A stretch of DNA of 64,000 nucleotides, taken from assembly GCA_021735655.1 (NCBI GenBank), contig JAIPGM010000008.1:5922-69921 (forward strand). The letters run 5' to 3'. The position numbers and the translations under genes are program-made. This document shows, piece by piece, positions 1 through 64,000 of this stretch. Under the pieces are notes generated by a model. It was not told the origin of the DNA and did not search any database. It worked only from the letters and a program-made list of their open reading frames with translations. Position 1 is the first letter of the stretch, and each line of letters opens with the position of its first letter. The stretch comes from Candidatus Omnitrophota bacterium. GTDB taxonomy: Bacteria > Omnitrophota > Gorgyraeia > Duberdicusellales > 4484-171.

Positions 1-3
1 CAA

Positions 4-213
4 ATGCAGGCTAATTTTTATCGGGGAAGCCGCAAAGACGGATTTATTATATTTACTAATTTTAACGTTAGTTTTCCTCAAGCCAATGCATCTACTGAAG
101 TGGCTGTTTTTTTAAGCGAGTCGGGACCAAATAATACTCAAATCCAAGTCTCGTCGCTTAATTACTCGCTTTCAGATTTTGTGGCTGAGGAGTTGTTTAA
201 GAGTTTGGAATAA
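4..213 (+). CDS. C-terminal fragment of an unknown protein (window edge)
   Basis: ORF runs from the window start; no recognisable motif. Confidence 0.2.
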   Translation: MQANFYRGSRKDGFIIFTNFNVSFPQANASTEVAVFLSESGPNNTQIQVSSLNYSLSDFVAEELFKSLE

Positions 214-248
214 TAAGTAAGTAACCAATCCATAGCTAGGAGTTAAGT

Positions 249-629
249 ATGCAATGGGACGGAATTAATCGCAGACGGTTTGTTAGGGTGCAGTATCCTT
301 TTACTGTGCATATCTATGTGCCTGGCGAACCACCGATTTCTAGCTACACCGAAGATATCAGTACCGGCGGGATAAAGGTTACCATCAAACAGGTAATTGC
401 TAAATCAACTTTGGTTGATTTGGAAATTTACTTGAAGAGTGATCCGGTTCTTTGTAAAGGGGTGGTTTCTTGGGCGAGAGAACGTAAGAGTAAGTTTCTT
501 GAAGATACGATCATCCATGATTTAGGGATCGAGTTTTCTGAAGTTAAAACTGGAGATAAAAGGTCGATTAAGAAACAGGTTGATGATTTGGCTAAGGCTA
601 AGAAGGAAGATAACCAGGCAACTGAATAG
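249..629 (+). CDS. PilZ domain protein (c-di-GMP receptor family)
   Basis: RRRFVRV motif (RxxxR) followed by DISTGG (DxSxGG); single-domain size. Confidence 0.6.
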   Translation: MQWDGINRRRFVRVQYPFTVHIYVPGEPPISSYTEDISTGGIKVTIKQVIAKSTLVDLEIYLKSDPVLCKGVVSWARERKSKFLEDTIIHDLGIEFSEVKTGDKRSIKKQVDDLAKAKKEDNQATE

Positions 630-678
630 AATTAATTTTAATTGTTTTATTTATAAGTAATATCAAGAGAGGTAAGCC

Positions 679-1074
679 ATGCTTAAGAAAACCGTTAAAA
701 TTCTTGTAATTGATGACGAAGAGGATTTTAGTTTTTTTCTAAAAAAGAACTTAGCTCGTCTTGATTATAAAGTTTTAGTGGCTTCGAATGGAAGAAAAGG
801 CTTGCAGTTAGCCAGGCGTCATAAGCCAGACCTAATTTTGCTTGATGTAATGATGCCGGGAATCGATGGCTTTGAAGTTTTAAAAAGCCTAAAAACTGGC
901 AAGGAAACTTTATCCATCCCAGTGATTATGCTTACTGGAAGAGATGATCAAGAGGCTAAACAACTAGCAGCTAGCTTATATAATGAGGATTATATTGTTA
1001 AGCCTGCAAATGTTGAAGAACTGCGTCTGCGGATAGAGAAGGTGTTAGACCAACGCAGGGGGCAAGAGGATTAA
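679..1074 (+). CDS. Single-domain response regulator receiver (CheY-like)
   Basis: ILVIDDE, DLILLDVMMPGIDG (phospho-acceptor Asp), conserved Lys near the C-terminus; RBS agagagg upstream. Confidence 0.8.
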   Translation: MLKKTVKILVIDDEEDFSFFLKKNLARLDYKVLVASNGRKGLQLARRHKPDLILLDVMMPGIDGFEVLKSLKTGKETLSIPVIMLTGRDDQEAKQLAASLYNEDYIVKPANVEELRLRIEKVLDQRRGQED

Positions 1075-1092
1075 AAGAAGGCCTAGTTTTTA

Positions 1093-1836
1093 ATGTCTAG
1101 AAGACCATTTTTTCTGTACGGTAAAAATTCAGTAGCTGAGCGACTCAAAGCCAATCCCCAAAGTATTAAGAAAATATTCCTAAAAAGTAATTTTACTGAA
1201 CCGGCGATTGAGAAGCTGATTAAGCTTCGTAAGATTCCTTCCGAGCGTATAGTCCAACACAGATTAGATAAGATTAAGCCGCAGGCTCTTTTAGGGGGAA
1301 TCATTGCGGAAATTGCCGATTTTGAATATGCCTATCTTGAGGATTTAATAAAAAAACCAAAAGATCAGCGGCCATCATTTATTTTTCTTGATCGAATTTT
1401 TGATCCTCAAAACTTAGGGGCAATTATTCGTACCGCAGCCTGTTTCGGTAATTTTTCTGTGGTTATACCAAAACATAAGGCCTGTGAAGTTACTGAAACT
1501 GTTTTGCATGTTGCTTGCGGTGGAGAAAACTACGTTCCAATTGTTATGGTTTCTAACCTTAGAAATGGTCTTTTGCAGTTGAAGGATGAGGGCTATTGGG
1601 CTGTTGGTGCTGCTGCTGAAGGTGGTGAAAATATTACTAAAGCCAGCTTACCTGATCCGATTTGTTTGGTTCTTGGTTCTGAAGGCAGTGGCATACGCTA
1701 TGGTCTTACCAAGCACCTTGATAAGGTTATAAATATCCCAATGCAGGGAGTGGCTTTATCTTTTAACGTAACTGCTGCTTGTGCAATTCTTTGCTATGAG
1801 GTTCAACGACAGAAAGCGCTTACGGATAAGGGGTAA
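1093..1836 (+). CDS. rlmB: SpoU/TrmH-family 2'-O-ribose RNA methyltransferase, RlmB-like
   Basis: N-terminal substrate-binding FFLYGKNSVAERL, SPOUT-fold motifs LVLGSEGSGI and NVTAACAILCYE. Confidence 0.7.
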   Translation: MSRRPFFLYGKNSVAERLKANPQSIKKIFLKSNFTEPAIEKLIKLRKIPSERIVQHRLDKIKPQALLGGIIAEIADFEYAYLEDLIKKPKDQRPSFIFLDRIFDPQNLGAIIRTAACFGNFSVVIPKHKACEVTETVLHVACGGENYVPIVMVSNLRNGLLQLKDEGYWAVGAAAEGGENITKASLPDPICLVLGSEGSGIRYGLTKHLDKVINIPMQGVALSFNVTAACAILCYEVQRQKALTDKG

Positions 1837-1939
1837 ATATAGTCTTTATCATGGTTTTTGTTTGGAGTTTATGGTATCATTGGAATAGAGAATTAAATTG
1901 TAACCTGGGAAAGGTTAGTTGAATTAAGAGAGGGTCCAG

Positions 1940-2404
1940 ATGGTCAAAAAAATAATACTTTTATTAGTTATTTTTGTTTTTGGGGGTTTTTTATCCTCTG
2001 TAGGTTTCTGCCAATATGTATATTTGGACGCTAAATATGTACAGATTAAAGGACCTGTTGAGTTTAAGGAAATCGGCGTTGCCTTGAGTGAAACTGCTTG
2101 TGAACGGTTAATTGCTATTTTAGATTTAGAGGATGGCCTTGAGTTTGAGCAGGCTTTAAATTCATATGATATATTAAGAATTGATAACTACGCTTCGGCT
2201 ATTCTTCTTGACCTTAATCTTTTTGAGGGCATGGCTAAGGTTACTGTTCTTGAAGGCTTGCAGCATAAATTTTCCGGTTGGATACCTATTAGTTGGCTTG
2301 ACGATAACCAGAGTCGTCCGATTCTATCTGAAAGCTATCAATTTGTTCCCTATGAGTTTACTGAAGATGGTTCGATTCCTCGCTGTCACTGGGGTTATAA
2401 ATAG
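1940..2404 (+). CDS. Secreted/membrane-anchored hypothetical protein
   Basis: N-terminal hydrophobic signal IILLLVIFVFGGFLSSVGFC; no known motif. Confidence 0.4.
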   Translation: MVKKIILLLVIFVFGGFLSSVGFCQYVYLDAKYVQIKGPVEFKEIGVALSETACERLIAILDLEDGLEFEQALNSYDILRIDNYASAILLDLNLFEGMAKVTVLEGLQHKFSGWIPISWLDDNQSRPILSESYQFVPYEFTEDGSIPRCHWGYK

Positions 2405-2523
2405 ATCCGGTCCCTTTTATTTTACCTTCCTTAAAATATCTGATATAATTATTCAATTAGCTATTATTTTTTGAGTTAGTTAAAACTCACTAGAGATAAT
2501 GGTTTATTGAGGGAGGTGAAGTA

Positions 2524-2889
2524 ATGCAAGTTAATTTCAAAACCGAAGAGATTAGTTTTATTGTTGATTTCAATAATTCTCGCACTGCTCAGGAGATTAT
2601 CCAAAAGCTGCCGATAGAATCTGTTGTTTCAACCTGGGGAGATGAAATTTATTTCGATATTGGTTTTAAAGCTTCAGCTGAAGATGCGACTATGGAGCTT
2701 AAGGTTGGGGATGTGGCTTATTGGCCACAAGGTAAATGCCTTTGTGTATTTTTTGGACCGACCCCGGCTAGCAGCGGTTTGGCTCCGGTTCCGGCTTCTC
2801 CGGTTGTCTTGGTTGGTAAGACCAAGGTTTTACCTTTAGAGCTAAAGTCTATACAGTTAGGTGAAAGAATAACTGTAACCCGGGGATAA
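2524..2889 (+). CDS. Small conserved hypothetical protein, possibly cyclophilin-like fold
   Basis: 121 aa, RBS gggaggtg upstream; weak resemblance only. Confidence 0.3.
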   Translation: MQVNFKTEEISFIVDFNNSRTAQEIIQKLPIESVVSTWGDEIYFDIGFKASAEDATMELKVGDVAYWPQGKCLCVFFGPTPASSGLAPVPASPVVLVGKTKVLPLELKSIQLGERITVTRG

Positions 2890-3009
2890 AAGTACTTGTT
2901 TCTTATATAATTACATATTACAATAGGGAAGTGGATTCAGTCTAATGAAAGCATTTTACAAAATCATAGTTTTATTAAAAAATCTAAGTTTCATCAAGGA
3001 GGATGAGCA

Positions 3010-4449
3010 ATGTTTGACGACAGAAGTAGAAAGTATAAGAATCAGTATGTGCCTTTAGATCCAGTCGATATTAATCTTTACAAGCCATTTATTGGTGAAA
3101 AAGCTTTAGATGAGATTAAGTATTTAGCTCAACCGTTACAAAATAAAGTTTGGGCCAATATTAACTCTACTTTTGTTGGTGGCGGCGTAGCTGAAATGCT
3201 TCAAAGCGTGCTTCCTTTTGCCCGGGGCTTAGGTATTGATGCTCGTTGGTTTGTTATTGAGGGGAGCGATGAGTTTTTTACGGTAACTAAGAAGTTTCAC
3301 AATCTCTTACAAGGTATTGATCAGCCAATTAGTCTTGAGGAGATTTTTCACGCTTATCTTGATACGATTGATGAAAATACCCGTAATGTTAGGGTTGTCG
3401 GACATATGGTTACCGTGCATGATCCTCAGCCGGCAGCCTTAGTTATGAACGGTAATGTTTATGGGCATATCTTATGGCGTTGTCATATAGATACCTCTAA
3501 CGCCAGCCGTCGAATTTGGCGCTTTTTACTTCCTTATCTTAATCAGTTCGAGGGAGCAATCTTTACGGCTATGGAGTTTGTTCGTGAAAATCTTCATATT
3601 CCTACTTATGAGATTAGTCCTTCCATTGATCCTTTGCGCATTAAGAATAAACAACGTACCGAAAAGGAAGCTTTGAAGGTTCTAGCTGATCTTTTTAATA
3701 AGCATAATATTGATCCTAAGCGTCCGATTGTTGCTGCTGTTTCACGTTACGATATTCATAAGAACCAAAAAGGGATTATCGAGTCCTTTAGGTTAATGAA
3801 GCAGAAAATAGCTAAAGGAATTAATCCGATTTTAATCATTATGGGTAATAGTGCAACCGATGATCCTGAGGGTAGCCAAGTTTATGAAGATATAAAAGAA
3901 GCGGTTGGAAGCGATAAGGATATTTATCTTCTTTTGAATGTTGAGAATAATGATGAGGTTGTTGGTTCGCTTATGTCGATTGCTAATTGCTTTGTTCATA
4001 TTTCAACCAAGGAAGGTTTTGGTTTAGTGGTGACTGAAGCAATGTGGCAGGGCGTTCCGGTAATTGGTAGCAAAATAGGCGGAATTCCCAAACAGGTTGT
4101 AAACGGTGTAAACGGATTTCTAACCGGACCCCATGAATATGCTCAAGTAGCTCGGGCAATGCAGGTTTTTCTAGAAAATAAAAAAATGCGTGATGCCTTT
4201 GGTCAAAGCGCTCGCAACCATGTAGCTCAGAATTTTCTTCTTCCGCATATGCTTAAGAAAGAATTGACTTTAATGCGCTATCACTTAGAAATTGATAATA
4301 AAATCCCTCCTTTTAGGCTTAACAAATTAACTTACAAAGAGATAAGCCAGGCGCTCTACGGCCGAACGGTTTGGCCTTTTTCAACTAATGATTTAAAGCA
4401 GCGAATTGAAGCAATTTGGGAAGGCCTTGAACCGCGGGATATGGATTAA
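3010..4449 (+). CDS. GT-B glycosyltransferase family 4 with extended N-terminal domain (trehalose/sucrose synthase-like)
   Basis: C-terminal GT4 signature FVHISTKEGFGLVVTEAMWQGVPVIGSKIGGIP; RBS aggagga upstream. Confidence 0.65.
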   Translation: MFDDRSRKYKNQYVPLDPVDINLYKPFIGEKALDEIKYLAQPLQNKVWANINSTFVGGGVAEMLQSVLPFARGLGIDARWFVIEGSDEFFTVTKKFHNLLQGIDQPISLEEIFHAYLDTIDENTRNVRVVGHMVTVHDPQPAALVMNGNVYGHILWRCHIDTSNASRRIWRFLLPYLNQFEGAIFTAMEFVRENLHIPTYEISPSIDPLRIKNKQRTEKEALKVLADLFNKHNIDPKRPIVAAVSRYDIHKNQKGIIESFRLMKQKIAKGINPILIIMGNSATDDPEGSQVYEDIKEAVGSDKDIYLLLNVENNDEVVGSLMSIANCFVHISTKEGFGLVVTEAMWQGVPVIGSKIGGIPKQVVNGVNGFLTGPHEYAQVARAMQVFLENKKMRDAFGQSARNHVAQNFLLPHMLKKELTLMRYHLEIDNKIPPFRLNKLTYKEISQALYGRTVWPFSTNDLKQRIEAIWEGLEPRDMD

Positions 4450-4454
4450 AATCT

Positions 4455-4853
4455 ATGGGAAACGATATTAATGAAAAACGTAAATATCTACGGTTGGATA
4501 CGGTTAATATCGTTAAAGTTACTCTTGATCGTAAGCTAATCAAGAAACCTTCGGAATTTGTTTCAGCCTTTACTAAAAATATCAGCGTTGAAGGCGTGTG
4601 TTTTTTGTCCGATAAGTTTTTCGAAAAGGGTAAACGCTTGCGTATTGATATGAGCCTTCCTGGAGATCCAAAACCTTTGCGCTTGAGAGGCAAAGTTTGC
4701 TGGAGCCGCTTGGTCAAAGATAAAAATAAAACTAATAAAGTTTTTGAAGTAGGGGTTGAACTCTTTACTGTTGGCGAGAGCGATTCAACTAGGTTTATGG
4801 GTTATGTTTGTCGCCATATGACCAGTCGTCTTGGTCGATATCTACATCTTTAA
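4455..4853 (+). CDS. PilZ domain protein
   Basis: KRKYLRLD (RxxxR) and NISVEGVCF (D/NxSxxG) motifs. Confidence 0.55.
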   Translation: MGNDINEKRKYLRLDTVNIVKVTLDRKLIKKPSEFVSAFTKNISVEGVCFLSDKFFEKGKRLRIDMSLPGDPKPLRLRGKVCWSRLVKDKNKTNKVFEVGVELFTVGESDSTRFMGYVCRHMTSRLGRYLHL

Positions 4854-4859
4854 AAAGAA

Positions 4860-5666
4860 GTGATTGTTAAGTTTTTTTTCTATATCTTTGTCGGTTTAGG
4901 GGTGCTTTTTCTCTATATTAAATACATTGAGAAAAAAAGTATCTTTTTCCCCGATAAAAATATTGATTTAACTCCCGAGCGGTTCGGGCTCAGTTTTGAA
5001 GATCTCTATTTTTTAACCAGCGATAAGGTAAGACTAAACGCTTGGTTTATACCGCATCCAGAAGCTGCAAAAACAATAATACTTTTCCACGGTAATGCCG
5101 GCAATAACTCTAATCGCTTAGAGAAGATTGCGCTTCTGCGCAAGCTAAAGATAAATATTTTTATGGTTGATTATCGTGGTTACGGAAATAGTCAAGGTAT
5201 TCCTAAAGAGAAAGGAATCTATCTTGACGCCCAGGCTGCTTATGGTTATTTAGTTAACCAGCGTAAAATTAATCCTGAAGATATTGTGCTTTACGGTGAG
5301 TCTCTAGGCGGGGTAGTAGCGGTTGATTTAGCTTCCACCAAGAAAGTGGCCGGAATCATTCTCGAGGGAACATTTTCTAGCGGCCGGGATATCGGTCAGA
5401 TAATTTATCCTTTTTTACCTAAGACAATATTGCCTAATATTTTTAACTCTTTGAGCAAAATATCGAAAGTTAAAGCTGAGAAACTTTTTATTCACTCTAA
5501 GGATGATCTAATAGTTCCCTTGGAATTAGGAAGGAAGCTTTATCAGGCAGCTTCTGGACCTAAAAAATTCATTACTGTGTCTGGCACCCATAATAGTGTT
5601 TTTATTGATTCGGAAAAAGAATACCTTAGAGCTTTAAGTGATTTTATTAGGGGGTTGGATGAATAA
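4860..5666 (+). CDS. Alpha/beta-fold serine hydrolase, membrane-anchored
   Basis: N-terminal TM helix; nucleophile elbow GESLGG; HGNAGN oxyanion region. Confidence 0.7.
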   Translation: MIVKFFFYIFVGLGVLFLYIKYIEKKSIFFPDKNIDLTPERFGLSFEDLYFLTSDKVRLNAWFIPHPEAAKTIILFHGNAGNNSNRLEKIALLRKLKINIFMVDYRGYGNSQGIPKEKGIYLDAQAAYGYLVNQRKINPEDIVLYGESLGGVVAVDLASTKKVAGIILEGTFSSGRDIGQIIYPFLPKTILPNIFNSLSKISKVKAEKLFIHSKDDLIVPLELGRKLYQAASGPKKFITVSGTHNSVFIDSEKEYLRALSDFIRGLDE

Positions 5667-6066
5667 AAGTAGAGACTTGTTAATTTATATATGTTTGTTC
5701 GGTTTTTTGGGGAGCCTAAGCGGCTGTTTATTTAGAGAAAATGTTACCAAGTTGAAAACTTTAAAAACAGTAGCTAGTAGTCAAAGGGAGATTAGAGCTT
5801 ATCTTACCGAACAAGAAAATCTTTTTGAGAAGCTAGTCAGTGATTTTAAAGATAAGAAACTAAGTCTCGGGAGCTCGCTAGCGGAAATTATTGAAACTTA
5901 TGGGGAACCAATAGTCTCTAAGAAAAATTTTTCTGATCCGGTTGGCCAGCGATTACTTTATCGTTATCCGAAGCGTTATTTTAATTCTGACAAGGTCTAC
6001 CTTCATTTTAATGAAAAGAAAGAACTAATTTTTTGGGAATATAAACCTTTCCAGAAAACCAACTAA
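5638..6066 (+). CDS. Putative lipoprotein
   Basis: Signal peptide ending LSGC (lipobox-like). Confidence 0.35.
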   Translation: MILLGGWMNKSRDLLIYICLFGFLGSLSGCLFRENVTKLKTLKTVASSQREIRAYLTEQENLFEKLVSDFKDKKLSLGSSLAEIIETYGEPIVSKKNFSDPVGQRLLYRYPKRYFNSDKVYLHFNEKKELIFWEYKPFQKTN

Positions 6067-6089
6067 TTAATTTATCCCACTTTAGCTTT

Positions 6090-6713
6090 ATGCGAAAGAA
6101 AATAATCATTAGTTTAATTGTCATCATCACGGTTTTATTGCTCGCTAAGGATCATTTTTTAAAGATGGCCATTGGTCATTATTTTAATAAAAAGCTAGAG
6201 GTAGAATCTTCGATTGGTCAGCTGAAGCTTTCTTTTGATAGTTTGATTATCGAGGATGCTAAACTTTCCAATAAGGATTTCTTTATTCAATTACCGTACT
6301 TTAAGCTTTCATTTAACTTGTTAGAAATATTTAAAGTTAAAAAATTAAAAATTGCAACCCGAGAGGTTTCATTTAACGCTAATAATGAGAGTTTATTTTT
6401 TGAAGGTATTTTTAGTGGCAATTTTATTTTAAGGCTAGATCGAGGATCAATCAAAAAATTTAACGGCGAACTAATTAATGAAACCGGCGGAACGATCAGG
6501 ATTGAAAAGGAAGACTCACTTAAAGCTCTTCGCGGCCACCTAGACCAAGCCTCTTATCAGACCTTAATTGATGGATTTAAGAACTATCACTATAGTCGTG
6601 GTCAGATAACGATGACTAAAAAAGCCGATTCACTTTTAATCGATTTTCAGTTTAGCTCAACTGAGGCTGGTGAAAGGAACCTTGTCGTTGACTTACATGA
6701 TATTTTTCGTTGA
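6090..6713 (+). CDS. Membrane-anchored hypothetical protein
   Basis: N-terminal TM segment IIISLIVIITVLLLA; no recognisable domain. Confidence 0.35.
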   Translation: MRKKIIISLIVIITVLLLAKDHFLKMAIGHYFNKKLEVESSIGQLKLSFDSLIIEDAKLSNKDFFIQLPYFKLSFNLLEIFKVKKLKIATREVSFNANNESLFFEGIFSGNFILRLDRGSIKKFNGELINETGGTIRIEKEDSLKALRGHLDQASYQTLIDGFKNYHYSRGQITMTKKADSLLIDFQFSSTEAGERNLVVDLHDIFR

Positions 6714-6779
6714 CAGGAGGTGTAAAACCCTATATATTGTTGTATAAAATATAGAGTTTTCTAATTTAAGAGGTGTTAA

Positions 6780-6980
6780 GTGTCAGACAAACCTTGTGAG
6801 AAAAAAACCCAGACAATCAAAAGAACCGCAACTAATCTTGTGGTCGGGATAATTTTTATAGTTTTAGGTTTGTTAGCTATTTTTTACTGGTGGCCAGAGT
6901 TGATTAGTTTAGTTAAGGCCGGCAGTGGCTTATTATTGATTACTGTCGGGGCAATCCTGATCATTATCGCAAAAACTTAA
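6780..6980 (+). CDS. Small two-TM membrane protein
   Basis: 66 aa with two hydrophobic segments; RBS aagaggtg. Confidence 0.3.
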   Translation: MSDKPCEKKTQTIKRTATNLVVGIIFIVLGLLAIFYWWPELISLVKAGSGLLLITVGAILIIIAKT

Positions 6981-6988
6981 ATTTTATT

Positions 6989-7582
6989 ATGTTAAAAAAA
7001 ATATTTATTACCGGTTTAACCGCAACTATTGCTTTAGTTATTACGGTTTATGTTGTCGTCGGTTTGTTTTATTTTCTTGATGGATTCTTAGGTAAGCCGA
7101 TCAATGCTTTTGTTCATGATGCGATTGGTTTTACGATTCCTGGTTTAGGGATTGTTTTAGGTGTTTTAATTATCTTTTTTTTGGGATTAGCGATTCATCT
7201 TTTCCGAATGAAATTTTTTCGTTGGCTTTATAAGTGGCTGGTTGATTTATTTTTTAAGATACCTTTAGTGAGTAAGATTTACCTACCGGTTAAGCGGATA
7301 GTTGATTTTTTATTCTTTCCTCCGAGGAAGGATTTTAAAAGTGCGGTTTTAGTTGAATATCCCCGCAAAGGGATTTATTCTTTAGGATTTTTAACTAATG
7401 AAAATACGGTAGACTTTAAAGATCGAGGGAAAAGGAAGCTTTATAATGTTTTTATCCCTTCTTCGCCATCACCGCTTACCGGATTTACTATCATTTTAGA
7501 AGAGAAAGAAGTAAACTTCTTGAATATCAGCGTAGAGGAAGCTTTGCGTCTAGTTGTCTCAGGGGGGTTGCTTAATCCCTAA
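6989..7582 (+). CDS. DUF502-family membrane protein
   Basis: Two N-terminal TM helices then PLVSKIY...VLVEYPRKGIYSLGFLT...PSSPSPLTGF, which resembles the DUF502 pattern. Confidence 0.5.
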   Translation: MLKKIFITGLTATIALVITVYVVVGLFYFLDGFLGKPINAFVHDAIGFTIPGLGIVLGVLIIFFLGLAIHLFRMKFFRWLYKWLVDLFFKIPLVSKIYLPVKRIVDFLFFPPRKDFKSAVLVEYPRKGIYSLGFLTNENTVDFKDRGKRKLYNVFIPSSPSPLTGFTIILEEKEVNFLNISVEEALRLVVSGGLLNP

Positions 7583-8223
7583 TGATCAAAAAGAGTCTTT
7601 TTATCTTCGATGTTGACGGAACTTTGGTTGATTCTTATTGCGCTATTGCCAGAAGTTTGAATCTTACCCGGGGAGAGTTCGGGCTGTCTTCAGTCAGTAT
7701 AACTAAAATTAAAAGAAGTGTTGGTGGGGGAGATGAGATTTTCATCAATAAGTTTTTTTCAAAAAATAAAGCCCAAAAAGCGTTAAGGATTTTTCGAAAA
7801 CATCATAAAACAGATTTAGTTAAATTTGCCCAATTGATGCCTGACACCAAAAGAGTACTTTCTCAGTTAAGAAAAAATAAAAAGCAGCTTGCGGTAGCTT
7901 CAAATCGTCCTTATCGTTTTACTCGGATTTTGCTTGATCAACTTAAAATTGCTAAATATTTTGACGGGGTCTGGTGCGCTGATCAAGTAAAGGCGCTTAA
8001 ACCGAACCCGAAAATATTAAATACGGTTTTGGAAAAATTTTCTCGTAAAGCAAAAGAAGCAGTTTATATCGGTGATATGGATATTGATCTAGAAACAGCC
8101 AAGAGAGCTAAAATTGATGCTGTTTTTGTTCGTGGCGGTTCAAGTACTTTAAGTCAAGTAAAGGGCTATCGGAAAAAGAAGGTTATCTCGGGACTAAAGA
8201 AAATCTTAGAGCTTTATAATTAA
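7582..8223 (+). CDS. HAD-superfamily hydrolase (phosphoglycolate phosphatase-like)
   Basis: Motif I IFDVDGTLVDS, motif II ASNR, motif IV GDMDIDLETAKRA. Confidence 0.7.
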   Translation: MIKKSLFIFDVDGTLVDSYCAIARSLNLTRGEFGLSSVSITKIKRSVGGGDEIFINKFFSKNKAQKALRIFRKHHKTDLVKFAQLMPDTKRVLSQLRKNKKQLAVASNRPYRFTRILLDQLKIAKYFDGVWCADQVKALKPNPKILNTVLEKFSRKAKEAVYIGDMDIDLETAKRAKIDAVFVRGGSSTLSQVKGYRKKKVISGLKKILELYN

Positions 8224-8236
8224 TTTAAGTAATTCT

Positions 8237-11200
8237 ATGTCTAAACAGTACTTACTTGATCCTGACGGAAGTTTTCACATAAAAGACTATAATCAGGCTT
8301 ATCCTTTTTCTAACTTTCTGCCGGGCATCTCTGGAGCCTGGGGTATTCCGTTATGGGTTTTTTATGTAAATCGGGGTCAGGGAGTAGTTAGTTTTGGGAT
8401 TAAGAATAAAGATCATTCTATCGCCGAATTTTTTCCGGCCAACAAAGCTTATTCTTTTGTCTCTTCCTTGGGGTTTCGTACTTTTATTAAATCTGGTTCT
8501 TCTTTCTATGAGCCGTTTGGAGTTCATTCAGCCCAAGGCAAGGCCCAGGATATGGTAATTAAGAGTGACTCCTTTAGAATTGAAGAGTCTAATCCTAAAT
8601 TAGGCTTAAAAACATCGGTTCGTTATTTTACCCTTAGTAATACCCCGGTTGGCGGATTGGTGCGGGTGTTTACGATAAAAAATAGTTCGAAAAAAAATAT
8701 CAGCTTGGATGTCCTTGATGGGCTAGCTCGAATTATTCCTTTTGGGACAACTCAAGGTTTTTTGAAAGAGATGTCTCGAACCCTTGAGGCCTGGATGCAG
8801 TCAAGCTATCAGCGCAAGCTAGCTATTTTCCGCCTGATCGTTGATCCCCGCGACGTAAGTCACACTAAATACATTGAAGGAGCAAATTTTAACTACTCTT
8901 TTTATGAGACCGCCGGCAAAAAAATCCATCCTAGAATAGTTGTCGATCCGGTTGAAGTATTTAATCATGAGACTTCACTTAATTTACCGGTAAACTTTTT
9001 AAGCAATAATTTTAAGGCTGTATCTGGGAAAGTAATCCGCGGTAAAACTCCCTGTGCTTTTAGTCATTTTAAATGGAAGCTGGCTCCGGGCCAGGAGAGA
9101 GTTCTTTATAGTATTTTTGGTTCAAGCCCTCAGCTAGATCCGATTAGGAAGTTCAGCCTTTCCTTGAGTGCAGCTTTTCTAAAAGCTAAGGAAAAGGAAA
9201 ATGAGCAAATAGTTGAATCGATAAAACAGAAAGCCTTAACTGTATCAAATCTAAAGAGTTTTGACCATTACATTCAAAATAGCTACTTGGATAATGTTTT
9301 GCGTGGCGGCTATCCATATTGTGCAACTAAAAACAGCCAAGATAAGGCTAAGAGTATTTATTATATTTATTCACGAAAACATGGAGACCTAGAGCGTGAT
9401 TATAATAATTTTCAGGTCTTGCCGACTAATTTTTCTGAGGGCGAAGCTAACTATCGGGATATAAATCAAAATCGTCGCAGCGACTTATTCTTTGAGCCGG
9501 CCCTATTAGATAAGAATTTGATTTATTTTCTTAATTTTATTAAGATTGACGGTTACAACCCTTTGCTGGTAAGGGGTGAGAAATTGCGTCTTAGTAAACT
9601 AGGCGCTAAAGATCTGACAGATAAATTTTCAATCAAAAGTATACGGGTATCACATCTTTTACTTCGCGGATTTTATTTGGGCGAGTTATTTTCCTTATTG
9701 GCTGAAGAAAAGATAAATTTAAAAAATAGAGATAAGTTTTTAGAAAGTCTACTCATTAAGGCCGAGCGTAAACCCCAAGGCGCTCACACTGAAGGTTATT
9801 GGATTGATCACTGGCATTATAATTTAGATTTGATCGAGAGCTTTTTGTATTTTTATCCTGATCGGATTAAAAGTTTGTCGTTGAAAAAAGAGTTTTCCTT
9901 TTGGGATGATGAATATCGGATCAGGCCGCGTAATCGGCGCTATGTTGTTCGCTCTGGTAAAGTCTACCAGGGAGAGAGTATTGAAGCGATTAAGGAAAAA
10001 AGAACCTTAGTCAGAAAGAGAAAAGATTATAAATACTTTTTAAGAACAAGCAAAGGGAAGGTTTACAAGACTAATCTAGTAACTAAGTTGCTTAGTATTA
10101 TTTTAAATAAGTCGGCTACGCTTGATTCTCATGGTATTGGTATTGAGATGGAGGCTGATAAGCCGGGTTGGTGTGATTCACTCAACGGCCTTCCGGCTCT
10201 TTTTGGTTCTTCAATCTGTGAAACTTTAGCTCTGAAGCGGGCTGTTGAAATTCTATTAAAAATATCCAAAAGCCTAAGAACTGAAGGTACAAGTCAGGTA
10301 GCCTGTGCTTACGAACTAAGTTCTTTTTTAAAAAAGATTAAGGGTTTGCTTGATCTACCGCAAGGCAAAGCAAACTTTGACTATAAGTTTTGGGATAAGA
10401 GCAACTCAATCAAAGAAGACTTCCGGCAAAAGACCTTTTTTACTGTTAGCGGCCGGGAAGTTAAACTTTCCTTAGTGGTCCTAGAGGCATTTTTAAATAA
10501 ATTGACTAAGAAGCTAGATAGGTCAATTGAGAAGGCTAAAGATAAAAAAACTGGATTAATTAGCACTTATTTTACTTATGAGGTTACCAAGTATAAACCG
10601 TGCAATAAGTATCATGTTTTTCCTTTAGCTTTTAATAAGAATCCTTTGCCTTTGTTTCTTGAGGGGGTAGTGCATCTCTTAAGGGATAAAGGTTTAAAGA
10701 GTATTTATCAGAAAGTAAAGAGTTCTGAACTTTTTGATAAGAACTTAAAGATGTATCGTTTGAATGCATCACTTAAAGATCAATCTTTAGAGGTTGGTAG
10801 AAGCCGGGCTTTTGCTCCGGGTTGGCTTGAGAATGAATCAATTTGGCTACATATGGAATATAAATATTTGCTAGAGTTATTAAAGAATGGGTTATACAAA
10901 GAATTTTTTAATGATTTTAAGAGTTGCGGAGTTTGCTTTTTTGATCCTAAAAAATACGGAAGAAGTACTCTTGAAAACTCTTCGTTTATAGTTTCAAGTA
11001 GTTATCCAGACAAAGATCTTTGGGCTAGAGGTTTCATTGCTCGCCTAAGCGGGGCAACTGCTGAAATACTAAATATTTGGGCTCTGCTTTGTTTGGGTGA
11101 TAGGCCATTTTTTGTTAATCGTGAGAAGAAGCTCTGCTTTTCACCAAGGCCGATTTTAAGGGGTGAGTTTTTTACTACTAAGAAAGAAACAGTTAACCTT

Positions 11201-11443
11201 GCCGGTAAATTAGTGGTTTTCCCTAAGGATACTTTTAGCTTTAAGTTGTTTTCAAACACCTTGGTTACCTATCATAATCCCAACCGAAGAGATACCTTTG
11301 GCTCAAAAGCCAAAGTTAAGAAAATAGTGGTCAGCTTGGCTGGTCGGAAAGTCACTATTCTTTCAGAGGCTGTGCCCTTTTCTTTGAGTGAAGACATTCG
11401 CCGGGGCAAGGCCGACCAGATCGAGGTTCACCTTGAGACTTGA
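8237..11443 (+). CDS. Large (1068 aa) conserved hypothetical protein; possible glycoside hydrolase/phosphorylase-like (alpha/alpha)6 enzyme
   Basis: KPGWCDSLNG resembles the G-D-W-x-D acid motif of GH94/GH65-type phosphorylases; otherwise unrecognised. Neighbours a GT4 gene. Confidence 0.3.
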   Translation: MSKQYLLDPDGSFHIKDYNQAYPFSNFLPGISGAWGIPLWVFYVNRGQGVVSFGIKNKDHSIAEFFPANKAYSFVSSLGFRTFIKSGSSFYEPFGVHSAQGKAQDMVIKSDSFRIEESNPKLGLKTSVRYFTLSNTPVGGLVRVFTIKNSSKKNISLDVLDGLARIIPFGTTQGFLKEMSRTLEAWMQSSYQRKLAIFRLIVDPRDVSHTKYIEGANFNYSFYETAGKKIHPRIVVDPVEVFNHETSLNLPVNFLSNNFKAVSGKVIRGKTPCAFSHFKWKLAPGQERVLYSIFGSSPQLDPIRKFSLSLSAAFLKAKEKENEQIVESIKQKALTVSNLKSFDHYIQNSYLDNVLRGGYPYCATKNSQDKAKSIYYIYSRKHGDLERDYNNFQVLPTNFSEGEANYRDINQNRRSDLFFEPALLDKNLIYFLNFIKIDGYNPLLVRGEKLRLSKLGAKDLTDKFSIKSIRVSHLLLRGFYLGELFSLLAEEKINLKNRDKFLESLLIKAERKPQGAHTEGYWIDHWHYNLDLIESFLYFYPDRIKSLSLKKEFSFWDDEYRIRPRNRRYVVRSGKVYQGESIEAIKEKRTLVRKRKDYKYFLRTSKGKVYKTNLVTKLLSIILNKSATLDSHGIGIEMEADKPGWCDSLNGLPALFGSSICETLALKRAVEILLKISKSLRTEGTSQVACAYELSSFLKKIKGLLDLPQGKANFDYKFWDKSNSIKEDFRQKTFFTVSGREVKLSLVVLEAFLNKLTKKLDRSIEKAKDKKTGLISTYFTYEVTKYKPCNKYHVFPLAFNKNPLPLFLEGVVHLLRDKGLKSIYQKVKSSELFDKNLKMYRLNASLKDQSLEVGRSRAFAPGWLENESIWLHMEYKYLLELLKNGLYKEFFNDFKSCGVCFFDPKKYGRSTLENSSFIVSSSYPDKDLWARGFIARLSGATAEILNIWALLCLGDRPFFVNREKKLCFSPRPILRGEFFTTKKETVNLAGKLVVFPKDTFSFKLFSNTLVTYHNPNRRDTFGSKAKVKKIVVSLAGRKVTILSEAVPFSLSEDIRRGKADQIEVHLET

Positions 11444-11840
11444 AATCATAACTCATTGATAAACAACATCTTATGTTAGGGGCAAATTTTTAAGAAAAGC
11501 CTTGACAATAGGGTTAATATTTGATAAAAGTTTTATAGGTTGTTTATTTGCAATATCTTACATCAGAAGGCTTTAAAAGATACCCTTTGATGTAGGTTAA
11601 TGGTCTTTGACAGGGTGATCAATTGTTGAAGTTTTCTTATCCTTAATATGTGGCTATAACTAAATTAGGTTATACCGTCCGCGGCAGTCTTAAGCCAGGC
11701 GAAAAAGGAGGTGATGCAAAAAACTTAGAGCCGGAGATTGTCAAAAACAGTGGATGATATAACTATAGATTTGCCAATAACAAGGGTTGAAAACCTTGTA
11801 GTATAGATCATTAGATTTTTAAGAAAAAAGGAGGACGTGA

Positions 11841-13223
11841 ATGAGTAGAAAGTTATTAATCGCTATTGCAGTTATGTCAGTGGCCTTAGTCGGCACTAGC
11901 TTTGCTGCTGTAGAGAATATCAAAGTAAGCGGAGATATCAATTCCCAGGCTGTTGCTAGAGATTTGGGTTTAGGCGGCGCTCCGGGATCACCAGATGGTG
12001 CTACTGATACTCTTAGAGCTGATGGCGAACATTTCTTGTTTTCGCAAGTAAGACTTCGCTTTGATGCTGACTTAACCGAAGGCGTGTCTGCAGTAGTAGC
12101 TTTGATTAATGAGAAATTATGGGGCACAGAGGATTCTTCGACTACTGATGATGTCGATTTAGATTTAGCCTATGTAACTCTAAAAGAGTTTATGTATGAA
12201 CCTCTTACTTTAATTGTTGGTCGTCAAAACCTACGTTATGGTAATGGTTTGATAGTTGGCGATCCTGATACTAATCAGGTTGCTGCTAACAGCGTGGCTG
12301 CTTTTGGTGATTTATCAAAGAAGAAGTCATTTGATGCCATAAGAGCTATTTTAGATTTTTCTCCCTACACTATCGATGTAGTATATGCTGCCATTGATGA
12401 AAATACGCTTTACCAAAAAGATGGCGAAAATCTTTACGGTATTAATGTAGCTTACAGTTGGAACTCTTACAATGGTATCACTGAAGCCTATGCTTTTTAT
12501 CGTGATAGCACTAACAATACTGAAGATATTGAAAATGAAGATGATGTATTGACATTGGGAGTTAGATCTCAAGCAGATGTAAATGATAATTTGACTTTAG
12601 GTCTAGAAGTTGCTCATCAGTCTGGTTCTTATCAAACTGGACTTACACAGACATCAAGTGCCACTGATTCCGTAAAAAGAGATGCTTGGGCAGTTCAAGC
12701 TATTAGTGAGTATAGATTCTTAAATGACTACAATTCAAAAGTAGGTTTAATCTATGCTTATTTAACTGGTGAAGGTCCAACAACTGGCGAAGATGGTGAA
12801 CATAACGGTTGGAATCCAATGTATGAAGATCAAGCTATCGGTGAGTTAGCCAATCTCTTTCTTGCTAACACTGGTTTCCAGTATATTTGTGCTACTGGTT
12901 CAATGATGCCTAGAGAAGATTTAACCATCGGTGGATCTTATCTTTATGCTTATGCAACTGCACCTTTGGCCGCTACTTCTGGTTCTCAGAACTTAGCTAC
13001 AATTACTGGTGCAGCAGGTGGTCCTATAGCTGGTAACGTTTACGATATCGAGCGTAACAATAGAGACCTAGCTCATGAAATTGATGTTTATGCTATTTTT
13101 GATTACACCGAAGATGTACAGATTAACATGAACACAGCATTTTTGTTACCAGGTGGAGCATTTGCCTGGCAAAATAATCAGCCTGCTTACTCTTTAAGAA
13201 TTGGCATGAATGTAGACTTCTAA
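11841..13223 (+). CDS. Outer-membrane beta-barrel protein (porin-like)
   Basis: Signal peptide ...SFAAVEN, alternating amphipathic strands, C-terminal aromatic ...NVDF; strong RBS aaaaaggagga. Confidence 0.55.
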   Translation: MSRKLLIAIAVMSVALVGTSFAAVENIKVSGDINSQAVARDLGLGGAPGSPDGATDTLRADGEHFLFSQVRLRFDADLTEGVSAVVALINEKLWGTEDSSTTDDVDLDLAYVTLKEFMYEPLTLIVGRQNLRYGNGLIVGDPDTNQVAANSVAAFGDLSKKKSFDAIRAILDFSPYTIDVVYAAIDENTLYQKDGENLYGINVAYSWNSYNGITEAYAFYRDSTNNTEDIENEDDVLTLGVRSQADVNDNLTLGLEVAHQSGSYQTGLTQTSSATDSVKRDAWAVQAISEYRFLNDYNSKVGLIYAYLTGEGPTTGEDGEHNGWNPMYEDQAIGELANLFLANTGFQYICATGSMMPREDLTIGGSYLYAYATAPLAATSGSQNLATITGAAGGPIAGNVYDIERNNRDLAHEIDVYAIFDYTEDVQINMNTAFLLPGGAFAWQNNQPAYSLRIGMNVDF

Positions 13224-13249
13224 GTTAGAACAAATTAAGTTTGATAATA

Positions 13250-13286
13250 AACCCCACACCTAATTAGGTGTGGGGTTTTTCTTTTT
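13250..13286 (+). terminator. Rho-independent terminator
   Basis: ccccacacc-taattagg-tgtgggg hairpin followed by tttttcttttt. Confidence 0.8.
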
Positions 13287-13352
13287 AGTCAGGTATTCAA
13301 GCGGCCGCCTTATGGTGCTATTTTTTTAGATTGTTTACATTGCAATATTTAT

Positions 13353-15248
13353 ATGTTATTATATTTAGGGAGACTCATGAAGAAGATATTTTTTTTAATA
13401 TTAATTGTTTTTATTGCTTTAGCTACTTATAGTAATTTGGTTTTTGCCCAAGATAGCCAAACTGCTAAAGAACTTGCCACTGAAGGACTGCTTAAAGAAA
13501 GAATCTCTGCCTTGTATGAAAAAGCAGTTTCTTTTTATAATCAAGATAAACTTAAAGAAGCTGACGAGTTATTGATTAATATTCTTAAGGTTGATCCTTT
13601 GCATGAGGGGGCAAGCCTGTATTTATATGAAAAGATTCCTGACCGTATAGCTAGCCGAAAAGCCCAAGAAAAAGATTTAAAAATACAAGAAGAACTTGCC
13701 CGTAAGAGACCGACAAAGGAAAACATTGATGCGTTATATAAAAAGACAGTTACCTTATATAAGAAGAATGATTTAAATAGAGCTAAGGAGTTTTTTGGTA
13801 AGGTTCTTGAGCTTGATCCAAATCATAAGGGGGCGAAACTTTATCTAGATAAAAAGATTCCCGATAGAATCGAAGCCGAAAAACAACAAGAAAAAGATCG
13901 TCTAAAGAATGCGAATAAAGAAAAAGTAGATTCTTTATATAAAAAAGCTAAAGTTTTTTATGATAATGGTCAACTAGATAGGGCTAGCGATATGTGCTAT
14001 CAAATATTTGAGCTTGATCCTGACCATAAAGGGGCAAAGGTTTATTTGCGCGAGAAGATCCCTAATAAAATTGAGCTGGCTAAGCAGATTGAGGAGCGCA
14101 AAGCCACAGAGTCAGAGCAAGAAGCTGAGACAGAAAGAGAAAAGGCTTTAAAGGAAAAGATTAAGTCCCTTTATAAGCAGGGAGTTTCCTCATACAATAA
14201 AGATGAGCTAGGTTCGGCCAAGTATTTTTTTGGCCAGGTCCTTGAGCTTGATCCTGATAATTCAAATGCCAAGAAGTATCTCCAAGAGAAGATTCCAGAT
14301 AAGATTGAATTATCGGCTCTTGAAGCAAAATATCGTTTAGAACTCCAAAAAGAGGAGGAAATTTCAGAAAGAGCTCGCCAAGAACAATTTGTTAAGGAAG
14401 AAGCTAGGATTGAGGAAACGACTAGAATTTATAAAGAGCAAATTGCTGAAGGTAAAGTCCAGACCATTAATGTCCAAGAGAGCGTAGAGGATATCCCAAT
14501 AGACATTCCAATTGGCGATGAAAAAGATTTAACTGAGATTGAAAATGAGGCTAGTCAGGAGCAGTTTATTAAACAGGAAGCGATTGTTGAGGAGAAAACT
14601 AAGATTTATCAAGAGCAAATTGCTAATAGCGAGGTTTCAGTTCAAGAGGTTCAAGAAGAAGAAAAAAAGCCTATTGAAAATAAACCAGTTGCAGTTAATA
14701 GTGCGATCGAAGAAGAAATACCTATTGATAAATATGCATCGGTTGACAGTAGCCAATATGAGTATCTTGTAAGCACCGGCGATAGCTTAGAGATATCTTT
14801 ATATGGTGAACCGGACATGAAACAGGTAACTAAAGTATCTGAGGAAGGGTTGATAACCTACCCTTTTTTGGGCTCAATTAAGGTGAAGGATCTTAACGCC
14901 AGAGAGATTGAGGAAAAGATTGCTGGTTTATTAGGCGAAGAATATTTTGTAGATCCACAGGTAACGGTTGTAATTAAGGTGCATGCTAAGTTTAATATTT
15001 TAGGAGAAGTGAGGCGACCGGGAAGTTATGAAATTAGCGGCCCAACGACCGTAATCGATGCTATCTCTGTAGCTGGAGGATTTACTGACATAGCCAATAA
15101 GAATGGTGTGAAAGTTGTTAGGAAGGATGGAGATCGAAACAAGGTTATTAAGGTTCCGGTACACCGTATTTTAAAAACCGGCGACAGCTCAAAGAATATC
15201 TACTTAAAGAAAGGGGATACGATCGTAGTCCCTGAATCTTTCTTCTAG
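13353..15248 (+). CDS. Polysaccharide export protein (Wza/Poly_export + SLBB) with N-terminal TPR-like repeat array
   Basis: C-terminal Poly_export/SLBB-like block (ITYPFLGSIKVKDLNAREIEEKIAGLL; SLBB GEVRRPGSYEI...TVIDAISVAGG); four ~58-aa repeats LYKK..ELDPDHKGAK.YL.EKIPD.IE N-terminally. Confidence 0.7.
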   Translation: MLLYLGRLMKKIFFLILIVFIALATYSNLVFAQDSQTAKELATEGLLKERISALYEKAVSFYNQDKLKEADELLINILKVDPLHEGASLYLYEKIPDRIASRKAQEKDLKIQEELARKRPTKENIDALYKKTVTLYKKNDLNRAKEFFGKVLELDPNHKGAKLYLDKKIPDRIEAEKQQEKDRLKNANKEKVDSLYKKAKVFYDNGQLDRASDMCYQIFELDPDHKGAKVYLREKIPNKIELAKQIEERKATESEQEAETEREKALKEKIKSLYKQGVSSYNKDELGSAKYFFGQVLELDPDNSNAKKYLQEKIPDKIELSALEAKYRLELQKEEEISERARQEQFVKEEARIEETTRIYKEQIAEGKVQTINVQESVEDIPIDIPIGDEKDLTEIENEASQEQFIKQEAIVEEKTKIYQEQIANSEVSVQEVQEEEKKPIENKPVAVNSAIEEEIPIDKYASVDSSQYEYLVSTGDSLEISLYGEPDMKQVTKVSEEGLITYPFLGSIKVKDLNAREIEEKIAGLLGEEYFVDPQVTVVIKVHAKFNILGEVRRPGSYEISGPTTVIDAISVAGGFTDIANKNGVKVVRKDGDRNKVIKVPVHRILKTGDSSKNIYLKKGDTIVVPESFF

Positions 15249-15276
15249 CCTTCCGATTTTTAAAATACCTTATCAA

Positions 15277-15999
15277 ATGAAAGAAGAAATTAATATTCCT
15301 TCGAAATTCACTACAAGAGTATTCTTTATGCAGCATATTGCTCCTTATAGCTATGTGAGAAAGTTTTCGGTGGATAAGTTAGTTCTAGACGCAGGCACGT
15401 CAACCGGTTATGGAGCCTTTTATTTATCACAAGTAGCTAAGTTATCTGTAGGTATGGATATTAATCCTGAAGCAATTTGCGAAGCACAGAAAAATTATTT
15501 TAGAGATAATTTGAAATATTTAACCGGTAATGTATTAGAGATGCAGTTTCCAAATGAGCATTTTGATATTATTATTTCATCACAGGTGGTTGAACATATC
15601 GAGCTGGACAAGTTAGATACTTATCTTTCGGAAATTTACCGAGTGCTAAAGAAGGATGGGATATTTTTTGTGAACACCTTAAATTTATTGCGAAATCTTA
15701 AAGGTCGGAGCATCGAAGATTATGATAAAAACCCTCATCACGTAAAAGAATTTAGGTCCGAAGAGCTCAGAGAGTTTCTTTTGAGACGCTTTCCTAGGGT
15801 TGAAATTTTAGGCTCCCGTAGAGGCTTACGTCACAATGTTTATCATCTTTTTAAGAAAAGCGGCATATTTAAAAATGCGCCGGACAGTCTTAATCCTCTT
15901 AAAAGATTTTATGAAAACAAAATCAGCGTAGATGATTTTAGGTATTCATCTTCCAATCTAGATAAGTCTATAGATTTACTGGGTGTGTGCAGAAAGTAG
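15277..15999 (+). CDS. Class I SAM-dependent methyltransferase
   Basis: Motif I VLDAGTSTGYGAFYL, motif post-I DINPEA, motif II FDIIISSQVVEHI. Confidence 0.7.
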   Translation: MKEEINIPSKFTTRVFFMQHIAPYSYVRKFSVDKLVLDAGTSTGYGAFYLSQVAKLSVGMDINPEAICEAQKNYFRDNLKYLTGNVLEMQFPNEHFDIIISSQVVEHIELDKLDTYLSEIYRVLKKDGIFFVNTLNLLRNLKGRSIEDYDKNPHHVKEFRSEELREFLLRRFPRVEILGSRRGLRHNVYHLFKKSGIFKNAPDSLNPLKRFYENKISVDDFRYSSSNLDKSIDLLGVCRK

Positions 16000-16023
16000 A
16001 ATTTATAGCGTTATTTGTCTATC

Positions 16024-16057
16024 AGCCCCGTATCTTTAGAGTGCGGGGTTTTTATTT
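16024..16057 (+). terminator. Probable intrinsic terminator
   Basis: gccccg...cgggg hairpin followed by tttttattt. Confidence 0.45.
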
Positions 16058-16124
16058 ACAAATTAGAGGAATTACCTTATAATTAACTTTTAATATTAAG
16101 TCATTAAATAATCAAGGGGGCTAG

Positions 16125-16451
16125 ATGAAAGATCAAAAATTTTCTCAAGAAGAAATTAAAGATGGTGCGCCGTTTGCAGCGCTTTCCTATGTGGGGATTC
16201 TTTGGATTTTAACTTTTATCCTAAAAAAAGATAATGCTTTTGCCAGATTTCATGCCCGTCAGGGAATAGTTATCTCAGTAGGACTTTTAGGCTCGTTGCC
16301 ATTTTTGACAGTTCCGATTCTTGGTCGGATATTTGGGCTGTTATCGTTAATTTTAGTTGTCGCTTCTATCTATGGAGCAGTACTTTCACTTACTGGAAAG
16401 ACCGATAAAATCTACCTGATAAGCGACATAGCCAAAAGGTTGGTGGTTTAA
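16125..16451 (+). CDS. Small membrane protein (DUF4870-like)
   Basis: Two TM helices; SYVGILWIL and ARFHARQGIVIS motifs. Confidence 0.4.
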   Translation: MKDQKFSQEEIKDGAPFAALSYVGILWILTFILKKDNAFARFHARQGIVISVGLLGSLPFLTVPILGRIFGLLSLILVVASIYGAVLSLTGKTDKIYLISDIAKRLVV

Positions 16452-17162
16452 ATGAAAAAGAAAGCTGTCTCTGAAAAAACAGCCCATTTGAATAAAGGAG
16501 CTAAGACAACCTTTGAAGATAATTTTATCAGTTCAGATACTTGGCGTATTTTTAGGATTATGAGTGAGTTTGTTGATGGCTTTGAAGGTCTGTCTCGAAT
16601 TAAACGTGGGGTAACTCTATTTGGTTCCAAGTGTACTCCTAAAAAACATCCTTATTATAAATGCGCAGTTGATACGGCTTATCTTTTAGCAAAAAATAAC
16701 TATAGCATCATTACTGGTGCTGGAGCCGGAATAATGGAGGCAGCTAATAAAGGTGCAGCTAAGGCCGGAGGAGTTTCAGTTGGTCTTAATATTCTTATTC
16801 CTCAGGAGCAGATGCCAAACCCTTACATAAACTATCTGATGGAGTTTAAGTATTTCTTTGTCCGTAAAGTTATGTTCACTAAATATTCTTATGCCTCAGT
16901 AGTTTTTCCCGGAGGTTTCGGAACTTTAGATGAACTTTTTGAAACCTTAAGCTTAATCCAAGCTCGAAGAATTGAGCCCATACCGCTTATTTTAGTTGAT
17001 GAAGATTATTGGGGTGGTATGCTTAGCTGGATAAAAGAGCGTTTGTTAAAAGGCGGCGCAATCGACCGAAGAGATACTAAGTTATTTAAGGTAGTGAATA
17101 CTCCTAAAGAGGTGCTTTCGTCGATAAAAGAGTTTTACCAAGGTAAAAGAGGCTGGAAATAA
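16452..17162 (+). CDS. LOG-family protein (TIGR00730, cytokinin riboside 5'-monophosphate phosphoribohydrolase-like)
   Basis: GAGAGIMEAANKGA and VVFPGGFGTLDELFE signatures. Confidence 0.8.
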   Translation: MKKKAVSEKTAHLNKGAKTTFEDNFISSDTWRIFRIMSEFVDGFEGLSRIKRGVTLFGSKCTPKKHPYYKCAVDTAYLLAKNNYSIITGAGAGIMEAANKGAAKAGGVSVGLNILIPQEQMPNPYINYLMEFKYFFVRKVMFTKYSYASVVFPGGFGTLDELFETLSLIQARRIEPIPLILVDEDYWGGMLSWIKERLLKGGAIDRRDTKLFKVVNTPKEVLSSIKEFYQGKRGWK

Positions 17163-17166
17163 AAAA

Positions 17167-17466
17167 ATGAAGGGATTTGTTCGTATTTGGAACGAAGTTG
17201 ACCTTCAAGACATTGAAAAGAGCCTTATTGTGGTCGGTGATCTTAGTAGCGAGTGTTTTTGTTGCCACAAATTAGGAATTGAGTTAAAGAGCCGCAACTG
17301 TCCCGATTGTGGGGCATTTTTTAAGTATATGGGCTTTCGTCGGAAGGTCCAACCTAACTTCCTCAAACGGATCAAAGAAGAGCAACCAAGGCTAATTCTG
17401 ATTGATTTTGACGACCTTAAGCGGGCTATCGGCAATCGTGATGCTCGCAAACTTCTTGATATCTGA
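17167..17466 (+). CDS. Hypothetical protein with CxxC...CxxC metal-binding motif
   Basis: CFCCHK...CPDCG cysteine pairs; 99 aa. Confidence 0.3.
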   Translation: MKGFVRIWNEVDLQDIEKSLIVVGDLSSECFCCHKLGIELKSRNCPDCGAFFKYMGFRRKVQPNFLKRIKEEQPRLILIDFDDLKRAIGNRDARKLLDI

Positions 17467-17604
17467 AAAAATTTACAGTCACTCCTTAATCTGCTAATTT
17501 TTTAATATTTTTCATTCACAAACCCTAATTTTTGCGCTAAAATACTGTATAGCATAAGTTTAGTATAACTGCGATAACTGCGATAACTGTTAACAGGAGG
17601 AAAA

Positions 17605-17793
17605 ATGAGTGGTGAAATTTTAACTGTTGGCGATGTCTGTGAATATTTGAAGATACCACGTTCAACCCTTTATAAGCTTTCTAAAGATAAGATTATCCCG
17701 GCTTTTAGGGTTGGTCGGCACTGGCGTTTTCAAAAGGAAAAGATTGAAGCCTGGTTGGAGGGGCAAACTAGCGAAAAGGTTAGTCGGCAATAA
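17605..17793 (+). CDS. Excisionase/MerR-family helix-turn-helix DNA-binding protein
   Basis: LTVGDVCEYLKIPRSTLYKL...FRVGRHWRF is typical of the excisionase-family HTH_17; RBS aggagga. Confidence 0.65.
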   Translation: MSGEILTVGDVCEYLKIPRSTLYKLSKDKIIPAFRVGRHWRFQKEKIEAWLEGQTSEKVSRQ

Positions 17794-17794
17794 T

Positions 17795-18391
17795 ATGTGG
17801 TATTGGGTTTTTAAGCATATATTTTGGATTTTATTCACTGTCCTTTTTAGGCTTAAGGTAGAGGGTTTAGATAATTTACCGCAAAAGACAAATTTTATCT
17901 TAGCGGCTAATCATGCTAGTTTTTTAGACCCGCCTTGTATTATGGCTGGTATCCCAATGAGGGTTTATCCGATTGCCGCAAGACATCTTTATAAGGTAGG
18001 ATTAGTTGGCTGGTTTTTAAGAAAAATAAATGCTTTTTCAGCCGGAGGATCATCAAGCCTGGCAGTTAAACTGTTAATGGAAGGCAAGAATGTTGGTTTA
18101 TCTCCAGAAGGAAAAATCAGTCTTAATGGTCAACTTAATGAATTTAGAAGAGGGGTAGCTTTGTTAGCGGCAAAAACCGGTCGGCCGGTTGTTCCTTGCG
18201 CTATTTTTGGTGCTTACGAGGCTCTTCCTTATGAAGCTAAATTTCCTAAATTATTTTCACCAATTAAACTAAAGATAGGCAAACCAGTGTATCTTTTAAA
18301 GGAGTTTGATGATGAGATTGACCCTATCTATCTGCGCGAAGGTACTTTTAAGATTCAAAATACAATAAAGGAGTTACTTAATGAAGAATAA
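17795..18391 (+). CDS. Lysophospholipid acyltransferase (PlsC-like LPLAT)
   Basis: HXXXXD motif AANHASFLDP; PEGKIS motif. The ORF track starts at 17711, but Met at 17795 avoids overlap with the upstream HTH gene. Confidence 0.7.
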   Translation: MWYWVFKHIFWILFTVLFRLKVEGLDNLPQKTNFILAANHASFLDPPCIMAGIPMRVYPIAARHLYKVGLVGWFLRKINAFSAGGSSSLAVKLLMEGKNVGLSPEGKISLNGQLNEFRRGVALLAAKTGRPVVPCAIFGAYEALPYEAKFPKLFSPIKLKIGKPVYLLKEFDDEIDPIYLREGTFKIQNTIKELLNEE

Positions 18392-19967
18392 GGGTTTAGT
18401 AAAAATAATTGTTTCTCGGACCATACCAGCCGATATTCCTAGTATAGTTCGGGCCCTAAGCAAAGTTGAAGAATTCCCTGAATATATAGCGACAATTAAA
18501 CAGGCCTCAATAATAGAAAAATCCCGTAACAAGATGAAAACGAAATGGCTTGTTCAGGTTGACCATGTCCCAATAAGTTGGATAGAGGAAGACACTTTAA
18601 ATCTTATAAAAAATACGATTACTTTTAAAGCCGTCGAAGGGGATTTGCAAGAATTTAAGGGGGAGTGGAAGTTTCAGGCTAAGCCTGAAGGAACCTTGGT
18701 TACTGTGACTGCTTATTTAAGAATCGACATACCAGCGATAAAAGATTTCGTTAATACTTATGTAGAAAAGATGCTAGTTAAGAATTTTACGGCGATATTA
18801 AAAGGTATCGAGAAGCGTTTAATTTCAATAAGATATAAAGGCCAGGGAAAAGATGAGATTAAAAAGATAGCCGGATTTGGAATCATTGGCCATTTGTATA
18901 ATTTTTATCATTTGGAAAAGTGCCTTAAGATGCTCAACCCTGACTTTAAGATGCCTTCACGAGAATTTTTGGGAAATCTGTTTAACGTTACTCCTTCGTT
19001 CAAGCTTTACGATATAGTAGACTTTAAGTCTAAATCCGGAGGTAGCGTTGATGGATGTTTCATTGTTGCCACTTTTATTCCTGATTTAATTGAAAAAGAT
19101 ATCTGGTCGATATTTTCGAAGGTGGTCCGGGCCTGTAAGATTGCTGAGAAACACGGGGTTGGTATAGTTACCTTAGGTGGCTTTACTTCGATTGTTGCCG
19201 AGCGGATTGGTCAGGCAATTAGTGAACAGGTTAACGTTCCGATTACCACTGGAAATACCTTTACTGCCGCAATGACCTTAGAAGGAGTTTATCGGGCGGT
19301 TAGAGCTTTAAATTTAGATATTGGTTCGTTAAAGGTAGCTATCGTTGGCGGGACCGGAGACATTGGAAGTGCTTGTGCTCGAGTTTTAGCTGATCAGGTC
19401 AAACAATTGTCTATAACTGGTAGGACCAAAGCTAATTTAAAACAGCTTAAACAAGAACTTAGCAAAAAGCATAAAGCCAGGATAGTTGCAACTACTAATA
19501 ATAAAAAGGCAGTAAGTGATGCTGATGTAATTATTGCTGCAGCTAGTGCTACCGAGTCAATACTTTCGATAGATTGGTTTAAGCCAGGGGCGATAATTTG
19601 CGATGTCGGCTACCCAAAGAATATTTCTTATGCCCAGACCGAAAGAGATGATATTCTTATTTTTTCTGGAGGTCTAGCTCGGAGCCCTAGTTCAATTAAG
19701 CTTCCGATTGATTTAGGCTTACCGAACTCGGAAGTTATCTATGGTTGTTTTGCTGAGGCGATTATTTTGTCTTTAGAAAAGCGTTATGAAAACTACAGTT
19801 TTGGTCGGGGAAATATTACTCCTGAGAAAATTAAAGAAATAAAAGAGCTAGGAGAAAAACACGGCTTTGAAGTTTCCCGATTCTGGTGGGGTGACAGGCT
19901 GCTCGATCAAGCGGCTATCGACAGAATAAAAGAAAGAGTTAATCTTGGAAAAGAACAACTAATATAA
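18381..19967 (+). CDS. Fusion protein: N-terminal SRPBCC (polyketide cyclase/START-like) domain + C-terminal acyl-ACP reductase (cyanobacterial AAR family)
   Basis: aa 1-150 SRPBCC-like. aa ~165-528 matches recalled AAR blocks: GIIGHL, LGGFTSI, TTGNTFTA, IVGGTGDIGSA, DVGYPKN, putative catalytic Cys in YGCFAEAI, NYSFGRGNIT, HGFE. Confidence 0.7.
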   Translation: MKNKGLVKIIVSRTIPADIPSIVRALSKVEEFPEYIATIKQASIIEKSRNKMKTKWLVQVDHVPISWIEEDTLNLIKNTITFKAVEGDLQEFKGEWKFQAKPEGTLVTVTAYLRIDIPAIKDFVNTYVEKMLVKNFTAILKGIEKRLISIRYKGQGKDEIKKIAGFGIIGHLYNFYHLEKCLKMLNPDFKMPSREFLGNLFNVTPSFKLYDIVDFKSKSGGSVDGCFIVATFIPDLIEKDIWSIFSKVVRACKIAEKHGVGIVTLGGFTSIVAERIGQAISEQVNVPITTGNTFTAAMTLEGVYRAVRALNLDIGSLKVAIVGGTGDIGSACARVLADQVKQLSITGRTKANLKQLKQELSKKHKARIVATTNNKKAVSDADVIIAAASATESILSIDWFKPGAIICDVGYPKNISYAQTERDDILIFSGGLARSPSSIKLPIDLGLPNSEVIYGCFAEAIILSLEKRYENYSFGRGNITPEKIKEIKELGEKHGFEVSRFWWGDRLLDQAAIDRIKERVNLGKEQLI

Positions 19968-19977
19968 GCTAAAGTTT

Positions 19978-20976
19978 ATGAAAGTGCTAGTTACCGGAGC
20001 TGACGGGTTTTTAGGTTCAAATCTGATTAGGCATTTGCTTGTTGCCGGGCATAAGGTTAAGGCCTTGATCCACAGTGATAAGGATTACGATGCTTTAAGC
20101 GGGCTTAAGGTTGATAAGTTAAAAGGCGACGTCCTTAGTCCAAAGTCGATTGATAAGGCAATGGCTGGGATTGATGCTGTATTCCATCTAGCCTCTTTAT
20201 ATAAGTTTTATCCTTGGTGGCAGAAAAAGGCTGGTCAGATCTATAAAGTAAATGTTCAAGGCACAAGAAATGTTTTAAAAGCCGCCAAAAAAAACAATAT
20301 CAAACGTTTTATTTTTACCAGCAGTATTGCTTCTTTAGGTAAACAGCTTGGTAAAAAACCGAGCGACGAAACAACCGTGCTTAATCTAAAAAGTAGAATT
20401 AGTCACTATGCCCGTTCAAAAGTATTAGCTGAAAATGAAGTTTTGAGTTTTGTCAGACAAGGCTTACCGGCAATAATTTTAAATCCAGCAGCTTTAATCG
20501 GTGAACGTGATTTTAAGCCAACCCCAACCGGTCAGATGATTATAGATTTTTTAAATCATAAGCTTCCGGTGACTTTTAATGGGATGATACCGTTGGCTGA
20601 TGTTGATGATGTAGCTAGGGCTCACCTGGTAGCTCTTGATAGGGGTAGAGTCGGTGAGCGTTATATTCTTTGTAATAATCGGGCCTATCCTTTGAAGGAG
20701 TTATTTTATTTAGTTGAGCAAATATCCGGAGTTTCTGCTCCGCGGTTAAAGATACCTTATCCTTTGTTAATGAGTTTTCTTTATTTTGATGAGGTTTTTT
20801 CTTATTTTTTAAAGAAAAGACCGCTTTTATCGAGCTCGGCGGCAAGATTTTTCCGCCGGGCAACGGTATTTGATAATAGTAAGGCAGCCAGGGAGTTGAG
20901 TTATGCGACCACTCCGATTACTACTAGTTTAGAAAAGGCCGTTAACTGGTATAAGGAAAATAGCTATGTCCAATAA
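19978..20976 (+). CDS. NAD-dependent epimerase/dehydratase family (extended SDR) oxidoreductase
   Basis: Rossmann VLVTGADGFLGSNLIRHL; YxxxK in SHYARSK. Confidence 0.75.
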   Translation: MKVLVTGADGFLGSNLIRHLLVAGHKVKALIHSDKDYDALSGLKVDKLKGDVLSPKSIDKAMAGIDAVFHLASLYKFYPWWQKKAGQIYKVNVQGTRNVLKAAKKNNIKRFIFTSSIASLGKQLGKKPSDETTVLNLKSRISHYARSKVLAENEVLSFVRQGLPAIILNPAALIGERDFKPTPTGQMIIDFLNHKLPVTFNGMIPLADVDDVARAHLVALDRGRVGERYILCNNRAYPLKELFYLVEQISGVSAPRLKIPYPLLMSFLYFDEVFSYFLKKRPLLSSSAARFFRRATVFDNSKAARELSYATTPITTSLEKAVNWYKENSYVQ

Positions 20977-21038
20977 TAACAATTATAAGCTATCAAATAT
21001 TTATTGGCTTAGCTTGATCAAGTAGTTAAATAAGCAAT

Positions 21039-23162
21039 ATGTTAGATCTGATTTTTAATCCAGCTAATTATTATTGGAATCCTCATGCGGTTCTCTATCA
21101 TTTAGTAGGAATTCTTACTTTGCTTGAGGGCATTTTTATTTTTAGTCAGAATCGTAAATCCTTAGTAAATTTAGCCTATGGCCTTAGTTGTTTATCAGTT
21201 GCTCTTTGGCTTACCGGAACCGGCATGGCTTTAAACAGTAAACTTGAACTAACTGCTTTAATTTGGACCAGGACTTATTTCTTTTTAGGAGTAATATTTA
21301 ATACTCCTTCGATATACTTTTTTTCAGTTGCTTGGCAGAAATCGCTTTTTCCTCAAGAGGAAAACAAAAAAATAAAAATAGTAATTTTTAACTTTCTTTG
21401 CGGTTTGGGGTTCTATATTTTTTGTCTTAACTCTAATCTTTTTATCCAGGGTTTCTGGAATCATTCCTGGGGGTTTTACCCTAAGGCCGGCAGTCTTTAT
21501 TTTATTTTTGTCGGTTGGGTTTATGCTTTGATGATGCTTATGTTGTTTAATTTCATCCAGGTTTACCGCAAGGGGGGTGATCCGGTTATAAAAAAACAAG
21601 CTAAATTAATGATTATTGCTTTTTCGATTGGCTACCTGGGCACAGCCGAGTTTTTGATGGACTATGGATTTACTCTTTATTTTTTAGCCTTTATTCCGGT
21701 GTTTATCTGTATTACTATTGTCGGTTACAGCGTTATTCGCTATCGGACTATGGATATTGAAACGGTAATCCATAAGACCGCTTTATGGATTTTTTCTTAT
21801 TCGCTTATTGCGGCTCCGATATTTTTTCTCTATAACGGGCTGTCTGAGAAGATTGAGAGTTCTAACTTATTGTTGTTTATTTTTTGGACAGCTAGTTTTT
21901 TGGCGGTTACCGTTTATTTACGGTTAATTCAACCAAAAATTGATCATTTTTTCCAAAGACGTAAAGCTAATTTGGAAGACATTTCTAGTGAATTTACCAA
22001 AAATCTTGTCCATTTAAAGGGTCTTAATCAGCTAATCGAACGCATCAAAGAAACAATCACTAATGCTTTTTATCCGCAGAATATCGATATTTTAATCTAT
22101 GGCCAGGATGATGAAAGATATCAAGATGAGCCATTTTTGCTTTGGTTGGTTAAGAATGACAAAATTGCCTATCGTGATTTTATTGAAATCGATCCGGCTT
22201 ATTCAGCAATTCGTAGCGATGCCAGAAAATATTTCGACTCAGTAGCCGCAGCGGTAGTTGTTCCTTTAGTTTTAAATGAACGTCTTTTGGGGGTAATTAA
22301 TTTAACCAGAAAATCAAACCTAAAACGCTACGCTGCCGTAGATTTTAATTTTTTACGTCTGCTGAAAAACCAGTCGGCAATTGCTATATCTAACTCTTTA
22401 GTTTATGAGAACATTGAAGAGCAGGTTAAAAGGCGGACTGAGGAGTTAGTTGAGGTGCAGAAGCAATTGATTCAGGCTGGAAAATTAGCTACTGTTGGTA
22501 CTTTGGCTGGAGGAGTAGCTCATGAGATAAATAATCCTTTGGCGGCAATTTTAACTAATGCTCAGATGTTGCTTATGTCACCGGATGAGCTCAATGTTGA
22601 GGAGGCCCGTGAATCATTAGAGTTAATCGAAGAGGCGACCAAGCGTTGTCGAACCATCGTCAGAAAATTAATGACCTATGCTCGAAAACCAGTAGAATCA
22701 ACAACAATTTCTAAAATAAACCTTATTGATGTTGTCAATAAGGTGAAAGCCTTCCTTGATTATCAGTTTAAGCAGGAAAATATTCAAATAGTTGTCGTTG
22801 CTGAAACTAGCAACTATCCGGTAGTCGGCAATCAGAATGAGTTAGAGCAGGTGGTAACCAATATAGTTTTAAATGCCAAGGATGCTACGAAGCGGGTTAA
22901 AAAAAGCGGCATTATAGATATATCGTTAATGAGCAATGATGGTTGGATAAGGCTGGATATCAAAGATCAAGGCTCTGGCATTTCAAAAGACCATGCTTTA
23001 AAGATTTTTGACCCCTTTTTTACTACTAAAGACGTAGGAAAGGGGTTAGGTTTGGGTCTTTCAATATCACAGTCGATCATTGAGAAGTATAAGGGTTCGA
23101 TTTTTTTTCATTCTCAGGAAGGTGAGGGCACTATTTTTACCATAAATCTGCCTGAGGCCTGA
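21039..23162 (+). CDS. Sensor histidine kinase (multi-TM N-terminus, GAF-like middle, HisKA + HATPase_c)
   Basis: About 9 N-terminal TM helices; H-box GVAHEINNPLAAI; N-box NAKDA; G-boxes DQGSGI and GLGLGLSIS. Confidence 0.8.
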   Translation: MLDLIFNPANYYWNPHAVLYHLVGILTLLEGIFIFSQNRKSLVNLAYGLSCLSVALWLTGTGMALNSKLELTALIWTRTYFFLGVIFNTPSIYFFSVAWQKSLFPQEENKKIKIVIFNFLCGLGFYIFCLNSNLFIQGFWNHSWGFYPKAGSLYFIFVGWVYALMMLMLFNFIQVYRKGGDPVIKKQAKLMIIAFSIGYLGTAEFLMDYGFTLYFLAFIPVFICITIVGYSVIRYRTMDIETVIHKTALWIFSYSLIAAPIFFLYNGLSEKIESSNLLLFIFWTASFLAVTVYLRLIQPKIDHFFQRRKANLEDISSEFTKNLVHLKGLNQLIERIKETITNAFYPQNIDILIYGQDDERYQDEPFLLWLVKNDKIAYRDFIEIDPAYSAIRSDARKYFDSVAAAVVVPLVLNERLLGVINLTRKSNLKRYAAVDFNFLRLLKNQSAIAISNSLVYENIEEQVKRRTEELVEVQKQLIQAGKLATVGTLAGGVAHEINNPLAAILTNAQMLLMSPDELNVEEARESLELIEEATKRCRTIVRKLMTYARKPVESTTISKINLIDVVNKVKAFLDYQFKQENIQIVVVAETSNYPVVGNQNELEQVVTNIVLNAKDATKRVKKSGIIDISLMSNDGWIRLDIKDQGSGISKDHALKIFDPFFTTKDVGKGLGLGLSISQSIIEKYKGSIFFHSQEGEGTIFTINLPEA

Positions 23163-23223
23163 TAGGCTTGGTCTTTATGCGGTTTTAGTATATAATGTAT
23201 AGATTATAGAAAAAGGTAATAAA

Positions 23224-23670
23224 ATGAATGATTTTTGGGATGTAAATAAAATAAAGAAGGTTTTACCTAAAGACTATCCTTTTCTTTTTATCGATCGGGT
23301 AGTTGAGATTGATTTGGTTGAAAAAAGGATAAAAGGCCTAAAAAATATAACCGTTAATGAGCATTTCTTTTCAAACCACTTTCCTGGTAAACCAATTATA
23401 CCAGGGGCAATTCTGGTTGAGGCAGCCTATCAGGCGAGTATTATTCTTTGTGTTGCTCTTGGTGAGGATAGCCAGTTTAAGATCGATTACTGTTTAGATA
23501 AGGTAGAGGCCAGTTTTTTTAGTAAGGTTAGAGCCGGAGATCAACTTATTTTAGAGGCCAAAGCCGAGAAACTAACAGCTAAAACAGCAGCAGTCAGAGT
23601 GGTTGTTTCAGTAAGTGACAATAAGTGTGCCGAGTTAACTGTTTTTTTAAAGCTAAATAAAGGGGGCTAA
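23224..23670 (+). CDS. FabZ/FabA-like hot-dog 3-hydroxyacyl-ACP dehydratase
   Basis: FFSNHFPGKPIIPGAILVEAAYQ, the FabZ catalytic His region. Confidence 0.7.
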   Translation: MNDFWDVNKIKKVLPKDYPFLFIDRVVEIDLVEKRIKGLKNITVNEHFFSNHFPGKPIIPGAILVEAAYQASIILCVALGEDSQFKIDYCLDKVEASFFSKVRAGDQLILEAKAEKLTAKTAAVRVVVSVSDNKCAELTVFLKLNKGG

Positions 23671-23671
23671 G

Positions 23672-24049
23672 ATGGTTAAAAGAATTTTAATTATTGAAGA
23701 TGAACAGATAATAACTAAAAGTTTACAGCGTTTGCTAAAAAAAGAAGGTTATCAGGTAGAGATTTCTAATAACGGGGCAGATGCTCTTGAGAAAATAAAG
23801 GCTGGAGAGTTTAATTTAATAGTCAGCGACATTAGAATGCCAGATATGGATGGCATTGAGACAATTAAAGCTATTCGAAAGTCTCTCACCGAGCAGGGCA
23901 AGCCTTTGATTCCTGAGATATTAATTACCGGTTATGCTGATGAGTCTAAATATCAGGAAGCTTTGGAGCTAAAAGTTGCCGATTACCTCTATAAACCTTT
24001 TGACATTAAAGATTTCCTAGAGGCAGTTAGGAGAAATATCAATGCTTAA
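23672..24049 (+). CDS. Single-domain response regulator receiver
   Basis: ILIIEDE, LIVSDIRMPDMDG, conserved K in YLYKP. Confidence 0.8.
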   Translation: MVKRILIIEDEQIITKSLQRLLKKEGYQVEISNNGADALEKIKAGEFNLIVSDIRMPDMDGIETIKAIRKSLTEQGKPLIPEILITGYADESKYQEALELKVADYLYKPFDIKDFLEAVRRNINA

Positions 24050-24779
24050 AGGAAAAACTGCAATTATTAGCGGAGCCAGCCGTGGCATTGGCCGGGCTAT
24101 TGCAATGAAATTAGCCACCGAAGGTGCAAATATATCTTTTAGTTATTTAAACAGCAAAGTTGCTGCTGATAAATTAGAAAATGAGATCAATTCGCTGGGT
24201 GTAAAAGCTAAGGGCTATCAATTAGATATAAAGGATTTTGACTCAGTAAGTAAGTGGGTCAGTGATACTAAGGAAAGTTTCGGTGGTTTAGACATCATAG
24301 TTAATAATGCCGGAATTATTATTGATAAAGCTCTGGCCTTGATGGAACACTCAGATTGGAAGAGTGTTTTAGATACTAATTTAGGCGGTTTATTTAACTT
24401 AACCCGGGCAGCAATTATAACTTTAATAAAACAAAGGTCCGGTCAAATTATTAACATTACTTCGGTAACCGGAATGGTCGGGATGGCTCGTCAGACGAAT
24501 TATGCGGCAACTAAGGCCGGAATCATCGGCTTTACCAAGTCTTTGGCCAGAGAAGTTGGTTCTTATAATATAAGAGTTAATGCGATTGCTCCGGGCTTTA
24601 TTGAAACTGATATGCTCAGCGGCCTAAAAGATAAATATCGAGAAGATGTCACTCAACAAATTCCTTTGCGGCGGTTTGGCAAGCCTGAAGAAGTCGCTGG
24701 TTTGGTAAGTTTTTTGGCTAGTGAAAAAGCAGACTATATTACCGGCCAGGTAATAGTTGTTGATGGCGGGATGACTTAA
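24042..24779 (+). CDS. fabG: 3-oxoacyl-ACP reductase (FabG-type SDR)
   Basis: GASRGIGRAIA, NNAG, YAATKAG catalytic YxxxK. Confidence 0.85.
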   Translation: MLKGKTAIISGASRGIGRAIAMKLATEGANISFSYLNSKVAADKLENEINSLGVKAKGYQLDIKDFDSVSKWVSDTKESFGGLDIIVNNAGIIIDKALALMEHSDWKSVLDTNLGGLFNLTRAAIITLIKQRSGQIINITSVTGMVGMARQTNYAATKAGIIGFTKSLAREVGSYNIRVNAIAPGFIETDMLSGLKDKYREDVTQQIPLRRFGKPEEVAGLVSFLASEKADYITGQVIVVDGGMT

Positions 24780-24782
24780 TTT

Positions 24783-26015
24783 ATGGATAAAACTGTTGTT
24801 GTAACTGGAGTCGGCGTACTTTCTCCAAACGGGATTGGCAAAGCTGCTTTTTGGCAGGCCTTAAAAGATGGTAAGTCGGGAATTAAGCCGATTACTATTT
24901 TTAATCCTGGTTTTTTTAAGAGTAAACAAGCCGGAGAGATATCTGATTTTAAGGCTGAGGAGTTTTTAGGGACAAAAGGACTTCAAAATACCGATCGAGC
25001 TACTAAATTAGTTTGTTCAGCCTCAAAGTTGGCCCTGGAGGATTCAGAGTTAAATATCACTGAGCGAAACACCGACAATATTGGAGTAGTTACCGGGACC
25101 ACACTTTCATTATGGAATATTGCTGAATTGAGTCGGGAAATGGTTGAAGACGGCCCGCAATTTGTTACTGCCGGAATTTTTCCCGGAACTACCATAAATA
25201 GCGCATCGAGCCAGATATCAATTCGTCATAAGATTAAAGGTTTTAATACTACGATTTCAACCGGCTATACTGCGAGCCTAGATGCTCTTAAATATGCTAC
25301 AAATTTCATTAAGCTTGGCCGAGCAAAGGCAGTTTTAGTCGCTGGAGTTGAAGGTTTAACTTTTGCCGGGTTTACTGGTTTTTATAAGATTGGTTTTTTA
25401 GCCGGCATAAAGGGGGAGGAAATATCCTGTCCTTTTGATAAAAGAAGGAATGGAATCGTTTTAGCTGAGGCAGCAGTAGTTTTAGTTGTTGAAGATGCTG
25501 AGCACGCTGAGGCCAGAGGAGCTAAGATTTATGCTGAGCTAGCTGCCATTGAGAATTCATTTGATGCTTTTCGGGCTGCTAAATATGAGCCTCAGGCTAG
25601 TGGTTTAAAAAGAACGATGCTTAAAGCTTTAAAGTCAGCTAAGCTGCATGGGGAAGATATTGATTATGTTTCTTCAGCGGCTAATTCAGTTCCTCAGCAG
25701 GATGCTTTAGAGACTATGGCAATAAAGGAAGTTTTTAATATTTATGCTGAGAAGACTCCGGTAAGCGCAATTAAGTCAATGGTTGGTGAGTCGGTGAGTG
25801 CCGGAGGAATCATGCAACTGACAGCCGCTTTAGGTTCCCTTGAAGAAGGGTTTATCCCGCCGACAATAAATTATCGAGAAAAAGATCCTGAATGTGACCT
25901 TGACTACGTAGTTAATCAGGCTAGATCGCAAGAAGTAAACAATATATTAGTGAATAATTTTGGTCCTGGCGGCAATAATGCCACGGTTGTCGTCAAAAAA
26001 TACGGAGGTGTATAG
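24783..26015 (+). CDS. Ketosynthase-like chain-length-factor (KS-beta / ApeC-like), catalytically inactive
   Basis: Thiolase fold, but active-site Cys replaced (ISTGYTASLDA) and both His positions lost (SAANSVPQQD; KSMVGESVSAGG). Confidence 0.7.
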   Translation: MDKTVVVTGVGVLSPNGIGKAAFWQALKDGKSGIKPITIFNPGFFKSKQAGEISDFKAEEFLGTKGLQNTDRATKLVCSASKLALEDSELNITERNTDNIGVVTGTTLSLWNIAELSREMVEDGPQFVTAGIFPGTTINSASSQISIRHKIKGFNTTISTGYTASLDALKYATNFIKLGRAKAVLVAGVEGLTFAGFTGFYKIGFLAGIKGEEISCPFDKRRNGIVLAEAAVVLVVEDAEHAEARGAKIYAELAAIENSFDAFRAAKYEPQASGLKRTMLKALKSAKLHGEDIDYVSSAANSVPQQDALETMAIKEVFNIYAEKTPVSAIKSMVGESVSAGGIMQLTAALGSLEEGFIPPTINYREKDPECDLDYVVNQARSQEVNNILVNNFGPGGNNATVVVKKYGGV

Positions 26016-26266
26016 TGGTACCCGAAGATTTAGGAAAACAAATTAAGGATATAGTCGCAAGAGTTATTGAAATTGAGCTTGATCAGGTTACTCCCGATGC
26101 TGACTTTATTAATGATTTGGGAGTAGATTCTTTGAAGGCAATTGAGATTACCGGAGCCATTGAGAAAGCCTTTCGGGTAGTTGTGCCGGAAGAAAAGATT
26201 CGTGATATTCGCACCCTTAACCAGGCGATCAGTTTAACTCAGCAGCTGCTCCAAGCAAAAGGATAA
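26015..26266 (+). CDS. Acyl carrier protein
   Basis: 83 aa; phosphopantetheine attachment LGVDSLKAIEI. Confidence 0.8.
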   Translation: MVPEDLGKQIKDIVARVIEIELDQVTPDADFINDLGVDSLKAIEITGAIEKAFRVVVPEEKIRDIRTLNQAISLTQQLLQAKG

Positions 26267-26268
26267 GA

Positions 26269-26718
26269 TTGAAAATGACTTGGGATAAAGAAAAAGTAAA
26301 GTCTATTCTGCCGCAAAGAGAACCTTTTTTATTTATTGATGAGGTAATTGAGGTAGATGAAGGTAAAAGAATAGTTGCTAAGAAGTATCTTGATCCTAAA
26401 GCTGATTTTTTCAAGGGGCATTTTCCCGGTAATCCGGTTATGCCTGGGGTTTTAACTATTGAAGCTATGGCTCAGGCGGCAATATTAGTTTATTCAACCG
26501 CAAAACCAGAAATAGCCAAGAAGAGGCCAGATTATTATTTTGGTAGCGTTAAGGCAAAGTTTAAATTGCCAGTTTTTCCTAATGAAACATTAATTTTAGA
26601 GGCCGAAATTATTAAAGTTACTGATTTTGGCGGAGTAGTAGATACAATTGCCAGAGTAAAAGATAAAGTAGTAGCTCAAGCAAGCAGTACTTTTGGGGTG
26701 AAGTTGAGAGATGAATAA
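26269..26718 (+). CDS. FabZ-like 3-hydroxyacyl-ACP dehydratase
   Basis: FFKGHFPGNPVMPGVLTIEAMAQA canonical FabZ motif. Confidence 0.8.
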   Translation: MKMTWDKEKVKSILPQREPFLFIDEVIEVDEGKRIVAKKYLDPKADFFKGHFPGNPVMPGVLTIEAMAQAAILVYSTAKPEIAKKRPDYYFGSVKAKFKLPVFPNETLILEAEIIKVTDFGGVVDTIARVKDKVVAQASSTFGVKLRDE

Positions 26719-27931
26719 CGATAGACGAGTAGTGGTAACTGGTATTGGGGTAATCTCAGCAGTTGGTAATGGCAAAGAGACTTTCTGGAAAGCAATCAAG
26801 GAGGGAAAGTCCGGAATAAGCGAAATTACTTCAATGGATACTTCAGTTTATAAGTGCCACTTAGGTGGTGAGGTGAAGGATTTTAATCCTGAAGAGTTTA
26901 TTCCTAAGCGGAGAATAAAATTTCTTGGGAGATCTTCTCAACTAGCCATAGCTGCATCAAGTCTCGCTTTAAAAGATGCTAAGCTTGACTATAAAAGCAC
27001 TGAAAGAAAGGAAATGGGGGTTATTGTTGGGACAACTACTGGCGAACGACCCTTGGAGGAGCTTTTAGCCTCTTGGGCTAAGGGTGGCTTTAAAGATGTT
27101 GACCGGGCAAAAGTATTTCAAGCCACAGTGAATAATATTTCGGCTAATGTTGGAATAGAGTTTAAGGCTCGAGGGGTAAATTATCTTATTCCTACGGCTT
27201 GCGCTGCCGGAAATTACGCAATCGGTTGTGGATTTGATTTAATTAGAAGTGGGGATTTAAACTTTGCTTTAGTTGGCGGAGCCGATGCTTTTTCTAAATT
27301 TGCTTTTACCGGGTTTCAAAGGATTTATGCTATGAGCCCTGACTTTATGCGTCCTTTTGATAAAAATAGAAGAGGGATGATGCAGGGGGAAGGTTCGGGA
27401 ATGCTTCTCCTAGAGTCTTACAAATCAGCTAAGAAAAGAGGTGCTGATATCTATGCTGAGGTTTTAGGCTATGGCTTATCTTGTGATGCTTATCATGCGA
27501 CAGCACCTGATCCAAAAGGAATAGCTAAAGTTATGGAGAAGGCCTTAGCTGAGACCGGCCTAACCTATAAAGATGTAGATTATATTTGTGCTCATGGAAC
27601 CGGAACCGGTCCAAATGATAAGGCCGAGTGCATAGGTATTAAGGCGGTTTTTAAAGAACGCTCTAAAGAGATTATGGTTAGTTCAATAAAATCTATGCTT
27701 GGTCATGCTATGGGGGCAGCTTCGGCAATTGAAGCAGCTGCTTGTTGCCTAGCGGTCAAAGATGATATCGCGCCGCCAACCATAAACTATGAGACCCCTG
27801 ATCCTGATTGTGACATAGATTGTGTCCCGAATAAAGCCAGAAAGGCAAAGATTAATGTAGCCCTTAATAATGGTTTTGCTTTTGGCGGTAACAATGCCTG
27901 CGTGGTTATTAAAAAAATAGAAGATGCCTAA
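26711..27931 (+). CDS. Beta-ketoacyl-ACP synthase (KAS I/II-type, Cys-His-His)
   Basis: Active Cys TACAAGNYA; His AHGTGTGPND; His KSMLGHAMGAAS; C-terminal GFAFGGNNA. Confidence 0.85.
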   Translation: MNNDRRVVVTGIGVISAVGNGKETFWKAIKEGKSGISEITSMDTSVYKCHLGGEVKDFNPEEFIPKRRIKFLGRSSQLAIAASSLALKDAKLDYKSTERKEMGVIVGTTTGERPLEELLASWAKGGFKDVDRAKVFQATVNNISANVGIEFKARGVNYLIPTACAAGNYAIGCGFDLIRSGDLNFALVGGADAFSKFAFTGFQRIYAMSPDFMRPFDKNRRGMMQGEGSGMLLLESYKSAKKRGADIYAEVLGYGLSCDAYHATAPDPKGIAKVMEKALAETGLTYKDVDYICAHGTGTGPNDKAECIGIKAVFKERSKEIMVSSIKSMLGHAMGAASAIEAAACCLAVKDDIAPPTINYETPDPDCDIDCVPNKARKAKINVALNNGFAFGGNNACVVIKKIEDA

Positions 27932-29405
27932 TAAATATGACGTTATAGTTATTGGCGCTGGGATCGGCGGATTAACTGCTGCTGCCATACTAGCCAGAAA
28001 TGGCAAAAAGGTGTTGGTTTTGGAGAAGAATCCTATAGCCGGAGGTTATGCGGTTAATTTTAAGAGGGGTGAGTTTGAGTTTGATGCTTCTTTACATTTG
28101 CTAAACGGGTTTTTTCCTGGAAAACCAACTTATCACTTTTTGCAATTAGCCGGAATTGATAATAAAGTAACTTTTTTAAAACCCGAATATCTTTATCGTT
28201 CAGTTTTTCCGGATTACGATATCAGAGTGCCACAATGTGACCCTAAAGCCTATATTAATATTTTAGCTAAATATTTTCCTAAAGATAAGCCCAAGCTTGA
28301 AGAATTATTTAGTTTGATGTATCGTATATTTTGTCGAATTCAAGATATCGAAGGTGACAAAATATCACCGGCTGAGTTAACTGGTTATATCGGTAAGACC
28401 CATCAAGATGTTTTAGATGAATTCAAAATTAGTAATCAGCTGGCCGCTTTAATATCACAAGTTTGGCCTTTTATTGGTACCCCGCCGTCTCAGCTTCCTT
28501 TTTTAGTTTTTTTGTCATCTTTCAGTGATTTTATTTACAATGGTGGATATTATCCGAAAGGCGGCGGCCAAGCAATTTCAGATGCTTTGGTTGATGTAAT
28601 TTGTGAGAACCAAGGAGAAGTTATTTTCAAAGAAAAGGTTAGCAAAATTCTTATCGAAGGTAATTCAGCGTATGGTTTAGTGGACCAATTCGGTAATGAG
28701 TTTTTTGCCAAAGAAATAATTTCAAACATTGATGCTAATTTTCTTTTCGGTGAGTTGATTGAAAATAAATATTTGCCTAGTGATTTTTTAGATAAAGTTT
28801 CTCGTTTTAAGCCATCAATTTCGGCTTTCCAGGTTTACTTAGGTTTAGATATCGAAGCAGGCAAACTCGCTATAAACGACTATACTATATTTTCTAATCC
28901 TGACTATGACTTATCTAAACAATATCAAGAATCTTTGGTTAATAATGTTGAGGTGGTTCCTATAGAAATAAGTTTTCATAACTCTCTGTTTGATTCTGGC
29001 TTTCCTAAATCAAGCACTTTGAGTATAGTTTCTTTGGCCGGCTATGATTTTTGGCAAAATCTATCAAAACAAGAATATGCGGTAAAAAAGAAAAAATTGG
29101 CCGATATTTTAATTAAGCGAGCTGAAGACTTTATTCCTGGTTTATCGGGAAGGATTAAATTGATTAATATAGCTACGCCAATTACTATGGAGCGTTATAC
29201 CGGGAATTCAGCTGGTGCTATTTATGGTTGGAGCCAAACTATGGATCAATATGGTTCAAAGAGGATGCGGCAGAATACACCAATTGATAATCTTTTTCTT
29301 GTTGGAGCCTGGACTAGACCAGCAGGAGGAGTTTCTGGGGCAATGCAATCCGGAGCAATGGTATCGAAAAAAATCCTAATTAATGCAGCTAATGTCAAAA
29401 AATAA
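27924..29405 (+). CDS. FAD/NAD(P)-dependent oxidoreductase, phytoene-desaturase (CrtI)-like family
   Basis: N-terminal dinucleotide fold VIVIGAGIGGLTAAAILARNGKKVLVLEKNPIAGG; length and C-terminal pattern typical of the CrtI/amine-oxidase superfamily. Confidence 0.7.
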   Translation: MPNKYDVIVIGAGIGGLTAAAILARNGKKVLVLEKNPIAGGYAVNFKRGEFEFDASLHLLNGFFPGKPTYHFLQLAGIDNKVTFLKPEYLYRSVFPDYDIRVPQCDPKAYINILAKYFPKDKPKLEELFSLMYRIFCRIQDIEGDKISPAELTGYIGKTHQDVLDEFKISNQLAALISQVWPFIGTPPSQLPFLVFLSSFSDFIYNGGYYPKGGGQAISDALVDVICENQGEVIFKEKVSKILIEGNSAYGLVDQFGNEFFAKEIISNIDANFLFGELIENKYLPSDFLDKVSRFKPSISAFQVYLGLDIEAGKLAINDYTIFSNPDYDLSKQYQESLVNNVEVVPIEISFHNSLFDSGFPKSSTLSIVSLAGYDFWQNLSKQEYAVKKKKLADILIKRAEDFIPGLSGRIKLINIATPITMERYTGNSAGAIYGWSQTMDQYGSKRMRQNTPIDNLFLVGAWTRPAGGVSGAMQSGAMVSKKILINAANVKK

Positions 29406-30702
29406 AAGAATTGTTGTTACTGGATTGGGTCCTTTGTCAGCCATTGGTATGGGCAAGGAGGCTTTATGGAAGTCTGTTTTAGCAGAAAAGACGGGATTGA
29501 CTTTAGAAAAATACAGTATCAATGGTCAGGAATTGGGTGACTATTATGCCCATCGGATCAAAGATTTTGATATTAACGATTTTAATATTGATAAAAATAT
29601 TTTGGAAGATATTAAGGCTTGGAAAGAGCAAGCTAATCCCATCGATCTTTTTTATCTTTTGGCTGTAGTTAAGTTAGCTCTGAGTGATTCCAAAATAAAC
29701 TATACTAATAGAGCTGAAACAGAAAGATTAGGGTTGATAGTAACGCATGAGAATCCTGGCCTAGACCAATTCTATGAAGAAGTCATAAACGAGTCTTATG
29801 ATTTTCTAGTAAAGGGTAATAATAGTGTAATTTCTCGGAAGGATTATTTTCAAGAATTTTATCGAAAATTCGCCAAACGCGGTTACGAACTCCAGACTTT
29901 TATGCCGCTTTTTCATTTAGCTAAAGTTTTTAATATCCATAATTACTCTATATTCTTATGCAATGCTTGTGCTTCGGGTTTATTTGCCGTCGAGGCAGCC
30001 GCTGATATTATTAAAAGTGGTAAATGTAACACAGTTGTGGTTGCCGGGTCAGATTGTACCAGTATTTTTAAATATCTTTGGTTCAAAGGATTAGATATGT
30101 ATGCTGAAGATGGTAAGATAAAGCCCTTTGCTAAAAATAGGAATGGTTTTGTTACTGGCGATGGTGGAGCTGGCATCGTATTAGAAGATTTATATAGCGC
30201 GTTAGAAAGAGGCGCTCATATTTATGCTGAATATTTAGGAGGAGGATTTCATTTAGAGGGTTGGAAAGTTGCTATGCCGGAGATAAACGGTGATTCATAC
30301 AAAAAAGCTATCATGCAATCTTTGCAAAGAAGTGATGTTCCAAAAGAGGCAATCGATTTACTTGTACCTCATGGCGTGGGAACTACGGCTGCCGATTATT
30401 ATGAGGCAAAGGCTATTACGAGTATATTTGGTAAAAATTGTAAAAAACCTTTAATGGCAGCTTTGAAGCCTTATATCGGCCATAATTTGGGAAGCACAGC
30501 CCTATTGGAATTAGCAATTTCAATATTAGCTTTAGAGAATAATTATTTACCAAAAACACTCAATCTTACCGAAGTTGATCCAAAATTAGGAGTTAATTTA
30601 GTGACTACTTCTAAAGCTTATGATATGCGAACATTGATGAAGACAGCTTGTGGATTTGCCGGTTACAATGGTTCAGTTATTCTAAAAAAATATACTAAAT
30701 GA
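29383..30702 (+). CDS. Second beta-ketoacyl synthase-like protein with divergent N-terminal region
   Basis: Cys in NACASGLFA; His in PHGVGTTAAD and YIGHNLGSTA. First ~110 aa unlike FabF; start overlaps the upstream gene. Confidence 0.7.
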   Translation: MQLMSKNKRIVVTGLGPLSAIGMGKEALWKSVLAEKTGLTLEKYSINGQELGDYYAHRIKDFDINDFNIDKNILEDIKAWKEQANPIDLFYLLAVVKLALSDSKINYTNRAETERLGLIVTHENPGLDQFYEEVINESYDFLVKGNNSVISRKDYFQEFYRKFAKRGYELQTFMPLFHLAKVFNIHNYSIFLCNACASGLFAVEAAADIIKSGKCNTVVVAGSDCTSIFKYLWFKGLDMYAEDGKIKPFAKNRNGFVTGDGGAGIVLEDLYSALERGAHIYAEYLGGGFHLEGWKVAMPEINGDSYKKAIMQSLQRSDVPKEAIDLLVPHGVGTTAADYYEAKAITSIFGKNCKKPLMAALKPYIGHNLGSTALLELAISILALENNYLPKTLNLTEVDPKLGVNLVTTSKAYDMRTLMKTACGFAGYNGSVILKKYTK

Positions 30703-32891
30703 TAGTTTTTAATCTTTTTACAATTTCAGGCTTACTAACTGGAATTACTTGCTCTTTCTTGGCGGTTATTTTACTTATTTTTGGTCGGGTAAAAGAAGTT
30801 AAGCTGACTCGTTTATGGATGATTTTCAACACTGTTGTTGCTCTTTGGGATTTTAGTTTATTTTTTATTGGTCAAGCGACAAATAGTTTAGTTGCTTTTG
30901 ATCGGTGGAGGCTAGCTCATGTACCGGGCTTACTTATAGCCCCGCTTTTTTTACATGTTATTTATGTGTTTTGTGGTATTCAGCGACGTAAGTTTTTGGT
31001 TTTTTCCTATTTAGCCGCATTAACCTATATAGTTTTAGACTCTTTTAATTTATTAAGCTATACGACCCAATTAATTTTTGGGGCGTTTTACTATATTAAA
31101 CCGATTGGTCCGCAATACACTGCATTTGCTACTCTTTGGCTTTATATCATTGCACACTCTTTGTTTGTTTTGTTTCGTTTCTATAGAACTGCTTCTGGCC
31201 ATAAGAAAAACCAAGCTTTATATTTTTTAATTGTAATGCTAGTTGGATTTAGCGGGGGATCAACCCATTTTATTACCGCAATCGCTTTTTCTAAAGGTAT
31301 TCAAATATATCCTTTTGGGCAATTAGGTGTAGCTTTGTATTGTATAGTAGCTACTTACGCTATCCTTAAATACCGCCTTATGGATGTTAGAATATTTGTT
31401 TCCCGGGCCGCGGCTTTTCTCATTAGTTATCCTTTCTTTTTGAGTATTCCTTTTATTTTTGCTTATAGGACGCAAGTAGAGCTTCATTCTTTGATGGGTG
31501 CTAATTGGTGGCTTGTGCCGGCTGGTTTAATTATCTTTTTTTCCAGTTTATCACCGATAGCCTATAGCCAATTAAAAATTAGGATGGAGGAAAAGCTTCT
31601 GGCGGATCAGAAGCGTTACCAAAAATTACTACTTCAGGCAGCAAGTGGTATGGCTACTGAGCATAATTTGAATAAACTTTCAAAACTCATTGTTTATATT
31701 GTTAAGCGGGCGGTAAAGGTAGAATTTGCGACTATTTTTATCGATGATAAAAATGATGGGGTTTACCGGATGAAAGCTTTTCGGGATACACAACGGGAAG
31801 CGCCATTTGCAAATGTGACCTTTCTTTATGAGCACTCTTTTATTAGATATCTAGCTAAGCATAGCGAACCTTGCATTTATGAAGAGTTACCAGAAGAGAT
31901 TAGGGCTTCTTTGGGGGCATTTTCTAGCGCAGCTTTAGTTATACCTTCAGCTGTTCAAGATGAGCTTTTAGGTTTTGTTATTCTAGGGGCAAAGCTTAAT
32001 AAACAACCCTATAGTGATGACGATGTAAATGTTTTTAAGATTCTTTCGCATCAAGCAGCCTTGGCTATTGAGAATAGTTTATTTCTAGAGGAAACTAAAC
32101 AGGCACAGGAGAAGATATTTGCTGCCGAGAAGCTAGCTTCAATCGGTGGCATGGCTGACGGAGTGGCCCATCAGATTAAAAATCGTCTTAATCAATTTTC
32201 AGTAGCTAGTGGTGAGTTAAAGTATGAAATAAAAGATTATTTAGCCAAGCATCCGGCGATTACTAAAAATAATAAGGATTTGAAGAAAACCCTTAAATAT
32301 CTTACTGAAATAGCCGACTCTCTCATAAATAATGTAAAGCGTACTGATGGGATAGTTAAGGGAATCCTTAACTTTGCCCGAGTGGAAGAGACCAGCACTT
32401 TTTTCTCTCAGTTTTCTTTAAAAGAGGTAATTGATTTGTCTGCCGAACTATTAAAGATAAAACATGAGATTTTCGAAGCTCCTTTGGATATTAAGCTAGG
32501 TTCTTCAGATACTGTTTATGGTATAAAATCTCAAATTACCGAGGCGGTTTATAACTTATTAGATAATGCTTATGAAGCTACTCAGGAGAAGAGAGCTCTC
32601 ATGACCAAAGAAGGTAGGGATGGTTTTAATCCTCTAATTAAGATTAAGTTAACTCATAAGGCAGGCGTAAATTTGCTTGAAATTTCCGACAATGGTATTG
32701 GGATGAGAGATGAAGATAAAGCGAAAGTGTTTGCACCCTTTTTTACTACCAAATCGTCTTATAAATCAGGAACTGGAATCGGGGTGTATGTTGTTAAGCG
32801 TATGATTGAAGAGAATCATAAGGGCAAGGTTCACTTTAGTTCCACTTACATGGAGGGAACTAAATTTTTTGTAGAATTGCCAAAAAAATGA
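30699..32891 (+). CDS. Sensor histidine kinase (multi-TM, GAF, HisKA, HATPase_c)
   Basis: About 8 TM helices; H-box GVAHQIKNRLNQF; HATPase DNGIGM and GTGIGVYVV. Confidence 0.8.
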   Translation: MIVFNLFTISGLLTGITCSFLAVILLIFGRVKEVKLTRLWMIFNTVVALWDFSLFFIGQATNSLVAFDRWRLAHVPGLLIAPLFLHVIYVFCGIQRRKFLVFSYLAALTYIVLDSFNLLSYTTQLIFGAFYYIKPIGPQYTAFATLWLYIIAHSLFVLFRFYRTASGHKKNQALYFLIVMLVGFSGGSTHFITAIAFSKGIQIYPFGQLGVALYCIVATYAILKYRLMDVRIFVSRAAAFLISYPFFLSIPFIFAYRTQVELHSLMGANWWLVPAGLIIFFSSLSPIAYSQLKIRMEEKLLADQKRYQKLLLQAASGMATEHNLNKLSKLIVYIVKRAVKVEFATIFIDDKNDGVYRMKAFRDTQREAPFANVTFLYEHSFIRYLAKHSEPCIYEELPEEIRASLGAFSSAALVIPSAVQDELLGFVILGAKLNKQPYSDDDVNVFKILSHQAALAIENSLFLEETKQAQEKIFAAEKLASIGGMADGVAHQIKNRLNQFSVASGELKYEIKDYLAKHPAITKNNKDLKKTLKYLTEIADSLINNVKRTDGIVKGILNFARVEETSTFFSQFSLKEVIDLSAELLKIKHEIFEAPLDIKLGSSDTVYGIKSQITEAVYNLLDNAYEATQEKRALMTKEGRDGFNPLIKIKLTHKAGVNLLEISDNGIGMRDEDKAKVFAPFFTTKSSYKSGTGIGVYVVKRMIEENHKGKVHFSSTYMEGTKFFVELPKK

Positions 32892-33028
32892 TAAGATAAA
32901 TGGTATATCCCTCGCGCCTAAATATTCGAAAAATTTCTACGATATTTTTCGAAGGCGCTTCGGGATCAATTCTAATGAGACTGTAATTTTTCTCAATCAA
33001 TGAGAAAAATTACATAGTCGAATTATCA

Positions 33029-33406
33029 TTGAGGAGGTACAATATGAATAAAGTTTTAATAGTTGATGATGAAGTCGAAATTACCGAGTTTCTATGCAAT
33101 TTTTTGAATCGTTTTGATATAGTTAATGAAAGAGCTTCTGATGCCAAAACTGCTTTAGATAAGTTTAACAAATTAAAGCCTAACTGGGTTTTATTGGACA
33201 TAAAGATGCCGGGCATGGATGGGTTTGAGTTGTTGGCAGAGTTTAAAAAAATAAACTCAAACATAAAGGCAATGATGATTACTGGAAAAGATGACAAGGA
33301 ATCGCAAGATCGCGCTAAAAAGTTAGGAGCCCTAGATTACATTTTTAAGCCTTTGGATTTAGATGAATTACATCAGAAAATTAAAACTCATATTCTTAAA
33401 AAATAA
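33029..33406 (+). CDS. Single-domain response regulator receiver
   Basis: VLIVDDE, VLLDIKMPGMDG, K in IFKP. ORF track starts at 33029; a Met a few codons in (MNKVLIV) is equally possible. Confidence 0.8.
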   Translation: MRRYNMNKVLIVDDEVEITEFLCNFLNRFDIVNERASDAKTALDKFNKLKPNWVLLDIKMPGMDGFELLAEFKKINSNIKAMMITGKDDKESQDRAKKLGALDYIFKPLDLDELHQKIKTHILKK

Positions 33407-33417
33407 TTTAGAATAAG

Positions 33418-34605
33418 ATGCCGAAAAAAAAGAAACCTGACTATGGAAAAGGCTTAGAACAAGCTGCTAAGCAGATGATTCTAATCCGCCGGGTGGATAC
33501 TCTGATTAAGCTCATTTTACGAAGCATTATCAAAAATATAAAAGTTGAGCATGCTGGCCTTCTTTTGTATGATAAGTCAAAAGATGCTTATATAGTTACT
33601 GTTTCTAGGGGGAAGGGCGGAATAAAGATACCGGCCGGCCTTACTAAGATAAGCAAAGGTAATGCATTGGTCAGATACTTTACTGATAAAAAACTAAGAA
33701 TTTTTGGTGAGCAACCCCTTATTTTGGAAAAAATAAGTGCTTATCTTAATTCTGAAAGGCCTAAAGGTACTAAAAATTTAAGAATTTTTTTAAGGGACGT
33801 AATCTTTCAGCTCTCACTTTATAATGCTAGAGCTTGCATTGCCGGGTTTTTTAGAGAAGAGTTAATATTTATTCTTTTTTTAGGTCGAAAGATTAATCTC
33901 AAACGATTTAATCAAGACGAGTTAGGATTTTTATCAGTTTTAAGTTCAGATGCAGTAATGGCTATTCAGAATGCCTGGTACTTTCAGGATTTAGATAAAC
34001 AGCTTCACAAAAACAAGAATTTATTTTTACAGACTGTTATGGCTTTAGCCACAGCGATTGAAGCTAAGGATAAATATACTTCCGGTCATACCGAGCGGGT
34101 ATCGCACTACTCTTTGCTTATAGCTCAAGAGATAAAAGCAGTGCGCAGTAATGCCCAAAAAGATTGGGATAGATTTTCAGAGGATTTGAGAATAGCCTCA
34201 TTACTTCACGATATTGGTAAAATTGGCCTTCGCGAAGGAGTACTCAATAAGGAAGGTATTTTAACTGACGAGGAAAGAAGCGAGATGCAACGGCATCCTT
34301 TAGTTGGGTCGTCAATATTGAATCAAGTTGATGAATTTCAAGATCCTATTTTGGGGGTGAAGTATCATCATGAGCGATACGATGGCAAGGGCTATCCTGA
34401 GGGTTTAAAGGGAAACAAAATACCTTTGATAGCTCAGATAATTGCCGTTGCTGATACTTATGACGCTATGACTTCCGATCGTCCTTACAGAAGAGGGATG
34501 TCTAAGAAGCAGGCTATACAGGAGATTCGCAAGAACAAGGCTAAGCAATTTTCTCCTTTGGTGGTCGATGCTTTTTTAAAACTTTACAAAGAGGGAAAGA
34601 TATAG
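33418..34605 (+). CDS. GAF-domain + HD-GYP c-di-GMP phosphodiesterase
   Basis: HD motif LLHDIGKIGL; HHERYDGKGYPEGL (GYP); N-terminal GAF-like region. Confidence 0.8.
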   Translation: MPKKKKPDYGKGLEQAAKQMILIRRVDTLIKLILRSIIKNIKVEHAGLLLYDKSKDAYIVTVSRGKGGIKIPAGLTKISKGNALVRYFTDKKLRIFGEQPLILEKISAYLNSERPKGTKNLRIFLRDVIFQLSLYNARACIAGFFREELIFILFLGRKINLKRFNQDELGFLSVLSSDAVMAIQNAWYFQDLDKQLHKNKNLFLQTVMALATAIEAKDKYTSGHTERVSHYSLLIAQEIKAVRSNAQKDWDRFSEDLRIASLLHDIGKIGLREGVLNKEGILTDEERSEMQRHPLVGSSILNQVDEFQDPILGVKYHHERYDGKGYPEGLKGNKIPLIAQIIAVADTYDAMTSDRPYRRGMSKKQAIQEIRKNKAKQFSPLVVDAFLKLYKEGKI

Positions 34606-34619
34606 TTTCGTTGTATAGA

Positions 34620-36188
34620 TTAGTTTTTATTCATCCCGCTTATTAAAGTGGGATATTTTTTTCGGAGAGGTCGCATAGCCCGGTCGAGTGCGCGTGTTTG
34701 GAGTACACGTAGGCCCTTTGGGTCTCCAGGGTTCGAATCCCTGCCTCTCCGCCATTTTTGAGAGCGGGCAATTTTGGCAACTATACTGAACGGCTCGGAC
34801 CAATAAAATGAAAGGTTTTTGTCTTTCAAAGTATGGTTCGAGCCGTTTGTTTTTAAAAAATCCCTTTTTTGCGACAGGTTTCCTTGCCAAGCGACAGAAC
34901 CGGCTAAATTGCAAGAGGTAATGAAGTTTTTAGAGAGTTCGAGCCAGCCGCCGCTTTGTTTCTCTATCTCGCCAAGCCTTTCCTGTAAATCTTTCTTTTC
35001 ATTGAGCAATTTAGCCTTCTTATGCTGATATTCTTCCTGCGATATATCACGCTCAACATATAAATCAATAAGCCTTTCTATTTTGCCGTCAATTGAGCTA
35101 AGTTTATCTTGTAATTGGCGAGATAGAGAAAAAGAGGCTTTGCGATTAATCTCGGCTAATTCATCAAGGCGGTTAAAAATAACATCTTTACCATTATCAG
35201 GGATAAACACCTGCATTAAGGCTTTATTAACTTGCTCAAGCAAAGCCTCTTCTCGAAGAAACTTTTGCGAACAACGCCTGATTTTCTTGGTACAACGATA
35301 ATAAATATGGCCTTTTTGCATTTCAGCGGTAATTGAGCCACCGCACTCACTGCATTTAATAAAGCCTCGAAAGGCAAATTTAACTTGGTTACGCTGTTGC
35401 GGCCGAGTTTTTCGGGATAATACCTCTTGGCACCTATCAAAAAGTTTCTTCGAGATGAGCGGCGGATGGCTGCCTTCATACATTTCGCCTTTAAACCTGA
35501 TAACCCCATAGTAAAAAGGATTTTGCAACAGCCTTGCAAGTTTACTCTTATGGACAGGCTTGCCCTTTCTGCCGATTAAACCCCAGGTTTTAACCTCCTG
35601 CATAAGCTCATAAAGTGAAAAGTTACCCGTGGCGTAAACTTCAAAAATTTTCTTAATATATGGAGAACGTTCAGCATCAGGAATAATAACTCTGGTTTTA
35701 CGGTCATTAACATAACCTAAAGGAGCATAAATAGGCCATACGCCACGGCGTAGCTTTTCACGCATACCACGCCTAATATTCTCGGAAAGATTATCTATAT
35801 AATACTTAGATTGTCCAAAAGCGATAGAGAGCATAAACTTACCTTGAGCAGTGTTATCAAAGCGGTAAGTAGGAAAACGTAAGTCTTTTATAACCCCTAA
35901 ATCAACCAAATAGATAATCTTACCACCATCAAGAGAGTTTCGGGCAAGCCTGTCCGGATGCCATGCCAAAATACCATCGGCATTACCACTTTCTAACTGC
36001 TGCAAAACAAACTCGAAGATAGGCCGTCCGGGACACTTGGCTGATTTGGCTTCCGAAAATTCATCAACCACAAAGAGGGATTCTTTCTTGGCATATTCGC
36101 GCAACTCGTTTATTTGGGACTCAATACTAAGGACCTGCCTATCTTCGGCATCAGTAGATTTCCTGGCATATAAAAGATATTTTGGCAT
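34620..36188 (-). CDS. Large serine recombinase (integrase); annotated 3' end reads antisense through tRNA-Ser
   Basis: N-terminal YARKSTDAEDRQ..SIESQ with catalytic Ser; recombinase domain; zinc beta-ribbon CSECGG...YYRC; coiled coil. Last ~45 codons are antisense of the tRNA (GRDSNPG = T-loop antisense), so the true C-terminus is uncertain. Confidence 0.8.
   Translation of the reverse strand: MPKYLLYARKSTDAEDRQVLSIESQINELREYAKKESLFVVDEFSEAKSAKCPGRPIFEFVLQQLESGNADGILAWHPDRLARNSLDGGKIIYLVDLGVIKDLRFPTYRFDNTAQGKFMLSIAFGQSKYYIDNLSENIRRGMREKLRRGVWPIYAPLGYVNDRKTRVIIPDAERSPYIKKIFEVYATGNFSLYELMQEVKTWGLIGRKGKPVHKSKLARLLQNPFYYGVIRFKGEMYEGSHPPLISKKLFDRCQEVLSRKTRPQQRNQVKFAFRGFIKCSECGGSITAEMQKGHIYYRCTKKIRRCSQKFLREEALLEQVNKALMQVFIPDNGKDVIFNRLDELAEINRKASFSLSRQLQDKLSSIDGKIERLIDLYVERDISQEEYQHKKAKLLNEKKDLQERLGEIEKQSGGWLELSKNFITSCNLAGSVAWQGNLSQKRDFLKTNGSNHTLKDKNLSFYWSEPFSIVAKIARSQKWRRGRDSNPGDPKGLRVLQTRALDRAMRPLRKKYPTLISGMNKN
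34664..34754 (+). tRNA. tRNA-Ser (anticodon GGA), type II with long variable arm, CCA encoded
   Basis: Acceptor GGAGAGG/CCTCTCC; anticodon stem CGTGT/ACACG with loop TTGGAGT; variable arm TAGGCCCTTTGGGTCTCC; T-arm CAGGG-TTCGAAT-CCCTG; ends GCCA. Confidence 0.85.
34749..34780. repeat. Left copy of a perfect 32-bp inverted repeat bracketing the recombinase gene (ccgccatttttgagagcgggcaattttggcaa)
   Basis: Exact reverse complement occurs at 36323..36354; the left copy overlaps the last 6 nt of tRNA-Ser. Confidence 0.85.
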
Positions 36189-36322
36189 GGCTTAAACCTC
36201 CCTCTAAGGTTCTGTCGCTTGGCAAAGATGATTTCAGAGATTCTAAGCAAATCTCAGAAATTAGATTAGCGACACCGCAGGTGGAGCAAAGGAAACCTGG
36301 AAGCAAAAAAGTTGATTTTTTG

Positions 36323-36354
36323 TTGCCAAAATTGCCCGCTCTCAAAAATGGCGG
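36323..36354. repeat. Right copy of the 32-bp inverted repeat
   Basis: ttgccaaaattgcccgctctcaaaaatggcgg is the reverse complement of 34749..34780. Confidence 0.85.
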
Positions 36355-36534
36355 TGTATAGGGGACGCAGTCCGAACCTTTTATGCAGCCGAAGGTGGTA
36401 TTTAATGCCTATGAATTCGGCTGCTGTCTCCCTTATCGGCCCACGTGGGCCGATAAGGCATCCCTGCGGCCTCTCCCTCGCAAAAATCTATATATTTTTA
36501 ATGCGGCGGCGGAAAATTTTTTTATTTTTTGTAA
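36353..36534. repeat. Copy 1 of a ~190-bp inverted-repeat element with internal hairpins (candidate MITE/att/ncRNA)
   Basis: About 90% identical to the reverse complement of 43038..43231. Contains hairpin cagccgaa...ttcggctg and the perfect palindrome ccttatcggcccacgtgggccgataagg. Confidence 0.75.
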
Positions 36535-36945
36535 ATAAGGAGTTTTTGCTCGGGTTCGGCCGCACCCCTTGCCACCTTTGTTAACATTGCGTATTTAATT
36601 ATATGATATGGTGTTGATTAAGGCAAGTCATTTCCATCTTGGCAGGGTTTTCCTTATTCTGGTAGCCAGTGGCAAGGGGGCAGCCTCATCGTGGTGAAAG
36701 CCTGGCGTGGTTGGCGGTCTGTTCCGCCCCGCCTATACGGCGTGGCTTGGTGGTTATTGGAAAGTCTTCCTCAAACGCCTGCCTTCCGGCAGGCTTAGGC
36801 TTTCAGCCTAAAAATAAGAAAAGCCTGCTCTTCAGGCAGGCGCTTTCGTCAGTCTTTTATTCCGCAGTAGCGGAATAAAAAATATACGACACAATCAATA
36901 AAAGATTTAAAAAAGTAAAATAAAAATAGGTAGGCTTAATTCGAA

Positions 36946-37158
36946 TTATGCTAATCCGTAATAATATATCTCTTGGCAAGGCTCTATCTCTTCCGTCTCT
37001 TCCTTTATTCTAGCATAAGGAAGGGAATTCTCATCTATTGGGGCATATTTACCTTCTTTAGTAAGGCAAAGAAACTCAATTAATTCCTTCTCTTTTTCAT
37101 CTTTTTTAGCATATCTTTCCTTATTTCTCATAATCTCACCGCCCGAATTATACCACAT
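36946..37158 (-). CDS. Small hypothetical protein (70 aa)
   Basis: ORF only; acidic/lysine-rich; low confidence it is real. Confidence 0.25.
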   Translation of the reverse strand: MWYNSGGEIMRNKERYAKKDEKEKELIEFLCLTKEGKYAPIDENSLPYARIKEETEEIEPCQEIYYYGLA

Positions 37159-37181
37159 CTTATAGACTTATTCAAGTAAAC

Positions 37182-38384
37182 TTACTCAAGTACCTTTTTG
37201 CCGATTTTTACCTCTAAATCATTCCTTATCCCACTCATATTTATTTCATAACCACAACTACATTTAAGTTTATTATCTTTCGGAAATGGGATACAACCTT
37301 TCTTCTTATAATCTTCATCAATCTTGGGATTGTGTGTGAACTTAGCATATATTTTATGCACTTTACCACATTTAGGACACTTAGTATTTATTTCAACAAC
37401 ATCAGGTAATTTAGGCAAACTAGGTATTTTTAGTGGGGCGCTCATTGCGACAGCTTGTTTAAGCAACTTATCATCTTGAGTAGCAAAAATTTTATATGTA
37501 GAACTCGTAGTAAACAACAATCTGCAAACCGTCTGAATTCTGCAGACAATATCTTTTAACACAGGATCATCATCTACTCTAGTTATCTTTAGCTTTATGC
37601 TTTCAAGATCGTCTATCTTTATTGATCTACCATGTGAACGCCATTTACCATGATTTATTAACTCATCTACTATTTCTTTTGCTCTCTGCGCCTTCATTTC
37701 TTCTGTTACTTGAATCTTGTTGGTTTCTGTTTCTTTCCAATTTCTGAATTTATATTTTTTAAGCCACTCAACCACTAAATCTTCAGCAAACTTAAGTGAG
37801 TGATAGACTCCTTTTAACTCACCAGGGCTTATTTGAGCTACCATAATGGCATCAAAAGGATTAAGTTTCCCTTTATTTTCGGCTTCCTTCTGTTTCTCAT
37901 TTACCCACTCAATATAATCAAAAGCCGACATAGCACTTCTGCCGATTTTCATTTGGGCATCTATTGGCCCTAAACTACCTGTTTTAGTCATAAGAATTTC
38001 ATCTCCGGACAAAACCATTATAGTACCAGCGCTCTTTGCTTCACCTGAAACAACAAAAGACACCCCGTCAAAATGAGACCGTAAGTAATTTACTATTTCC
38101 TCAGCAGCCTCACCACTCCCACCAGGTGTTTCTAAATAAATATCAATCTTAGACGAATTTTCCTTATTTCGTAATACATCAGCTATCATATAATAATCTT
38201 CTTGAGAAAGAGCTATATCAGGAATTGGTTTACCGATAGCGCTTGCAAATACTAATAAAAAGGAATCTCGCTTTTTATTATATTTAGATATTAAAGCCAT
38301 CAATTCTTTCTCTAATTCTTGCGCGCTTAACCTTTTGTTTATATATTCGGTCATTAAACTCATGAAATATCTCCTTAAAAACAA
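37182..38384 (-). CDS. ClpP/SppA-like (S49/SDH-type) serine protease fused to C-terminal tandem zinc ribbons
   Basis: ETPGGSGEAAEEI and SGEAKSAGTIMVLSGDEILM (ClpP/SppA serine region); C-terminal CPKCGKVH...CSCGYE. Confidence 0.55.
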   Translation of the reverse strand: MFLRRYFMSLMTEYINKRLSAQELEKELMALISKYNKKRDSFLLVFASAIGKPIPDIALSQEDYYMIADVLRNKENSSKIDIYLETPGGSGEAAEEIVNYLRSHFDGVSFVVSGEAKSAGTIMVLSGDEILMTKTGSLGPIDAQMKIGRSAMSAFDYIEWVNEKQKEAENKGKLNPFDAIMVAQISPGELKGVYHSLKFAEDLVVEWLKKYKFRNWKETETNKIQVTEEMKAQRAKEIVDELINHGKWRSHGRSIKIDDLESIKLKITRVDDDPVLKDIVCRIQTVCRLLFTTSSTYKIFATQDDKLLKQAVAMSAPLKIPSLPKLPDVVEINTKCPKCGKVHKIYAKFTHNPKIDEDYKKKGCIPFPKDNKLKCSCGYEINMSGIRNDLEVKIGKKVLE

Positions 38385-38654
38385 TTATGTTTTTATACCT
38401 TTCAAATTCCCATTGGAGACTTATTTTATCGCAACTTTACTTTTTTTCAACATAAGATTTATACTAAAAATGAGCCCCCACTCTTACAGGTGGGGAACTC
38501 CCACAAGCTTAGATATATATCTTTGTTATAAAAAAGTCTCTACTCATCAGACAGGCGTCTTCGTCAACCTTATATTCCGCAGCAGCGGAATATTCCTATA
38601 TATACCCCGCCCATTAATGACGGTATTAATTATGCTTTGCATTCATATTTGTAA

Positions 38655-39440
38655 TTATTCAAATTCAAGTCTCACAGAAGCTTTATCACATTTTTTATCA
38701 CATTTATAACAATTACAATTAGAAGTGTACCACTCAATATTTTTTCGTTCTCCAGGTTTTAATGGCTCACTTCCGATAGCGTATGTATAATCAGTATTAA
38801 CTACTTTACCATATTCATTTTTATAGGTAATATGAAATTTAACATTTGTTACTGGTATTTGCGAACCATTATAAATTGTAGCCTTGCCTTCTACGCTATT
38901 TGAGTAACTTGAACCAAACGACCAATCTTCAATTATAACTTTCTGTTTCGCTTCTTCAAGTAACTCATGTTTTTCCATATCAGACTTTGAATCATCAGAT
39001 ATATTGTTAAGTTTGGCGTCCGCTACAAACCCATAACTGTCAGAAATCTGCCACTCTGAAAATTTTTTTCTGACGATAAAAATAGGCTTCCGTTCGAGCT
39101 TCATTCCAAAGGCGTTAATTGTCGAGCCATAAACTTGAATCCAATATTTATCCTTTTCTTTTTTTAATGTTTTTAATTTCCATTTCTCAATTTTAAAATA
39201 AGAATATTTTCCCACTAAAAATAGATTTATAGAATAACTCGTATCAAAATATTTTGAAATTTGTTCTAAATCTTGTTCATTTAAATATTTTAAAGCAAGA
39301 TTGACAGTCTTTTCTCCATTATTACTAAAGAGACTATCAATTCCTATTTTTATTGTTTCCCTATTAAAATACCCTAATAATATAACAGCTAGTAAGAGAA
39401 TAAAAATAACGATATGTTTAGCGCTTACATTAATTGTCAT
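38655..39440 (-). CDS. Membrane-anchored hypothetical protein with Cys-rich C-terminus
   Basis: N-terminal TM IVIFILLLAVILLGY; C-terminal NCNCYKCDKKCDK. Confidence 0.35.
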   Translation of the reverse strand: MTINVSAKHIVIFILLLAVILLGYFNRETIKIGIDSLFSNNGEKTVNLALKYLNEQDLEQISKYFDTSYSINLFLVGKYSYFKIEKWKLKTLKKEKDKYWIQVYGSTINAFGMKLERKPIFIVRKKFSEWQISDSYGFVADAKLNNISDDSKSDMEKHELLEEAKQKVIIEDWSFGSSYSNSVEGKATIYNGSQIPVTNVKFHITYKNEYGKVVNTDYTYAIGSEPLKPGERKNIEWYTSNCNCYKCDKKCDKASVRLEFE

Positions 39441-39502
39441 TAAATCACTCCTACATTTCTACATTTAATTATAATCTATTTAACTTTCTAATAACTAACT
39501 TT

Positions 39503-39706
39503 CTATTTTTTATAATTCCAGTCCGTCATTTTATCACTTATGTATTGCTTTAGCTTTTGGTCAAAAATAATCATCATTTTAGCTTTTGAGTTTTCAGCTA
39601 AATCGGCGATTTCTTGAAAAATATTATCAATATCTGAGTTTACTTCTTCAATAATATTCTTGATCTTTTCGCTGTTGTAGCCTAGATTCATAAGGAATGA
39701 GTGCAA
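39503..39706 (-). CDS. Small hypothetical protein (67 aa)
   Basis: ORF only. Confidence 0.25.
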   Translation of the reverse strand: MHSFLMNLGYNSEKIKNIIEEVNSDIDNIFQEIADLAENSKAKMMIIFDQKLKQYISDKMTDWNYKK

Positions 39707-39850
39707 TAAATTCTCTGTTTCGCTTTTGACAAAATCAGGCCTTTCATCTAACCAGCCTTATTCAAATATATTAAACCATCTTTCCGAAATATCCATTTGC
39801 TCTCTCATATTATCATCTTTTCATGCTAACATTTTATATTGCCTTACAGG

Positions 39851-40048
39851 TTATTCCAAACAGTTTTTTAGTTTGTTTACGCCTACCTGCGCTTTACAGA
39901 AAGGACATATTATGCAATTTTTGTCGCTATTGAACAGCTTCTTTAAATTCTCTCGGGCAATCATTTCTTCACAATAAGGGCATTTAAGAAATTCGGAATC
40001 CATGAAACCAAAAAACCCGCCAATGAATTTAGGGTCAATAAAACTCAT
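39851..40048 (-). CDS. Small zinc-ribbon protein
   Basis: CPYCEE...CIICPFCK; 4-bp overlap (ATGA) with the upstream gene suggests translational coupling. Confidence 0.4.
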   Translation of the reverse strand: MSFIDPKFIGGFFGFMDSEFLKCPYCEEMIARENLKKLFNSDKNCIICPFCKAQVGVNKLKNCLE

Positions 40049-40608
40049 TGAGTATGGATGCTCTTTTTATTCTTTATCCAGTCAGATGGAATTTTCCCAT
40101 AGAGCCTATATATTTCAAGAATTAATCCTTGAACTGTTTCTAAAACACAATATACCGCCCGTGATTCGGGCCATCCCATAATAGGTTTAGTGTCATCTGA
40201 TACGTTCAAATGAACAAGGGCATTTCGTATATTTCTAGCTTCTTTGAAGTCGTTCATTAGATTTCTACTTATATTTTTACCATTACAAATTTTTGGAATC
40301 CACCTTTGCAATTTTTTTCCCAATGAAACAAATCTTTCTTTTCTTTCTCCTGTAAGGAATTCCTGCTTTTGTTTTGGCAAAACTTCATTATTTGATACGT
40401 ATTCTTGAGCAAATTCATTTATAATAGCTTCCAATGCTGTAAAAGCAAAAAGAATAGAAGCAGCCGAAAATCTTCTATATTTTAACCTGCCATCTTCTGG
40501 TTTAATTTCTTCCGTTCCAAGTGCAGGCATCCCTTGAAATTCTTCATTCATTCTTTCTGCAAAATATTTAGCGTCATTTAAAAATAATTCGTGCCAATAG
40601 TTCCACAT
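40045..40608 (-). CDS. Hypothetical protein with HEPN-like Rx4H motif (candidate toxin/abortive-infection effector)
   Basis: ARNIRNALVHLN fits the Rx4-6H HEPN signature; predicted alpha-helical; coupled to the downstream zinc-ribbon gene. Confidence 0.35.
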   Translation of the reverse strand: MWNYWHELFLNDAKYFAERMNEEFQGMPALGTEEIKPEDGRLKYRRFSAASILFAFTALEAIINEFAQEYVSNNEVLPKQKQEFLTGERKERFVSLGKKLQRWIPKICNGKNISRNLMNDFKEARNIRNALVHLNVSDDTKPIMGWPESRAVYCVLETVQGLILEIYRLYGKIPSDWIKNKKSIHTQ

Positions 40609-40781
40609 TATTTTAGTCGATACGGGTCATTACAAATTTAGTAAAAATAACGCTAAAGCGTAGTATTAAACCTAGAATCCACCCAGAAATTCCATTTCAT
40701 TTAAAAACCATATTATTTGTTAAGTTTTATTACGCAATTTTGATAATTAGCTAACCATCTATTCAATCAGTTTACGCCAAA

Positions 40782-41882
40782 TCACAAATAAGTGCTAATT
40801 AACTTTGACAATTCACCCCTATCTATTAACTTTATATTATTAGAACTCGCCAACTTTATAGCCGAACGAGTAAACTCATTCGTTGTAATTACCATACCTT
40901 TATCTGCTTTGTAATGCTTAATTGCCGCAACAACTTCCTGCACTCCTCTATTAGTTACTTTATTATTATATCGTTTTGCCTGCACTACGATTTTTTCTCC
41001 GAATTTTTCAACAACTAAATCTGCCCCTTGATCGCCAGACAACTTTGTATTTTCTACCTTATATCCCATTTTTTTAAAAAGTATATTTAGAAAATTTTCA
41101 AATTCATATCCTGTAGCTGAATCTAAATCGTATATCGTTAAAGGTTGATGCTGGCTATTGTTCAGTTGTTTTTCAAAATGTTCAAGCTTTAGCTTTTGCC
41201 TTAATTCATCTATTCGCTGCCTCAACACTTCTTTATCAACAGGATAATGTTTCTCCTGTAATAGACGTTGAAAAGAATCCATATAAAGCAAGTAGTTTTC
41301 ACCACATAACTCCAGAAAACGCTTTAAAAAAGATTCTATTCCATCAGGATTATTATGCATCATCTTAGCTTTGAAATTCATATAATTCTGTTTATCTAAT
41401 TCACTATCTATTAAACCCCTTAATTCTTCAATATCAAAATTAAAACCTTTTTCAGCCATCAAATCTCTCAAGGTATTAAGTTCTTCACCGGGTATATTAA
41501 GGCTGCAAGAAGTATAGTTGTGTTTTGCTGAAAAGTTTTTTATATATTTGTAACTTTCACTGGAAAGCAACCTTTCTCCCTCTTTCTTAAATTCTTGTAA
41601 TGCAAATTGTCTATTTATACGCCATACAATCCATGACACCAATGAAACAAATAATAGTAGAAAGAAAGGTATTGGAAATGTTCCGACCAGAGCTATAACT
41701 AAAATTCCAACCAAAATTGCAATTGCTGTTACCTTTCCTATATTATCATCCAAAACATTCAAAACGTCCTTCCAGTTTGAACCTGGCAAATCACACAACT
41801 TGATTCGTACAAAGATAGCACTGGCAATAATTCCGGAAAAAATTCCTATATATGCTAAAATATTTTGAGAAATTGAATCCAT
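40782..41882 (-). CDS. Membrane-anchored Mrr-cat (PD-(D/E)xK) restriction-endonuclease-like protein
   Basis: 3 N-terminal TM helices; C-terminal Mrr_cat GYEFENFLNILFKKMGY...GDQGADLVVEKFGEKIVVQAKRY. Confidence 0.65.
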   Translation of the reverse strand: MDSISQNILAYIGIFSGIIASAIFVRIKLCDLPGSNWKDVLNVLDDNIGKVTAIAILVGILVIALVGTFPIPFFLLLFVSLVSWIVWRINRQFALQEFKKEGERLLSSESYKYIKNFSAKHNYTSCSLNIPGEELNTLRDLMAEKGFNFDIEELRGLIDSELDKQNYMNFKAKMMHNNPDGIESFLKRFLELCGENYLLYMDSFQRLLQEKHYPVDKEVLRQRIDELRQKLKLEHFEKQLNNSQHQPLTIYDLDSATGYEFENFLNILFKKMGYKVENTKLSGDQGADLVVEKFGEKIVVQAKRYNNKVTNRGVQEVVAAIKHYKADKGMVITTNEFTRSAIKLASSNNIKLIDRGELSKLISTYL

Positions 41883-41990
41883 ATTTTTATCCTAAATAAT
41901 ATTCAAAATCACCTGCATTCTATCAATTTAAGCGAATTTTTGCAAGATTTCTAGTTTATCGAGCAGCTTAAACCAATCCGCCTAAAAATA

Positions 41991-42030
41991 CAAAAAACCT
42001 TCGCCATTTCTAACGAAGGTTTTCTTTCTT
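41991..42030. terminator. Bidirectional intrinsic terminator
   Basis: ccttcgcc-atttctaa-cgaagg hairpin with T-tracts on both strands; sits between two minus-strand genes. Confidence 0.6.
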
Positions 42031-42166
42031 TTAGCGTCCTGGATTTAGTCCTTCCAACACGGGACTTTTGCCTGATTGTCATTTTCAATATAGCTCTGGT
42101 TTCTGATTGTGTCAAGGGAAAAAGTCGTTGCTATTCGCTACCCGCCTATCTTATTATCCATTTTAT

Positions 42167-42652
42167 CTAATTATTATTCGATATTTCAGATTGTGGGAAA
42201 GTTACTGGAATAGAAAATTTCACTCTATGGATTGATCCTGTATTTTGCTCTGAAGAACCAGTAGCTTTGCCACCAGCTTTGACTGTGTAAATTTTGGCAG
42301 TTGCATTGATTTCTGCAGAAGAATTCTGATTTTCATTAATCGTTAAAGCTACATCAAATTCTATTGCTTCCATATAGCGAAGCTTATAATCTTGTTGCTT
42401 CCTCTCTTTTAAGGTATTTCCGACAAAGCCATAAACAGGATTTATCTCTCCGCCCGTTTCTTTAGTTTTTTCTTGTGCGTTTTTGATCCCGTGAAATATT
42501 TGCGATAAGGTTTCGGAAATAAAATCTTGTAATTTCATGTTTACTCCTTTTCGTTTTTGTTTTTTGTTTCGAATGGCAATAATAAAACTTCCTAAAAAAA
42601 TAATGAAAGCACCGATTGAAATACTTATAATGATGTTACTTTTTTCCACCAT
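42167..42652 (-). CDS. Membrane-anchored hypothetical protein
   Basis: N-terminal TM IIISISIGAFIIFLGSFIIAI; no known motif. Confidence 0.3.
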   Translation of the reverse strand: MVEKSNIIISISIGAFIIFLGSFIIAIRNKKQKRKGVNMKLQDFISETLSQIFHGIKNAQEKTKETGGEINPVYGFVGNTLKERKQQDYKLRYMEAIEFDVALTINENQNSSAEINATAKIYTVKAGGKATGSSEQNTGSIHRVKFSIPVTFPQSEISNNN

Positions 42653-42699
42653 ATTTTTTATTTATAAATTTATTTTTTCAACTAGCATTAATGAATTCA

Positions 42700-42906
42700 T
42701 TAATAAACCAATTCGTTCACCTTAACGTTAAGAACCTTAGCAATTTTCAAAAGAGTTTTAATTGTGGGGTTATCATTTTTTCCCACTTCTATTTTCGCAA
42801 GGGTAGTATGAGTGACATCAGCAAGCTTAGATAACTTATCTTGAGATAGCCCCTGTATTTTTCGTAACTTCTTTATTCTTTTCCCAATTTTTGCTGCACT
42901 TGACAT
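42700..42906 (-). CDS. XRE-family helix-turn-helix transcriptional regulator
   Basis: LRKIQGLSQDKLSKLADVTHTTLAKIEVGKN matches the HTH_3/Cro-C1 pattern. Confidence 0.7.
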   Translation of the reverse strand: MSSAAKIGKRIKKLRKIQGLSQDKLSKLADVTHTTLAKIEVGKNDNPTIKTLLKIAKVLNVKVNELVY

Positions 42907-43037
42907 TTGGTATTATATTGTTACAATTATATTCTATGGATAATACTACCTAAAACTTACTTATATTTTAGCAATTTTGACATCTTTTGCAAGATTTTTG
43001 CATGATAATGCTTTATATAGACAACACCGCGGAAAAA

Positions 43038-43231
43038 TTGAAAATTCGTTTACAAAAAATAAAAAAATTTTCCGCCGCCGCATTAAAAATATATAGATTT
43101 TTGCGAGGGAGAGGCCGCAGGGATGCCTTATCGGCCCACGTGGGCCGATAAGGAAGACAGCAGCCGAATTCATAGGCGTTAGCGAGCACCTTCGGCTGTG
43201 TAAAAGGTTCGGACTGCGTCCCCTATACACC
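43038..43231. repeat. Copy 2 (inverted) of the ~190-bp repeat element
   Basis: Reverse complement of 36353..36534. Differences in the loop of the first hairpin are clustered (ggtatttaat vs gctcgctaac) while the stems are conserved. Confidence 0.75.
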
Positions 43232-43290
43232 GTTTTTACATCTACCACCTACCTATTCCAAAACTAACTCAATAGTGATATAATCTAACT

Positions 43291-43839
43291 ATGAGAAGAG
43301 GATTTACCTTAATCGAACTAATCGTAGTCATTGCTATTATTGCTATCTTAGCAGCAATCATTGCCCCTAATGCTTTTAAGGCTATTGAGAAGGCGAAGGT
43401 CGCTAGAGCAATTTCGGATTTCAAAACAATAAAAACAGCCTCAATATCTCTTTACGCTGATACCGGAAAATGGCCTGATACGAATTGGGGTGATACCCGA
43501 ATTAAAGATAGCGGTTTATTTATTGATAACGGAGCAAGTTGGGATGGTCCATATTTAGAGAAAAATCCTGAACCGCATCCTTGGGGAGGAAGGTATATAT
43601 TTGAAAGTGAAGATGACTGGGCTAAAAGTCCCACAGAGCCTGCTAATGGAATTGATGAATCGCTTATTGATTTTGAAGATTACTGTATTTCTGGATCTGC
43701 AACAGGCTGTCCTGTTCCAGATAGCGCAGCAAAGAGAATTGATGAAGCAGTAGACGACGGGAATACTTCCTGGGGCGAATTTCGCCACGGTGGCGATACC
43801 TTGTGGCTTTTAGTCTGGGATGCTTTTGAGCAACCATAG
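43291..43839 (+). CDS. Type IV pilin-like protein (prepilin N-terminal cleavage/methylation domain)
   Basis: MRRGFTLIELIVVIAIIAILAAIIAPNAF class III signal with Gly-Phe cleavage site and Glu5; C-terminal WLLVWDAF. Confidence 0.75.
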   Translation: MRRGFTLIELIVVIAIIAILAAIIAPNAFKAIEKAKVARAISDFKTIKTASISLYADTGKWPDTNWGDTRIKDSGLFIDNGASWDGPYLEKNPEPHPWGGRYIFESEDDWAKSPTEPANGIDESLIDFEDYCISGSATGCPVPDSAAKRIDEAVDDGNTSWGEFRHGGDTLWLLVWDAFEQP

Positions 43840-44009
43840 TTTTTATTGAAGATTATTTGAATAGCGCTAATTAATTCTATCTATAAATCAATTCAGCTGA
43901 CCACTAATCCCCACCAACCCATTTTTCCCTTGTGCCCAAATTGTGCCTGTTTCGATTCAAGTCCTTGCAATTACTTGCCTTTGAACCTTTAGTTTGTTAA
44001 ACTATTTAC

Positions 44010-45392
44010 ATGCGAAAAGTATTATTCCTACTTGCTTTATTGTTAGTATTTTCCCAGCTAGCCTATTCTGAAATCATTACTTTAAAAAATGGTAAGACCA
44101 TTGATGCTCCTATCTTAGAGAGGGCAGAGGAGTATATTAAGGTTAACATTGGAGGTGTTGGGGTTAAGTATTATATGGATGAAATAGACAGCGTCGGAAA
44201 GGATAAAAGTTTATTTAAAAATAATTATTCAAAAAAAACACCTTCTGAAATTTATAATGAAAACGCAAGTGCTGTAGTAATGGTCGGCGCTAAAGGTTTT
44301 TTTGACACAGGGTTTAGTATTGGCGTCGGTTCAGTAATTAGTCAGGATGGCTTAGTTGTTACAAATTATCATGTATTAGGTGATTCTAATGATGTATCGA
44401 TCGCCTTTGATAATGGTTCAATTTCTAAAGCAATATCTGTGGCAACTTTTGACCCAATACGTGATTTCTGCATTTTAAAAGTTAAAGGCAGTGATTTGCA
44501 GGGTGTTGAACTTGGAGATAGCGATAATCTTAAGAAGGGTGAAGCCTTAACCGTCATAACTATTGACAGTAATGATAAGCATAAAATAATGACAGGAAAG
44601 TATCTTTATCAACTAGTTGACTTAGGTAGTCGTTATTTAATGGCCGAAATTCCAACTGGCGAAGAAGGAAATAGCGGTTCACCAGTTTTTAATGAATGCG
44701 GAAAGGTTATCGGAATTTACACAAGAGGAGATCCGGAATCAAATTTAGCAAGTATTATACCTATAAATGACATAAAAGAATATTTAAATGTGGATAAAAA
44801 TTTAACTATGCATGAATTTAAGAACCTTTCGGATCAAGCTGTAGTCCTATCAACTAAAGGAAAAGTTTTTATGTTGAGAGGGGAATACCAAAAGGCCTTG
44901 GATTATTTTTATCAGGCCTTAAGTATAAATCCAGAGTGTTCATTGGCAAGTTTGGTTCTTGCTCAAGTTTACATTAAAATGCATGAATTTTATAAAGCAG
45001 CTAATGAAATAAACAAAATTATACAAAGGTTTCCTGATGAAGTGCACCATTATATGACAATTGCTGAAATTTATAGAAAAAATTTTATGTGGGATGATTT
45101 TTTGATAGCCGTTAACAAAGCTATAGAAGTTGATCCTAGGTATAGTGATGCATATGCAGAGCTTAGTCTGTATTATTATATAGTGGGAAAGAGTATTGAT
45201 AGGGCAATTGTTGAGGCTAAAAAGTGTATAAGTTTTAAACCAAGCAATTGCACCGCTCTTACTATTTTAATAGAAATTTATGGGCAAAAAAATGATTGCG
45301 TTTTAGTAAAAAAATACCGAAAACAAATGGAAGATTACGGGTGTGAGATTACTAAAGAAGAAACTATTCAGGCGATTCAGAGCTGTCGATAG
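44010..45392 (+). CDS. Secreted trypsin-like (S1/DegP-type) serine protease with C-terminal TPR repeats
   Basis: Signal peptide; His VTNYHVLGD; Ser GNSGSPVF; C-terminal TPR-like helices (ALDYFYQALSINP...). Confidence 0.65.
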   Translation: MRKVLFLLALLLVFSQLAYSEIITLKNGKTIDAPILERAEEYIKVNIGGVGVKYYMDEIDSVGKDKSLFKNNYSKKTPSEIYNENASAVVMVGAKGFFDTGFSIGVGSVISQDGLVVTNYHVLGDSNDVSIAFDNGSISKAISVATFDPIRDFCILKVKGSDLQGVELGDSDNLKKGEALTVITIDSNDKHKIMTGKYLYQLVDLGSRYLMAEIPTGEEGNSGSPVFNECGKVIGIYTRGDPESNLASIIPINDIKEYLNVDKNLTMHEFKNLSDQAVVLSTKGKVFMLRGEYQKALDYFYQALSINPECSLASLVLAQVYIKMHEFYKAANEINKIIQRFPDEVHHYMTIAEIYRKNFMWDDFLIAVNKAIEVDPRYSDAYAELSLYYYIVGKSIDRAIVEAKKCISFKPSNCTALTILIEIYGQKNDCVLVKKYRKQMEDYGCEITKEETIQAIQSCR

Positions 45393-45608
45393 GTATTTAT
45401 TATGTGTGCCCCAATCGTGCCCATCTAAAGCGAAACCACAGGATAATAGACGAAAGCAGAAGATAACAGGTAGAATCATTTTTTTCCTAAAACTCACCGT
45501 CAACACTGCATAATCATTGATAAATAAAGAGTATTTAAATTACATCTAATAGAATCCCTGCTTTTTTGTTTTATATCTACCATCTACCCTATTCCAAAAT
45601 TATTCCAA

Positions 45609-46268
45609 GTGTGGTACAATCTAACCGTTGCAATAGAATTAGAATATAATTTAAAAATGTTTAAGAGTATTGTTAAAGAGTTAAGGCATCATGCTCCGTT
45701 TACTTTTTTAGGAGCTTTCTTGGGAATCGTTTTTATGTTTTTATTTCGTAATATTTCTCAGGAAGCTTCACATGATCTTTTTTATGTTTTTCACCCCCTA
45801 CATGTATTATTAAGTGCTTTAGCTACAGCTTCAATGTATAAATTACATACTTGCCCCAAAGGTAAAGGCCCTTGCAATTTACCACTTTTGCTTGTAGTTG
45901 GTTATTTCGGTGCCATTGGCGTTGCCACTTTCAGTGATTCATTAATGCCTTATTTTGGGGAATTTTTACTGAAAATGCCTTATCGAGAAATGCATATAGG
46001 TTTTGTTGAGAAATGGTGGTTAGTGTCAGCGGTAGCAATAGTCGGTGTTATTATCGCTTGTTTTAATCCTTCGACAAAGTTTCCTCATGCGGCCCATGTA
46101 TTGATTAGTACTTGGGCATCTTTGTTCCATATTATGATGGCTTCTGGCGGGAGTATTAGCTGGGTGGTGTATATTGGGATATTTTTGTTTTTATTCCTTG
46201 CGGTGTGGCTTCCGTGTTGCATTAGTGATATCGTTTTCCCGCTTTTATTTGTAAAAAGAAAAACATAG
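45609..46268 (+). CDS. Polytopic membrane protein, unknown function
   Basis: About 6 hydrophobic helices; the real start is possibly the internal Met (MFKSIV) near 45657. Confidence 0.35.
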   Translation: MWYNLTVAIELEYNLKMFKSIVKELRHHAPFTFLGAFLGIVFMFLFRNISQEASHDLFYVFHPLHVLLSALATASMYKLHTCPKGKGPCNLPLLLVVGYFGAIGVATFSDSLMPYFGEFLLKMPYREMHIGFVEKWWLVSAVAIVGVIIACFNPSTKFPHAAHVLISTWASLFHIMMASGGSISWVVYIGIFLFLFLAVWLPCCISDIVFPLLFVKRKT

Positions 46269-46424
46269 CTCTTTCCCGTAAATAATTTCTATAATTAGTC
46301 AAGAAAAATCTTATAAATTTTGTAAATTTATAATTAAAAAAGTTTGCAAAGTTAGATTAATATTGTTAAAATATTCGATCTTACGGAATTTATAAATTAT
46401 TTTTTTAAAAAAAAGGGGGCCACG

Positions 46425-46937
46425 ATGAAAGATAGCTATCCATATTTCAGGGATCCGCGAGCTTTGGAAGAAATCAGAAAACATAAATGGATTGAAAGCC
46501 AAAAACAGAATCAGGAAGTCAGCTTTGCCACAGCTGCCTTAGATTGGATTAACAACTATGGTGCTCAGTGGAAAGAAATTCATGCTGACGAGAGTAAGGA
46601 TAATCGTATTTTTATTGAACAGAGGAAGTATCGCCGGTTCAGGTTAACTCAGCTTATTAAATTGGTGAAAGATAATATTACTTTTTTAGCCGAAGGCATT
46701 AATATTAGTTTTTTTGGTTTGACTTGCCGGGCTAGAAAATTCTTACCGGTAGGTAGTGTGATGGATGTTTATGTGCCGATTGAGCAGAAAAGCGGAGAAA
46801 AGATTATCTGCAGAGGCACAGTAGAGAGGGCTATCCAAGTTAAATTGGAAAATTATGAGGTATTTTTAAAGTTTGGTCCAGATTGTCAGAGGCAGATAGA
46901 AAATTGCGAATATTTTAGGGGCCAAGCGGCGGCATAA
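46425..46937 (+). CDS. PilZ-like domain protein
   Basis: RKYRRFRL (RxxxR) and GINISFFGL (NxSxxG). Confidence 0.4.
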   Translation: MKDSYPYFRDPRALEEIRKHKWIESQKQNQEVSFATAALDWINNYGAQWKEIHADESKDNRIFIEQRKYRRFRLTQLIKLVKDNITFLAEGINISFFGLTCRARKFLPVGSVMDVYVPIEQKSGEKIICRGTVERAIQVKLENYEVFLKFGPDCQRQIENCEYFRGQAAA

Positions 46938-47005
46938 TAAAAAAAAGAAATTTCTTTTTTTTATTTTATTCGAAGCGGCATTTTACTTGTAAAGTAAACC
47001 CTGTC

Positions 47006-48568
47006 GTGTTAAAATTTACCATCATGAAAGGCATTCTTTATTGTCGAGATATTTCTTCAAATAAATCAAAATCGCTCTTCTTTCCCCACAAAACCACCAC
47101 TAAATTACAAGATGTCTATGCTTCTGACTGTCCTTTGGTCATTTTTGACGAAAAATTTATCAAAAAAAGTAAAAAGTTAGATAATTCGCGCCTTAAAAGT
47201 AAGGTTTGTTTTGTGCATTTTACCCAAGAGCATAAGGATAATTTAAAAATAGTTAAACAGCTTGGTTTTTTTGATTACTTTAGTGATCAAGATTCAAAGA
47301 GTTTTGTTTCTTTCAAGTTTCTAAGGGCCGAGAAGCTAATTAAACTTAATCGAAAGGTGTATAGCCTAGAGAAACAAGTTAATAAAAAAGATGCTGAAAT
47401 CGAAAACATCACTTTGATCGATCCGATAACCGGGTGTTATAACTGGCGGTATCTTTCAAACCGGATAACTCAGGAAATTAATCGAGCTCGTCGACATTTC
47501 TACAGCATTTCTTTTATTGCTGTCGATATTGATCATTTTACCAGGATCAATGAACTCTATGGCGTAAAAGTAGCCGATACGATTATTAAGGAATTTGTCG
47601 GTATTTTAGGCAAAGCATTGCGGACTGAGGACATTCTGGCCCGCTGGCGAGAGGATGAGTTTTTTATTATTGCGCCTCACTTAGAAGCCAAAGATAGCTA
47701 TATGGTTGCTAAAAGAATAGGCGAGAAAATTAGCACACATAAGTTTAAATATCATAAAGTTGCGATATGTCTAAAGGCTAGTTTAGGCGTTACCACTTCT
47801 CCTGAAGATCATATCTTTAGTGTTCGCGATATTGTTAATACTTTGAATGGTTGTTTAGCTTCGGCTAAACGGAAGGGGGGCAACACGATTGTTTTATATT
47901 CTCAGGCAGATACTACCTTGGCGCCGGAAAAGCACAAGAAGGCTAATACGTCTGAATTACAGGGTAAAATAGACAAGATGAACAAGGTGATGAATCGAGA
48001 TTTGCTTGATACTATTTATGGGTTTGCTAGGACAATCGAGGCAAAAGATTCTTACACCGGAAAACATGTAGAATATACTGCTGGTTTGGCCGAAGAAGTT
48101 GCAAAAGCCTTACGGTTATCAACCAAAGAAGTGGAAGATGTTAGGCATGCTGCGGTTTTGCATGATTTAGGAAAGATTGCTATCGATAAAAGCATTCTTT
48201 CTAAAGCAGGTAGCCTTAGTCCCGAAGAAAGGGAGTCGATTAGGACTCATCCGGCTATTGCTGCAGAGATTTTACGCGAGATACATGGTCTCAGAGGGGC
48301 TATCCCGGCGATTCTTTATCATCATGAGCGTTATGATGGAAAGGGCTATCCTTTGGGGTTAAAGGGCGATGATATACCTTTAAATGCTCGGATAGTTGCC
48401 GTTGCTGATGTCTATCAGGCGCTTATCTCTGATCGGCCGTATCGTAAAGCTTATGTTAAGAAAAAGGCTTTAGAGATTATTAAATCAGAGGCTGGCAAAC
48501 AGTTTGATCCTAAAATAGTAAGAATGTTTTTACGAATTATCAAGAGGATCGATGCGCAAGAAAGATGA
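47006..48568 (+). CDS. Degenerate GGDEF domain + HD-GYP phosphodiesterase
   Basis: GGDEF fold (DPITGCYNWRYL...FIAVDIDHF...) with signature replaced by RWREDEFFII; C-terminal HD-GYP VLHDLGKIAI and HHERYDGKGYPLGL. Confidence 0.75.
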   Translation: MLKFTIMKGILYCRDISSNKSKSLFFPHKTTTKLQDVYASDCPLVIFDEKFIKKSKKLDNSRLKSKVCFVHFTQEHKDNLKIVKQLGFFDYFSDQDSKSFVSFKFLRAEKLIKLNRKVYSLEKQVNKKDAEIENITLIDPITGCYNWRYLSNRITQEINRARRHFYSISFIAVDIDHFTRINELYGVKVADTIIKEFVGILGKALRTEDILARWREDEFFIIAPHLEAKDSYMVAKRIGEKISTHKFKYHKVAICLKASLGVTTSPEDHIFSVRDIVNTLNGCLASAKRKGGNTIVLYSQADTTLAPEKHKKANTSELQGKIDKMNKVMNRDLLDTIYGFARTIEAKDSYTGKHVEYTAGLAEEVAKALRLSTKEVEDVRHAAVLHDLGKIAIDKSILSKAGSLSPEERESIRTHPAIAAEILREIHGLRGAIPAILYHHERYDGKGYPLGLKGDDIPLNARIVAVADVYQALISDRPYRKAYVKKKALEIIKSEAGKQFDPKIVRMFLRIIKRIDAQER

Positions 48569-49010
48569 AGCCTACATGTATGAAGCTCTCAAACAGGCTC
48601 ACTATGCATTTGATGAAGATGAGGTGCCGGTGGGGGCAGTTATTGTTTGTAACGATAGAATAATCGCTAGAAGCTACAACCAGGTCGAAAAATTAAAAGA
48701 TCCTACCGCTCATGCTGAGATGATTGCTATTACTCAAGCGGCAAGTTTTTTAAAATCAAAGTGGCTTAAAAAATGTTCTTTGTATGTTACGATAGAGCCG
48801 TGTTCGATGTGTGCCGGAGCCTTAGTCTTAAGTCGCATCGATAAGGTTGTTTTTGGCGCAAAAGATCCAAAGACTGGAGCTTTCGGGTCAAAGCTAGATG
48901 TAAATGCCTTAAGTCTTAATCATAAGTTAAAAGTTAAAAATGGTATTTTGGAGAATGAATGTGCCATGATTTTACAGGATTTTTTTAAAATTAAGAGGGA
49001 GACAAAATGA
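48552..49010 (+). CDS. tadA: tRNA-specific adenosine deaminase
   Basis: HAEMIAI and PCSMCAGAL zinc-binding CDA motifs; about 150 aa. Confidence 0.85.
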   Translation: MRKKDEAYMYEALKQAHYAFDEDEVPVGAVIVCNDRIIARSYNQVEKLKDPTAHAEMIAITQAASFLKSKWLKKCSLYVTIEPCSMCAGALVLSRIDKVVFGAKDPKTGAFGSKLDVNALSLNHKLKVKNGILENECAMILQDFFKIKRETK

Positions 49011-49666
49011 GTATGAAGAGCCTTAGGGTAATTTTTATTACTATCGTAGTTTTTGTTTTTTCTTTAGAATATGCTCAAGCTCGTAACCGTCAGGGTGGCG
49101 GTAGCTCATCAGGCTCAGGTTATACTCCAAGAACTCGCACCAAGGTGAGTTCTCAGTCGTCACAAAAGAATAGCAATAAAGATAAGAGCAAAAGTGTTAA
49201 TAAAGAAGAGGGGAGTGAATCTTTGAAGTGGGGAAAGTCAGATGATTCGATAAAGGTAAAGTCAAATCCTCAGCAGAAGGAAAATATACTAAAGCTTAAA
49301 GAAGATGCAAAAGCGATTAAAGATAAATCAAATATAACCCAAGATCAGAAGGATAAAATAAAGTCTGATTTTTCAGCTATTATGGATGGCGCACAAAAAC
49401 CCAGCGAGGAATCAGTTAATAATCTGGTTGGTGATCTTACCAGGGCAGCAGAAGACGGTAAGCTAGGCCCAAAGGAGGCTATGAAAATTTCTGAAAGTGT
49501 TTCTGGGGTTTTAGAGAGTGCAAATATATCTGAAGAAGAAGTTTGGGCGCTTAAAAAAGATGTTGAGGCTGTTGCTGAGGCCTCTAACCTTAATCAGCAA
49601 GACACAGACTTAATAATAGCTGACGTTGAGGCTATCATTGATACAGCTAGAGCTAATAGTAAGTAG
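49007..49666 (+). CDS. Secreted low-complexity protein
   Basis: Signal peptide; Ser/Gly/Lys-rich N-terminus; acidic helical C-terminus. Confidence 0.35.
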   Translation: MSMKSLRVIFITIVVFVFSLEYAQARNRQGGGSSSGSGYTPRTRTKVSSQSSQKNSNKDKSKSVNKEEGSESLKWGKSDDSIKVKSNPQQKENILKLKEDAKAIKDKSNITQDQKDKIKSDFSAIMDGAQKPSEESVNNLVGDLTRAAEDGKLGPKEAMKISESVSGVLESANISEEEVWALKKDVEAVAEASNLNQQDTDLIIADVEAIIDTARANSK

Positions 49667-49685
49667 TAAGTGTATGAGGTACCCT

Positions 49686-50255
49686 ATGAAAAAATCATTT
49701 ACCCTAATCGAACTAATTGTAGTTATTGCAATCATTGCCATTCTTGCCGCAATCATCGCCCCAAATGCTTTTAAAGCTGTTGAGAAGGCGAAGATTTCTG
49801 AAGCAATAGCCGATGTTAAAACTTACAAAACTGCCATTGGTACCTTATATGCTGATACCGGACATTGGGTAGTAGAAGGCGCTGTTCCTCCCCTAGGTGA
49901 CATTATCTATCCAGATTCTGCTAATAATGATTTAATAACTAATCTTAATGGTTATTTTGGTTGGGATGGACCTTATGTTCAAAAGATTAAAGCCAAAAAT
50001 CCCTGGAAGGGTTGGTATGTTTTTCAATCTAATGATGTCGCAAGAGGTTTACAATCAGAAATTTGGCTTGATTTTGAAGATGCTTGTTATCCGCTAGAGG
50101 GTAGTGTCAGCCTTGATTGCCCTATACCGGATAAAGCCAAAAATAAAATAGATGCTACCATTGACGATGGAGATCCCTCGGACGGAAATGTACAAGAAGG
50201 ACTAGGAGGGTCAGCCGGTGATTTTTCTTGGTTTTTAGTTTGGGATGCATACTAA
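49686..50255 (+). CDS. Type IV pilin-like protein
   Basis: MKKSFTLIELIVVIAIIAILAAIIAPNAFKAVEKAK; C-terminal WFLVWDAY. Start trimmed from the track ORF (49626) to the Met preceded by an RBS. Confidence 0.75.
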   Translation: MKKSFTLIELIVVIAIIAILAAIIAPNAFKAVEKAKISEAIADVKTYKTAIGTLYADTGHWVVEGAVPPLGDIIYPDSANNDLITNLNGYFGWDGPYVQKIKAKNPWKGWYVFQSNDVARGLQSEIWLDFEDACYPLEGSVSLDCPIPDKAKNKIDATIDDGDPSDGNVQEGLGGSAGDFSWFLVWDAY

Positions 50256-50337
50256 GTTGTAACTACCTAACGGTTAATCTACTTTCTAACCTCTTTGCGA
50301 AATTTATCAAAAATGCTATGATTAAAAATCATTAATA

Positions 50338-50380
50338 GAGGGGGGTGCCGAGCTCGGTTTAAGGCGGCGGTTTGCTAAAC
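50338..50380 (+). pseudogene. Truncated tRNA-Ser(GCU) 5' half (acceptor through anticodon loop), copy 1
   Basis: gagggggtgccgagctcggtttaaggcggcggtttgctaaacc matches positions 1-42 of the intact tRNA at 52829 with 2 mismatches, then diverges. Confidence 0.7.
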
Positions 50381-50674
50381 CTTTTCGACTCTTTTTCAAT
50401 AAACTTAATCCTTTTTCAATTTATCCTCTAAAATATTAACTTTTCATACTTATTGCTGTTTGTAGGAATTTTGTATGCTTATATCTGTTTGACTATTTTT
50501 TGGACACCGACCCCCATCCCTTCCAATTTGGTCGCAGATATAGTTATAAGGACTGTTTTTGGTGCCTGAATTAGATTTTGGGAAGCCCGTTCTGAAACCG
50601 TTTTTACAAAGAGGCATTTTTGCTGTTATAGTGGTCCTTTTTAGGTGTTATACTTTAATGATAGGTTTAATTGT

Positions 50675-51376
50675 ATGAAGAAAAATATTTTTTCCTTAAT
50701 AATTTACCTTTGTTTGTCTTTGGCTTCGGTAACGGTTTATGCTGGTCCTTTTGAGAAATTGACTAGTAGTGGAAGACCATCCGTTAACTCAGGCCAAAAT
50801 AAGTCAACTCAAGCATCACATCCACCTGCCAGAAGTAATCGTTTACTTGAAAGGAGTTCAACAAAAGCACAAAGTCCAAAAACAGCAATTAAGGTAAAAG
50901 GAGGCTTGGGGGGTTCTAGTTTTAGGCATACAGTTCAGGAAGGGCTTAATAAAGTATCTAAAGTGCATCCGGAATTGCTCGATGCGAAGGGTGTTGTCAT
51001 ACTTCGTGAGAAACTAGAGCCTGGCGAAGCTATGCGGGCCTATACTGCGGAGAATTTAATAGCTGTGTCACCCCGAACCGCTTCGGAAGATAATAAGTAC
51101 CTTTTTGCTGCAGCTTTGGGGCATGAGTTAGATCACGTATTAAATCCTCAAAAAGGTGAGGTTTTAGATCAACAGGGACGCATAAAACTGAAAGTGGCGG
51201 TAGCTATGGAAAAACGAGCTATCGGCAAGGAAATAGATATTCTTTCTGCGTACTTAGAAGTAGCCAGTAAAAAAGACCGTGAGATAATGCAACTGCGGAT
51301 AAATTTCCTGAAAGCTGCGGATGGGACGCATAATAAGGAAAGGTATGAAAGGCTTGGCATTCCTTTTGTCGATTAG
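50675..51376 (+). CDS. Secreted hypothetical protein
   Basis: Signal peptide MKKNIFSLIIYLCLSLASVTVYA; no motif. Start trimmed to the internal Met. Confidence 0.35.
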   Translation: MKKNIFSLIIYLCLSLASVTVYAGPFEKLTSSGRPSVNSGQNKSTQASHPPARSNRLLERSSTKAQSPKTAIKVKGGLGGSSFRHTVQEGLNKVSKVHPELLDAKGVVILREKLEPGEAMRAYTAENLIAVSPRTASEDNKYLFAAALGHELDHVLNPQKGEVLDQQGRIKLKVAVAMEKRAIGKEIDILSAYLEVASKKDREIMQLRINFLKAADGTHNKERYERLGIPFVD

Positions 51377-51523
51377 CGGTAATGTAAAATAAGTCTGACT
51401 TTATTTTTTTCTGACCCTCATCCCAATTGACACATTTTTCTTATTCGACCAATTCCTATCAAAGTAGTATCTATTTTCTTTTCAAAACTTACCAAAAATG
51501 CTATAATTAAAAATCATTAATAG

Positions 51524-51568
51524 ATGAGGGGTGGCCGAGCTCGGTTTAAGGCGGCGGTTTGCTAAACC
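51524..51568 (+). pseudogene. Truncated tRNA-Ser(GCU) 5' half, copy 2
   Basis: gatgaggggtggccgagctcggtttaaggcggcggtttgctaaacc is identical to the intact gene over about 40 nt. Confidence 0.7.
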
Positions 51569-51831
51569 TCCATAGTCCTTTTTCAATAACCCAATAAATT
51601 CAATCCTTTTTTAATTTATCTTCTAAAGTATTAACTTTTTATACTTACCGCTGTTTGTAGGAATCTTGCATGTTTGTATCTGTTTGGCTATTTTTTGGAC
51701 ATTTTCTGGTCACCGACCCTTACTCTTTCTGACTTGGTTATGGGTATAGTTATAAGGGCTATTTTCGGCACTTGAAGTAAATTTTGGAAAAATCTATTTT
51801 TAGTGGTAAAATATTCCAAAGGAGGTATTTT

Positions 51832-52416
51832 ATGAAAAAATCATTTACTTTAATCGAGTTAATCGTAGTAATCGCTATAATTGCTATCTTAGCAGCAATC
51901 ATCGCTCCCAATGCATTTAAGGCTATTGATAAAGCAAAAGTTTCAGCTAGCCTGGCTTATGCAAAGAACATAAAAACAGCAATTTTGTCTTTGTATTCCG
52001 ATACTGGGCATTTTTCGGGATGGGTGGCCGGCATGACGGCTGGTCAATATAATTATGTGAAACTTGACGATGATTATAACCCTAGTTGGCAGCCTAGCAA
52101 TTTATTGAGTGATGAATCTGGTTGGACTGGTTGGGATGGTCCCTATATGGAGCAACTGACAGGTCGACATCGATGGGGCGGAACTATCATGCTTCTCTAT
52201 TATCCTATTCCAGCATCTTGGGCTAATGGTCTTGGTCTTTATCGTTGGTTTCCGTGCTATGGGAATTCAGCTAATAATTGTGGAGTATCTGAGACGAATT
52301 TAAAGAAAATAGATGCTACCGTAGATGATGGTGTACCTACCACTGGTAACCATAGAGTCTATTATGACGCCACGTATTCACAATGGTATTCGCTAGAAAC
52401 GTTAATTAACTTCTAA
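51832..52416 (+). CDS. Type IV pilin-like protein
   Basis: MKKSFTLIELIVVIAIIAILAAIIAPNAFKAIDKAK; RBS aaaggagg. Start trimmed from 51784. Confidence 0.75.
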   Translation: MKKSFTLIELIVVIAIIAILAAIIAPNAFKAIDKAKVSASLAYAKNIKTAILSLYSDTGHFSGWVAGMTAGQYNYVKLDDDYNPSWQPSNLLSDESGWTGWDGPYMEQLTGRHRWGGTIMLLYYPIPASWANGLGLYRWFPCYGNSANNCGVSETNLKKIDATVDDGVPTTGNHRVYYDATYSQWYSLETLINF

Positions 52417-52776
52417 TGATAGGTTCAGTCGATAGCGGTAAAGAGGAAAATATAGGTTTTTGTTTAATAACTAGGGGAGATTGTTAACATGAGAATATTT
52501 TTATTATTAGCTATAGTTGCGATAATGGCTTGTTCTTCGCAAGATAAGAGGTCACCGGTGGATCAATTAGAACCAGAGCTCATTGACCCTGCGGCTGGGC
52601 TTGACAATATGTAACCTTAGAATAACATTAAAGGTATGATGTCTTTAATGAACCAACGGTTTCTTTATACCTTCTTTTTAACTATAGTATTAAAGATATT
52701 TTAGGAAAACTTTTTAGCCTAATTGACACATTCTTTTCTATTTGACCAAGTCTTATCAAAGTATGATCCATCTTCT

Positions 52777-52811
52777 AAATTCTTTCCAAAATTAACCAAA
52801 AATGTTATAAT
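52777..52811 (+). promoter_or_regulatory. Candidate promoter of tRNA-Ser(GCU) with extended -10 (tgttataat)
   Basis: TGn-TATAAT at 52803..52811. The same ccaaaaatgctataattaaaaatcattaataga block precedes both truncated tRNA copies. Confidence 0.4.
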
Positions 52812-52828
52812 TGAAAATCATTAATAGA

Positions 52829-52924
52829 GGAGGGGTGGCCGAGCTCGGTTTAAGGCGGCGGTTTGCTAAACCGTTGTACAGGTGAAAACCCGTACCTGGG
52901 GTTCAAATCCCCACCCCTCCGCCA
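52829..52924 (+). tRNA. tRNA-Ser (anticodon GCU), type II
   Basis: Acceptor GGAGGGG/CCCCTCC; 3-bp D-stem; anticodon stem GCGGT/ACCGT with loop TTGCTAA; long variable arm gtac...gtac; T-arm TGGGG-TTCAAAT-CCCCA; GCCA end. Confidence 0.8.
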
Positions 52925-52940
52925 GTTTTATAATAAATAA

Positions 52941-53897
52941 ATGGAAATACTACTTAATAGCCTAATTTTTATAGTCGGTCTTGCTATATTAATAATCAGC
53001 TCTGACTGGCTTATCCAGGGTTCAATTAAATTATCTAGCCTTCTAAGATTAACCCCTTTATTTGTAGGATTAGTTCTAGTCGCTTTTGGTACATCTACTC
53101 CTGAAGCTGGAGTTGGAATAGTCGCCGCCATAAGAAATTATAAAGAGATAGCCTTGGGCAATGTTATCGGAAGCAATATTTGCAATATTGGGTTGATTTT
53201 GGGTCTATGTGCTTTCGTTAGGCCGTTAAAGATAAATAAGTCTATTCTTAGAAGAGAGTTTCCCTTTATGCTTCTTGCTACGGTTTCACTTTTTTTAATG
53301 AGTCGGGATTTATTAATTAGCCGGCTTGACGGATTAATATTTATATTTGGCTTTATTGCTTTTTTAGTTTTTTCATATAAAGGAGCAAGGCAGTCTTTTA
53401 TCGGCGATGAGATAAATAATTTTAAATTTAAAGGTTTGTTTAAGAGATACAATTCACCTATTGCAATCACCGTTTTATCGCTAATTTCAATTTTAGGCAT
53501 AGCTATTGGAGCAAAGCTTATGGTTGATAAAGGAGTGGTCTTAGCAAATATTTTTGGGGTGAAGCCTTGGTTGATTGCAATTACTGTTTTTGCCGTTGGC
53601 ACTTCGCTTCCTGAATTAGCGGCATCATTGACTGCGGCTTTGAAGAAAGCGCCTTCAATTAGTGTTGGCAATATCGTCGGAAGCAATATTTTTAACATTT
53701 TACTGATTTTAGGGGTGGTTTCTTTAATCAGACCGATACAGCTAGAGGCTTCAATGCTAAAGTTTGAATTTCCGGTTTTGCTTATTTTTAGCTTTACCCT
53801 TCTTATCATGATGAAAACTAGGCACCAAATAAGCCGTTGGGAAGGGCTGTCGTTATTTTTAGGCTATATTGGTTTTATTTTTTTATTGATTCACTAA
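52941..53897 (+). CDS. CaCA-family Na+/Ca2+ exchanger-type membrane transporter (YrbG-like)
   Basis: Two alpha-repeats GNVIGSNICNIGLILG and GNIVGSNIFNILLILG. Confidence 0.75.
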   Translation: MEILLNSLIFIVGLAILIISSDWLIQGSIKLSSLLRLTPLFVGLVLVAFGTSTPEAGVGIVAAIRNYKEIALGNVIGSNICNIGLILGLCAFVRPLKINKSILRREFPFMLLATVSLFLMSRDLLISRLDGLIFIFGFIAFLVFSYKGARQSFIGDEINNFKFKGLFKRYNSPIAITVLSLISILGIAIGAKLMVDKGVVLANIFGVKPWLIAITVFAVGTSLPELAASLTAALKKAPSISVGNIVGSNIFNILLILGVVSLIRPIQLEASMLKFEFPVLLIFSFTLLIMMKTRHQISRWEGLSLFLGYIGFIFLLIH

Positions 53898-53924
53898 TTT
53901 ATAATAACCAAAAGGAGGTAGCGG

Positions 53925-54485
53925 ATGTTAGGAGGTATATTGATATTTTTAGGAGTTTTAGTGTTTTTGGTCGTTATCTGGGTTATCGGTTCTTATAACG
54001 GCGTAATAACTTTAAGAAATAGTGTGGATAATGCTTGGGCTCAAATCGATGTCCAGCTTACCCGGAGACATGATCTTATACCTAATTTGGTAAAAACGGC
54101 TAAAGGTTACCTAACTCATGAAAAAGAAACCCTTGAGAATGTAATAAAGGCCCGTACTCAGGCAACTCAGGCTACCGCAGTTAAAGACAAACAGGCGGCC
54201 GAGAACTTTTTAACCAGCACCCTGCGCTCTTTATTTGCTGTTGTTGAGCGATATCCTGATCTTAAGGCTAATCAGAGCATGCTCAAGCTTCATGAAGAGA
54301 TAACTTCAACTGAAAACCGGATTGCTTTTGCCCGGCAGTTTTACAATGATGAGACAATGAGGCACAATACCTTAATTCAGCAATTTCCGGTTAATTTAAT
54401 TGCCAGTAGTTTTAACTTTAGCAATAAAGAGTTATTCGAAATCGAGGATACGTCTCACAAGGAAGTTCCCGAAGTAAATCTTTAA
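53925..54485 (+). CDS. LemA-family protein
   Basis: N-terminal TM then NGVITLRNSVDNAWAQIDVQLTRRHDLIPNLV, a typical LemA pattern. Confidence 0.8.
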   Translation: MLGGILIFLGVLVFLVVIWVIGSYNGVITLRNSVDNAWAQIDVQLTRRHDLIPNLVKTAKGYLTHEKETLENVIKARTQATQATAVKDKQAAENFLTSTLRSLFAVVERYPDLKANQSMLKLHEEITSTENRIAFARQFYNDETMRHNTLIQQFPVNLIASSFNFSNKELFEIEDTSHKEVPEVNL

Positions 54486-54500
54486 TTTTCTTACCTAAAA

Positions 54501-56138
54501 ATGGCCTATTCATTTATCCAGATCGAGAGGGAGAAATCCCGTTTTATCTTCGTTCTGATTGCCATCCTGATAGCTATCTACTTTTTTACCTCTTGGACAG
54601 TATGGTTTTTTGTTAAAAACTACTACCGCTATCGGTTTTATAGCGAAGCCCAAACTGGTCTATATATCCCTACTTTGATTGAAACCGGCATTGTTTTTTT
54701 AATTGCTCTTTCAGCGGCATTATTGCATTTTTACATTTCAACCGCTGATATGCTGGTTAGATCATTTGAGGTTTTAGGAGCAAAGCCTTTGGATTTAAAC
54801 TATTCCAAGCATCGGATGCTCAGAAATATAATTGATGAGGTTTCGATAGCTATGGGTGGGGTTAGTATCAACGGTTGTGTGGTTAATAGTGCCAGTTGCA
54901 ATGCTTTTACGATTAGTAATTTTAGCGGTTTTGCCTACATCGGTGTAACTGAAGGTTTACTTTCTAAGTTAAATCGCAGCCAGTTAGAAGCTGTAATTGG
55001 CCATGAGGCAGCTCACATCGTGAGAGGAGATACCCAGATAGTTACGACTGCCTGTTCAGTTTTCGGGATTTATGAAGGCTTAATGGTTGGGATAAGAGAG
55101 AGTGTTTTAAGAGTAAGGAGCTCAGCAGCCCTGCTTGGAGTTTTTATTTATTTGATTTTATCTATTGTCCATATTCTTAATAAGATAATCGTGTCTTCTA
55201 TTTCTAAACAGAAAGAATTTCGAGCTGATGCGGTTGCGGTTAAACTTACCCGTGATCCATTAGCTTTGGCTCAGAGTCTATATATTATTTCAAAGCGTTG
55301 GCATGGTGAGAATACAAAGGTCGTTGGACTGTCCTCGTTGTTTATTGTTAGTCCAGTTGGCTCAAGCCTTAGTGGTTTTTCAACTCATCCTCCGATAGAG
55401 GAAAGAATCGGTATATTGTTGAATATGGCTCATGCTGACAAATCTGCTCTTGAGAGCATGGTTAACAATCTAAAACCAGAAATTAAGGCTGCCCGTAGGG
55501 ATTTTAAGCAGATGGCTAAGAAAAGTAAACTTTTAAAAAATCATGAAAGCTGGTTTGCCTTTAAGGATCAGAGTTGGCAAGGTCCTTTTTTATTTGTAGA
55601 GCTTGCGTCTCTTGGGTGGCTTAAACCGGATCATTTAATTCGTCGCCACGGTGCAATCCAAGCAAAACCAGCCTATGAGGATAGTAGATTAATGCCTTTA
55701 TTTAGGCCGCACGAGGATCAGCTACACAGCCGTTTTTCTTGTCCTTACTGCTATCACGGATTAGATGCAACTAAATATGAAGGGGCAGATGTCTATAAGT
55801 GCTATCTTTGTAAGGGTAGGCTTCTTACAAGAGATGAATTAAATAAGGTATTAATTAGAGAAGATCGGGATTTTTCTCAAGATATTATTTCGCAGGCCGA
55901 GCTAGCCTTAGCTGAGAAAAAAGAGCGTTTTAAGCGTATTCGAGAAATAAAAACTCCTTTGGTAATAAATTGTCCGAATTGTTTTCGAAAAATGCGCCGT
56001 AAACTTTTTAGTCATTATGCTCCGGTTGAGGTGGATGAGTGTGGTTGGTGCGCTAGCATATGGCTTGACTATGATGAGCTTGAGATAATTCAGTCTATCT
56101 ATGATCGACTTCCCAATAAAGACCAGATAATATATTAG
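54501..56138 (+). CDS. M48-like (HEXXH) zinc metallopeptidase, membrane-bound, with C-terminal zinc-ribbon domains
   Basis: TM helices; VIGHEAAHIVRGD; C-terminal CPYCYH...CYLCKG and CPNCFRK...CGWCAS. Confidence 0.55.
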   Translation: MAYSFIQIEREKSRFIFVLIAILIAIYFFTSWTVWFFVKNYYRYRFYSEAQTGLYIPTLIETGIVFLIALSAALLHFYISTADMLVRSFEVLGAKPLDLNYSKHRMLRNIIDEVSIAMGGVSINGCVVNSASCNAFTISNFSGFAYIGVTEGLLSKLNRSQLEAVIGHEAAHIVRGDTQIVTTACSVFGIYEGLMVGIRESVLRVRSSAALLGVFIYLILSIVHILNKIIVSSISKQKEFRADAVAVKLTRDPLALAQSLYIISKRWHGENTKVVGLSSLFIVSPVGSSLSGFSTHPPIEERIGILLNMAHADKSALESMVNNLKPEIKAARRDFKQMAKKSKLLKNHESWFAFKDQSWQGPFLFVELASLGWLKPDHLIRRHGAIQAKPAYEDSRLMPLFRPHEDQLHSRFSCPYCYHGLDATKYEGADVYKCYLCKGRLLTRDELNKVLIREDRDFSQDIISQAELALAEKKERFKRIREIKTPLVINCPNCFRKMRRKLFSHYAPVEVDECGWCASIWLDYDELEIIQSIYDRLPNKDQIIY

Positions 56139-56224
56139 TTATTTTAAATGTTAAGTTCAGTTGACTTAAAGATAATATCAAGGTATACTAATTTCGCTTT
56201 TTTAAACTAACCTTTAATACAATC

Positions 56225-57952
56225 ATGGAGTATTTAGCTTTTGCTTTAAAATATCGGCCGCAAAACTTTGAACAAGTTATCGGCCAAGAGCACATTGTTG
56301 TTTCTTTGCGAAACGCAATCCTAAAAGATCGAGTTTCTCACGCCTATATTTTTAGCGGTCCCCGAGGAATCGGTAAAACTTCTCTAGCCCGAATTTTTGC
56401 AAAATCTTTAAACTGTGCCGAAGGCCCAACAGCTAAGCCTTGTGGAAAGTGCCCAAGTTGTTTAGCGATTACTAAGGGTAAGTCTTTAGATATCATCGAA
56501 ATAGATGGGGCCTCAAACCGAGGCATAGACGAGATAAGAACCTTAAGAGAGAATGTAAAGCTTTCTCCGGCCGGATCAAGATATAAGATTTATATTATCG
56601 ATGAAGTTCACATGCTTACCCAAGAGGCTTTTAATGCTCTTTTAAAGACCTTGGAGGAGCCGCCGCCACATGTAAAATTTATCTTTGCAACTACCCATCC
56701 ACATAAAATATTACCAACGATTCTTTCGCGTTGTCAAAAGTTCCAGTTTAACCTTATTGCTTTAGAGAATATTGTTGCTAAGTTAAGAATAATTGCTAAA
56801 AGCGAGAAGATCAAAATTGAGGATAGTCTTTTATATACGATTGGCCGGGCCGCTGCCGGAAGTATAAGAGATGCTGAGAGCTTGTTTGATCAGCTGGCAC
56901 CGGTAGTGCTTGAGAAAGGCTCGCTCAAAGATGTTTTTTCCTTTTTAGGAATAATTGATGAGGAAAGTTTAAATAAAGCACTTAAGGCACTTTTAGATAA
57001 AGATATTGAGAGTTGTTTAGAGTTTATCGATCGATTAGCTAAAGATGGGAAAGATTTAGGAATATTTTTAAATGCTTTCATTGAACATTTACGCAATTTA
57101 CTTTTAGCTAAGGTAAGTTCGAGGACTTTTCAGGATTTAAGTGATGTTTCTCCCCAGAGTAAGGATTTTATTATTGAGCTTGCAAAGACAATTACAACTT
57201 TTGAAGTTTTAAGGGCGATTGATCTACTTATTGAAGCAAAGGATATTTCAAAGCGTCTTAACACGGTGAGAATTCCTTTGGAGTTAGCCTTAATAAGGTA
57301 TTCGCATCAAGAAGAGTCAGAAGAGGTCCAGCCTCAAGCTCCTAAAAAAATCAATAAGCCTGATTTGCCTAAGAGCAATGAGCCTCCGAACTCGACGATA
57401 GAAGGCTTAGATAGTATAGATTTTGAGGATGACGATGAACCGGTAAAGAGTAACAGCCAGGATGACAAGAAAGAAGACATAATGGATATCGATCAAGACG
57501 ATGCCCCACAGGATAATACTTTATTGCAGCCAATGTTGACTAAATGGCAGCAGATGATTGCTTATATGCAGAAAAAAAGAGCAGCCATTGCTTCGCATCT
57601 TACTTTTGCTCAGCCGATATCTTCTAAGGGTCGTTGCGTAACAATTGCTTTTTCACCGGCTGACTATTTTCATAAAGAGATCGTTGAAAGCGCTAAGAAT
57701 GTAAAGTTTATCGAAGCGGCAATTGCACATTTTATTAGTCAATCTCCGGGGGTAAAATTTATTCTTCGAGATCTTCCAGATAGACCGAAGATTAAATCGG
57801 CTCCCGATTTAGCTGAAAGCGAAAATAGTAAACAAAACACTGATGGTAGCGAAAAAGCGAAACCTTCCCAAGCAGTTTCCGGGGATGATGATGCTTTTTT
57901 AAACAATCTTTTAGATACTTTTGACGGAAAATTTCACAGTGAGGATCAATGA
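56225..57952 (+). CDS. dnaX: DNA polymerase III subunit gamma/tau
   Basis: Walker A GPRGIGKTS; zinc module CAEGPTAKPCGKCPSC; SRC sensor motif TILSRCQKF. Confidence 0.9.
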   Translation: MEYLAFALKYRPQNFEQVIGQEHIVVSLRNAILKDRVSHAYIFSGPRGIGKTSLARIFAKSLNCAEGPTAKPCGKCPSCLAITKGKSLDIIEIDGASNRGIDEIRTLRENVKLSPAGSRYKIYIIDEVHMLTQEAFNALLKTLEEPPPHVKFIFATTHPHKILPTILSRCQKFQFNLIALENIVAKLRIIAKSEKIKIEDSLLYTIGRAAAGSIRDAESLFDQLAPVVLEKGSLKDVFSFLGIIDEESLNKALKALLDKDIESCLEFIDRLAKDGKDLGIFLNAFIEHLRNLLLAKVSSRTFQDLSDVSPQSKDFIIELAKTITTFEVLRAIDLLIEAKDISKRLNTVRIPLELALIRYSHQEESEEVQPQAPKKINKPDLPKSNEPPNSTIEGLDSIDFEDDDEPVKSNSQDDKKEDIMDIDQDDAPQDNTLLQPMLTKWQQMIAYMQKKRAAIASHLTFAQPISSKGRCVTIAFSPADYFHKEIVESAKNVKFIEAAIAHFISQSPGVKFILRDLPDRPKIKSAPDLAESENSKQNTDGSEKAKPSQAVSGDDDAFLNNLLDTFDGKFHSEDQ

Positions 57953-58548
57953 GTTTTAGTAGAATTTTTAATGAGTTAGTAAAGAGCTTTTCGCGTTTTC
58001 CCGGAGTTGGCCGCCGGAGCGCTGAAAGAATAGTTTTCCATGTTTTAAAGATGAAGCCTAATGACATTAAAGAGTTAACCGAAAAAATGGAGGAGATTCA
58101 CAATCATATAAAGCCTTGTAATATGTGTAATAACTTTTCGACCAAAGATATCTGTTCAATTTGTGCCGATTCCAAACGTGAACGAGATGTTATTTGTGTG
58201 GTTGAAGAACCAAAAGATATTATGGCTATCGAGAAGACCTCGCATTACAAGGGACTTTATTACGTTCTTTTAGGTTCTTTGTCACCACTTGAGGGGATTG
58301 GTGCCGAGGATTTAAATCTACAAAAGTTAATTAATAGAGTAGAAAAAGGAGAAGTGAGGGAAGTTATTATTTCGACTGACCCTGATAATGAGGGTGAGTT
58401 AACTGCCCAATTTTTGATTCAGAAATTGTCTCCTTATAAGGTTAAAATTTACCGTATTTCAATCGGTGTTCCTTTGGGGACTCAGATTGAGTATATCGAT
58501 TCAGCTACTTTAGGCAAAGCTCTCTTAGAGCGAAGAGCCCTTACCTAA
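57949..58548 (+). CDS. recR: Recombination protein RecR
   Basis: HhH N-terminus; C4 zinc finger CNMCNNFSTKDICSICAD; Toprim ICVVEEPKD. Confidence 0.9.
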   Translation: MSFSRIFNELVKSFSRFPGVGRRSAERIVFHVLKMKPNDIKELTEKMEEIHNHIKPCNMCNNFSTKDICSICADSKRERDVICVVEEPKDIMAIEKTSHYKGLYYVLLGSLSPLEGIGAEDLNLQKLINRVEKGEVREVIISTDPDNEGELTAQFLIQKLSPYKVKIYRISIGVPLGTQIEYIDSATLGKALLERRALT

Positions 58549-58550
58549 TT

Positions 58551-59660
58551 TTATTCTAACGGCAGAGGATTATATTCACATTCAATACTTGAGAAAAAGT
58601 ATAAGGATAGGCTTTTGAAGAAAACCGCTACCGGTAAACCTATACTTAGCAGGATAATAAAAGTTAAGGCTAAAAAGGGGATGCCGACTATTATTGCATA
58701 ACCAATAAAGATAAAGCTCATTTTTAACAATAAATAAGGTATTCCAAATAATATTGCCGCAACAAGCAATAGAGGTATTAGACAAATTAAGGCCACAGCT
58801 ATGGCAATTATCGCACAAGTGATGCCTAGACCGATGAGTATTAAAATATAAAACCAGAATTCTTTTTGGTTATTTTTAAATATATTTAAGAATTTATTCC
58901 AGGCCGGTCTAAACAGACAGTTTTCTATAGCCATAATCGGTACAATAAATTGATTAATGGCTAGATAAATTAATATTAAAGAGATAATTCCGGCTATACC
59001 GATTAGCCCCGGGATTAAAAAGGTTCCGATGACTTTTCCGAAAGACCAGACGCTGTCGCTATCGGCAAGCCCGATAGTTTTGCCAGCGGCAAATATCCAG
59101 ATAACCAGTAAACCAAAAAAGACGATGCTTATTAATAGTAACAATAAAATAAATTCAAATAAGGAGTCGCCTTCTTTTTTATACTTTTTAAAAGGGCCAG
59201 CAATTGAGGCGTCATTTTTGACAATTGAGTCGAACCAGATAAATTTAAAACGTGCACTCAACCAGGCGAAAAGTATAATAAACGGTATTAGTATCAGGAA
59301 TATCATGACTAAAGTAGCCGGCTTCGGAAAGGACGATAAGGATGGTTTGTCTGCTTGGTTGTAGTGTTTTGGGTAAGAATTTTCATTATCGAAATCAAAA
59401 AATTCGTCTGCATTTTCAAAGTTTTCGAAGTCCTCAGCTCTTACTTCATAATCGTTAGCTATTAGTTCATCTTGGGCAGCTTGGGCTTTTTTTGAACGAT
59501 GGCTATTGTTGCCGCCATTGCTACCATGGCCTAAGGCACCAGCTAGAAAGGCTATAAGTAAAAGACAGAGCCATTTTTTTAAAGAAAAAGGCTGAAAAAG
59601 TATAAGTTTTGTACGATTAATACTTAAGTCAATCAGTTTACCGATACTAGCTGTGCGCAT
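58551..59660 (-). CDS. Polytopic membrane protein, unknown function
   Basis: Multiple hydrophobic helices; acidic loop DYEVRAEDFENFENADEFFDFDNE. Confidence 0.35.
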   Translation of the reverse strand: MRTASIGKLIDLSINRTKLILFQPFSLKKWLCLLLIAFLAGALGHGSNGGNNSHRSKKAQAAQDELIANDYEVRAEDFENFENADEFFDFDNENSYPKHYNQADKPSLSSFPKPATLVMIFLILIPFIILFAWLSARFKFIWFDSIVKNDASIAGPFKKYKKEGDSLFEFILLLLLISIVFFGLLVIWIFAAGKTIGLADSDSVWSFGKVIGTFLIPGLIGIAGIISLILIYLAINQFIVPIMAIENCLFRPAWNKFLNIFKNNQKEFWFYILILIGLGITCAIIAIAVALICLIPLLLVAAILFGIPYLLLKMSFIFIGYAIIVGIPFLALTFIILLSIGLPVAVFFKSLSLYFFSSIECEYNPLPLE

Positions 59661-59837
59661 TTTAACCCAGCCTTAATTGGACGATTTTTTTCTCGATCAT
59701 CTTTTTATGCTTTTGCTCTTCGTTTTCCAGAAATAAGCATAATTCCTTTAAGGCTGGATGTTCCCGGCCCATCTTGCGGTAGATTTCAATAGAGGCGGTT
59801 TCTTTTTTTAAAGCAAGATCTAAAGCTTCGATTAGTG

Positions 59838-60371
59838 TCACAGGTACCTCCTTTTTTGGAATTTGCTCATCGTTCTTATGTCTTCGATCGTATAAAAAGA
59901 TTTAGGGTTAAAGCGCATTATAATTTCAATTACTTTAGCTATGTCTTGCCGTTTGATAACGGTATAAATAATATTTACTTTTCCGGTAGCCCCTTGTCCG
60001 TCAACAGTGGTAACACCAAAGTTTTGATTTCTTAAAAATTCGATTAACTGTTTTGCATCCTTTCGGGTGATAATCCTGATTATCTGTGAGCCCAAGGCCA
60101 TTTTTTCTTCTAAAAGCATTCCTACCCAGGTCCCGGTAGCAAAGCCTCCGGCATAAGCAACGTAGCAGATAGGGTTAGAGAGGTTAAGAAATATTTGACG
60201 GATGACTAATAGCCAGATGATGACTTGTATAAAACCTAAAACCGGGGCGATGTTACGCTGGCCGCGGGAAAAGAGCAGGATCCGCATGGTATCTAAAGAC
60301 ACATCAACGATTCGGGCCAGGAAAATCAACAGCGGTAAAATTACCCATTGAAACATCAAAGGATTATCCAT
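59838..60371 (-). CDS. DUF2179/YitT-like membrane protein
   Basis: Four TM helices followed by a soluble domain (GVTTVDGQGATGK...), as in YitT/DUF2179 proteins. Confidence 0.45.
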   Translation of the reverse strand: MDNPLMFQWVILPLLIFLARIVDVSLDTMRILLFSRGQRNIAPVLGFIQVIIWLLVIRQIFLNLSNPICYVAYAGGFATGTWVGMLLEEKMALGSQIIRIITRKDAKQLIEFLRNQNFGVTTVDGQGATGKVNIIYTVIKRQDIAKVIEIIMRFNPKSFYTIEDIRTMSKFQKRRYL

Positions 60372-60615
60372 TAAAATATTATAGCATATTTCCCGAGTTT
60401 TACATCTCTGAATGAGCGTAAGCAGTTATTGACGCTTTTAGCGAAATAGGTTATAATTTATCCTCAAAAGAGAGTTCTTTAAAATCAGGCAATATCGGCG
60501 CACCTAAATATTTGTAAAATTTCTAAGAAAATTTTACAAAAGTGTGCCGATATAAGTAAATCTAAAGTTTTTATCATACACTTACTGTATTTCTAAAAAC
60601 CTAAGATTTACTAAT

Positions 60616-61018
60616 TCCCCGGTAGCTCAGTTGGTAGAGCGCATGGCTGTCAATGAGGCCGCAACTTTTAGAGCCGAAGGCGAATAAAAGCTGCATGGCC
60701 GAATTGGTTCCGCCGAGTTATGGTGAATTTCTTTCATAAATTCACCATATATTTAGCGAGGCGGAACTAAGTATGGCAGCTCTCATGAGAAATCATGAGA
60801 TGATAAGCGGGCTAATTCAGGGAACCCTAAGTCTCGTAAGAGATATGGCAATCCTGAGCTAAATGTGCAAGATGAAAATCTTGCGCTAAATGTGCAGAGA
60901 CTATATACCCGCCTCCTAAAGCCAAAAGCCATGGAGATGAGATAGTCCAGTCCTTAAGGAAACTTAAGGGGTAACTGTAACCATGATGTCCGAGGTTCGA
61001 GCCCTCGCCGGGGAGCCA
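60616..61018 (+). tRNA. tRNA-Asn (anticodon GUU) interrupted by a 327-nt group I intron in the anticodon loop
   Basis: Exon 1 60616..60650 (TCCCCGGTAGCTCAGTTGGTAGAGCGCATGGCTGT); exon 2 60978..61018 (TAACCATGATGTCCGAGGTTCGAGCCCTCGCCGGGGAGCCA). Joined sequence closely matches E. coli tRNA-Asn as recalled. Intron has P/Q/R/S-like blocks (aattcagggaaccctaag; aatcctgagctaaatg; cagagactata; gagatagtccag) and terminal G. Confidence 0.75.
60651..60977 (+). ncRNA. Group I intron (self-splicing ribozyme candidate) within tRNA-Asn
   Basis: Conserved R (cAGAGACUAuA) and S (GAUAGUCCag) elements able to form P7; 5' splice site after U; 3' terminal G; P9-like hairpin ccttaagg-aaac-ttaagg; no ORF inside. 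Confidence 0.7.
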
Positions 61019-62680
61019 GTTAGACGTCTGACAGCGGATTTCTTCGCTGTCGGATTCGCATAGATCAAATAGCCCTGTGTCGGGTTGACGCCCATACAGG
61101 GCTATTTGTATTTTGGTGGGGCTTAAAACGGCTTTGTGCAGGACGAGCCTTACCATATCCTTCTGCCGATAAGGTTTTATCTTATCGAAAAGGTCGGAGA
61201 ATCGGCTCAAAGCCAATGTTACAAGCTCCTGACTTATCGATTCCCGCTCGATTTCCTTGATCATGGCCTCAAGCGAGGCTATGCCGGTTTCTATCTCTTT
61301 CCGGCGCTGGCCAAGCTCTGCAAGTTTCTCTTTCAGGAATATACTGCTGTCATCCGTGGCCATGGCAGTCCATTTATTCATTATTCCATCGGCAAAGGCC
61401 TTGACCTCGGCCAGTTCTTTTTGAAGGTGCGTTCTCCGGTATTTAAGCTGTGGTAGTTCCTTCATGAGCTTTTCATTGGTATGTTCTATCAGTTTTTGCA
61501 TAAGGCCGGAATCGGATGAGAGATATTTTATTCTCTCGATTATGATACGCTCTATCTCATCGGCCGGGAGTTTAAATCTGCAGGCTTTATCTTTGCATAC
61601 ATAGAAAAAGTATTTATTGCCACGTCTGCCTGTTCCGCAGGTTCCTTCCATCTGACCACCGCATTTACCGCACCACAAAAGCCCGCCATTAAGGATATAA
61701 GCGTGTTTTATTGTCTTTGTGCCGTTGTGTTTCGTTTTGGTGTTTTGTTTGATGAGCTTCTGGACCTTGTAGAAGGTCTCCTCATCGATTAAAGGCTCCC
61801 AGACCGCCTTGACGGTCCTGTAACGCTCTTTTTCCTGTAGCTTAGACTGATCCTGCAACCTTTTCTTTTTATTGATCTCTTTAAGCCCGATATAAGCGCA
61901 ATTGACGAGTAGTTGTTTTATAGATGATCTGCCGAATTTCTCGGGAGTGCGGAATTTGCCTCTGCGAGAGGTGTACCCTTTGGTGCGATAGCCATTATCA
62001 TTAAGGGCCCGGGCAGTTCCCATAAGCGATCCGCACTCAAGGTATTTCTTAAAGGCAAACCGCACGAGGGCCTTTTCTTTTTCGTTTACTATTGGATAAC
62101 CTTTGCGTTTTGGATCGAGGTCATATCCCAGCAAATGCCCGCCGTTCCAGAGTCCACGCTCGGCCCGGGCAAGACACGCTTCTTTATTGCGCTCGGAGGT
62201 TTGTGTCCGCTCGAATTCTGCGAGAGCCATCATTATTGTTATGAATAACTTGCCTTGAGAGGACGTGGTATCGTAGTTCTGTTTTAAGCATACGAATTCG
62301 ACATCGTATTTGGTGAGGATCTCGAAGAAGTTCAAGAAATCCCTGACTGAGCGACTTATCCGATCAAGTGCGGTACATATAACGGTATTTACCTTGCCTG
62401 ACTTGATATCTTCAAGAAGCTGGGTGAATTCGATGCTCCGGAAGGAATCTTTGCCAGATACGCCTTTCAGGATATACCGGCCGGTTTCGACCCATCGTTC
62501 CCCGCAGGCAGTGGTCTTATATTCGATATGGGCCTGCAGGCGCTGTAGCTGATTGGTAAGCGAGCCCTCGGGATTTCGGGCCTGCTTGTCGGTGCTTACC
62601 CTTATCACAAATCCGCAATTCTTTATTATCTTATCTTCCATAACAACACAACCCCTATAACAATACTTGGCACAAGTCAA
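60827..62680 (-). CDS. Large serine recombinase (integrase); 3' end reads antisense through tRNA-Asn exon 2 and intron
   Basis: N-terminal FVIRVSTDKQ with catalytic Ser; zinc ribbon CGKCGG...YVCKDKAC; coiled coil. Last ~90 codons overlap the att-like IR and tRNA, so the true C-terminus is probably shorter. Confidence 0.8.
   Translation of the reverse strand: MTCAKYCYRGCVVMEDKIIKNCGFVIRVSTDKQARNPEGSLTNQLQRLQAHIEYKTTACGERWVETGRYILKGVSGKDSFRSIEFTQLLEDIKSGKVNTVICTALDRISRSVRDFLNFFEILTKYDVEFVCLKQNYDTTSSQGKLFITIMMALAEFERTQTSERNKEACLARAERGLWNGGHLLGYDLDPKRKGYPIVNEKEKALVRFAFKKYLECGSLMGTARALNDNGYRTKGYTSRRGKFRTPEKFGRSSIKQLLVNCAYIGLKEINKKKRLQDQSKLQEKERYRTVKAVWEPLIDEETFYKVQKLIKQNTKTKHNGTKTIKHAYILNGGLLWCGKCGGQMEGTCGTGRRGNKYFFYVCKDKACRFKLPADEIERIIIERIKYLSSDSGLMQKLIEHTNEKLMKELPQLKYRRTHLQKELAEVKAFADGIMNKWTAMATDDSSIFLKEKLAELGQRRKEIETGIASLEAMIKEIERESISQELVTLALSRFSDLFDKIKPYRQKDMVRLVLHKAVLSPTKIQIALYGRQPDTGLFDLCESDSEEIRCQTSNWLPGEGSNLGHHGYSYPLSFLKDWTISSPWLLALGGGYIVSAHLAQDFHLAHLAQDCHISYET
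61061..61101. repeat. 12-bp perfect inverted repeat with 17-bp spacer (candidate recombinase att core)
   Basis: aaatagccctgt-N17-acagggctattt, 43 bp downstream of the tRNA-Asn 3' end. Confidence 0.5.
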
Positions 62681-62892
62681 GCTGAATCAAGGCCTTGTAA
62701 GGGCGATTCATCGTTTGGCTTAGTTCTATCAAGCAGGGATTCAACCCGCTTTTTCCGCTCCGGGCGTTCCTTCAAGAGACCCTGATCCTTCAAGTACTCA
62801 TATAGCCCATCGGAGAGGATGTCGATAAACGCATCTTCCCACCGGGCCTTGTCTTTAATAGGTATATAGGATATCTCGATTTTCTTTTTCAT
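62677..62892 (-). CDS. Small protein immediately upstream of (overlapping) the recombinase gene; possible directionality factor
   Basis: 71 aa, 4-bp overlap with the recombinase start; no motif recognised. Confidence 0.3.
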   Translation of the reverse strand: MKKKIEISYIPIKDKARWEDAFIDILSDGLYEYLKDQGLLKERPERKKRVESLLDRTKPNDESPLQGLDSA

Positions 62893-62899
62893 TTCTGCC

Positions 62900-63480
62900 T
62901 CTATTTATGTATCCCGATTATTTTTAAGATTTGTCACAAAAAAAGTGTGACAATTCGCCGAAAAAATCGGGATATATAAGTGAGCGATGTTCTCAATGTA
63001 TGTATATGCCGTTTTTTCATGATTTGTCGCGCGACATTTCGGCCTAAAAAGGCATATACATGTAATGAGCGCCCAGTATGTGTATATCCCGTTTTATCTG
63101 GATTTGTCGCACTAAAAAATAAAAATCCGGTGCGACATTTTCGCCCAAAAGGGGATATACATACGCTAGTAGTTCTTTGTCAAAGATGTTCTCTACCGCA
63201 TGTATATGCTCTTTTTCTGAAAAATGTCACAGACGGTGTGACACTTTCTTGGAAAAAGGCATATACATACTGTGGGGGCCGATTGCTCTTTCGGGTGCCA
63301 CAAGCATATATACAGATTTTATTGGCATTGTGTGACACCCTTATTAGCTACATACGAAGACTTTTGCAAAGGTGCCGACTTTTTTTCATTTTTTTAAGTT
63401 TTTTTCGGCACTTTTCGGATTTTCATCGTATGTAGCTAGTAGAGGATTATAAGCGAGCGGAATATTTTTAAAAAAAGACC
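62900..63480. repeat. Array of five nested palindromic units (outer IR GTATATGCC/GGCATATAC-type, inner IR TGTCRCA...TGYGACA)
   Basis: Each ~70-90 bp unit has an outer IR (e.g. atgtatatgccgtttttt...aaaaaggcatatacat) around an inner IR (tgtcgcgcgaca; tgtcacaaaaaaagtgtgaca; tgtcgcac...gtgcgaca; tgtcacagacggtgtgaca). Confidence 0.7.
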
Positions 63481-63540
63481 GCACACTTTGAAAGAAAAAT
63501 CTGTATATACGCAGTAGGTAAATATAGCGAAGGGTAAAAA

Positions 63541-63771
63541 ATGAAGAATAAATATTTTGAGGCAGGCAATATCTATCTTGCGATCTATCTTGTGTTCCGG
63601 GGATTTACCATGCGTGGGCTATTGGGTTCCGGAAGGTCGAAAAGGGTTTTATTCGAGGATACGCCCGAGGTTCGAGCAACCTCGGATAATTTCTTTAAGG
63701 ATTCGGATACGCAGAGGCTTTTTAACTGCTACCGCAGAGTAAAGGATTTTATATTTCAAAACGGAGTGTAA
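63541..63771 (+). CDS. Hypothetical protein (76 aa)
   Basis: ORF with plausible RBS; no motif. Confidence 0.3.
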   Translation: MKNKYFEAGNIYLAIYLVFRGFTMRGLLGSGRSKRVLFEDTPEVRATSDNFFKDSDTQRLFNCYRRVKDFIFQNGV

Positions 63772-63773
63772 AA

Positions 63774-64000
63774 ATGAGAGAGAAGAGAAGAATAGCGAGA
63801 GAATATAACGCCGAAGATACCCCTGCCCAGGTCAAGCCTATCATCGAAAAGATTATCGATAATTGCCAGGTGAATTATCGCAAGGCGCATCCCACCCAGG
63901 GTGAAATACTTACACGATACTGCGAAAAAGAAATAACAGACTATTATCGTGATCAGCAAGGCAACTCCTTTATAGTGCTCCCTATCGATAATCATCTGGA
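63774..64000 (+). CDS. Hypothetical protein, N-terminal fragment (runs off window)
   Basis: ATG at 63774, open to the window end; basic N-terminus MREKRRIAREY. Confidence 0.3.
   Translation, partial: MREKRRIAREYNAEDTPAQVKPIIEKIIDNCQVNYRKAHPTQGEILTRYCEKEITDYYRDQQGNSFIVLPIDNHL

Follow-up and report, generated by a model that had tools for sequence, protein, structure and literature searches.

Overall organization of the operon

Analysis of the window (the whole 64-kb stretch of DNA studied here, from a Candidatus Omnitrophota MAG) revealed a 17-gene unit at about 17.6–34.65 kb, in which all genes lie on the + strand and the intergenic spacing ranges from −23 (overlap) to +137 bp. The operon is composed of three conserved modules: a synthase module, an off-loading module, and a kinase/receiver/HD-GYP signalling module. 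ORF calls, Pfam, and NCBIfam recovered every gene named in the first-pass annotation, co-directional, tightly packed, and with unchanged coordinates; the operon end, previously placed at 30702, was moved, as the functional unit reaches 34605 and includes a GAF kinase, a receiver, and an HD-GYP protein. The block is bracketed by a sigma-70-like promoter match 5' of the HTH gene (17515–17543, + strand; TTCACA-17-TAAAAT), itself preceded by a terminator-like hairpin at 16024–16050, and by another such hairpin closing the unit (34633–34654, + strand; a 9-bp stem followed by a T-run). All three are consensus matches only, and the number of sigma-70-like sites equals the shuffle expectation. The same gene order occurs in independent contigs (L004, L086, L087/L089, and L088) with 51–91% amino acid identity, indicating that the arrangement is not due to chance. 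The unit is not a standard fab operon: domain searches of the 64-kb window turned up neither FabD nor FabH, and neither an enoyl reductase nor Acc genes. Genes for a thioesterase, an exporter, and a methyltransferase are likewise absent from the unit, in agreement with the first-pass annotation.

Proposed off-loading module

The first gene encodes a small HTH_17 (excisionase/MerR-like) DNA-binding protein (17605–17793, + strand; PF12728, 66.1 bits in Pfam), which is syntenic 5' of the acyltransferase gene in L001–L005, L086, and L089. It is followed by a membrane-anchored PlsC/Aas-type acyltransferase (17795–18391, + strand; PF01553, 78.7 bits), whose ORF opens at TTG 17711, with the Met at 17795 being the likelier start. 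The HX4D motif is intact (NHASFLD), and the best NCBIfam matches are the acyltransferase domains of acyl-[ACP]--phospholipid O-acyltransferase (PRK08633/PRK06814), the Aas family of E. coli. Unlike Aas, the protein stands alone, a single ~200-aa domain that carries one membrane helix at its N-terminus; in the relatives L004 and L005, a full AMP-binding–ACP–acyltransferase protein adjoins the AAR gene.

The next gene (18381–19967, + strand) encodes a fusion of an SRPBCC (START-like lipid-binding) domain (Polyketide_cyc, 45 bits) with an AAR/PigE-N-type thioester reductase. The latter scores 172.9 bits against TIGR04058, under the equivalog cutoff of 449.7, 182 bits against PigE, and 133 bits against the AAR structure 6jzu. 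The catalytic Cys294 of the S. elongatus AAR is aligned (YGCFAEA), and the NADPH motif GxTGDIGS is kept as GGTGDIGS, placing the protein in one fold family with cyanobacterial AAR and the PigE N-terminal reductase, with which it presumably shares the conversion of acyl-thioester to aldehyde. It differs from them in the N-terminal SRPBCC fusion, and the operon lacks both an aldehyde-deformylating oxygenase partner and a fused aminotransferase. More than 1000 homologues at 63–74% identity were found, for the most part in Omnitrophota. A class-III aminotransferase gene adjoins the related cluster L081. The module ends with an extended SDR (HpnA/3-beta-HSD-like; 19978–20976, + strand), a candidate aldehyde or keto reductase that scores 138.9 bits for Epimerase, 101 bits for 3Beta_HSD, and 324.7 bits for HpnA (TIGR03466), under the cutoff of 367.65. 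In other loci, the SDR slot is taken by a GMC oxidoreductase or an Aas-like protein. The HTH–acyltransferase–SRPBCC/AAR module is kept across Omnitrophota on its own. Because L001 and L003 carry the acyltransferase–AAR module without the synthase module, the former may act on ordinary acyl-ACP, and its adjacency to the synthase may be regulatory rather than pathway-based.

Synthase module

The synthase module contains three KSs, none of which reaches the FabF equivalog cutoff of 494 bits (435, 341, and 212 bits). The active KS (26711–27931, + strand) has the Cys-His-His triad and is of the amxFabF2 type, with 9s5h_B as its best PDB match (470 bits, 55% identity), followed by Iga11 (6kxd, 343 bits) and FabFs (~318 bits). 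Its presumed partner is a catalytically dead, chain-length-factor (CLF)-like KS of the amxFabFmut type (24783–26015, + strand), which best matches 9s5h_C (371 bits, 46% identity; next PDB match 257 bits). The triad of this protein is Tyr/Ala/Glu (Cys to Tyr, His to Ala, and His to Glu), and every member of the dead-KS subfamily has Glu in place of the second His; the amxFabFmut tunnel residues Phe135/Val139 are Phe/Thr here. The third KS (KS3; 29383–30702, + strand) retains Cys-His-His and has a divergent, longer N-terminal half, as indicated by Pfam, NCBIfam, and PDB comparison. This half had been taken for a novel N-terminus, but the Pfam ketoacyl-synt match (residues 8–272, 80.6 bits) shows it to be the N-terminal subdomain of a KS in divergent form rather than a new domain. 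The KS3 family comprises more than 1800 homologues at 50–69% identity in Omnitrophota and a Nitrospirae MAG.

The dedicated acyl carrier protein (26015–26266, + strand; PP-binding, 54.9 bits) contains the DSL serine. Its top PDB matches are amxACP 7qv0_D (60.3 bits), 7auf, and 9s5i_E, with canonical ACPs at no more than 49 bits, suggesting a modest preference for amxACP. FabZ-like dehydratase 1 (23224–23670, + strand; FabA domain, 79 bits) has amxFabZ 8ayb as its best PDB match (90.7 bits), with canonical FabZ nearly equal at 86 bits, and carries the amxFabZ-type Ile seven residues past the catalytic Glu (motif HFPGKPIIPGAILVEAAYQASI). For FabZ-like dehydratase 2 (26269–26718, + strand), the top five PDB matches are all amxFabZ entries (112–107 bits; next 91.5), and the Ile at Glu+7 is shared with all 52 anammox cluster FabZs. 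FabG, the 3-oxoacyl-ACP reductase (24042–24779, + strand), scores 311.8 bits for TIGR01830, over the cutoff of 297.75.

The remaining enzyme is a CrtI/CrtISO-family, "PDH-like" FAD enzyme (27924–29405, + strand; Amino_oxidase, 63.5 bits). It reaches 159 bits against the carotenoid isomerase model TIGR02730, far under the cutoff of 587, and PDB scores of 74 bits for CrtD and 60 bits for CrtI. It resembles the anammox proteins kuste3607 (31%, 146 bits) and kuste3336 (28%, 153 bits) far more than Pantoea CrtI (39 bits), although at only ~30% identity. The AAR and CrtI-like assignments of the first-pass annotation hold at the superfamily level. The block likewise fits the first-pass description of a dissociated type II system resembling a PKS: it has a KS/CLF pair with a dedicated ACP, a KR and two DHs, an acyltransferase of LPLAT type, an AAR-type reductase, and a flavoenzyme of the CrtI family.

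Signalling genes

Pfam searches located two kinases and two receivers interleaved with the lipid genes, as previously noted. Sensor histidine kinase 1 (21039–23162, + strand) has the architecture HisKA_7TM–GAF–HisKA–HATPase (HisKA_7TM 41.4 bits, cutoff 28.6), and sensor kinase 2 (30699–32891, + strand) was found by domain search to consist of a multi-TM N-terminus, GAF, and HATPase; its orthologues in L086, L087, and L088 have HisKA_7TM. The single-domain receivers (23672–24049, + strand, Response_reg 97.8 bits; 33029–33406, + strand, 96.7 bits) both lack a DNA-binding output domain. The last gene encodes an HD-GYP (HD_5) protein, a presumed c-di-GMP phosphodiesterase (33418–34605, + strand; HD_5, 121.9 bits), and is syntenic in L087, L082, and L088. 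Histidine kinase or receiver neighbours were found in 8 of the 10 non-anammox loci with a KS partner, in none of the 18 loci containing only CLF–FabG–FabZ, and in very few anammox loci. The kinase and receiver had been suggested to be inserted in the operon, but they belong to the cluster family itself and are conserved with it even in a second phylum.

Two-component circuits linked to lipids include DesK/DesR, which controls desaturation, and RpfC/RpfG, an HD-GYP system sensing DSF fatty-acid signals. By analogy, a membrane kinase, a receiver, and an HD-GYP protein are coupled genetically to putative acyl-unsaturation enzymes here; the Omnitrophota system differs in its output-less receivers and its HisKA_7TM–GAF-type kinases.

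Occurrence in other genomes and relationship to anammox Cluster I

The FabG–CLF–ACP–FabZ–KS–flavoenzyme–KS3–kinase–receiver–HD-GYP block is not confined to this genome: further Omnitrophota have it, as does one Nitrospirae MAG (L088). The entire architecture was found again in L087/L089, L086, and L004, and the synthase and kinase part in L088. Many Omnitrophota carry CLF–FabG–FabZ trios among housekeeping genes (rib operon, ligA); these have no KS partner, and their FabZ tunnel residue is Ala or Cys, not Ile. The first-pass view that such a lipid had not been described in the lineage holds only in part, as antiSMASH "ladderane" BGCs, with expression shown, have been reported in Omnitrophota MAGs (PMC9902471).

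Sequence rankings of the KS, dead KS, ACP, and FabZs point to anammox Cluster I, rather than the aryl-polyene/flexirubin clusters first proposed, as the nearest known system. Cluster I is a putative ladderane cluster of K. stuttgartiensis (kuste3603–3608) encoding amxACP, amxFabZ, amxFabF2, amxFabFmut, PDH, and a B12-rSAM. Structure 9s5h agrees with the amxFabF heterodimer from B. fulgida described in a recent preprint (bioRxiv 10.64898/2026.05.19.726425): its catalytic residues are offset by +5 from the numbering of the paper, chain C reads Val/Asn/Glu, and the Brocadia loci share 94% identity with it. The Omnitrophota operon and Cluster I share an active KS and a dead KS of common subfamily, a dedicated ACP, and an adjacent flavoenzyme that belongs to the CrtI family without being a CrtI; in both dead KSs, the Cys is replaced by a hydrophobic residue and the second catalytic His by Glu. 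The Gly-to-Ile tunnel change, typical of amxFabZ according to the amxFabZ paper, is present in both Omnitrophota FabZs. The ACP–FabZ–KS...PDH order is collinear with the anammox order (ACP–FabZ–KS–CLF–PDH–rSAM).

When GTDB species genomes were ranked against amxFabFmut, Omnitrophota and Thermodesulfovibrionia came directly after Brocadiales, in a scan that used one peptide pattern as query and kept 80 of 322 loci. An NJ tree places the CLFs of these two groups as sister to those of the anammox bacteria. Among the non-anammox loci compared, the core enzymes of the operon appear to stand nearest to the suspected ladderane machinery.

The systems differ in several respects. The rSAM is present at ≥50% identity in 50 of the 56 anammox loci, but under the same test the B12 rSAM was found neither in the 64-kb window nor in any of the 10 related non-anammox loci, where the search returned only 22–26% matches to unrelated rSAMs, several kb off, in a few type A loci. 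The Omnitrophota dead KS lies 5' of the ACP, whereas the anammox one follows the KS. The Omnitrophota operon contains an extra FabG, a second FabZ, and a third KS, adds the acyltransferase, SRPBCC-AAR, and SDR genes, and is set among histidine kinase, receiver, and HD-GYP genes; its host belongs to Omnitrophota instead of Brocadiales, and the flavoenzymes are only distantly similar. Such an rSAM-less operon offers a natural comparison for working out the product of Cluster I-type machinery.

Proposed mechanism and alternative explanations

We consider it probable, with considerable room for doubt, that the operon combines a Cluster I-like synthase, off-loading by the acyltransferase, AAR, and SDR, and kinase/c-di-GMP control in the following manner. 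The KS/CLF pair would form a heterodimer, be primed by malonyl-ACP decarboxylation, and carry out short-chain extension on the dedicated ACP; the short-chain preference is carried over by analogy from the anammox enzymes, whose assays were non-physiological. FabG and the FabZs would process each round to an enoyl intermediate, and the chain would stay unsaturated because the cluster encodes no enoyl reductase. The unsaturation is putative, as a housekeeping enoyl reductase from another part of the genome could saturate the chain. The flavoenzyme might then isomerise, desaturate, or selectively saturate the unsaturated chain, and KS3 may perform another part of elongation. The finished acyl-ACP would either be transferred by the acyltransferase to a (lyso)lipid acceptor or undergo reduction by the AAR domain; the resulting aldehyde would be held by the SRPBCC domain and converted by the SDR to an alcohol. 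The product may accordingly be an aldehyde/alcohol or polyunsaturated compound, as the first-pass annotation suggested. The kinases and c-di-GMP would couple expression or activity to membrane or signal sensing.

A different explanation is that the operon supplies bulk membrane lipids through an anaerobic branch of unsaturated-fatty-acid synthesis, in which the narrow-tunnel FabZs, the flavoenzyme, and a dedicated KS introduce a double bond while the chain is short or of medium length and preserve it, the housekeeping FAS finishes the chain, and the 7TM kinases tune unsaturation in a DesK-like manner. FabA/FabB, FabN/FabO, and FabX logic, together with DesK, provides the analogies. The phylum-wide KS3 and AAR homologues (50–74% identity) are a pattern more in keeping with core physiology than with secondary metabolism, FabG and the KS exceed the equivalog and PRK07314 subfamily cutoffs, respectively, the kinases co-occur with the module, and Omnitrophota are described as anaerobic fermenters or acetogens (PMC8542988, PMC10066038). 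However, a dedicated ACP, a CLF, and AAR-type reductive release are foreign to every known such pathway, the receivers carry no DNA-binding output domain, the module is patchy, with acyltransferase–AAR alone in some Omnitrophota loci, and isomerase activity is not readable from sequence, leaving this explanation rather unlikely. That the operon is simply a housekeeping type II fatty-acid synthase plus PlsC is improbable: the FabG equivalog, the trios amid housekeeping genes, and the high conservation of the gene families agree with it, but the missing FabD, FabH, enoyl reductase, and Acc genes, the KS scores, and the dead KS do not. Moreover, the KS, FabZ, and ACP are nearest specialised paralogues that anammox genomes carry alongside canonical FabF, FabZ, and ACP, and the trios in housekeeping contexts differ in KS partner and tunnel residue.

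An aryl-polyene/flexirubin-type pigment cluster would match the parts list, with two complementary KS systems (KS/CLF and a solo KS), ACP, KR, two DHs, and an LPLAT-type acyltransferase. FabZ2 barely exceeds the Pfam ApeI-like cutoff (30.9 vs 28.5 bits), but its FabA domain score is three times higher; the FlxB-type SDR score of 258.7 bits is under the cutoff of 340, and the ApeP-like score is also under its cutoff. The unit contains no aryl-starter ligase, ammonia lyase, thioesterase, LolA/MMPL-type exporter, or methyltransferase, and its KS and CLF are nearest to amxFabF2/amxFabFmut, then to Iga11 and FabF, making a pigment product very improbable. Ladderane synthesis outside anammox bacteria receives the least credence: the operon has four or five of the six protein types of Cluster I, diagnostic residues included, and antiSMASH labels such clusters "ladderane" (PMC9902471), but the kuste3608 B12 radical SAM, the proposed cyclobutane-forming catalyst, is absent from the window and all related non-anammox loci, and ladderanes are known from anammox bacteria only.

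The preferred reading, a dedicated-ACP synthase making a putatively unsaturated chain that is passed to a lipid or released as an aldehyde/alcohol under two-component/c-di-GMP control, also has a counterpart in the highly reducing (polyene) type II PKS of ishigamide (Iga10–Iga16), which shares a KS/CLF heterodimer (predicted here), a KR, a DH, and the lack of an enoyl reductase. The Omnitrophota operon differs in its FabZ-type DHs, the lack of amide-forming or tailoring enzymes, the predicted release by an AAR-type reductase or acyltransferase, and its non-actinobacterial host. Iga11, the second-best solved-structure match of the active KS, is reported to be the closest structural homologue of amxFabF2 (bioRxiv 10.64898/2026.05.19.726425).

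Gene content and limits of the operon

Plus-strand ORFs run unbroken from 17605 to 34605 in the window, which has a G+C content of 37%. Searches with Pfam and NCBIfam models assigned 17 genes to this run, all on the plus strand and in the following order: an HTH_17 regulator, a PlsC/Aas-type acyltransferase (AT), an SRPBCC domain fused to an AAR-type reductase, an extended SDR, a HisKA_7TM-GAF histidine kinase, a FabZ-like dehydratase (FabZ1), a receiver, FabG, a KS whose catalytic triad is lost (the dead, chain-length-factor-like KS, or CLF), an ACP, a second FabZ (FabZ2), an active KS, a CrtI-family flavoenzyme, a third KS with an intact triad (KS3), a second GAF kinase, a second receiver, and an HD-GYP protein. 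Neighboring genes overlap or are separated by at most 137 bp, and terminator-like hairpins at 16024-16050 and 34633-34654 bracket the run; the tight spacing and the hairpins together define a unit of about 17 kb. A promoter-like site lies at 17515-17543; like the hairpins, it is a consensus match only. Since promoter-like sites are no more frequent in the window than in shuffled sequence, the bracketing terminators alone were used, as weak evidence. No riboswitch or other RNA element was detected by Rfam within or upstream of the operon.

The domain calls of every gene named in the first-pass annotation were borne out by both model libraries. The 13 kb block it described is contiguous, but longer than stated, reaching 34605. 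The reading of the KS3 N-terminus as a novel domain was rejected, since residues 8-272 match the Pfam KS model and this part is a diverged version of the usual KS N-subdomain. On the upstream side, the HTH-AT-AAR genes are adjoined by a LOG-family (Lysine_decarbox/SLOG) gene and a gene for a 99-aa CxxC...CxxC protein with no Pfam match (16452-17466, plus strand). This pair is kept upstream of HTH-AT-AAR in two homologous loci from other genomes, L004 (8083-9059, with 84% and 95% identity) and L005 (3265-4412, with 74% and 81% identity).

Resemblance of the synthase core to anammox Cluster I

Sequence comparison indicated that the closest known system is not an aryl-polyene cluster but the presumed ladderane cluster, Cluster I of K. 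stuttgartiensis (kuste3603-3608, encoding amxACP, amxFabZ, amxFabF2, amxFabFmut, PDH, and a cobalamin-dependent radical SAM protein, rSAM). This placement follows from the structure ranking, the diagnostic residues, and the similarity of the flavoenzyme. Against solved structures, the active KS scored 470 bits with chain B of PDB entry 9s5h, 343 bits with the ishigamide KS Iga11, and about 318 bits with FabFs; it shares 55% identity with 9s5h_B and retains the Cys-His-His triad, as in an amxFabF2-type enzyme. The dead KS ranked 9s5h_C first (371 bits, 46% identity), with the runner-up at 257 bits. Its triad positions are occupied by Tyr/Ala/Glu, compared with Val-or-Thr/Asn-or-Cys/Glu in 56 anammox loci, which assigns it to the amxFabFmut type. 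The Glu replacing the second catalytic His is also found in Kuste3606 and is invariant in a 12-sequence alignment of the subfamily, while the tunnel positions Phe135 and Val139 of amxFabFmut correspond to Phe and Thr in the dead KS. Entry 9s5h fits the B. fulgida amxFabF2/amxFabFmut heterodimer of a 2026 preprint (bioRxiv 10.64898/2026.05.19.726425) in three respects: the catalytic residues are located at the paper numbering +5, chain C carries Val/Asn/Glu at the triad positions, and a 94%-identical protein is encoded in Brocadia genomes.

Both FabZ1 and FabZ2 contain Ile at the catalytic Glu+7 position, as do 52 of 52 anammox cluster FabZs; the Gly-to-Ile substitution (Ile69) that narrows the amxFabZ substrate tunnel was defined previously (PMC10139942). 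The first-ranked structure matches of FabZ2 are amxFabZ entries, identified as such from the amxFabZ paper. The top three PDB matches of the ACP are amxACPs, likewise identified from that paper (60, 54, and 50 bits), closely followed by canonical ACPs at 49-43 bits. The CrtI-family protein, encoded next to the active KS, shares 31% identity (146 bits) with kuste3607 and 28% (153 bits) with kuste3336, and is a possible orthologue. Its best curated model is carotenoid isomerase, with a score far under the model cutoff, and it is barely alignable with Pantoea CrtI. A carotenoid desaturase identity was rejected, given the 39 bits to CrtI and the failure of the anammox homologues to complement crtI (PMC4790861). 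Comparison of Cluster I with the window thus shows the KS, the dead KS, and the FabZ tunnel Ile to be alike, whereas rSAM is found on the anammox side only: the scanned ORFs of the window contain no match to kuste3608, and tblastn located its orthologues in 50 of the 56 anammox loci (73-95% identity) and in none of the related non-anammox loci.

Distribution and synteny in other genomes

The CLF was scanned in one genome per GTDB species, using an alignment headed by amxFabFmut and one peptide pattern, and 80 of 322 loci were kept. Brocadiales ranked first (62-94% identity to amxFabFmut), followed by Omnitrophota, some Planctomycetales-labelled MAGs, and Thermodesulfovibrionia (46-51%). In a quick neighbor-joining tree of the CLF protein only, the CLFs of the latter three groups are sister to those of anammox bacteria. 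The proteins of the window, together with kuste3607 and kuste3608, were then placed on 88 loci. The anammox loci have a uniform order, ACP-FabZ-KS-CLF-PDH-rSAM, with rSAM at no less than 50% identity in 50 of 56. Among the ten non-anammox loci that have a KS partner (type B), none has such an rSAM, six have the flavoenzyme, and eight have a kinase or receiver alongside. The 18 type A loci consist of dead KS-FabG-FabZ alone in a housekeeping context, with neither a KS partner nor kinases, and their FabZ tunnel residue is Ala or Cys, not Ile.

The architecture of the operon as a whole was seen again at several loci. L089 and L087, on an ENA contig, read HTH-AT-AAR-SDR-formyltransferase-HK-RR-FabG-CLF-ACP-FabZ-KS-PDH-KS3-HK-RR-HD-GYP-RR. 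In L086, on a 1.26 Mb Omnitrophica contig of GCA_028707125.1, a GMC oxidoreductase replaces the SDR and KS3 precedes the flavoenzyme, while the KS and CLF of L004 are 89-91% identical to those of the window. A Nitrospirae MAG (L088) has FabG-CLF-ACP-FabZ-KS-PDH-KS3-7TM kinase-kinase-receiver/HD-GYP at 51-66% identity and is without the AT-AAR genes; conversely, L001 and L003 carry HTH-AT-AAR(-SDR)-kinase-receiver with no synthase genes nearby. As these combinations recur both together and apart in relatives, the operon is a fusion of three recurring modules. The kinase and receiver, regarded in the first-pass annotation as inserted into the operon, are instead conserved with the cluster across phyla, and a chance insertion was rejected on that ground.

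Several further arrangements were observed around the core. Accessory genes include a class-III aminotransferase with an alpha/beta hydrolase in L081 (8537-15510), a formyltransferase in L089 (8582-9472), a GMC oxidoreductase in L086 (2319-3587) and L005, and an Aas-like AMP-binding-ACP-acyltransferase in L004 (11577-14252) and L005; this variation suggests that a common intermediate, an aldehyde or an acyl-ACP, is turned into different end products. Small PF05635 genes (23S rRNA intervening-sequence protein) lie inside the cluster at differing positions in L086 (11323-11682) and L087 (6411-6758). In many Omnitrophota and Planctomycetales-labelled MAGs (e.g., L061, L062, L064, L066, L069, L072, and L076), a dead KS (Phe/Asn/Glu), FabG, and FabZ form a trio of their own at about 9990-12430 in each locus, among the rib operon and ligA and with no active KS within 10 kb. 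Locus L043 (CAXMPV010000082.1), labelled Thermodesulfobacteriota, shows the full ACP-FabZ-KS-CLF-PDH-rSAM order with 66% identity to amxFabFmut and probably represents a Scalindua contig placed in the wrong bin. When the dead KS was compared with a 50%-identity library, its best matches also included proteins of about 800-870 aa composed of two KS-like halves (P0121, P0123/P0272, and about 40 others), one of them named from a Candidatus Helarchaeota (Asgard) archaeon MAG.

Proposed pathway

The anammox amxFabF heterodimer decarboxylates malonyl-amxACP and prefers C6-C8 probes (2026 preprint). By analogy, the active and dead KSs of the operon should form a KS/CLF heterodimer, and FabG and the narrow-tunnel FabZs would carry each round to the enoyl stage. 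Because no dedicated enoyl reductase is encoded, the chain would keep its double bonds, possibly in conjugation, as happens in type II PKSs that make polyenes. Predicted chain length and unsaturation are extrapolated from the anammox enzymes. The CrtISO-like flavoenzyme would isomerize, desaturate, or selectively saturate the chain, and KS3, which has a longer region ahead of its catalytic Cys, would serve the other part of the elongation.

Two release routes are proposed. The Aas-like acyltransferase would pass the chain to a lipid acceptor, or the AAR domain would reduce it to an aldehyde for subsequent reduction by the SDR, with the fused START-like domain possibly holding the aldehyde. Alignment to 6jzu revealed that the AAR domain keeps Cys294 and the NADPH motif (GGTGDIGS) of the Synechococcus enzyme; its score with TIGR04058 is 172.9 bits, below the equivalog cutoff of 449.7. 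No aldehyde-deformylating oxygenase domain was found in the scanned ORFs of the window. Homologues of the SRPBCC-AAR fusion (more than 1000, 63-74% identity) and of KS3 (more than 1800, 50-69% identity) come, where named, nearly all from Omnitrophota. In relatives, the gene after AAR encodes a GMC oxidoreductase or an Aas-like AMP-binding-ACP-acyltransferase, elsewhere a formyltransferase stands next, and one relative carries a class-III aminotransferase; this variety fits an aldehyde as the putative branch-point intermediate.

Conservation of the 7TM-GAF kinases, the receivers, and the HD-GYP protein suggests that the pathway is connected with c-di-GMP and with sensing of the membrane or of signals. 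A second c-di-GMP protein, with GGDEF and HD-GYP domains, is encoded at 47006-48568 (plus strand) among type II secretion/pilin-like genes that carry N_methyl motifs (43291-43839, 49626-50255, and 51784-52416). Its presence in the same window indicates that c-di-GMP genes are common in the genome, so the HD-GYP adjacency alone weighs less.

Alternative assignments

The likeness to aryl-polyene/flexirubin clusters drawn in the first-pass annotation holds for the parts list: KS, CLF, and second KS, ACP, KR, two DHs, and LPLAT are all present by Pfam and NCBIfam content. It fails at the level of family-specific models, with ApeP-like at 19.1 bits (cutoff 27) and FlxB at 258.7 bits (cutoff 340); only FabZ2 exceeds the ApeI-like cutoff (30.9 vs 28.5 bits), and it scores 93 bits for FabA. 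The annotated lack of thioesterase, MMPL/LolA-type export, and methyltransferase genes holds for the 17 genes, which also lack aryl starter activation; the nearest methyltransferase (15277-15999) is outside the unit, past a terminator-like site. On the grounds of these model scores and missing genes, an aryl-polyene or flexirubin identity was rejected. A housekeeping fab operon, the counter-reading envisaged in the same annotation, finds some support in FabG, which passes the TIGR01830 equivalog (311.8 > 297.75 bits), in the active KS, which passes the subfamily model PRK07314 (424.6 > 387), and in FabZ2, which passes PRK00006 (119.8 > 113). Nevertheless, it is unlikely, because FabD, FabH, and enoyl-ACP reductase are absent throughout the 64 kb window, the three KSs score 434.7, 340.7, and 211.5 bits with the FabF equivalog TIGR03150 (cutoff 493.75), the FabZs score 121 and 112 bits with TIGR01750 (cutoff 155), and one KS is dead. 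No fab genes were found in the supplementary data on Omnitrophota from Ace Lake, and lipids are not treated in the overview paper on the phylum.

The operon could also supply bulk membrane lipids with unsaturated fatty acids made without oxygen, with DesK-like control of the process. Such a core role would suit its near-universal conservation across the phylum, but an ACP of its own, the CLF, and release by reduction speak against it. Ladderane synthesis by the operon itself is very unlikely, and a ladderane producer was rejected, since rSAM is missing; no lipid data for Omnitrophota turned up in the literature searched. Another candidate product is a DSF-like lipid signal that the operon would both produce and detect. 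A bolder proposal, which we consider improbable, regards the operon as a self-contained lipid-and-signalling circuit from which the ladderane pathway evolved. Its amx-type core would synthesize an acyl chain of short or medium length with conjugated or cis double bonds, the intermediate that in anammox bacteria would be passed to the B12 radical SAM protein; in Omnitrophota and Nitrospirota it would be converted to an aldehyde or alcohol or enter a membrane lipid, and the 7TM kinases would detect how much of it is present and signal this through HD-GYP and c-di-GMP. If this were true, anammox rSAM combined with the operon could reconstitute the first cyclobutane-forming steps.

Relation to previous work

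As of 2026, ladderane biosynthesis is unsolved, with in vitro reconstitution and genetics both lacking; the Cluster I enzymes are still called unique to ladderane producers, and the amxFabF KS/CLF pair is described as the first chain-length factor in a fatty-acid pathway (2026 literature). Synteny of the anammox clusters with Desulfotalea was noted by Rattray et al. (2009). BGCs that antiSMASH labels 'ladderane' were reported as expressed in several phyla, Omnitrophota among them, by a survey of 2023 that left them unanalysed (PMC9902471); the first-pass statement that such a lipid is not described for this lineage is therefore only partly true. In the literature searched, we found no description of the residue-level match to amxFabF2, amxFabFmut, and amxFabZ, of the systematic absence of rSAM, of the added FabG and KS3, of the fusion with an SRPBCC-AAR/acyltransferase off-loading module, or of the cross-phylum coupling to two-component and HD-GYP genes.

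These observations show that in Omnitrophota and some Nitrospirota the same specialized KS/CLF, a narrow-tunnel FabZ, a dedicated ACP, and a PDH-like flavoenzyme occur as a set that lacks the radical SAM protein, setting the anammox-specific part (rSAM) apart from a pre-existing module. The Omnitrophota and Nitrospirota versions supply the KR that Cluster I lacks, one more KS, and dedicated enzymes for release in a single transcription unit, a compact and expressible gene set whose product would show what the Cluster I core makes. The operon is also a candidate phylum-wide, uncharacterized lipid trait of Omnitrophota, whose membranes await analysis, and couples lipid synthesis unusually tightly to two-component and c-di-GMP signalling at the genetic level. 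It introduces no new principle; its value is as a tractable handle on ladderane biosynthesis and on the lipids of a whole candidate phylum.

Other features of the window

Directly after the operon terminator lies a tRNA-Ser(GGA) at 34664-34754 (ARAGORN only), beside a large serine recombinase gene at 34620-36188 (minus strand). The recombinase is followed by a low-GC stretch (31-32%) with inverted GC skew, which encodes a ClpP/NfeD-like protease (37182-38384, minus strand) and an Mrr-type restriction endonuclease (40782-41882, minus strand); the region 34620-43300 resembles an island that entered the genome at the tRNA. At 60725-60969 (plus strand), Rfam detected a complete group I intron with 79 bits against a gathering threshold of 50; on the opposite strand, another ORF for a large serine recombinase (60827-62680, minus strand) overlaps the intron with its 3' end. 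The surrounding G+C reaches 43%, and neither a tRNA nor an rRNA exon was recognized as host of the intron. Upstream of the operon, a 1068-aa ORF with no Pfam match (8237-11443, plus strand) is followed by genes for an alginate-export-like porin (11841-13223) and a TPR/Poly_export/SLBB protein (13353-15248).

Follow-up and report, generated by a model that had tools for sequence, protein, structure and literature searches.

The cyanobacterial acyl-ACP reductase AAR, PigE and GluTR all form a thioester on an active-site Cys and channel the resulting aldehyde to a partner (PMC8341465); for AAR this partner, the aldehyde-deformylating oxygenase (ADO), is bound by the AAR N-terminal domain (bioRxiv 2024.10.28.620694). 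PigE and TamH, of the prodigiosin and tambjamine pathways respectively, carry an AAR-like N-terminal reductase fused to an aldehyde-receiving module. In PigE, whose conserved catalytic Cys is Cys296 (PMC8341465), this module is a C-terminal PLP aminotransferase, and the substrate is a short 3-acetyloctanoyl thioester of the pigment pathway. All characterised members of the superfamily handle a reactive, insoluble aldehyde via a bound partner enzyme. The TAD domains of NRPS modules (CarI; 9e4x/9e50) share the fold, but they use NAD rather than NADP, act on peptidyl-PCP and are proposed to amidate; they have an invariant Cys and a TTG motif, the roles of which have been described (bioRxiv 2024.10.28.620694). 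Aldehyde formation dependent on ElbD has been reported in the myxobacterial ElbD/ElbE system (PMC9131029). As described, ElbD is a single polypeptide whose reductase is of the FAR1/NAD_binding_4 type, and it has neither an SRPBCC domain nor a kinase linked to it.

The known SRPBCC/START-like binders (TTHA0849, the Coq10/RatA proteins of PF03364, and the ARO/CYC proteins of type II PKS) stand alone or are fused with other SRPBCC domains. Here we describe one fused to an AAR-like reductase, encoded in a stretch of 64,000 nucleotides (the window) from a Candidatus Omnitrophota bacterium (GCA_021735655.1 JAIPGM010000008.1:5922-69921). In the literature searched, we found no description of an SRPBCC domain fused to, or paired in an operon with, an AAR-like reductase.

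An SRPBCC domain fused to an AAR-like reductase

The original prediction, made from the sequence of the window, was of a gene encoding an SRPBCC domain followed by an AAR-type reductase. An ATG-to-stop ORF of 528 aa is found exactly at 18381..19967 on the + strand, and both of its domains were matched by profile, sequence and fold. The N-terminal domain matches PF03364 (Polyketide_cyc) at aa 24-128 (E 1.2e-11; 45.4 bits, against a gathering cutoff of 23.4) and PF10604 (Polyketide_cyc2), the profile proposed for checking it, at aa 8-147 (E 7e-7). It also matches the SRPBCC protein TTHA0849 (2d4r) in the PDB (E 1.2e-13) and superimposes on it with a TM-score of 0.93 and an rmsd of 1.5 Å (Foldseek), indicating a helix-grip fold. 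Along with this fold and PF03364, it shares an aromatic/Gly signature with the known binders, and W56, F82, G87 and G94 are invariant among 204 unique fused sequences.

The reductase domain aligns with S. elongatus AAR (orf1594; 6jzu/6jzq) over aa 166-497, corresponding to AAR residues 2-335, with about 30% identity (phmmer, E 1.8e-37), and superimposes on 6jzu with a TM-score of 0.87 and an rmsd of 2.7 Å. Every motif named in the prediction is present and aligned (GIIGHL, LGGFTSI, TTGNT, VGGTGDIGSA, DVGYPKN, GCFAEA, GRGNIT and HGF), and C456 falls on AAR C294. The two proteins thus have in common the 360-aa reductase fold, the catalytic Cys, TTG, GxxGxxG with its following Arg, and HGF. Nevertheless, calling the domain cyanobacterial-type was too strong, as it scores 172.9 bits against TIGR04058, the AAR equivalog model (E 1.1e-50; aa 166-497), where the cutoff is 449.7, and in the tree of the family the cyanobacterial AAR sequences fall far outside, as an outgroup. 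Given this low score, the substrate and even the reaction type could differ from those of AAR. The domain also matches PigE (4ppm, E 1.3e-34), and relative closeness is mixed: the NCBIfam model of the PigE N-terminus scores slightly higher in bits (182 vs 173), whereas the AAR sequence has the better E-value. Similarity to the TAD domains is lower (TM-score 0.66-0.75, E 1e-7, ~19% identity), although they possess the same invariant Cys and TTG. The two-subdomain AAR fold with these two features, the Cys lying at the cleft, which defines the AAR/PigE-N/TAD superfamily (COG5322), is found here; NAD_binding_4 was matched only by the neighbouring SDR or by L021-type SDRs, the reductase itself being of the AAR type.

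Conservation extends across the active site. C456 is present in 202 of the 204 unique fused sequences, T289, G291, D408, E459 and S473 in all of them, and R348, located after strand β-2, in 198; GxxGxxG is intact and the TTG motif (T289-T290-G291) is conserved. The conserved R348 fits NADPH as the cofactor. Judged by these residues, the AAR-like domain keeps its predicted catalytic apparatus.

The AF2 model of the whole fusion has a pLDDT of 89.1 and a pTM of 0.83, and its linker (aa 154-165) coincides with the gene boundary in relatives where the two domains are split. In these sister lineages, the SRPBCC domain is a gene of its own (156-169 aa) adjacent to the reductase gene; it lies directly upstream in the closest unfused relatives (L039, L040-42), and a Desulfobacterales MAG (locus L123) has the operon SRPBCC-GMC-AAR-FAAL-ACP. 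The persistence of the pair as adjacent separate genes suggests that the partnership is functional. Other reductases of the family bear N-terminal PilZ or HTH-PilZ fusions, and GAF fusions also occur.

The fusion was described as unusual, which is true relative to characterised enzymes. Within Omnitrophota, however, it is a two-domain enzyme of a common family: there are more than 200 unique fused sequences, all of those with a taxon label belonging to Omnitrophota/PVC, and more than 1000 homologues spread phylum-wide under generic database names. The gene is highly conserved and strongly constrained in this widespread uncultured phylum.

Table 1 Features of the fusion gene and its surroundings (positions in the window).
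Feature	Coordinates	Strand	Basis
Best sigma-70-like site of the + strand, in the one sizeable gap between genes that precedes the unit	17515..17543	+	Weak; total of promoter-like sites not above shuffled expectation
PlsC/Aas-type acyltransferase	17711..18391 (probable ATG 17795)	+	PF01553 E 4.6e-22
Lipid-binding SRPBCC domain (Polyketide_cyc/Coq10-RatA-like), aa 1-153, with a long helix at its C-terminal end	18381..18839	+	PF03364, PF10604, 2d4r, Foldseek
Inter-domain linker, aa 154-165	18840..18875	+	Lowest pLDDT block (64) of AF2 model
AAR-like NAD(P)H-dependent acyl-thioester reductase domain, aa 166-528	18876..19967	+	6jzu, 4ppm, TIGR04058, Foldseek
TTGNT motif	19245-19259	+	
GGTGDIG motif	19347-19367	+	
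R348 codon	19422-19424	+	
Catalytic Cys456 codon	19746-19748	+	
Extended SDR, HpnA-like NAD-dependent epimerase/dehydratase family	19978..20976	+	PF01370 E 2e-40
HisKA_7TM-GAF-HisKA-HATPase sensor histidine kinase	21039..23162	+	PF16927 E 1.5e-10 (aa 1-330); HisKA, HATPase_c, GAF
FabZ-like dehydratase	23224..23670	+	PF07977; TIGR01750 112 bits
Single-domain response regulator, between FabZ and FabG	23672..24049	+	tblastn homology; our RR profile
FabG-type ketoreductase	24042..24779	+	TIGR01830 311.8 bits, above cutoff
KS paralogue without active-site Cys (STGYTAS), chain-length-factor-like	24783..26015	+	PF00109/PF02801; sequence inspection
Acyl carrier protein, GVDSL motif	26015..26266	+	PF00550 E 1.1e-14
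FabA/ApeI-like dehydratase	26269-26718	+	Pfam
KS, active site intact	26711-27931	+	Pfam; sequence inspection
CrtI-like flavin amine oxidoreductase (PF01593)	27924-29405	+	Pfam
KS, active site intact	29383-30702	+	Pfam; sequence inspection
Second multi-TM GAF histidine kinase	30699-32891	+	Pfam; N-terminus matches our kinase N-terminal profile
Response regulator	33029-33406	+	Pfam
GAF-like-HD-GYP (HD_5) protein	33418-34605	+	Pfam
Best terminator-like hairpin and T-run, directly after the last gene of the unit	34633..34654	+	Weak

Genomic context of the fusion gene

The absence of an ADO gene, noted in the prediction, was borne out within the window: none of the 55 ORFs scanned with Pfam (nearly all plausible genes of at least 100 aa) matched an ADO family, and a tblastn search with an ADO query gave no match, either in the window or among 31 related loci. 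What had been overlooked were the conserved partners, i.e. an upstream PlsC-like acyltransferase, a HisKA_7TM kinase with a response regulator, and a FAS-like cluster with its own ACP.

The acyltransferase gene and the fusion gene share 11 nt, across the start codon of the latter, and the two are judged from this arrangement to be translationally coupled. Its HX4D motif is intact (HASFLD, aa 68-73), its top NCBIfam matches are acyl-ACP--phospholipid O-acyltransferase models, and its identity to the AT domain of a FAAL-ACP-AT protein resembling ElbD is 28-37%. A PlsC-like gene lies directly upstream in 31 of 54 dereplicated fused loci, but this link is limited to the crown clade and is absent from the basal fused lineages.

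An SDR does follow the fusion gene, as predicted, and is a candidate aldehyde/ketone reductase; it scores 324.7 bits against TIGR03466 (HpnA), for which the cutoff is 367.65. It is only an optional neighbour, however, being found downstream in 8 of 30 fused loci; elsewhere its place is taken by a GMC oxidoreductase or a ThDP enzyme, or is empty. The three families that occur at this variable position between reductase and kinase all handle aldehydes or alcohols.

The most deeply conserved neighbour is the HisKA_7TM kinase. It lies within 3.5 kb downstream in 28 of 30 fused loci and upstream in none of 38; it is directly adjacent in 28 of 49, often with overlapping stop and start codons, and it is also found in lineages whose protein is only 30-41% identical to that of the window and which have no PlsC gene. 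The linkage is far more frequent for reductases that bear the SRPBCC domain (28/30) than for those that do not (4/11). The literature searched that mentions the HisKA_7TM domain gives no ligand for it; this near-obligate pairing provides a concrete candidate ligand or regulatory target.

Finally, the fusion gene heads a 17-kb co-directional FAS-like cluster, in a unit of 16 co-directional genes separated by -23 to +137 nt. The cluster is of the ladderane type (Rattray et al. 2009; antiSMASH 'ladderane'; PMC2649909, PMC9902471), a class recognised by multiple diverged FabF paralogues, in some of which the canonical active-site residues are missing, together with a pfam01593 CrtI-like oxidoreductase, ACP, FabG and FabZ. 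Here, we found three KS genes (one without the Cys), PF01593, ACP, FabG and FabZ, the core being the dehydratase-KS-CrtI-KS block at 26269..30702. The question of what this class produces dates from 2009. This core set is also found beside AAR-like genes in six related loci, in four of which the AAR-like genes are embedded in KS-FabG-FabZ-KS-CrtI clusters. Radical SAM genes are present in three related loci but not in the window, which likewise showed no ether-forming enzyme, AGPS-like or other. The response regulator between FabZ and FabG is 38-59% identical (tblastn) to the gene after the kinase in about 20 related loci, its equivalents in other loci are assigned to PF00072, and HD_5 proteins are encoded near the module in four other loci. 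FAAL-ACP(-AT) genes adjoin the reductase in L001 and L123, FadL-type outer-membrane channels occur in basal and split lineages, and L123 has an RND efflux system.

A proposed aldehyde-releasing pathway

With its reaction assigned by homology to AAR and the PigE N-terminus, the fusion protein would most likely convert carrier-bound fatty acids to fatty aldehydes. We give a probability of about one half to the whole explanation, i.e. an aldehyde-releasing reductase with SRPBCC capture that off-loads the FAS-like cluster and is wired to a kinase. The acyl chain would be moved from an acyl carrier protein, for which the product of the ACP gene in the cluster is the likely candidate, onto Cys456. 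[quoted passage not shown] The ping-pong acyl-Cys mechanism of AAR, the release of an aldehyde and the need for a partner to accept it would thus be retained, with the SRPBCC domain capturing the aldehyde in the role that a bound partner plays in characterised relatives. It would present the aldehyde to the next tailoring enzyme of the lineage, the HpnA-like SDR in the window and a GMC oxidoreductase, a FAR-like SDR or a ThDP enzyme elsewhere. The gene order further suggests that the product of the cluster may be off-loaded by two routes, through the acyltransferase of PlsC type to an ester-linked chain and through the reductase to a chain in reduced form (aldehyde, alcohol or ether type), in a loose parallel with the split ElbD/ElbE system. 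The HisKA_7TM kinases, single-domain response regulators and HD-GYP proteins would control the unit or sense its product.

Several observations point in this direction. The ACP of the cluster, the FAAL-ACP(-AT) neighbours in L001 and L123, and the AAR-like genes inside KS clusters suggest an acyl-ACP substrate; the gene between reductase and kinase, always from an aldehyde- or alcohol-handling family, suggests an aldehyde product; and the acyltransferase gene over the start codon, with its HX4D motif intact, suggests a link with lipids. Capture of a hydrophobic aldehyde by the SRPBCC domain is consistent with the precedent of hand-off to partners, with the adjacent split genes and with the high pTM. 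The locus nonetheless differs from its closest models. Compared with cyanobacterial AAR, the host is non-cyanobacterial and probably anaerobic, and an acyltransferase, a kinase and a FAS-like cluster take the place of ADO; compared with PigE, the fused partner is N-terminal and looks like a non-enzymatic lipid-binding domain.

If this proposal is correct, a lipid-binding domain carried within the enzyme itself would solve the problem of aldehyde hand-off in a new way, and the compact protein would be a tool for engineering the production of fatty aldehydes and alcohols. It could also be the missing reductase of the ElbD-like proteins of anaerobes, which usually have no FAR reductase domain (PMC9131029), and would then bear on the sources of bacterial ether lipids and brGDGT-type biomarkers. 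ElbD matches were found in 93 of 267 Black Sea Omnitrophota MAGs, although the presence of an ElbD homologue is not always a sign of ether lipids (PMC11868695). An ElbD/ElbE-type module would combine an AGPAT/PlsC-type acyltransferase, an acyl-activating domain, an ACP and an ElbE-like protein of the NAD-epimerase family in one locus; families that might correspond to some of these parts are present in the window (AT, PF01553; SDR, PF01370; ACP), and FAAL was found only in L001 and L123.

Alternative functions of the fusion protein

Since the kinase link is universal and the PlsC link is limited to the crown clade, a signalling role fits at least as well as one in bulk lipid synthesis. The SRPBCC-AAR protein might accordingly be the synthase of a hydrophobic signal derived from a fatty aldehyde and the adjacent kinase its receptor, a reading that we consider rather unlikely. 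The signal would be the aldehyde, an alcohol or, where a ThDP enzyme follows as in the split lineage, an α-hydroxyketone; the SRPBCC domain would carry it to the membrane, the output would pass through single-domain response regulators and HD-GYP/c-di-GMP, and the PilZ domains on some reductases would close a feedback loop. The strictly downstream kinase, its persistence in distant lineages and its preference for SRPBCC-bearing reductases all fit, as do the PilZ, HTH-PilZ and GAF fusions, the recurrence of RR-HD-GYP or GAF-HD-GYP proteins nearby, the FadL-type channels and RND system, and the lack of a published HisKA_7TM ligand. However, a multi-TM kinase beside a lipid-modifying gene also fits plain regulation, as in des-desKR of B. 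subtilis, and the operon in L123 has no kinase. With a large FAS-like cluster and an acyltransferase of the glycerolipid type, the locus resembles one for bulk lipids more than one for a signal. The source genome is generally rich in c-di-GMP parts, which makes the c-di-GMP links less specific. The resemblance of the locus to des-desK-desR, RpfF/RpfC/RpfG and CqsA/CqsS is by analogy only, with no homology claimed: a fatty-acid-pathway gene lies beside a multi-TM kinase, with HD-GYP output in some loci, but in the present locus the sensor domain is of the HisKA_7TM kind, and most of the response regulators have a single domain. The proposed logic of a synthase and its receptor resembles that of the last two systems. 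The full form of this idea, a new lipid synthase-receptor pair whose response-regulator/HD-GYP/c-di-GMP/PilZ circuit controls how much of a specialised lipid is made by Omnitrophota and by anaerobes related to them, is a shade more doubtful still; it would make a fatty-aldehyde-derived molecule the first ligand class for the orphan HisKA_7TM sensor domain.

We consider it improbable that the AAR-like domain releases no aldehyde and instead performs another Cys-dependent reaction, carries out a four-electron reduction to the alcohol, or serves as a lipid- or NAD(P)H-sensing subunit of the kinase. The TAD domains, with other chemistry proposed for the same Cys and TTG (bioRxiv 2024.10.28.620694), set a precedent, and the score well below the AAR equivalog threshold, the regulatory-domain fusions and the strict adjacency of the kinase are compatible with it. 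On the other hand, the full catalytic set is nearly invariant, the NADPH-fitting Arg included, as expected of an active reductase; the TAD domains bind NAD via an Asp where the fused family has an AAR-like Arg context; and the genes that follow encode aldehyde- or alcohol-handling enzymes.

Slightly less probable again is a catalytic rather than a carrier SRPBCC domain, one that would act on a polyketide or polyene bound to ACP, by folding, dehydration or cyclisation, before reductive release, in the manner of the aromatase/cyclases TcmN, ZhuI and WhiE-ORFVI of type II PKS. Structures of the ARO/CYC type are the next-best fold matches of the N-terminal domain after TTHA0849 (TM-score 0.63-0.82, Foldseek), and the CLF-like KS beside intact KSs, ACP, KR and ApeI-like dehydratases resembles a type II PKS. 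Yet identity to the ARO/CYC proteins is only 15-18%, the best matches being PF03364 (Coq10/RatA type) and TTHA0849, and the KR and dehydratases of the cluster imply a reduced or unsaturated chain rather than a poly-β-keto chain that needs cyclisation. In addition, L123 has the SRPBCC-AAR pair with only FAAL and ACP and no KS, and many loci have no FAS genes nearby.

An ordinary cyanobacterial-type AAR of the alkane pathway, with ADO encoded elsewhere in the genome, is very hard to credit despite the full-length homology with conserved motifs and the JGI label 'fatty aldehyde-generating acyl-ACP reductase' on some homologues, given the equivalog score, the distant position of cyanobacterial AAR, the lack of ADO in the window and the 31 related loci, an entirely different neighbourhood, and the O2 requirement of ADO in MAGs that appear to come largely from anoxic settings. 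Elsewhere in the databases, thousands of relatives are mislabelled as 'shikimate dehydrogenase', 'SRPBCC family protein' or 'polysaccharide biosynthesis protein'.

Architecture of the fusion protein and its relation to acyl-ACP reductase

The fused ORF is real: it runs from ATG to stop as a 528-residue protein, and both of the domains proposed in the original prediction were recovered. About 150 N-terminal residues match the SRPBCC family Polyketide_cyc (PF03364; E = 1.2e-11, with a score exceeding the gathering threshold), as well as Polyketide_cyc2 (E = 7e-7) and TTHA0849, an SRPBCC protein of solved structure (2d4r; E = 1.2e-13). [quoted passage not shown] The AlphaFold2 model, built from a 37-sequence alignment, was confident (mean pLDDT 89.1, pTM 0.83). 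With Foldseek, its C-terminal part matched AAR (TM 0.87, rmsd 2.7 Å) and its N-terminal part matched TTHA0849 (TM 0.93), followed by type II PKS aromatase/cyclases.

Residue conservation was counted over 204 unique fused sequences. C456 is present in 202 of them, the three Rossmann glycines in at least 203, and T289, G291, D408, E459, S473, G495, and F496 in all 204. R348, located after strand β2 where the binder of the NADP 2'-phosphate is expected, occurs in 198 sequences and is Lys in 5 more. The SRPBCC signature residues W56, F82, G87, and G94 are invariant. This pattern indicates strong purifying selection on both domains and so supports an active reductase with a functional SRPBCC binding domain.

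The description of the reductase as cyanobacterial-type did not hold. It scores 172.9 bits with the NCBIfam equivalog model for AAR, whose curated cutoff is 449.7, and slightly more (182 bits) with the NCBIfam model for the N-terminal thioester reductase region of PigE. A rough neighbor-joining tree of the reductase domain, calculated without support values, places cyanobacterial AAR on a long branch outside all of the gathered environmental sequences. By these sequence comparisons, the domain is homologous to AAR and not its equivalent. [quoted passage not shown] In AAR, PigE, and the distant relative GluTR, the aldehyde is handed directly to a bound partner (PMC8341465); the cyanobacterial partner, aldehyde-deformylating oxygenase (ADO), docks on the N-terminal subdomain of AAR (bioRxiv 2024.10.28.620694). 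As had been claimed, no ADO family was present among the 55 ORFs of the window scanned with Pfam, and tblastn with an ADO query found none in the window. Compared with the systems described so far, the fusion is a new architectural variant of AAR-like thioester reductases, located in a conserved, uncharacterized module.

Distribution and conserved neighbors

The fusion had been presented as unusual, but it is very common, though essentially limited to one phylum. An NCBI entry from a Candidatus Omnitrophica MAG is identical to the window protein, and the best 120 clusters are all ~520 aa long, 63-74% identical, and of the same two-domain Pfam pattern. The only names given to them are "SRPBCC family protein", "NAD(P)-binding domain-containing protein", or, at JGI, "fatty aldehyde-generating acyl-ACP reductase" / "amino acid dehydrogenase/RatA". 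All 31 loci in the species-representative genome set belong to Omnitrophota or to PVC MAGs labelled Planctomycetia. When 1.8 billion representatives were searched exhaustively, 3085 matched, about sixteen of them fused (28-59% identity) and the majority unfused proteins of ~360 aa. Some longer fused forms carry extra N-terminal domains (PilZ or HTH_17+PilZ), and where members of the PilZ-bearing lineage are named, they too are Omnitrophota; a PlsC-SRPBCC-AAR triple fusion was sought among the longer homologs and not found. Among the taxon labels obtained, fused forms are only Omnitrophota/PVC and one unfused sister is from Desulfobacterales. A literature search combining "acyl-ACP reductase" with "SRPBCC" yielded no paper on the combination, and nothing specific was found on AAR homologs in ether-lipid contexts or on Omnitrophota lipids.

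The closest unfused relatives (~40% identity; loci L039 and L040-42) possess a separate SRPBCC gene of 156-160 aa directly upstream of the reductase gene, at a spacing of 6 nt or overlapping it. A tight operon in a Desulfobacterales MAG (GCA_034520365.1; locus L123, 8216-14113) encodes, in order, SRPBCC, GMC oxidoreductase, AAR-like, FAAL, ACP, and radical SAM proteins. At least two clades of the rough neighbor-joining tree, which has no support values, mix fused with split forms. Judged from gene arrangement, the SRPBCC-reductase partnership is functional, not accidental. The parts of the Desulfobacterales operon are those of the Omnitrophota loci; an RND efflux system lies immediately upstream.

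A separate subfamily of unfused AAR-like proteins (L083, L084, L110, L114, L120, and L122) has relatives in Bacillota and other anaerobes annotated as shikimate dehydrogenase, a label that is probably wrong. The conserved gene order is a ~190-aa unknown, a ~300-aa unknown, the AAR-like gene, and two genes of ~160 and ~500 aa. In L120 these two encode GreA and a putative LysS (class II aaRS), whereas the match in the other loci is by ORF size only. Adjoining greA/lysS and unknown ORFs, these Bacillota-type proteins were uninformative as a guide to function.

We counted neighbors across 123 scanned loci, dereplicated at 85% identity, using our own profiles built from the sequences found. A kinase matching a HisKA_7TM-type N-terminal profile lies downstream (within 3.5 kb, same strand) in 28 of the 30 fused loci whose downstream sequence extends for 4 kb or more. 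In 28/49 loci it follows with no gene in between, often with overlapping stop and start codons, and it was found within 3.5 kb upstream in none of 38. The link is kept in lineages that share just 30-41% identity with the window protein, is far weaker for AAR-like proteins without SRPBCC (4/11), and is absent from the Bacillota-type subfamily. Matches of our "HD5" profile inside these kinases correspond to the N-terminal sensor region, not HD-GYP, and were discounted. Directly upstream of the reductase, a PlsC-like acyltransferase occurs in 31 of 54 loci, all of them within the window's own crown clade; the window copy overlaps the fusion gene by 11 nt and has an intact HX4D motif. The 99-aa CxxC protein of the window has counterparts of 69-82% identity in L001, L002, and L012, invariably flanked by a LOG-family gene on one side and the acyltransferase on the other.

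An SDR does follow the fusion gene, as originally noted, but it had been overweighted: present in 8 of 30 loci, it was ruled out as the defining partner. When the slot between reductase and kinase is filled, HpnA-like or FAR-like SDRs (sometimes fused to a 500-aa domain without Pfam match) are among the options, together with a ~430-aa GMC oxidoreductase, a second AAR paralog, and a B12 radical-SAM enzyme; the occupant in L001 is an ElbD/Aas-like FAAL-ACP-acyltransferase. The split lineage has a ThDP-dependent enzyme as the next gene. Because the substrates of SDRs, GMC oxidoreductases, and ThDP enzymes are in each case aldehydes or alcohols, these families are the best indirect evidence for an aldehyde product. 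The ~500-aa region (L021, 8551-11058; L031, 8415-10022; L057, L059, and L060) lacks a Pfam match even at E ≤ 1 and exists either as a C-terminal fusion to the FAR/HpnA-like SDR after the reductase or as its own gene; the L021 and L031 copies are 44% identical.

The operon and its FAS-like cluster

The original prediction missed the acyltransferase, the kinase, and an ACP-bearing cluster. Sixteen co-directional genes with gaps of -23 to +137 nt occupy 17.7-34.6 kb, in the order acyltransferase, fusion, SDR, HisKA_7TM kinase, FabZ, response regulator, FabG, Cys-less KS, ACP, FabA/ApeI-like dehydratase, KS, CrtI-like flavin amine oxidoreductase, KS, second multi-TM GAF kinase, response regulator, and GAF-like-HD-GYP protein. 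On either side of this block lie the top-ranking promoter-like site of the plus strand and the top-ranking terminator-like hairpin, which is weak evidence; terminator-like sites exceed the shuffled expectation (26 vs 15.6 ± 3.8), but promoter-like sites do not, so the boundaries rest mainly on gene spacing.

Features of the window
Positions	Strand	Feature	Remarks
249-629, 4455-4853, 47006-48568		Two stand-alone PilZ proteins and a GGDEF+HD-GYP protein	
8237-11443		1068-aa ORF	No Pfam family at E ≤ 0.001
17167-17466		99-aa protein	Two CxxC pairs; no Pfam match
18381-19967	+	SRPBCC-AAR fusion	
19978-20976		SDR	HpnA/epimerase-family, extended
21039-23162		HisKA_7TM-type kinase	PF16927, E = 1.5e-10
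23224-30702		"Ladderane-type" FAS-like cluster	FabZ, FabG, three KS, ACP, ApeI-like dehydratase, CrtI-like flavin oxidoreductase
23672-24049		Single-domain response regulator	Between FabZ and FabG; 1 nt after FabZ, 8-nt overlap with FabG
24783-26015		First KS paralog	Tyr replaces active-site Cys
26015-26266		Cluster's own ACP, 83 aa	PF00550; GVDSL
33418-34605		HD-GYP (HD_5) protein	
34620-43000		Probable integrated island	GC falls to 0.31; GC skew changes sign
34620-36188	-	Serine recombinase	In probable island
40782-41882	-	Mrr-type restriction nuclease	In probable island
60827-62680	-	Second large serine recombinase	

The cluster belongs to the "unusual FASII" class, called "ladderane" by antiSMASH; such clusters of Kuenenia, Desulfotalea, and Geobacter were proposed to be anaerobic makers of polyunsaturated chains, and an "OX" oxidoreductase is mentioned in the clusters of Rattray et al. 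(PMC2649909). No radical SAM gene was found in the window copy. "Ladderane" clusters are expressed in Omnitrophota and Desulfobacterota, their function not being known (PMC9902471). A KS-FabG-FabZ-KS-CrtI set flanks AAR-like genes in the Omnitrophota loci L048, L050, and L051 and also lies beside them in distant unfused lineages (L098-L100 and L108). The same three Omnitrophota loci repeat the HK-RR-FabG/KS order, and the response regulator wedged in the cluster suggests phosphorylation-dependent control of the enzymes themselves, not of transcription.

Locus L037, which also holds a fused SRPBCC-AAR gene and three HisKA_7TM kinases, encodes a 568-aa fusion of a response-regulator receiver to a complete ketosynthase (13622-15328; PF00072 + PF00109/PF02801). 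The N-terminal ~215 aa of the HD_5 protein are homologous to the cytoplasmic sensor region of HisKA_7TM kinases (59 profile matches inside kinases); L095 and L100 have full-length homologs close to the module, and L046 and L098 have RR-HD_5 proteins there.

Proposed role and alternatives

Our best explanation, to which as a whole we assign a probability of about 0.5, starts from an acyl chain that would move from an ACP (that of the cluster or, in other lineages, one loaded by a FAAL) onto C456. NADPH would then reduce the thioester, and the AAR-like domain would release a fatty aldehyde. This core chemistry, based on homology and residue conservation, is likely. The SRPBCC domain may replace the aldehyde-accepting partner enzyme of other superfamily members and pass the aldehyde to a lineage-specific tailoring enzyme, a hand-off role that we infer from superfamily precedent, the conserved fused and split pairing, and the high pTM. 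Of the interpretation first offered, aldehyde capture stays plausible, whereas the rarity, the cyanobacterial type, and the weight of the SDR had been overstated.

The acyltransferase and the reductase are the only plausible enzymes to off-load chains from the window cluster, and the products would be an ester-linked chain and a reduced chain (aldehyde, alcohol, possibly ether-type). At the level of domain families, this arrangement may correspond to the parts list of the myxobacterial ether-lipid system ElbD/ElbE. Most ElbD-like proteins of anaerobes are reported to miss the FAR domain (PMC9131029), and ElbD matches are frequent in Omnitrophota MAGs (PMC11868695), which makes it attractive, by analogy, to propose an AAR-type reductase in trans as the gap-filler.

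The main rival is that the reductase makes a hydrophobic signal sensed by the HisKA_7TM kinase. The kinase association is older and tighter than that of the acyltransferase. Some family members carry fused regulatory domains (PilZ, HTH, GAF), HD-GYP outputs are found repeatedly in the vicinity of the module, and FadL-type channels or RND pumps lie close by in several lineages; the literature found to mention HisKA_7TM gives no ligand for it. However, the same adjacency fits ordinary regulation of a lipid-remodeling gene, the Desulfobacterales operon has no kinase, and the genome is generally rich in c-di-GMP parts, which makes a c-di-GMP link to the module less specific. We consider such signaling unlikely. 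A catalytic, ARO/CYC-like SRPBCC domain is a lesser alternative, as is non-aldehyde chemistry of the AAR-like domain or a sensor role for the protein, to be set beside the signs of an active reductase and of an aldehyde product. A true alkane-pathway AAR, also a lesser alternative, can be dismissed, the cyanobacterial alkane pathway being ruled out by the sub-cutoff equivalog score, the absence of ADO matches in the window, and the distant branch of AAR.

Elsewhere in the window, the probable integrated island also carries a ClpP/NfeD-like protease, and downstream of the 1068-aa ORF are an alginate-export-like outer-membrane protein and a TPR-rich protein of 631 aa.

Follow-up and report, generated by a model that had tools for sequence, protein, structure and literature searches.

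The locus studied here raises the question of what a ketosynthase-like protein without catalytic residues is maintained for, when two ketosynthases of the active type are encoded a short distance downstream. The window, that is, the whole stretch of DNA analysed, is 64,000 nucleotides long, and the protein in question is called KS1 below. Our answer, to which we assign a probability of roughly 0.78, is that KS1 is a stably maintained non-catalytic ketosynthase paralogue, and that, by homology to a characterised anammox pair, it is most likely the heterodimer partner of the active ketosynthase KS2.

KS1 and its lost catalytic triad

The features of KS1 are as follows.

24783..26015, + strand: KS1, triad-less full-length ketosynthase fold (Y162/A299/E336, with K331 kept and P395 at the gate)
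25179..25193, + strand: F133-P-G-T136-T137, helix-loop-helix motif, aligned with amxFabFmut F135/T138/V139
25266..25268, + strand: Tyr162 codon TAT, at the catalytic Cys position (E. coli FabF C163/164)
25677..25679, + strand: Ala299 codon GCG, at the first catalytic His position
25788..25790, + strand: Glu336 codon GAG, at the second catalytic His position

The ORF has an ATG start and encodes 410 aa, and both Pfam ketosynthase domains are matched over their full length (PF00109, 1.8e-34; PF02801, 3.2e-23). As the initial annotation stated, KS1 is directly upstream of an ACP: the KS1 stop codon and the GTG start of the 83-aa ACP (26015..26266; PF00550) overlap, and this ACP has the DSL serine. 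In a HMMER alignment to B. subtilis FabF, the Cys, the first His (His1) and the second His (His2) are all replaced, and the same loss was found in a MAFFT alignment of E. coli FabF, B. subtilis FabF, ApeO/ApeR, the B. fulgida pair and KS1. The local motifs are STG-Y-TASLDA at the Cys site, SS-A-ANSVP at His1 and VG-E-SVS at His2, while Lys331 is retained and the gating Phe has become Pro395. The initial annotation was therefore right that the whole triad is substituted and that both His are lost (to Ala299 and Glu336), but its reading of Thr in place of Cys came from a one-residue mis-registration. The Cys is replaced by Tyr162, and Thr163 is the conserved residue that normally comes next after it, as in A-C-T-SG of E. 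coli FabF.

With all three catalytic residues gone and the gating Phe now Pro, KS1 might be a pseudogene in decay, or a leftover of a fabF duplication that no longer has a function. However, the 410-aa frame is intact and can be aligned over its whole length with a homologue of known crystal structure, and the replacements are themselves conserved. Among the best 120 database homologues (59-100% identity, all of 404-419 aa), the Cys site is Y in 103 and F in 17, the His1 site is A in 67, S in 51, and P and T in one each, and the His2 site is E in 119 and D in one; the Lys and the gate Pro are found in every sequence. The dN/dS against two orthologues is 0.04-0.06, with synonymous sites saturated, and strong purifying selection acts on KS1. 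The position of the gene is also conserved in operons of two phyla. AlphaFold2 predicts a confident, complete ketosynthase fold (pLDDT 94.2) that superposes on B. subtilis FabF (4ls5) with a TM score of 0.96 and an rmsd of 1.6 A, and a Foldseek search of the PDB likewise returned a FabF-like fold for the model. Since the substitutions are conserved in 120 homologues and dN/dS is about 0.05, KS1 is not a pseudogene. The degraded gene that the initial annotation had named as a possible objection was not found, and the relic explanation is effectively refuted already, retaining next to no weight in our assessment.

The active ketosynthases and the anammox heterodimer

The other genes of the operon are listed below in map order.

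17711..18391, + strand: PlsC/LPLAT-type acyltransferase, synteny conserved
18381..19967, + strand: SRPBCC lipid-binding domain fused to an acyl-ACP-reductase-like domain, proposed reductive release enzyme
19978..20976, + strand: extended-SDR NAD(P) reductase (Epimerase / 3-beta-HSD / NAD_binding_4)
21039..23162, + strand: multi-pass membrane histidine kinase (GAF, HisKA, HATPase), position upstream of the KS genes conserved
23224..23670, + strand: FabZa, second FabZ-like dehydratase, from domain searches
23672..24049, + strand: receiver-only response regulator inside the operon, synteny conserved
24042..24779, + strand: FabG-type 3-oxoacyl-ACP reductase, 3 nt upstream of KS1
26015..26266, + strand: dedicated ACP with DSL motif
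26269..26718, + strand: FabZb, 3-hydroxyacyl-ACP dehydratase, His/Glu motif present
26711..27931, + strand: KS2, active-type ketosynthase (C164/H295/H332), proposed catalytic partner of KS1
27924..29405, + strand: CrtI/phytoene-desaturase-family FAD oxidoreductase, from domain searches and homology to B. fulgida PDH
29383..30702, + strand: KS3, divergent ketosynthase (C196/H330/H367) with insertions in the N-terminal half
30699..32891, + strand: second membrane histidine kinase (GAF, HATPase), start overlapping the KS3 stop
33029..33406, + strand: response regulator, conserved at the cluster 3' end
33418..34605, + strand: HD-GYP-type phosphodiesterase, conserved at the cluster 3' end

Start and stop codons overlap or abut from the receiver-only response regulator through the second kinase. 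The two Cys-His-His ketosynthases that the initial annotation had placed downstream are both there, and each carries Cys-His-His-Lys-Phe. FabG scores 311.8 bits against TIGR01830, above the cut-off of 297.75, and the product of 18381..19967 matches the PigE N-terminal region (1.7e-53) and, below the cut-off, TIGR04058 (1.1e-50).

The best solved matches of four products of this operon are four anammox Cluster I proteins. KS1 matches 9s5h_C, the amxFabFmut of B. fulgida (E 4.7e-110, 46% identity), and KS2 matches 9s5h_B, the amxFabF2 of the same organism (E 5.4e-140, 55% identity); both B. fulgida proteins give reciprocal best hits in the window. The ACP matches the amxACPs 7qv0_D, 7auf and 9s5i_E (47% identity), and FabZb matches the amxFabZ 7qv0_A (43% identity). 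The CrtI-like protein is 31% identical, over the full length, to the PDH homologue of B. fulgida Cluster I; Kuste3607 had no CrtI activity (PMC4790861). In the phylogeny of the three ketosynthase-like proteins, which had been proposed as a check and was computed by NJ, KS1 and amxFabFmut fall in one clade without any Cys-His-His member in 98.5% of 200 bootstrap replicates, and KS2 clusters with amxFabF2 and the N-terminal KS domains of two didomain proteins (92%). KS3 is on a long, unstable branch and joins KS2/amxFabF2 to the exclusion of FabF in 11.5% of the bootstraps. KS1 is not in the nearest sub-clade to amxFabFmut, and because the internal nodes of the triad-less clade are weakly supported, strict orthology between the two is not established.

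The anammox proteins amxFabF2 and amxFabFmut were shown experimentally to form a KS/CLF-like heterodimer in a 2026 preprint (bioRxiv 10.64898/2026.05.19.726425). There, the subunits are inactive apart and active together, and malonyl-ACP decarboxylation and acetoacetyl-ACP formation need both of them, as is known from K. stuttgartiensis and B. fulgida only. The ACP contacts both subunits, and residues F135/T138/V139 of amxFabFmut line the acyl tunnel of the partner ketosynthase, where mutation alters the chain-length preference. As acetoacetyl-ACP was the only product made in vitro, an elongation role of the anammox pair is unproven. The tunnel residues F135 and T138 are kept in KS1 as F133 and T136, which are conserved in at least 90% of sequences. 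From the identities of 46% and 55% to the two members of this characterised pair, we infer a KS1:KS2 heterodimer.

The likeness between KS1 and amxFabFmut (Kuste3606 / Broful02170; 9s5h chain C) lies in a full-length FabF-like fold with the triad lost; His2 is replaced by Glu in KS1, B. fulgida amxFabFmut and Kuste3606, and the Lys is retained. On the other hand, the Cys site is Tyr/Phe in the KS1 family and Val in amxFabFmut (Thr in S. brodae), the His1 site is Ala/Ser rather than Asn, and the gate residue is Pro rather than Arg. Another protein of this kind, compared by its published residues, is Kuste2805 (the 'non-canonical FabB' of kuste2802-2805; Rattray 2009, Table 2). It has an aromatic Cys site (Phe163), Glu at His2 and the Lys kept, and is encoded beside the active FabF kuste2804 as KS1 has an active ketosynthase in its operon. 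Unlike KS1, it has Asn at His1 and retains the gate Phe, and the kuste2802-2805 cluster contains a radical-SAM enzyme, which the KS1 operon does not. When the charges in the dimer-interface motifs were simply counted, the electrostatic asymmetry described for the pair was not recovered, even with the B. fulgida proteins themselves, and such a count has no bearing on the pairing of KS1.

At the level of gene order, the B. fulgida locus (L058) reads ACP-FabZ-FabF2-FabFmut-PDH-rSAM, and homologues of five of these six genes, including the amxACP-like ACP, the amxFabZ-like dehydratase and the CrtI-like flavoprotein, lie in the same operon here. The order here is FabG-KS1-ACP-FabZ-KS2-PDH-KS3, with KS1 and KS2 separated by the ACP and FabZb, whereas the pair is adjacent in B. 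fulgida. The cobalamin-dependent radical-SAM gene of anammox Cluster I (Kuste3608 type) is absent, while FabG, a second FabZ, KS3 and genes for reductive release, an acyltransferase and two-component signalling are additional. The host, represented by a MAG, is a member of the Omnitrophota instead of an anammox planctomycete.

Omnitrophota and Nitrospirota share the operon in conserved form, including FabG, KS3, the acyl-ACP-reductase-like enzyme, the acyltransferase and the two sensor kinases. Operons were counted as orthologous (subfamily A) when KS1 has at least 45% identity, and a partner was counted only where the downstream sequence is covered. Under this definition, a KS2-type gene is found in 10 of 10 orthologous operons with downstream coverage, as well as in all six of the anammox loci examined that are of the B. 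fulgida type or a variant of it. We weighed against the KS1:KS2 pair the alternative that KS1 partners KS3 instead, or acts as a homodimeric acyl-ACP-binding pseudoenzyme, for example a scaffold, chaperone or regulator for FabG/FabZ. KS3 is a poor candidate in that about half of the orthologous operons lack it, and no KS3 homologue was found in seven anammox-type loci examined. Both His, Lys335 and the gating Phe are invariant in the 120 homologues of KS3. In favour of the alternative, FabG directly precedes KS1 in nearly all loci, and a sister subfamily (subfamily B; about 50% identity, F-A-E-K-P signature) adjoins FabG and FabZ beside riboflavin genes. Two subfamily B loci examined in detail (L019, L024) have no ketosynthase within 10 kb, and a neighbouring partner ketosynthase is therefore not obligatory. 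In addition, S. brodae amxFabFmut crystallised as a homodimer, and amxFabFmut has a second tunnel to the dead triad that can hold a ligand (bioRxiv 10.64898/2026.05.19.726425). Against this stand the requirement of the characterised homologues for each other and the frequency of natural fusions of a ketosynthase with a dead one in the wider family: of the 150 representatives listed at 50% identity, about 55 are fusions of about 820 aa, with a Cys-His-His KS domain and a triad-less one. Overall, we regard a KS1 that does not pair with KS2 as unlikely.

Type II polyketide synthases, aryl polyenes and housekeeping FabF

The initial annotation described the locus as following the KS-alpha/KS-beta logic of type II PKS and aryl-polyene systems rather than that of housekeeping FAS. 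The general part of this description holds, as an inactive KS paralogue accompanies an active KS outside a housekeeping context, but KS1 is neither an actinorhodin-type CLF nor an ApeC. The housekeeping FabFs of E. coli and B. subtilis have the same fold and length as KS1 (33-38% identity), yet KS1 is triad-less and belongs to a specialised operon that lacks both fabD and fabH. Its scores also stay below the curated FabF cut-offs, with 340.7 against 493.75 for the NCBIfam model TIGR03150 and 327.9 against 387 for NF005589.

In actinorhodin-type CLFs, Gln replaces the active-site Cys. The type II PKS CLFs (1tqy_B, Iga12) are, like KS1, full-length inactive KS paralogues; they form a heterodimer with an active KS and shape the acyl or polyketide tunnel, as is proposed for KS1. 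Actinorhodin CLF and Iga12 were compared through phmmer E-values and the published alignments of the preprint, outside the multiple alignment. The phmmer E-values of KS1 are 4.7e-110 for 9s5h_C, 2.2e-75 for B. subtilis FabF (4ls5) and 4.4e-53 for the actinorhodin CLF (1tqy_B), which makes this CLF a poor comparator; KS1 is closer to FabF, its Cys site does not hold Gln, and its gene does not directly follow that of the partner KS. Among solved structures from outside anammox bacteria, KS2 is closest to the ishigamide ketosynthase Iga11 of a highly reducing type II PKS, which is also its second-best solved match. Asp113, the Iga11-type release residue, aligns with Thr110 of KS2, and this feature is not shared.

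The aryl-polyene system (ApeO-ApeC and ApeR; E. coli CFT073, L002, and the A. baumannii structures) resembles the present operon in having a dedicated KS/CLF pair and a second Cys-His-His ketosynthase, together with a KR, dehydratases, a PlsC-like acyltransferase and no ER. ApeC, however, is a single thiolase half of 240 aa (PMC8358021), while KS1 has 410 aa with both halves, and no similarity between KS1 and the ApeC of CFT073 was detectable (BLASTP E 0.45), so that ApeC does not serve as a comparator either. A Pfam search of ORFs of at least 90 aa in the first ~54 kb found no aryl-starter activation, second ACP, thioesterase, glycosyltransferase or LolA/MMPL export, and the PlsC-like acyltransferase is the only context gene shared with the aryl-polyene cluster.

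The possibility that KS1 is an actinorhodin-type CLF or an ApeC, and that the cluster leads to an aromatic polyketide or an aryl polyene, draws on the combination of KS, inactive KS, ACP, KR and DH without ER, on the SRPBCC 'polyketide cyclase' domain nearby, on the Iga11 match and on the resemblance to ApeO-ApeC plus ApeR (PMC8358021). We judge it to be very unlikely. KS1 has Tyr instead of Gln and lacks both His needed for KSQ-type decarboxylation. The SRPBCC domain forms part of a reductase fusion, and the scanned ORFs of the window include no cyclase or aromatase standing by itself, no aryl-starter ligase and no ammonia-lyase.

A proposed lipid pathway and the ladderane question

By homology to the B. 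fulgida and K. stuttgartiensis pair, neither KS1 nor KS2 would work alone, and the dedicated ACP would be bound across both. The KS2 active site would decarboxylate malonyl-ACP to give acetoacetyl-ACP for priming and then carry out elongation, and the KS1 motif with F133, T136 and T137 would form part of the acyl tunnel wall and bias the chain length. The subsequent steps are more weakly indicated. Each round may be processed by FabG and the two FabZ proteins. The 64-kb window has no homologue of FabD, FabH or PlsX and encodes no enoyl reductase; without enoyl reductase, FabD and FabH, the chain would perhaps stay unsaturated or be completed by enzymes of housekeeping synthesis. The CrtI-like flavoprotein might modify the unsaturation pattern, and KS3 might add or speed some elongation steps. 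Release as an aldehyde or alcohol could be performed by the SRPBCC/acyl-ACP-reductase-like enzyme with the SDR or, alternatively, the PlsC-like acyltransferase could load the chain onto a lipid backbone. The product may be a specialised membrane lipid whose synthesis is under the two membrane sensor kinases. What the product is, and what the PDH, KS3 and the reductase do, is guessed from the domains present.

How ladderanes are made has long been an open problem, in which, to our knowledge, the amxFabF2/amxFabFmut heterodimer is the only step characterised biochemically so far. We know of ladderanes only from anammox Planctomycetota, and of no cultured members of the phylum Omnitrophota. That only one of the six gene types of anammox Cluster I is lacking might suggest that the cluster is a ladderane pathway and that this bacterium makes ladderane lipids. 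However, there is no ORF of at least 90 aa with CxxxCxxC in the 64-kb window, and the B. fulgida rSAM has no tblastn match in the window or in the subfamily A loci. Without the B12 radical-SAM enzyme that the anammox cluster has, no ladderane is expected. Calls of the antiSMASH 'ladderane' type were reported, and found expressed, in Omnitrophota MAGs (bioRxiv 10.1101/2022.12.20.521206), but Desulfotalea psychrophila, with similar clusters, yielded no ladderanes (PMC2649909). A ladderane product is thus extremely improbable.

As a tentative proposal, which we hold to be possible but doubtful, the Omnitrophota/Nitrospirota operon could be a natural 'minus radical-SAM' counterpart of Cluster I. 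The shared module (KS/CLF-like pair, ACP, FabZ and CrtI-like protein) might then be an older, widespread anaerobic route to mid-chain (poly)unsaturated acyl-ACP that is not specific to ladderanes. The Omnitrophota product would be released reductively into an undescribed, kinase-controlled membrane lipid, and the anammox bacteria would have added the radical-SAM cyclisation. If this holds, the working premise of a Cluster I found in ladderane producers alone would be contradicted, and the rSAM step rather than the KS pair would be the ladderane-specific chemistry. Earlier reports already exist of the KS/CLF-like logic, of the triad-less paralogue and of 'ladderane-type' calls outside anammox bacteria, and the gain is therefore incremental. 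Still, well-conserved homologues of amxFabF2 and amxFabFmut occur here in non-anammox phyla, without rSAM and with the matching ACP, dehydratase and flavoprotein. They offer a comparative handle for separating the generic lipid chemistry from the ladderane-specific parts of the anammox cluster, and they suggest that Omnitrophota have a lipid pathway that is uncharacterised and apparently under sensor control.

A ketosynthase fold without its catalytic triad

The ORF at 24783..26015 (+), KS1, encodes 410 aa, in which each of the two ketosynthase Pfam domains is matched from end to end. Its residues were placed by HMMER alignment to B. subtilis FabF, together with a MAFFT alignment including E. 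coli FabF (MG1655), ApeO, ApeR and ApeC (CFT073) and two Brocadia fulgida proteins. In both, the catalytic Cys position is occupied by Tyr162 (STG-Y-TASLDA), the first His position by Ala299 and the second by Glu336, so that all three catalytic residues are substituted as the initial annotation had claimed. In essence the observation holds, but one residue needs correcting: Thr had been named as the replacement of Cys through a one-residue mis-registration, and is in fact the next residue, a site held by Thr or Ala in active enzymes. Lys331 (FabF Lys335) is retained, and the gating Phe position is Pro395. KS1 is 100% identical to a GenBank protein of a Candidatus Omnitrophica MAG.

KS1 is the fourth gene in a tightly packed plus-strand run:

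Genes of the run, by start position and strand
23224, +, FabZ-like dehydratase
23672, +, receiver-only response regulator
24042, +, FabG
24783, +, KS1
26015, +, acyl carrier protein (ACP)
26269, +, second FabZ-like dehydratase
26711, +, KS2
27924, +, CrtI-family flavoprotein (PDH)
29383, +, KS3
30699, +, membrane histidine kinase

Most junctions between 23224 and 30699 overlap or abut, which makes the run a single operon. The ACP lies directly downstream of KS1, and two intact ketosynthases follow, both as first described; each has the full Cys-His-His-Lys-Phe set (C164/H295/H332 in KS2, C196/H330/H367 in KS3). Homologue searches of the window and Pfam/NCBIfam scans, the Pfam scans covering ORFs of at least 90 aa up to about 54 kb, found no FabD, FabH, PlsX or enoyl reductase. 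For KS3, GenBank starts three codons later (29383-29394) and gives a 436-aa "hypothetical protein", the longest ORF being 439 aa; its homologues are often annotated just as [quoted passage not shown].

The alternative that KS1 is a degraded pseudogene was checked and not upheld. Among the 120 database proteins nearest to it (59-100% identity, 404-419 aa), the Cys site is Y in 103 and F in 17; the first His site is A in 67, S in 51, and P and T in one each; the second is E in 119 and D in one; Lys and the gate Pro are invariant (120/120). The dN/dS is 0.058 and 0.038 against the orthologues in loci L007 and L013, and in two more orthologue pairs synonymous sites are saturated with dN of about 0.1. 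An AlphaFold2 model from a 40-sequence alignment has pLDDT 94.2 and pTM 0.94, and its superposition on B. subtilis FabF gives a TM of 0.96 at an rmsd of 1.6 Å. Since conserved replacements, low dN/dS, a confident complete fold and this superposition concur, KS1 is not a pseudogene but a conserved, triad-less ketosynthase, folded by prediction.

It is not a housekeeping FabF either, as the initial annotation had held: the triad is missing and its scores fall below the curated family cut-offs. Actinorhodin-type chain-length factors (CLFs) carry Gln at the active-site Cys position. KS1 has no Gln there and resembles FabF more than it does 1tqy_B, so this assignment was rejected; so was ApeC, which is half-size (PMC8358021) and has no detectable similarity to KS1.

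Relation to anammox Cluster I

The best solved-structure matches of KS1 and KS2 are chains C (E 4.7e-110) and B (E 5.4e-140) of 9s5h, which are amxFabFmut and amxFabF2, the inactive and active ketosynthase subunits of B. fulgida (Granatino et al., bioRxiv 10.64898/2026.05.19.726425). According to the same preprint, each is inactive alone, and the two co-purify as a heterodimer that contacts the ACP through both subunits, decarboxylates malonyl-amxACP and forms acetoacetyl-ACP; Phe135 and Val139 of amxFabFmut are lining residues of the live subunit's acyl tunnel, and their mutation shifts chain-length preference; moreover, the nearest structural neighbour of amxFabFmut is likewise B. subtilis FabF. 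Thus the KS-alpha/KS-beta reading of the initial annotation stands in its logic, but the closest relative is amxFabFmut and not an actinorhodin-type CLF or ApeC. By analogy, KS1 is like a chain-length factor in how it would act.

Pairwise identity is 46% for KS1-amxFabFmut and 55% for KS2-amxFabF2, against 33-40% with E. coli FabF, and each B. fulgida ketosynthase has its proposed counterpart as top match in the window. The window ACP matches best, among solved structures, the anammox-specific amxACP (7qv0_D, 7auf, 9s5i_E), and the second FabZ (26269) matches amxFabZ (7qv0_A). The B. fulgida locus has the order ACP-FabZ-FabF2-FabFmut-PDH-rSAM, of which the first five have window homologues, PDH at 31% identity over its full length (E 2e-67). 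The radical-SAM enzyme has no homologue in the window, and no window ORF of at least 90 aa contains a CxxxCxxC motif; because this enzyme is absent, a ladderane product is unlikely. On every sequence-level comparison made, save for this companion gene, KS1 agrees with the amxFabFmut kind. The six Cluster I genes lie on one strand (L058:7905-14159, contig WBZR01000232.1) with FabF2 upstream of FabFmut, opposite to the preprint text, which places amxFabFmut "just upstream" of amxFabF2. Kuste3607, an anammox PDH homologue, does not desaturate phytoene (PMC4790861).

Distribution and phylogeny

A scan of species-representative genomes gave 21 loci whose identity to KS1 is 45% or higher, labelled only as Omnitrophota, uncultured Planctomycetia/Planctomycetales MAGs or Nitrospirae/Nitrospiraceae. 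Most closer-subfamily loci with an identity of 60% or above (L003, L005, L007, L012, L013) keep the whole neighbourhood: PlsC-like acyltransferase, SRPBCC/acyl-ACP-reductase-like protein, (SDR reductase), kinase, response regulator, FabG, KS1, ACP, FabZ, KS2, (KS3), (PDH), kinase, response regulator, HD-GYP. L025 and L026 (45-46%) keep just the CLF-KS2-ACP-PDH core. In closer-subfamily loci with coverage, KS1 is co-encoded with an amxFabF2-type ketosynthase and a matching ACP and dehydratase; KS2 is present wherever the sequence reaches far enough, and KS3 and PDH are variable. The kind of protein to which KS1 belongs was described in 2009 and characterised biochemically in 2026, and KS1 extends it to a new phylum and operon context. 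The chief value is comparative, as it shows that the anammox KS/CLF-ACP-FabZ-PDH module also occurs outside ladderane producers. Beyond anammox bacteria, "ladderane-type" antiSMASH clusters and their expression had already been reported, for Omnitrophota and for other phyla (bioRxiv 10.1101/2022.12.20.521206), and Desulfotalea psychrophila, with syntenic clusters, makes polyunsaturated hydrocarbons and no ladderanes (Rattray et al., PMC2649909).

Neighbor-joining (distance) trees were built from the ketosynthase domains of 150 listed 50%-identity representatives and reference sequences, aligned to one profile. KS1 falls among stand-alone triad-less proteins that share an x-x-E-K signature and form a large clade, amxFabFmut included; in 98.5% of 200 bootstraps KS1 and amxFabFmut sit together in a clade that has no Cys-His-His member. 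A sister relationship of KS2 and amxFabF2 is recovered in 68% of replicates, and in 92% these two group with two didomain N-terminal domains, the group lying among PKS-like ketosynthases and away from housekeeping FabFs. KS3 has no stable placement. Deep nodes within the triad-less clade are poorly supported, so KS1 may be the strict orthologue of Kuste3606 or of a different anammox paralogue; one such paralogue is Kuste2805, whose triad positions read Phe/Asn/Glu (Rattray 2009, PMC2649909). About 55 of the 150 listed representatives are fusions of about 820 aa (e.g. P0121, P0123, P0126), mostly an N-terminal Cys-His-His domain followed by a C-terminal triad-less one. Such natural fusions argue that active and triad-less domains work as a pair.

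A sister subfamily of triad-less proteins (L014-L024, L040, L079; e.g. L024:10001-12475), about 50% identical to KS1, is followed by only FabG and a FabZ. Its 50%-identity representatives P0122 and P0124 show an F-A-E-K-P signature. In L019 and L024, examined in detail, the gene directly follows riboflavin-biosynthesis-like genes (identified by N-terminal sequences only), and no Cys-His-His ketosynthase occurs within 10 kb on either side. Another variant (L081:8394-14935) reads ACP-KS-(34%-identity triad-less KS)-FabG-PDH, and L025 and L012 each have two tandem PDH paralogues.

Proposed mechanism and neighbouring features

From their characterised homologues, KS1 and KS2 would form an obligate heterodimer, with KS2 as the subunit responsible for malonyl-ACP decarboxylation, priming and condensation. 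A helix-loop-helix motif of KS1 would contribute to the wall of the tunnel and to the surface on which the ACP docks; here F133 and T136, at least 90% conserved, correspond to F135 and T138 of amxFabFmut, and T137 replaces V139. More tentatively, gene content suggests that FabG and the two FabZ could process every round without a dedicated enoyl reductase, and that the flavoprotein and KS3 might modify or extend the chain, which may be likened to ApeR complementing ApeO-ApeC (PMC8358021). The acyl-ACP-reductase-like enzyme matches the PigE N-terminal region (1.7e-53) and TIGR04058 (1.1e-50, below cut-off); with the SDR it might free the chain as an aldehyde or alcohol; alternatively, the acyltransferase might place the chain on a lipid.

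Two GAF-bearing multi-pass membrane histidine kinases (21039-23162 and 30699-32891), two receiver-only response regulators (23672-24049 and 33029-33406) and an HD-GYP protein (33418-34605) are syntenic with the lipid genes across Omnitrophota (L003, L007, L012), which suggests sensor-controlled lipid remodelling. More c-di-GMP-related genes are two PilZ-domain proteins (249-629, 4455-4853) and a GGDEF/HD-GYP fusion (47006-48568).

Immediately 3' of the cluster, tRNA-Ser(GGA) (34664..34754) is run through by the 3' end of a large serine recombinase ORF (34620..36188, -). Beyond it, GC falls to 31-32% at 38-42 kb with reversed GC skew, and the low-GC stretch carries a ClpP/SDH-like protease (37182..38384) and an Mrr-type restriction endonuclease (40782..41882); the interval 34620-43000 has the look of an element integrated at this tRNA. 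Elsewhere, a 1068-aa ORF (8237..11443) without any Pfam match adjoins an alginate-export-like outer-membrane protein (11841..13223), with a TPR-rich Wza-type polysaccharide export protein (13353..15248) in the same neighbourhood.
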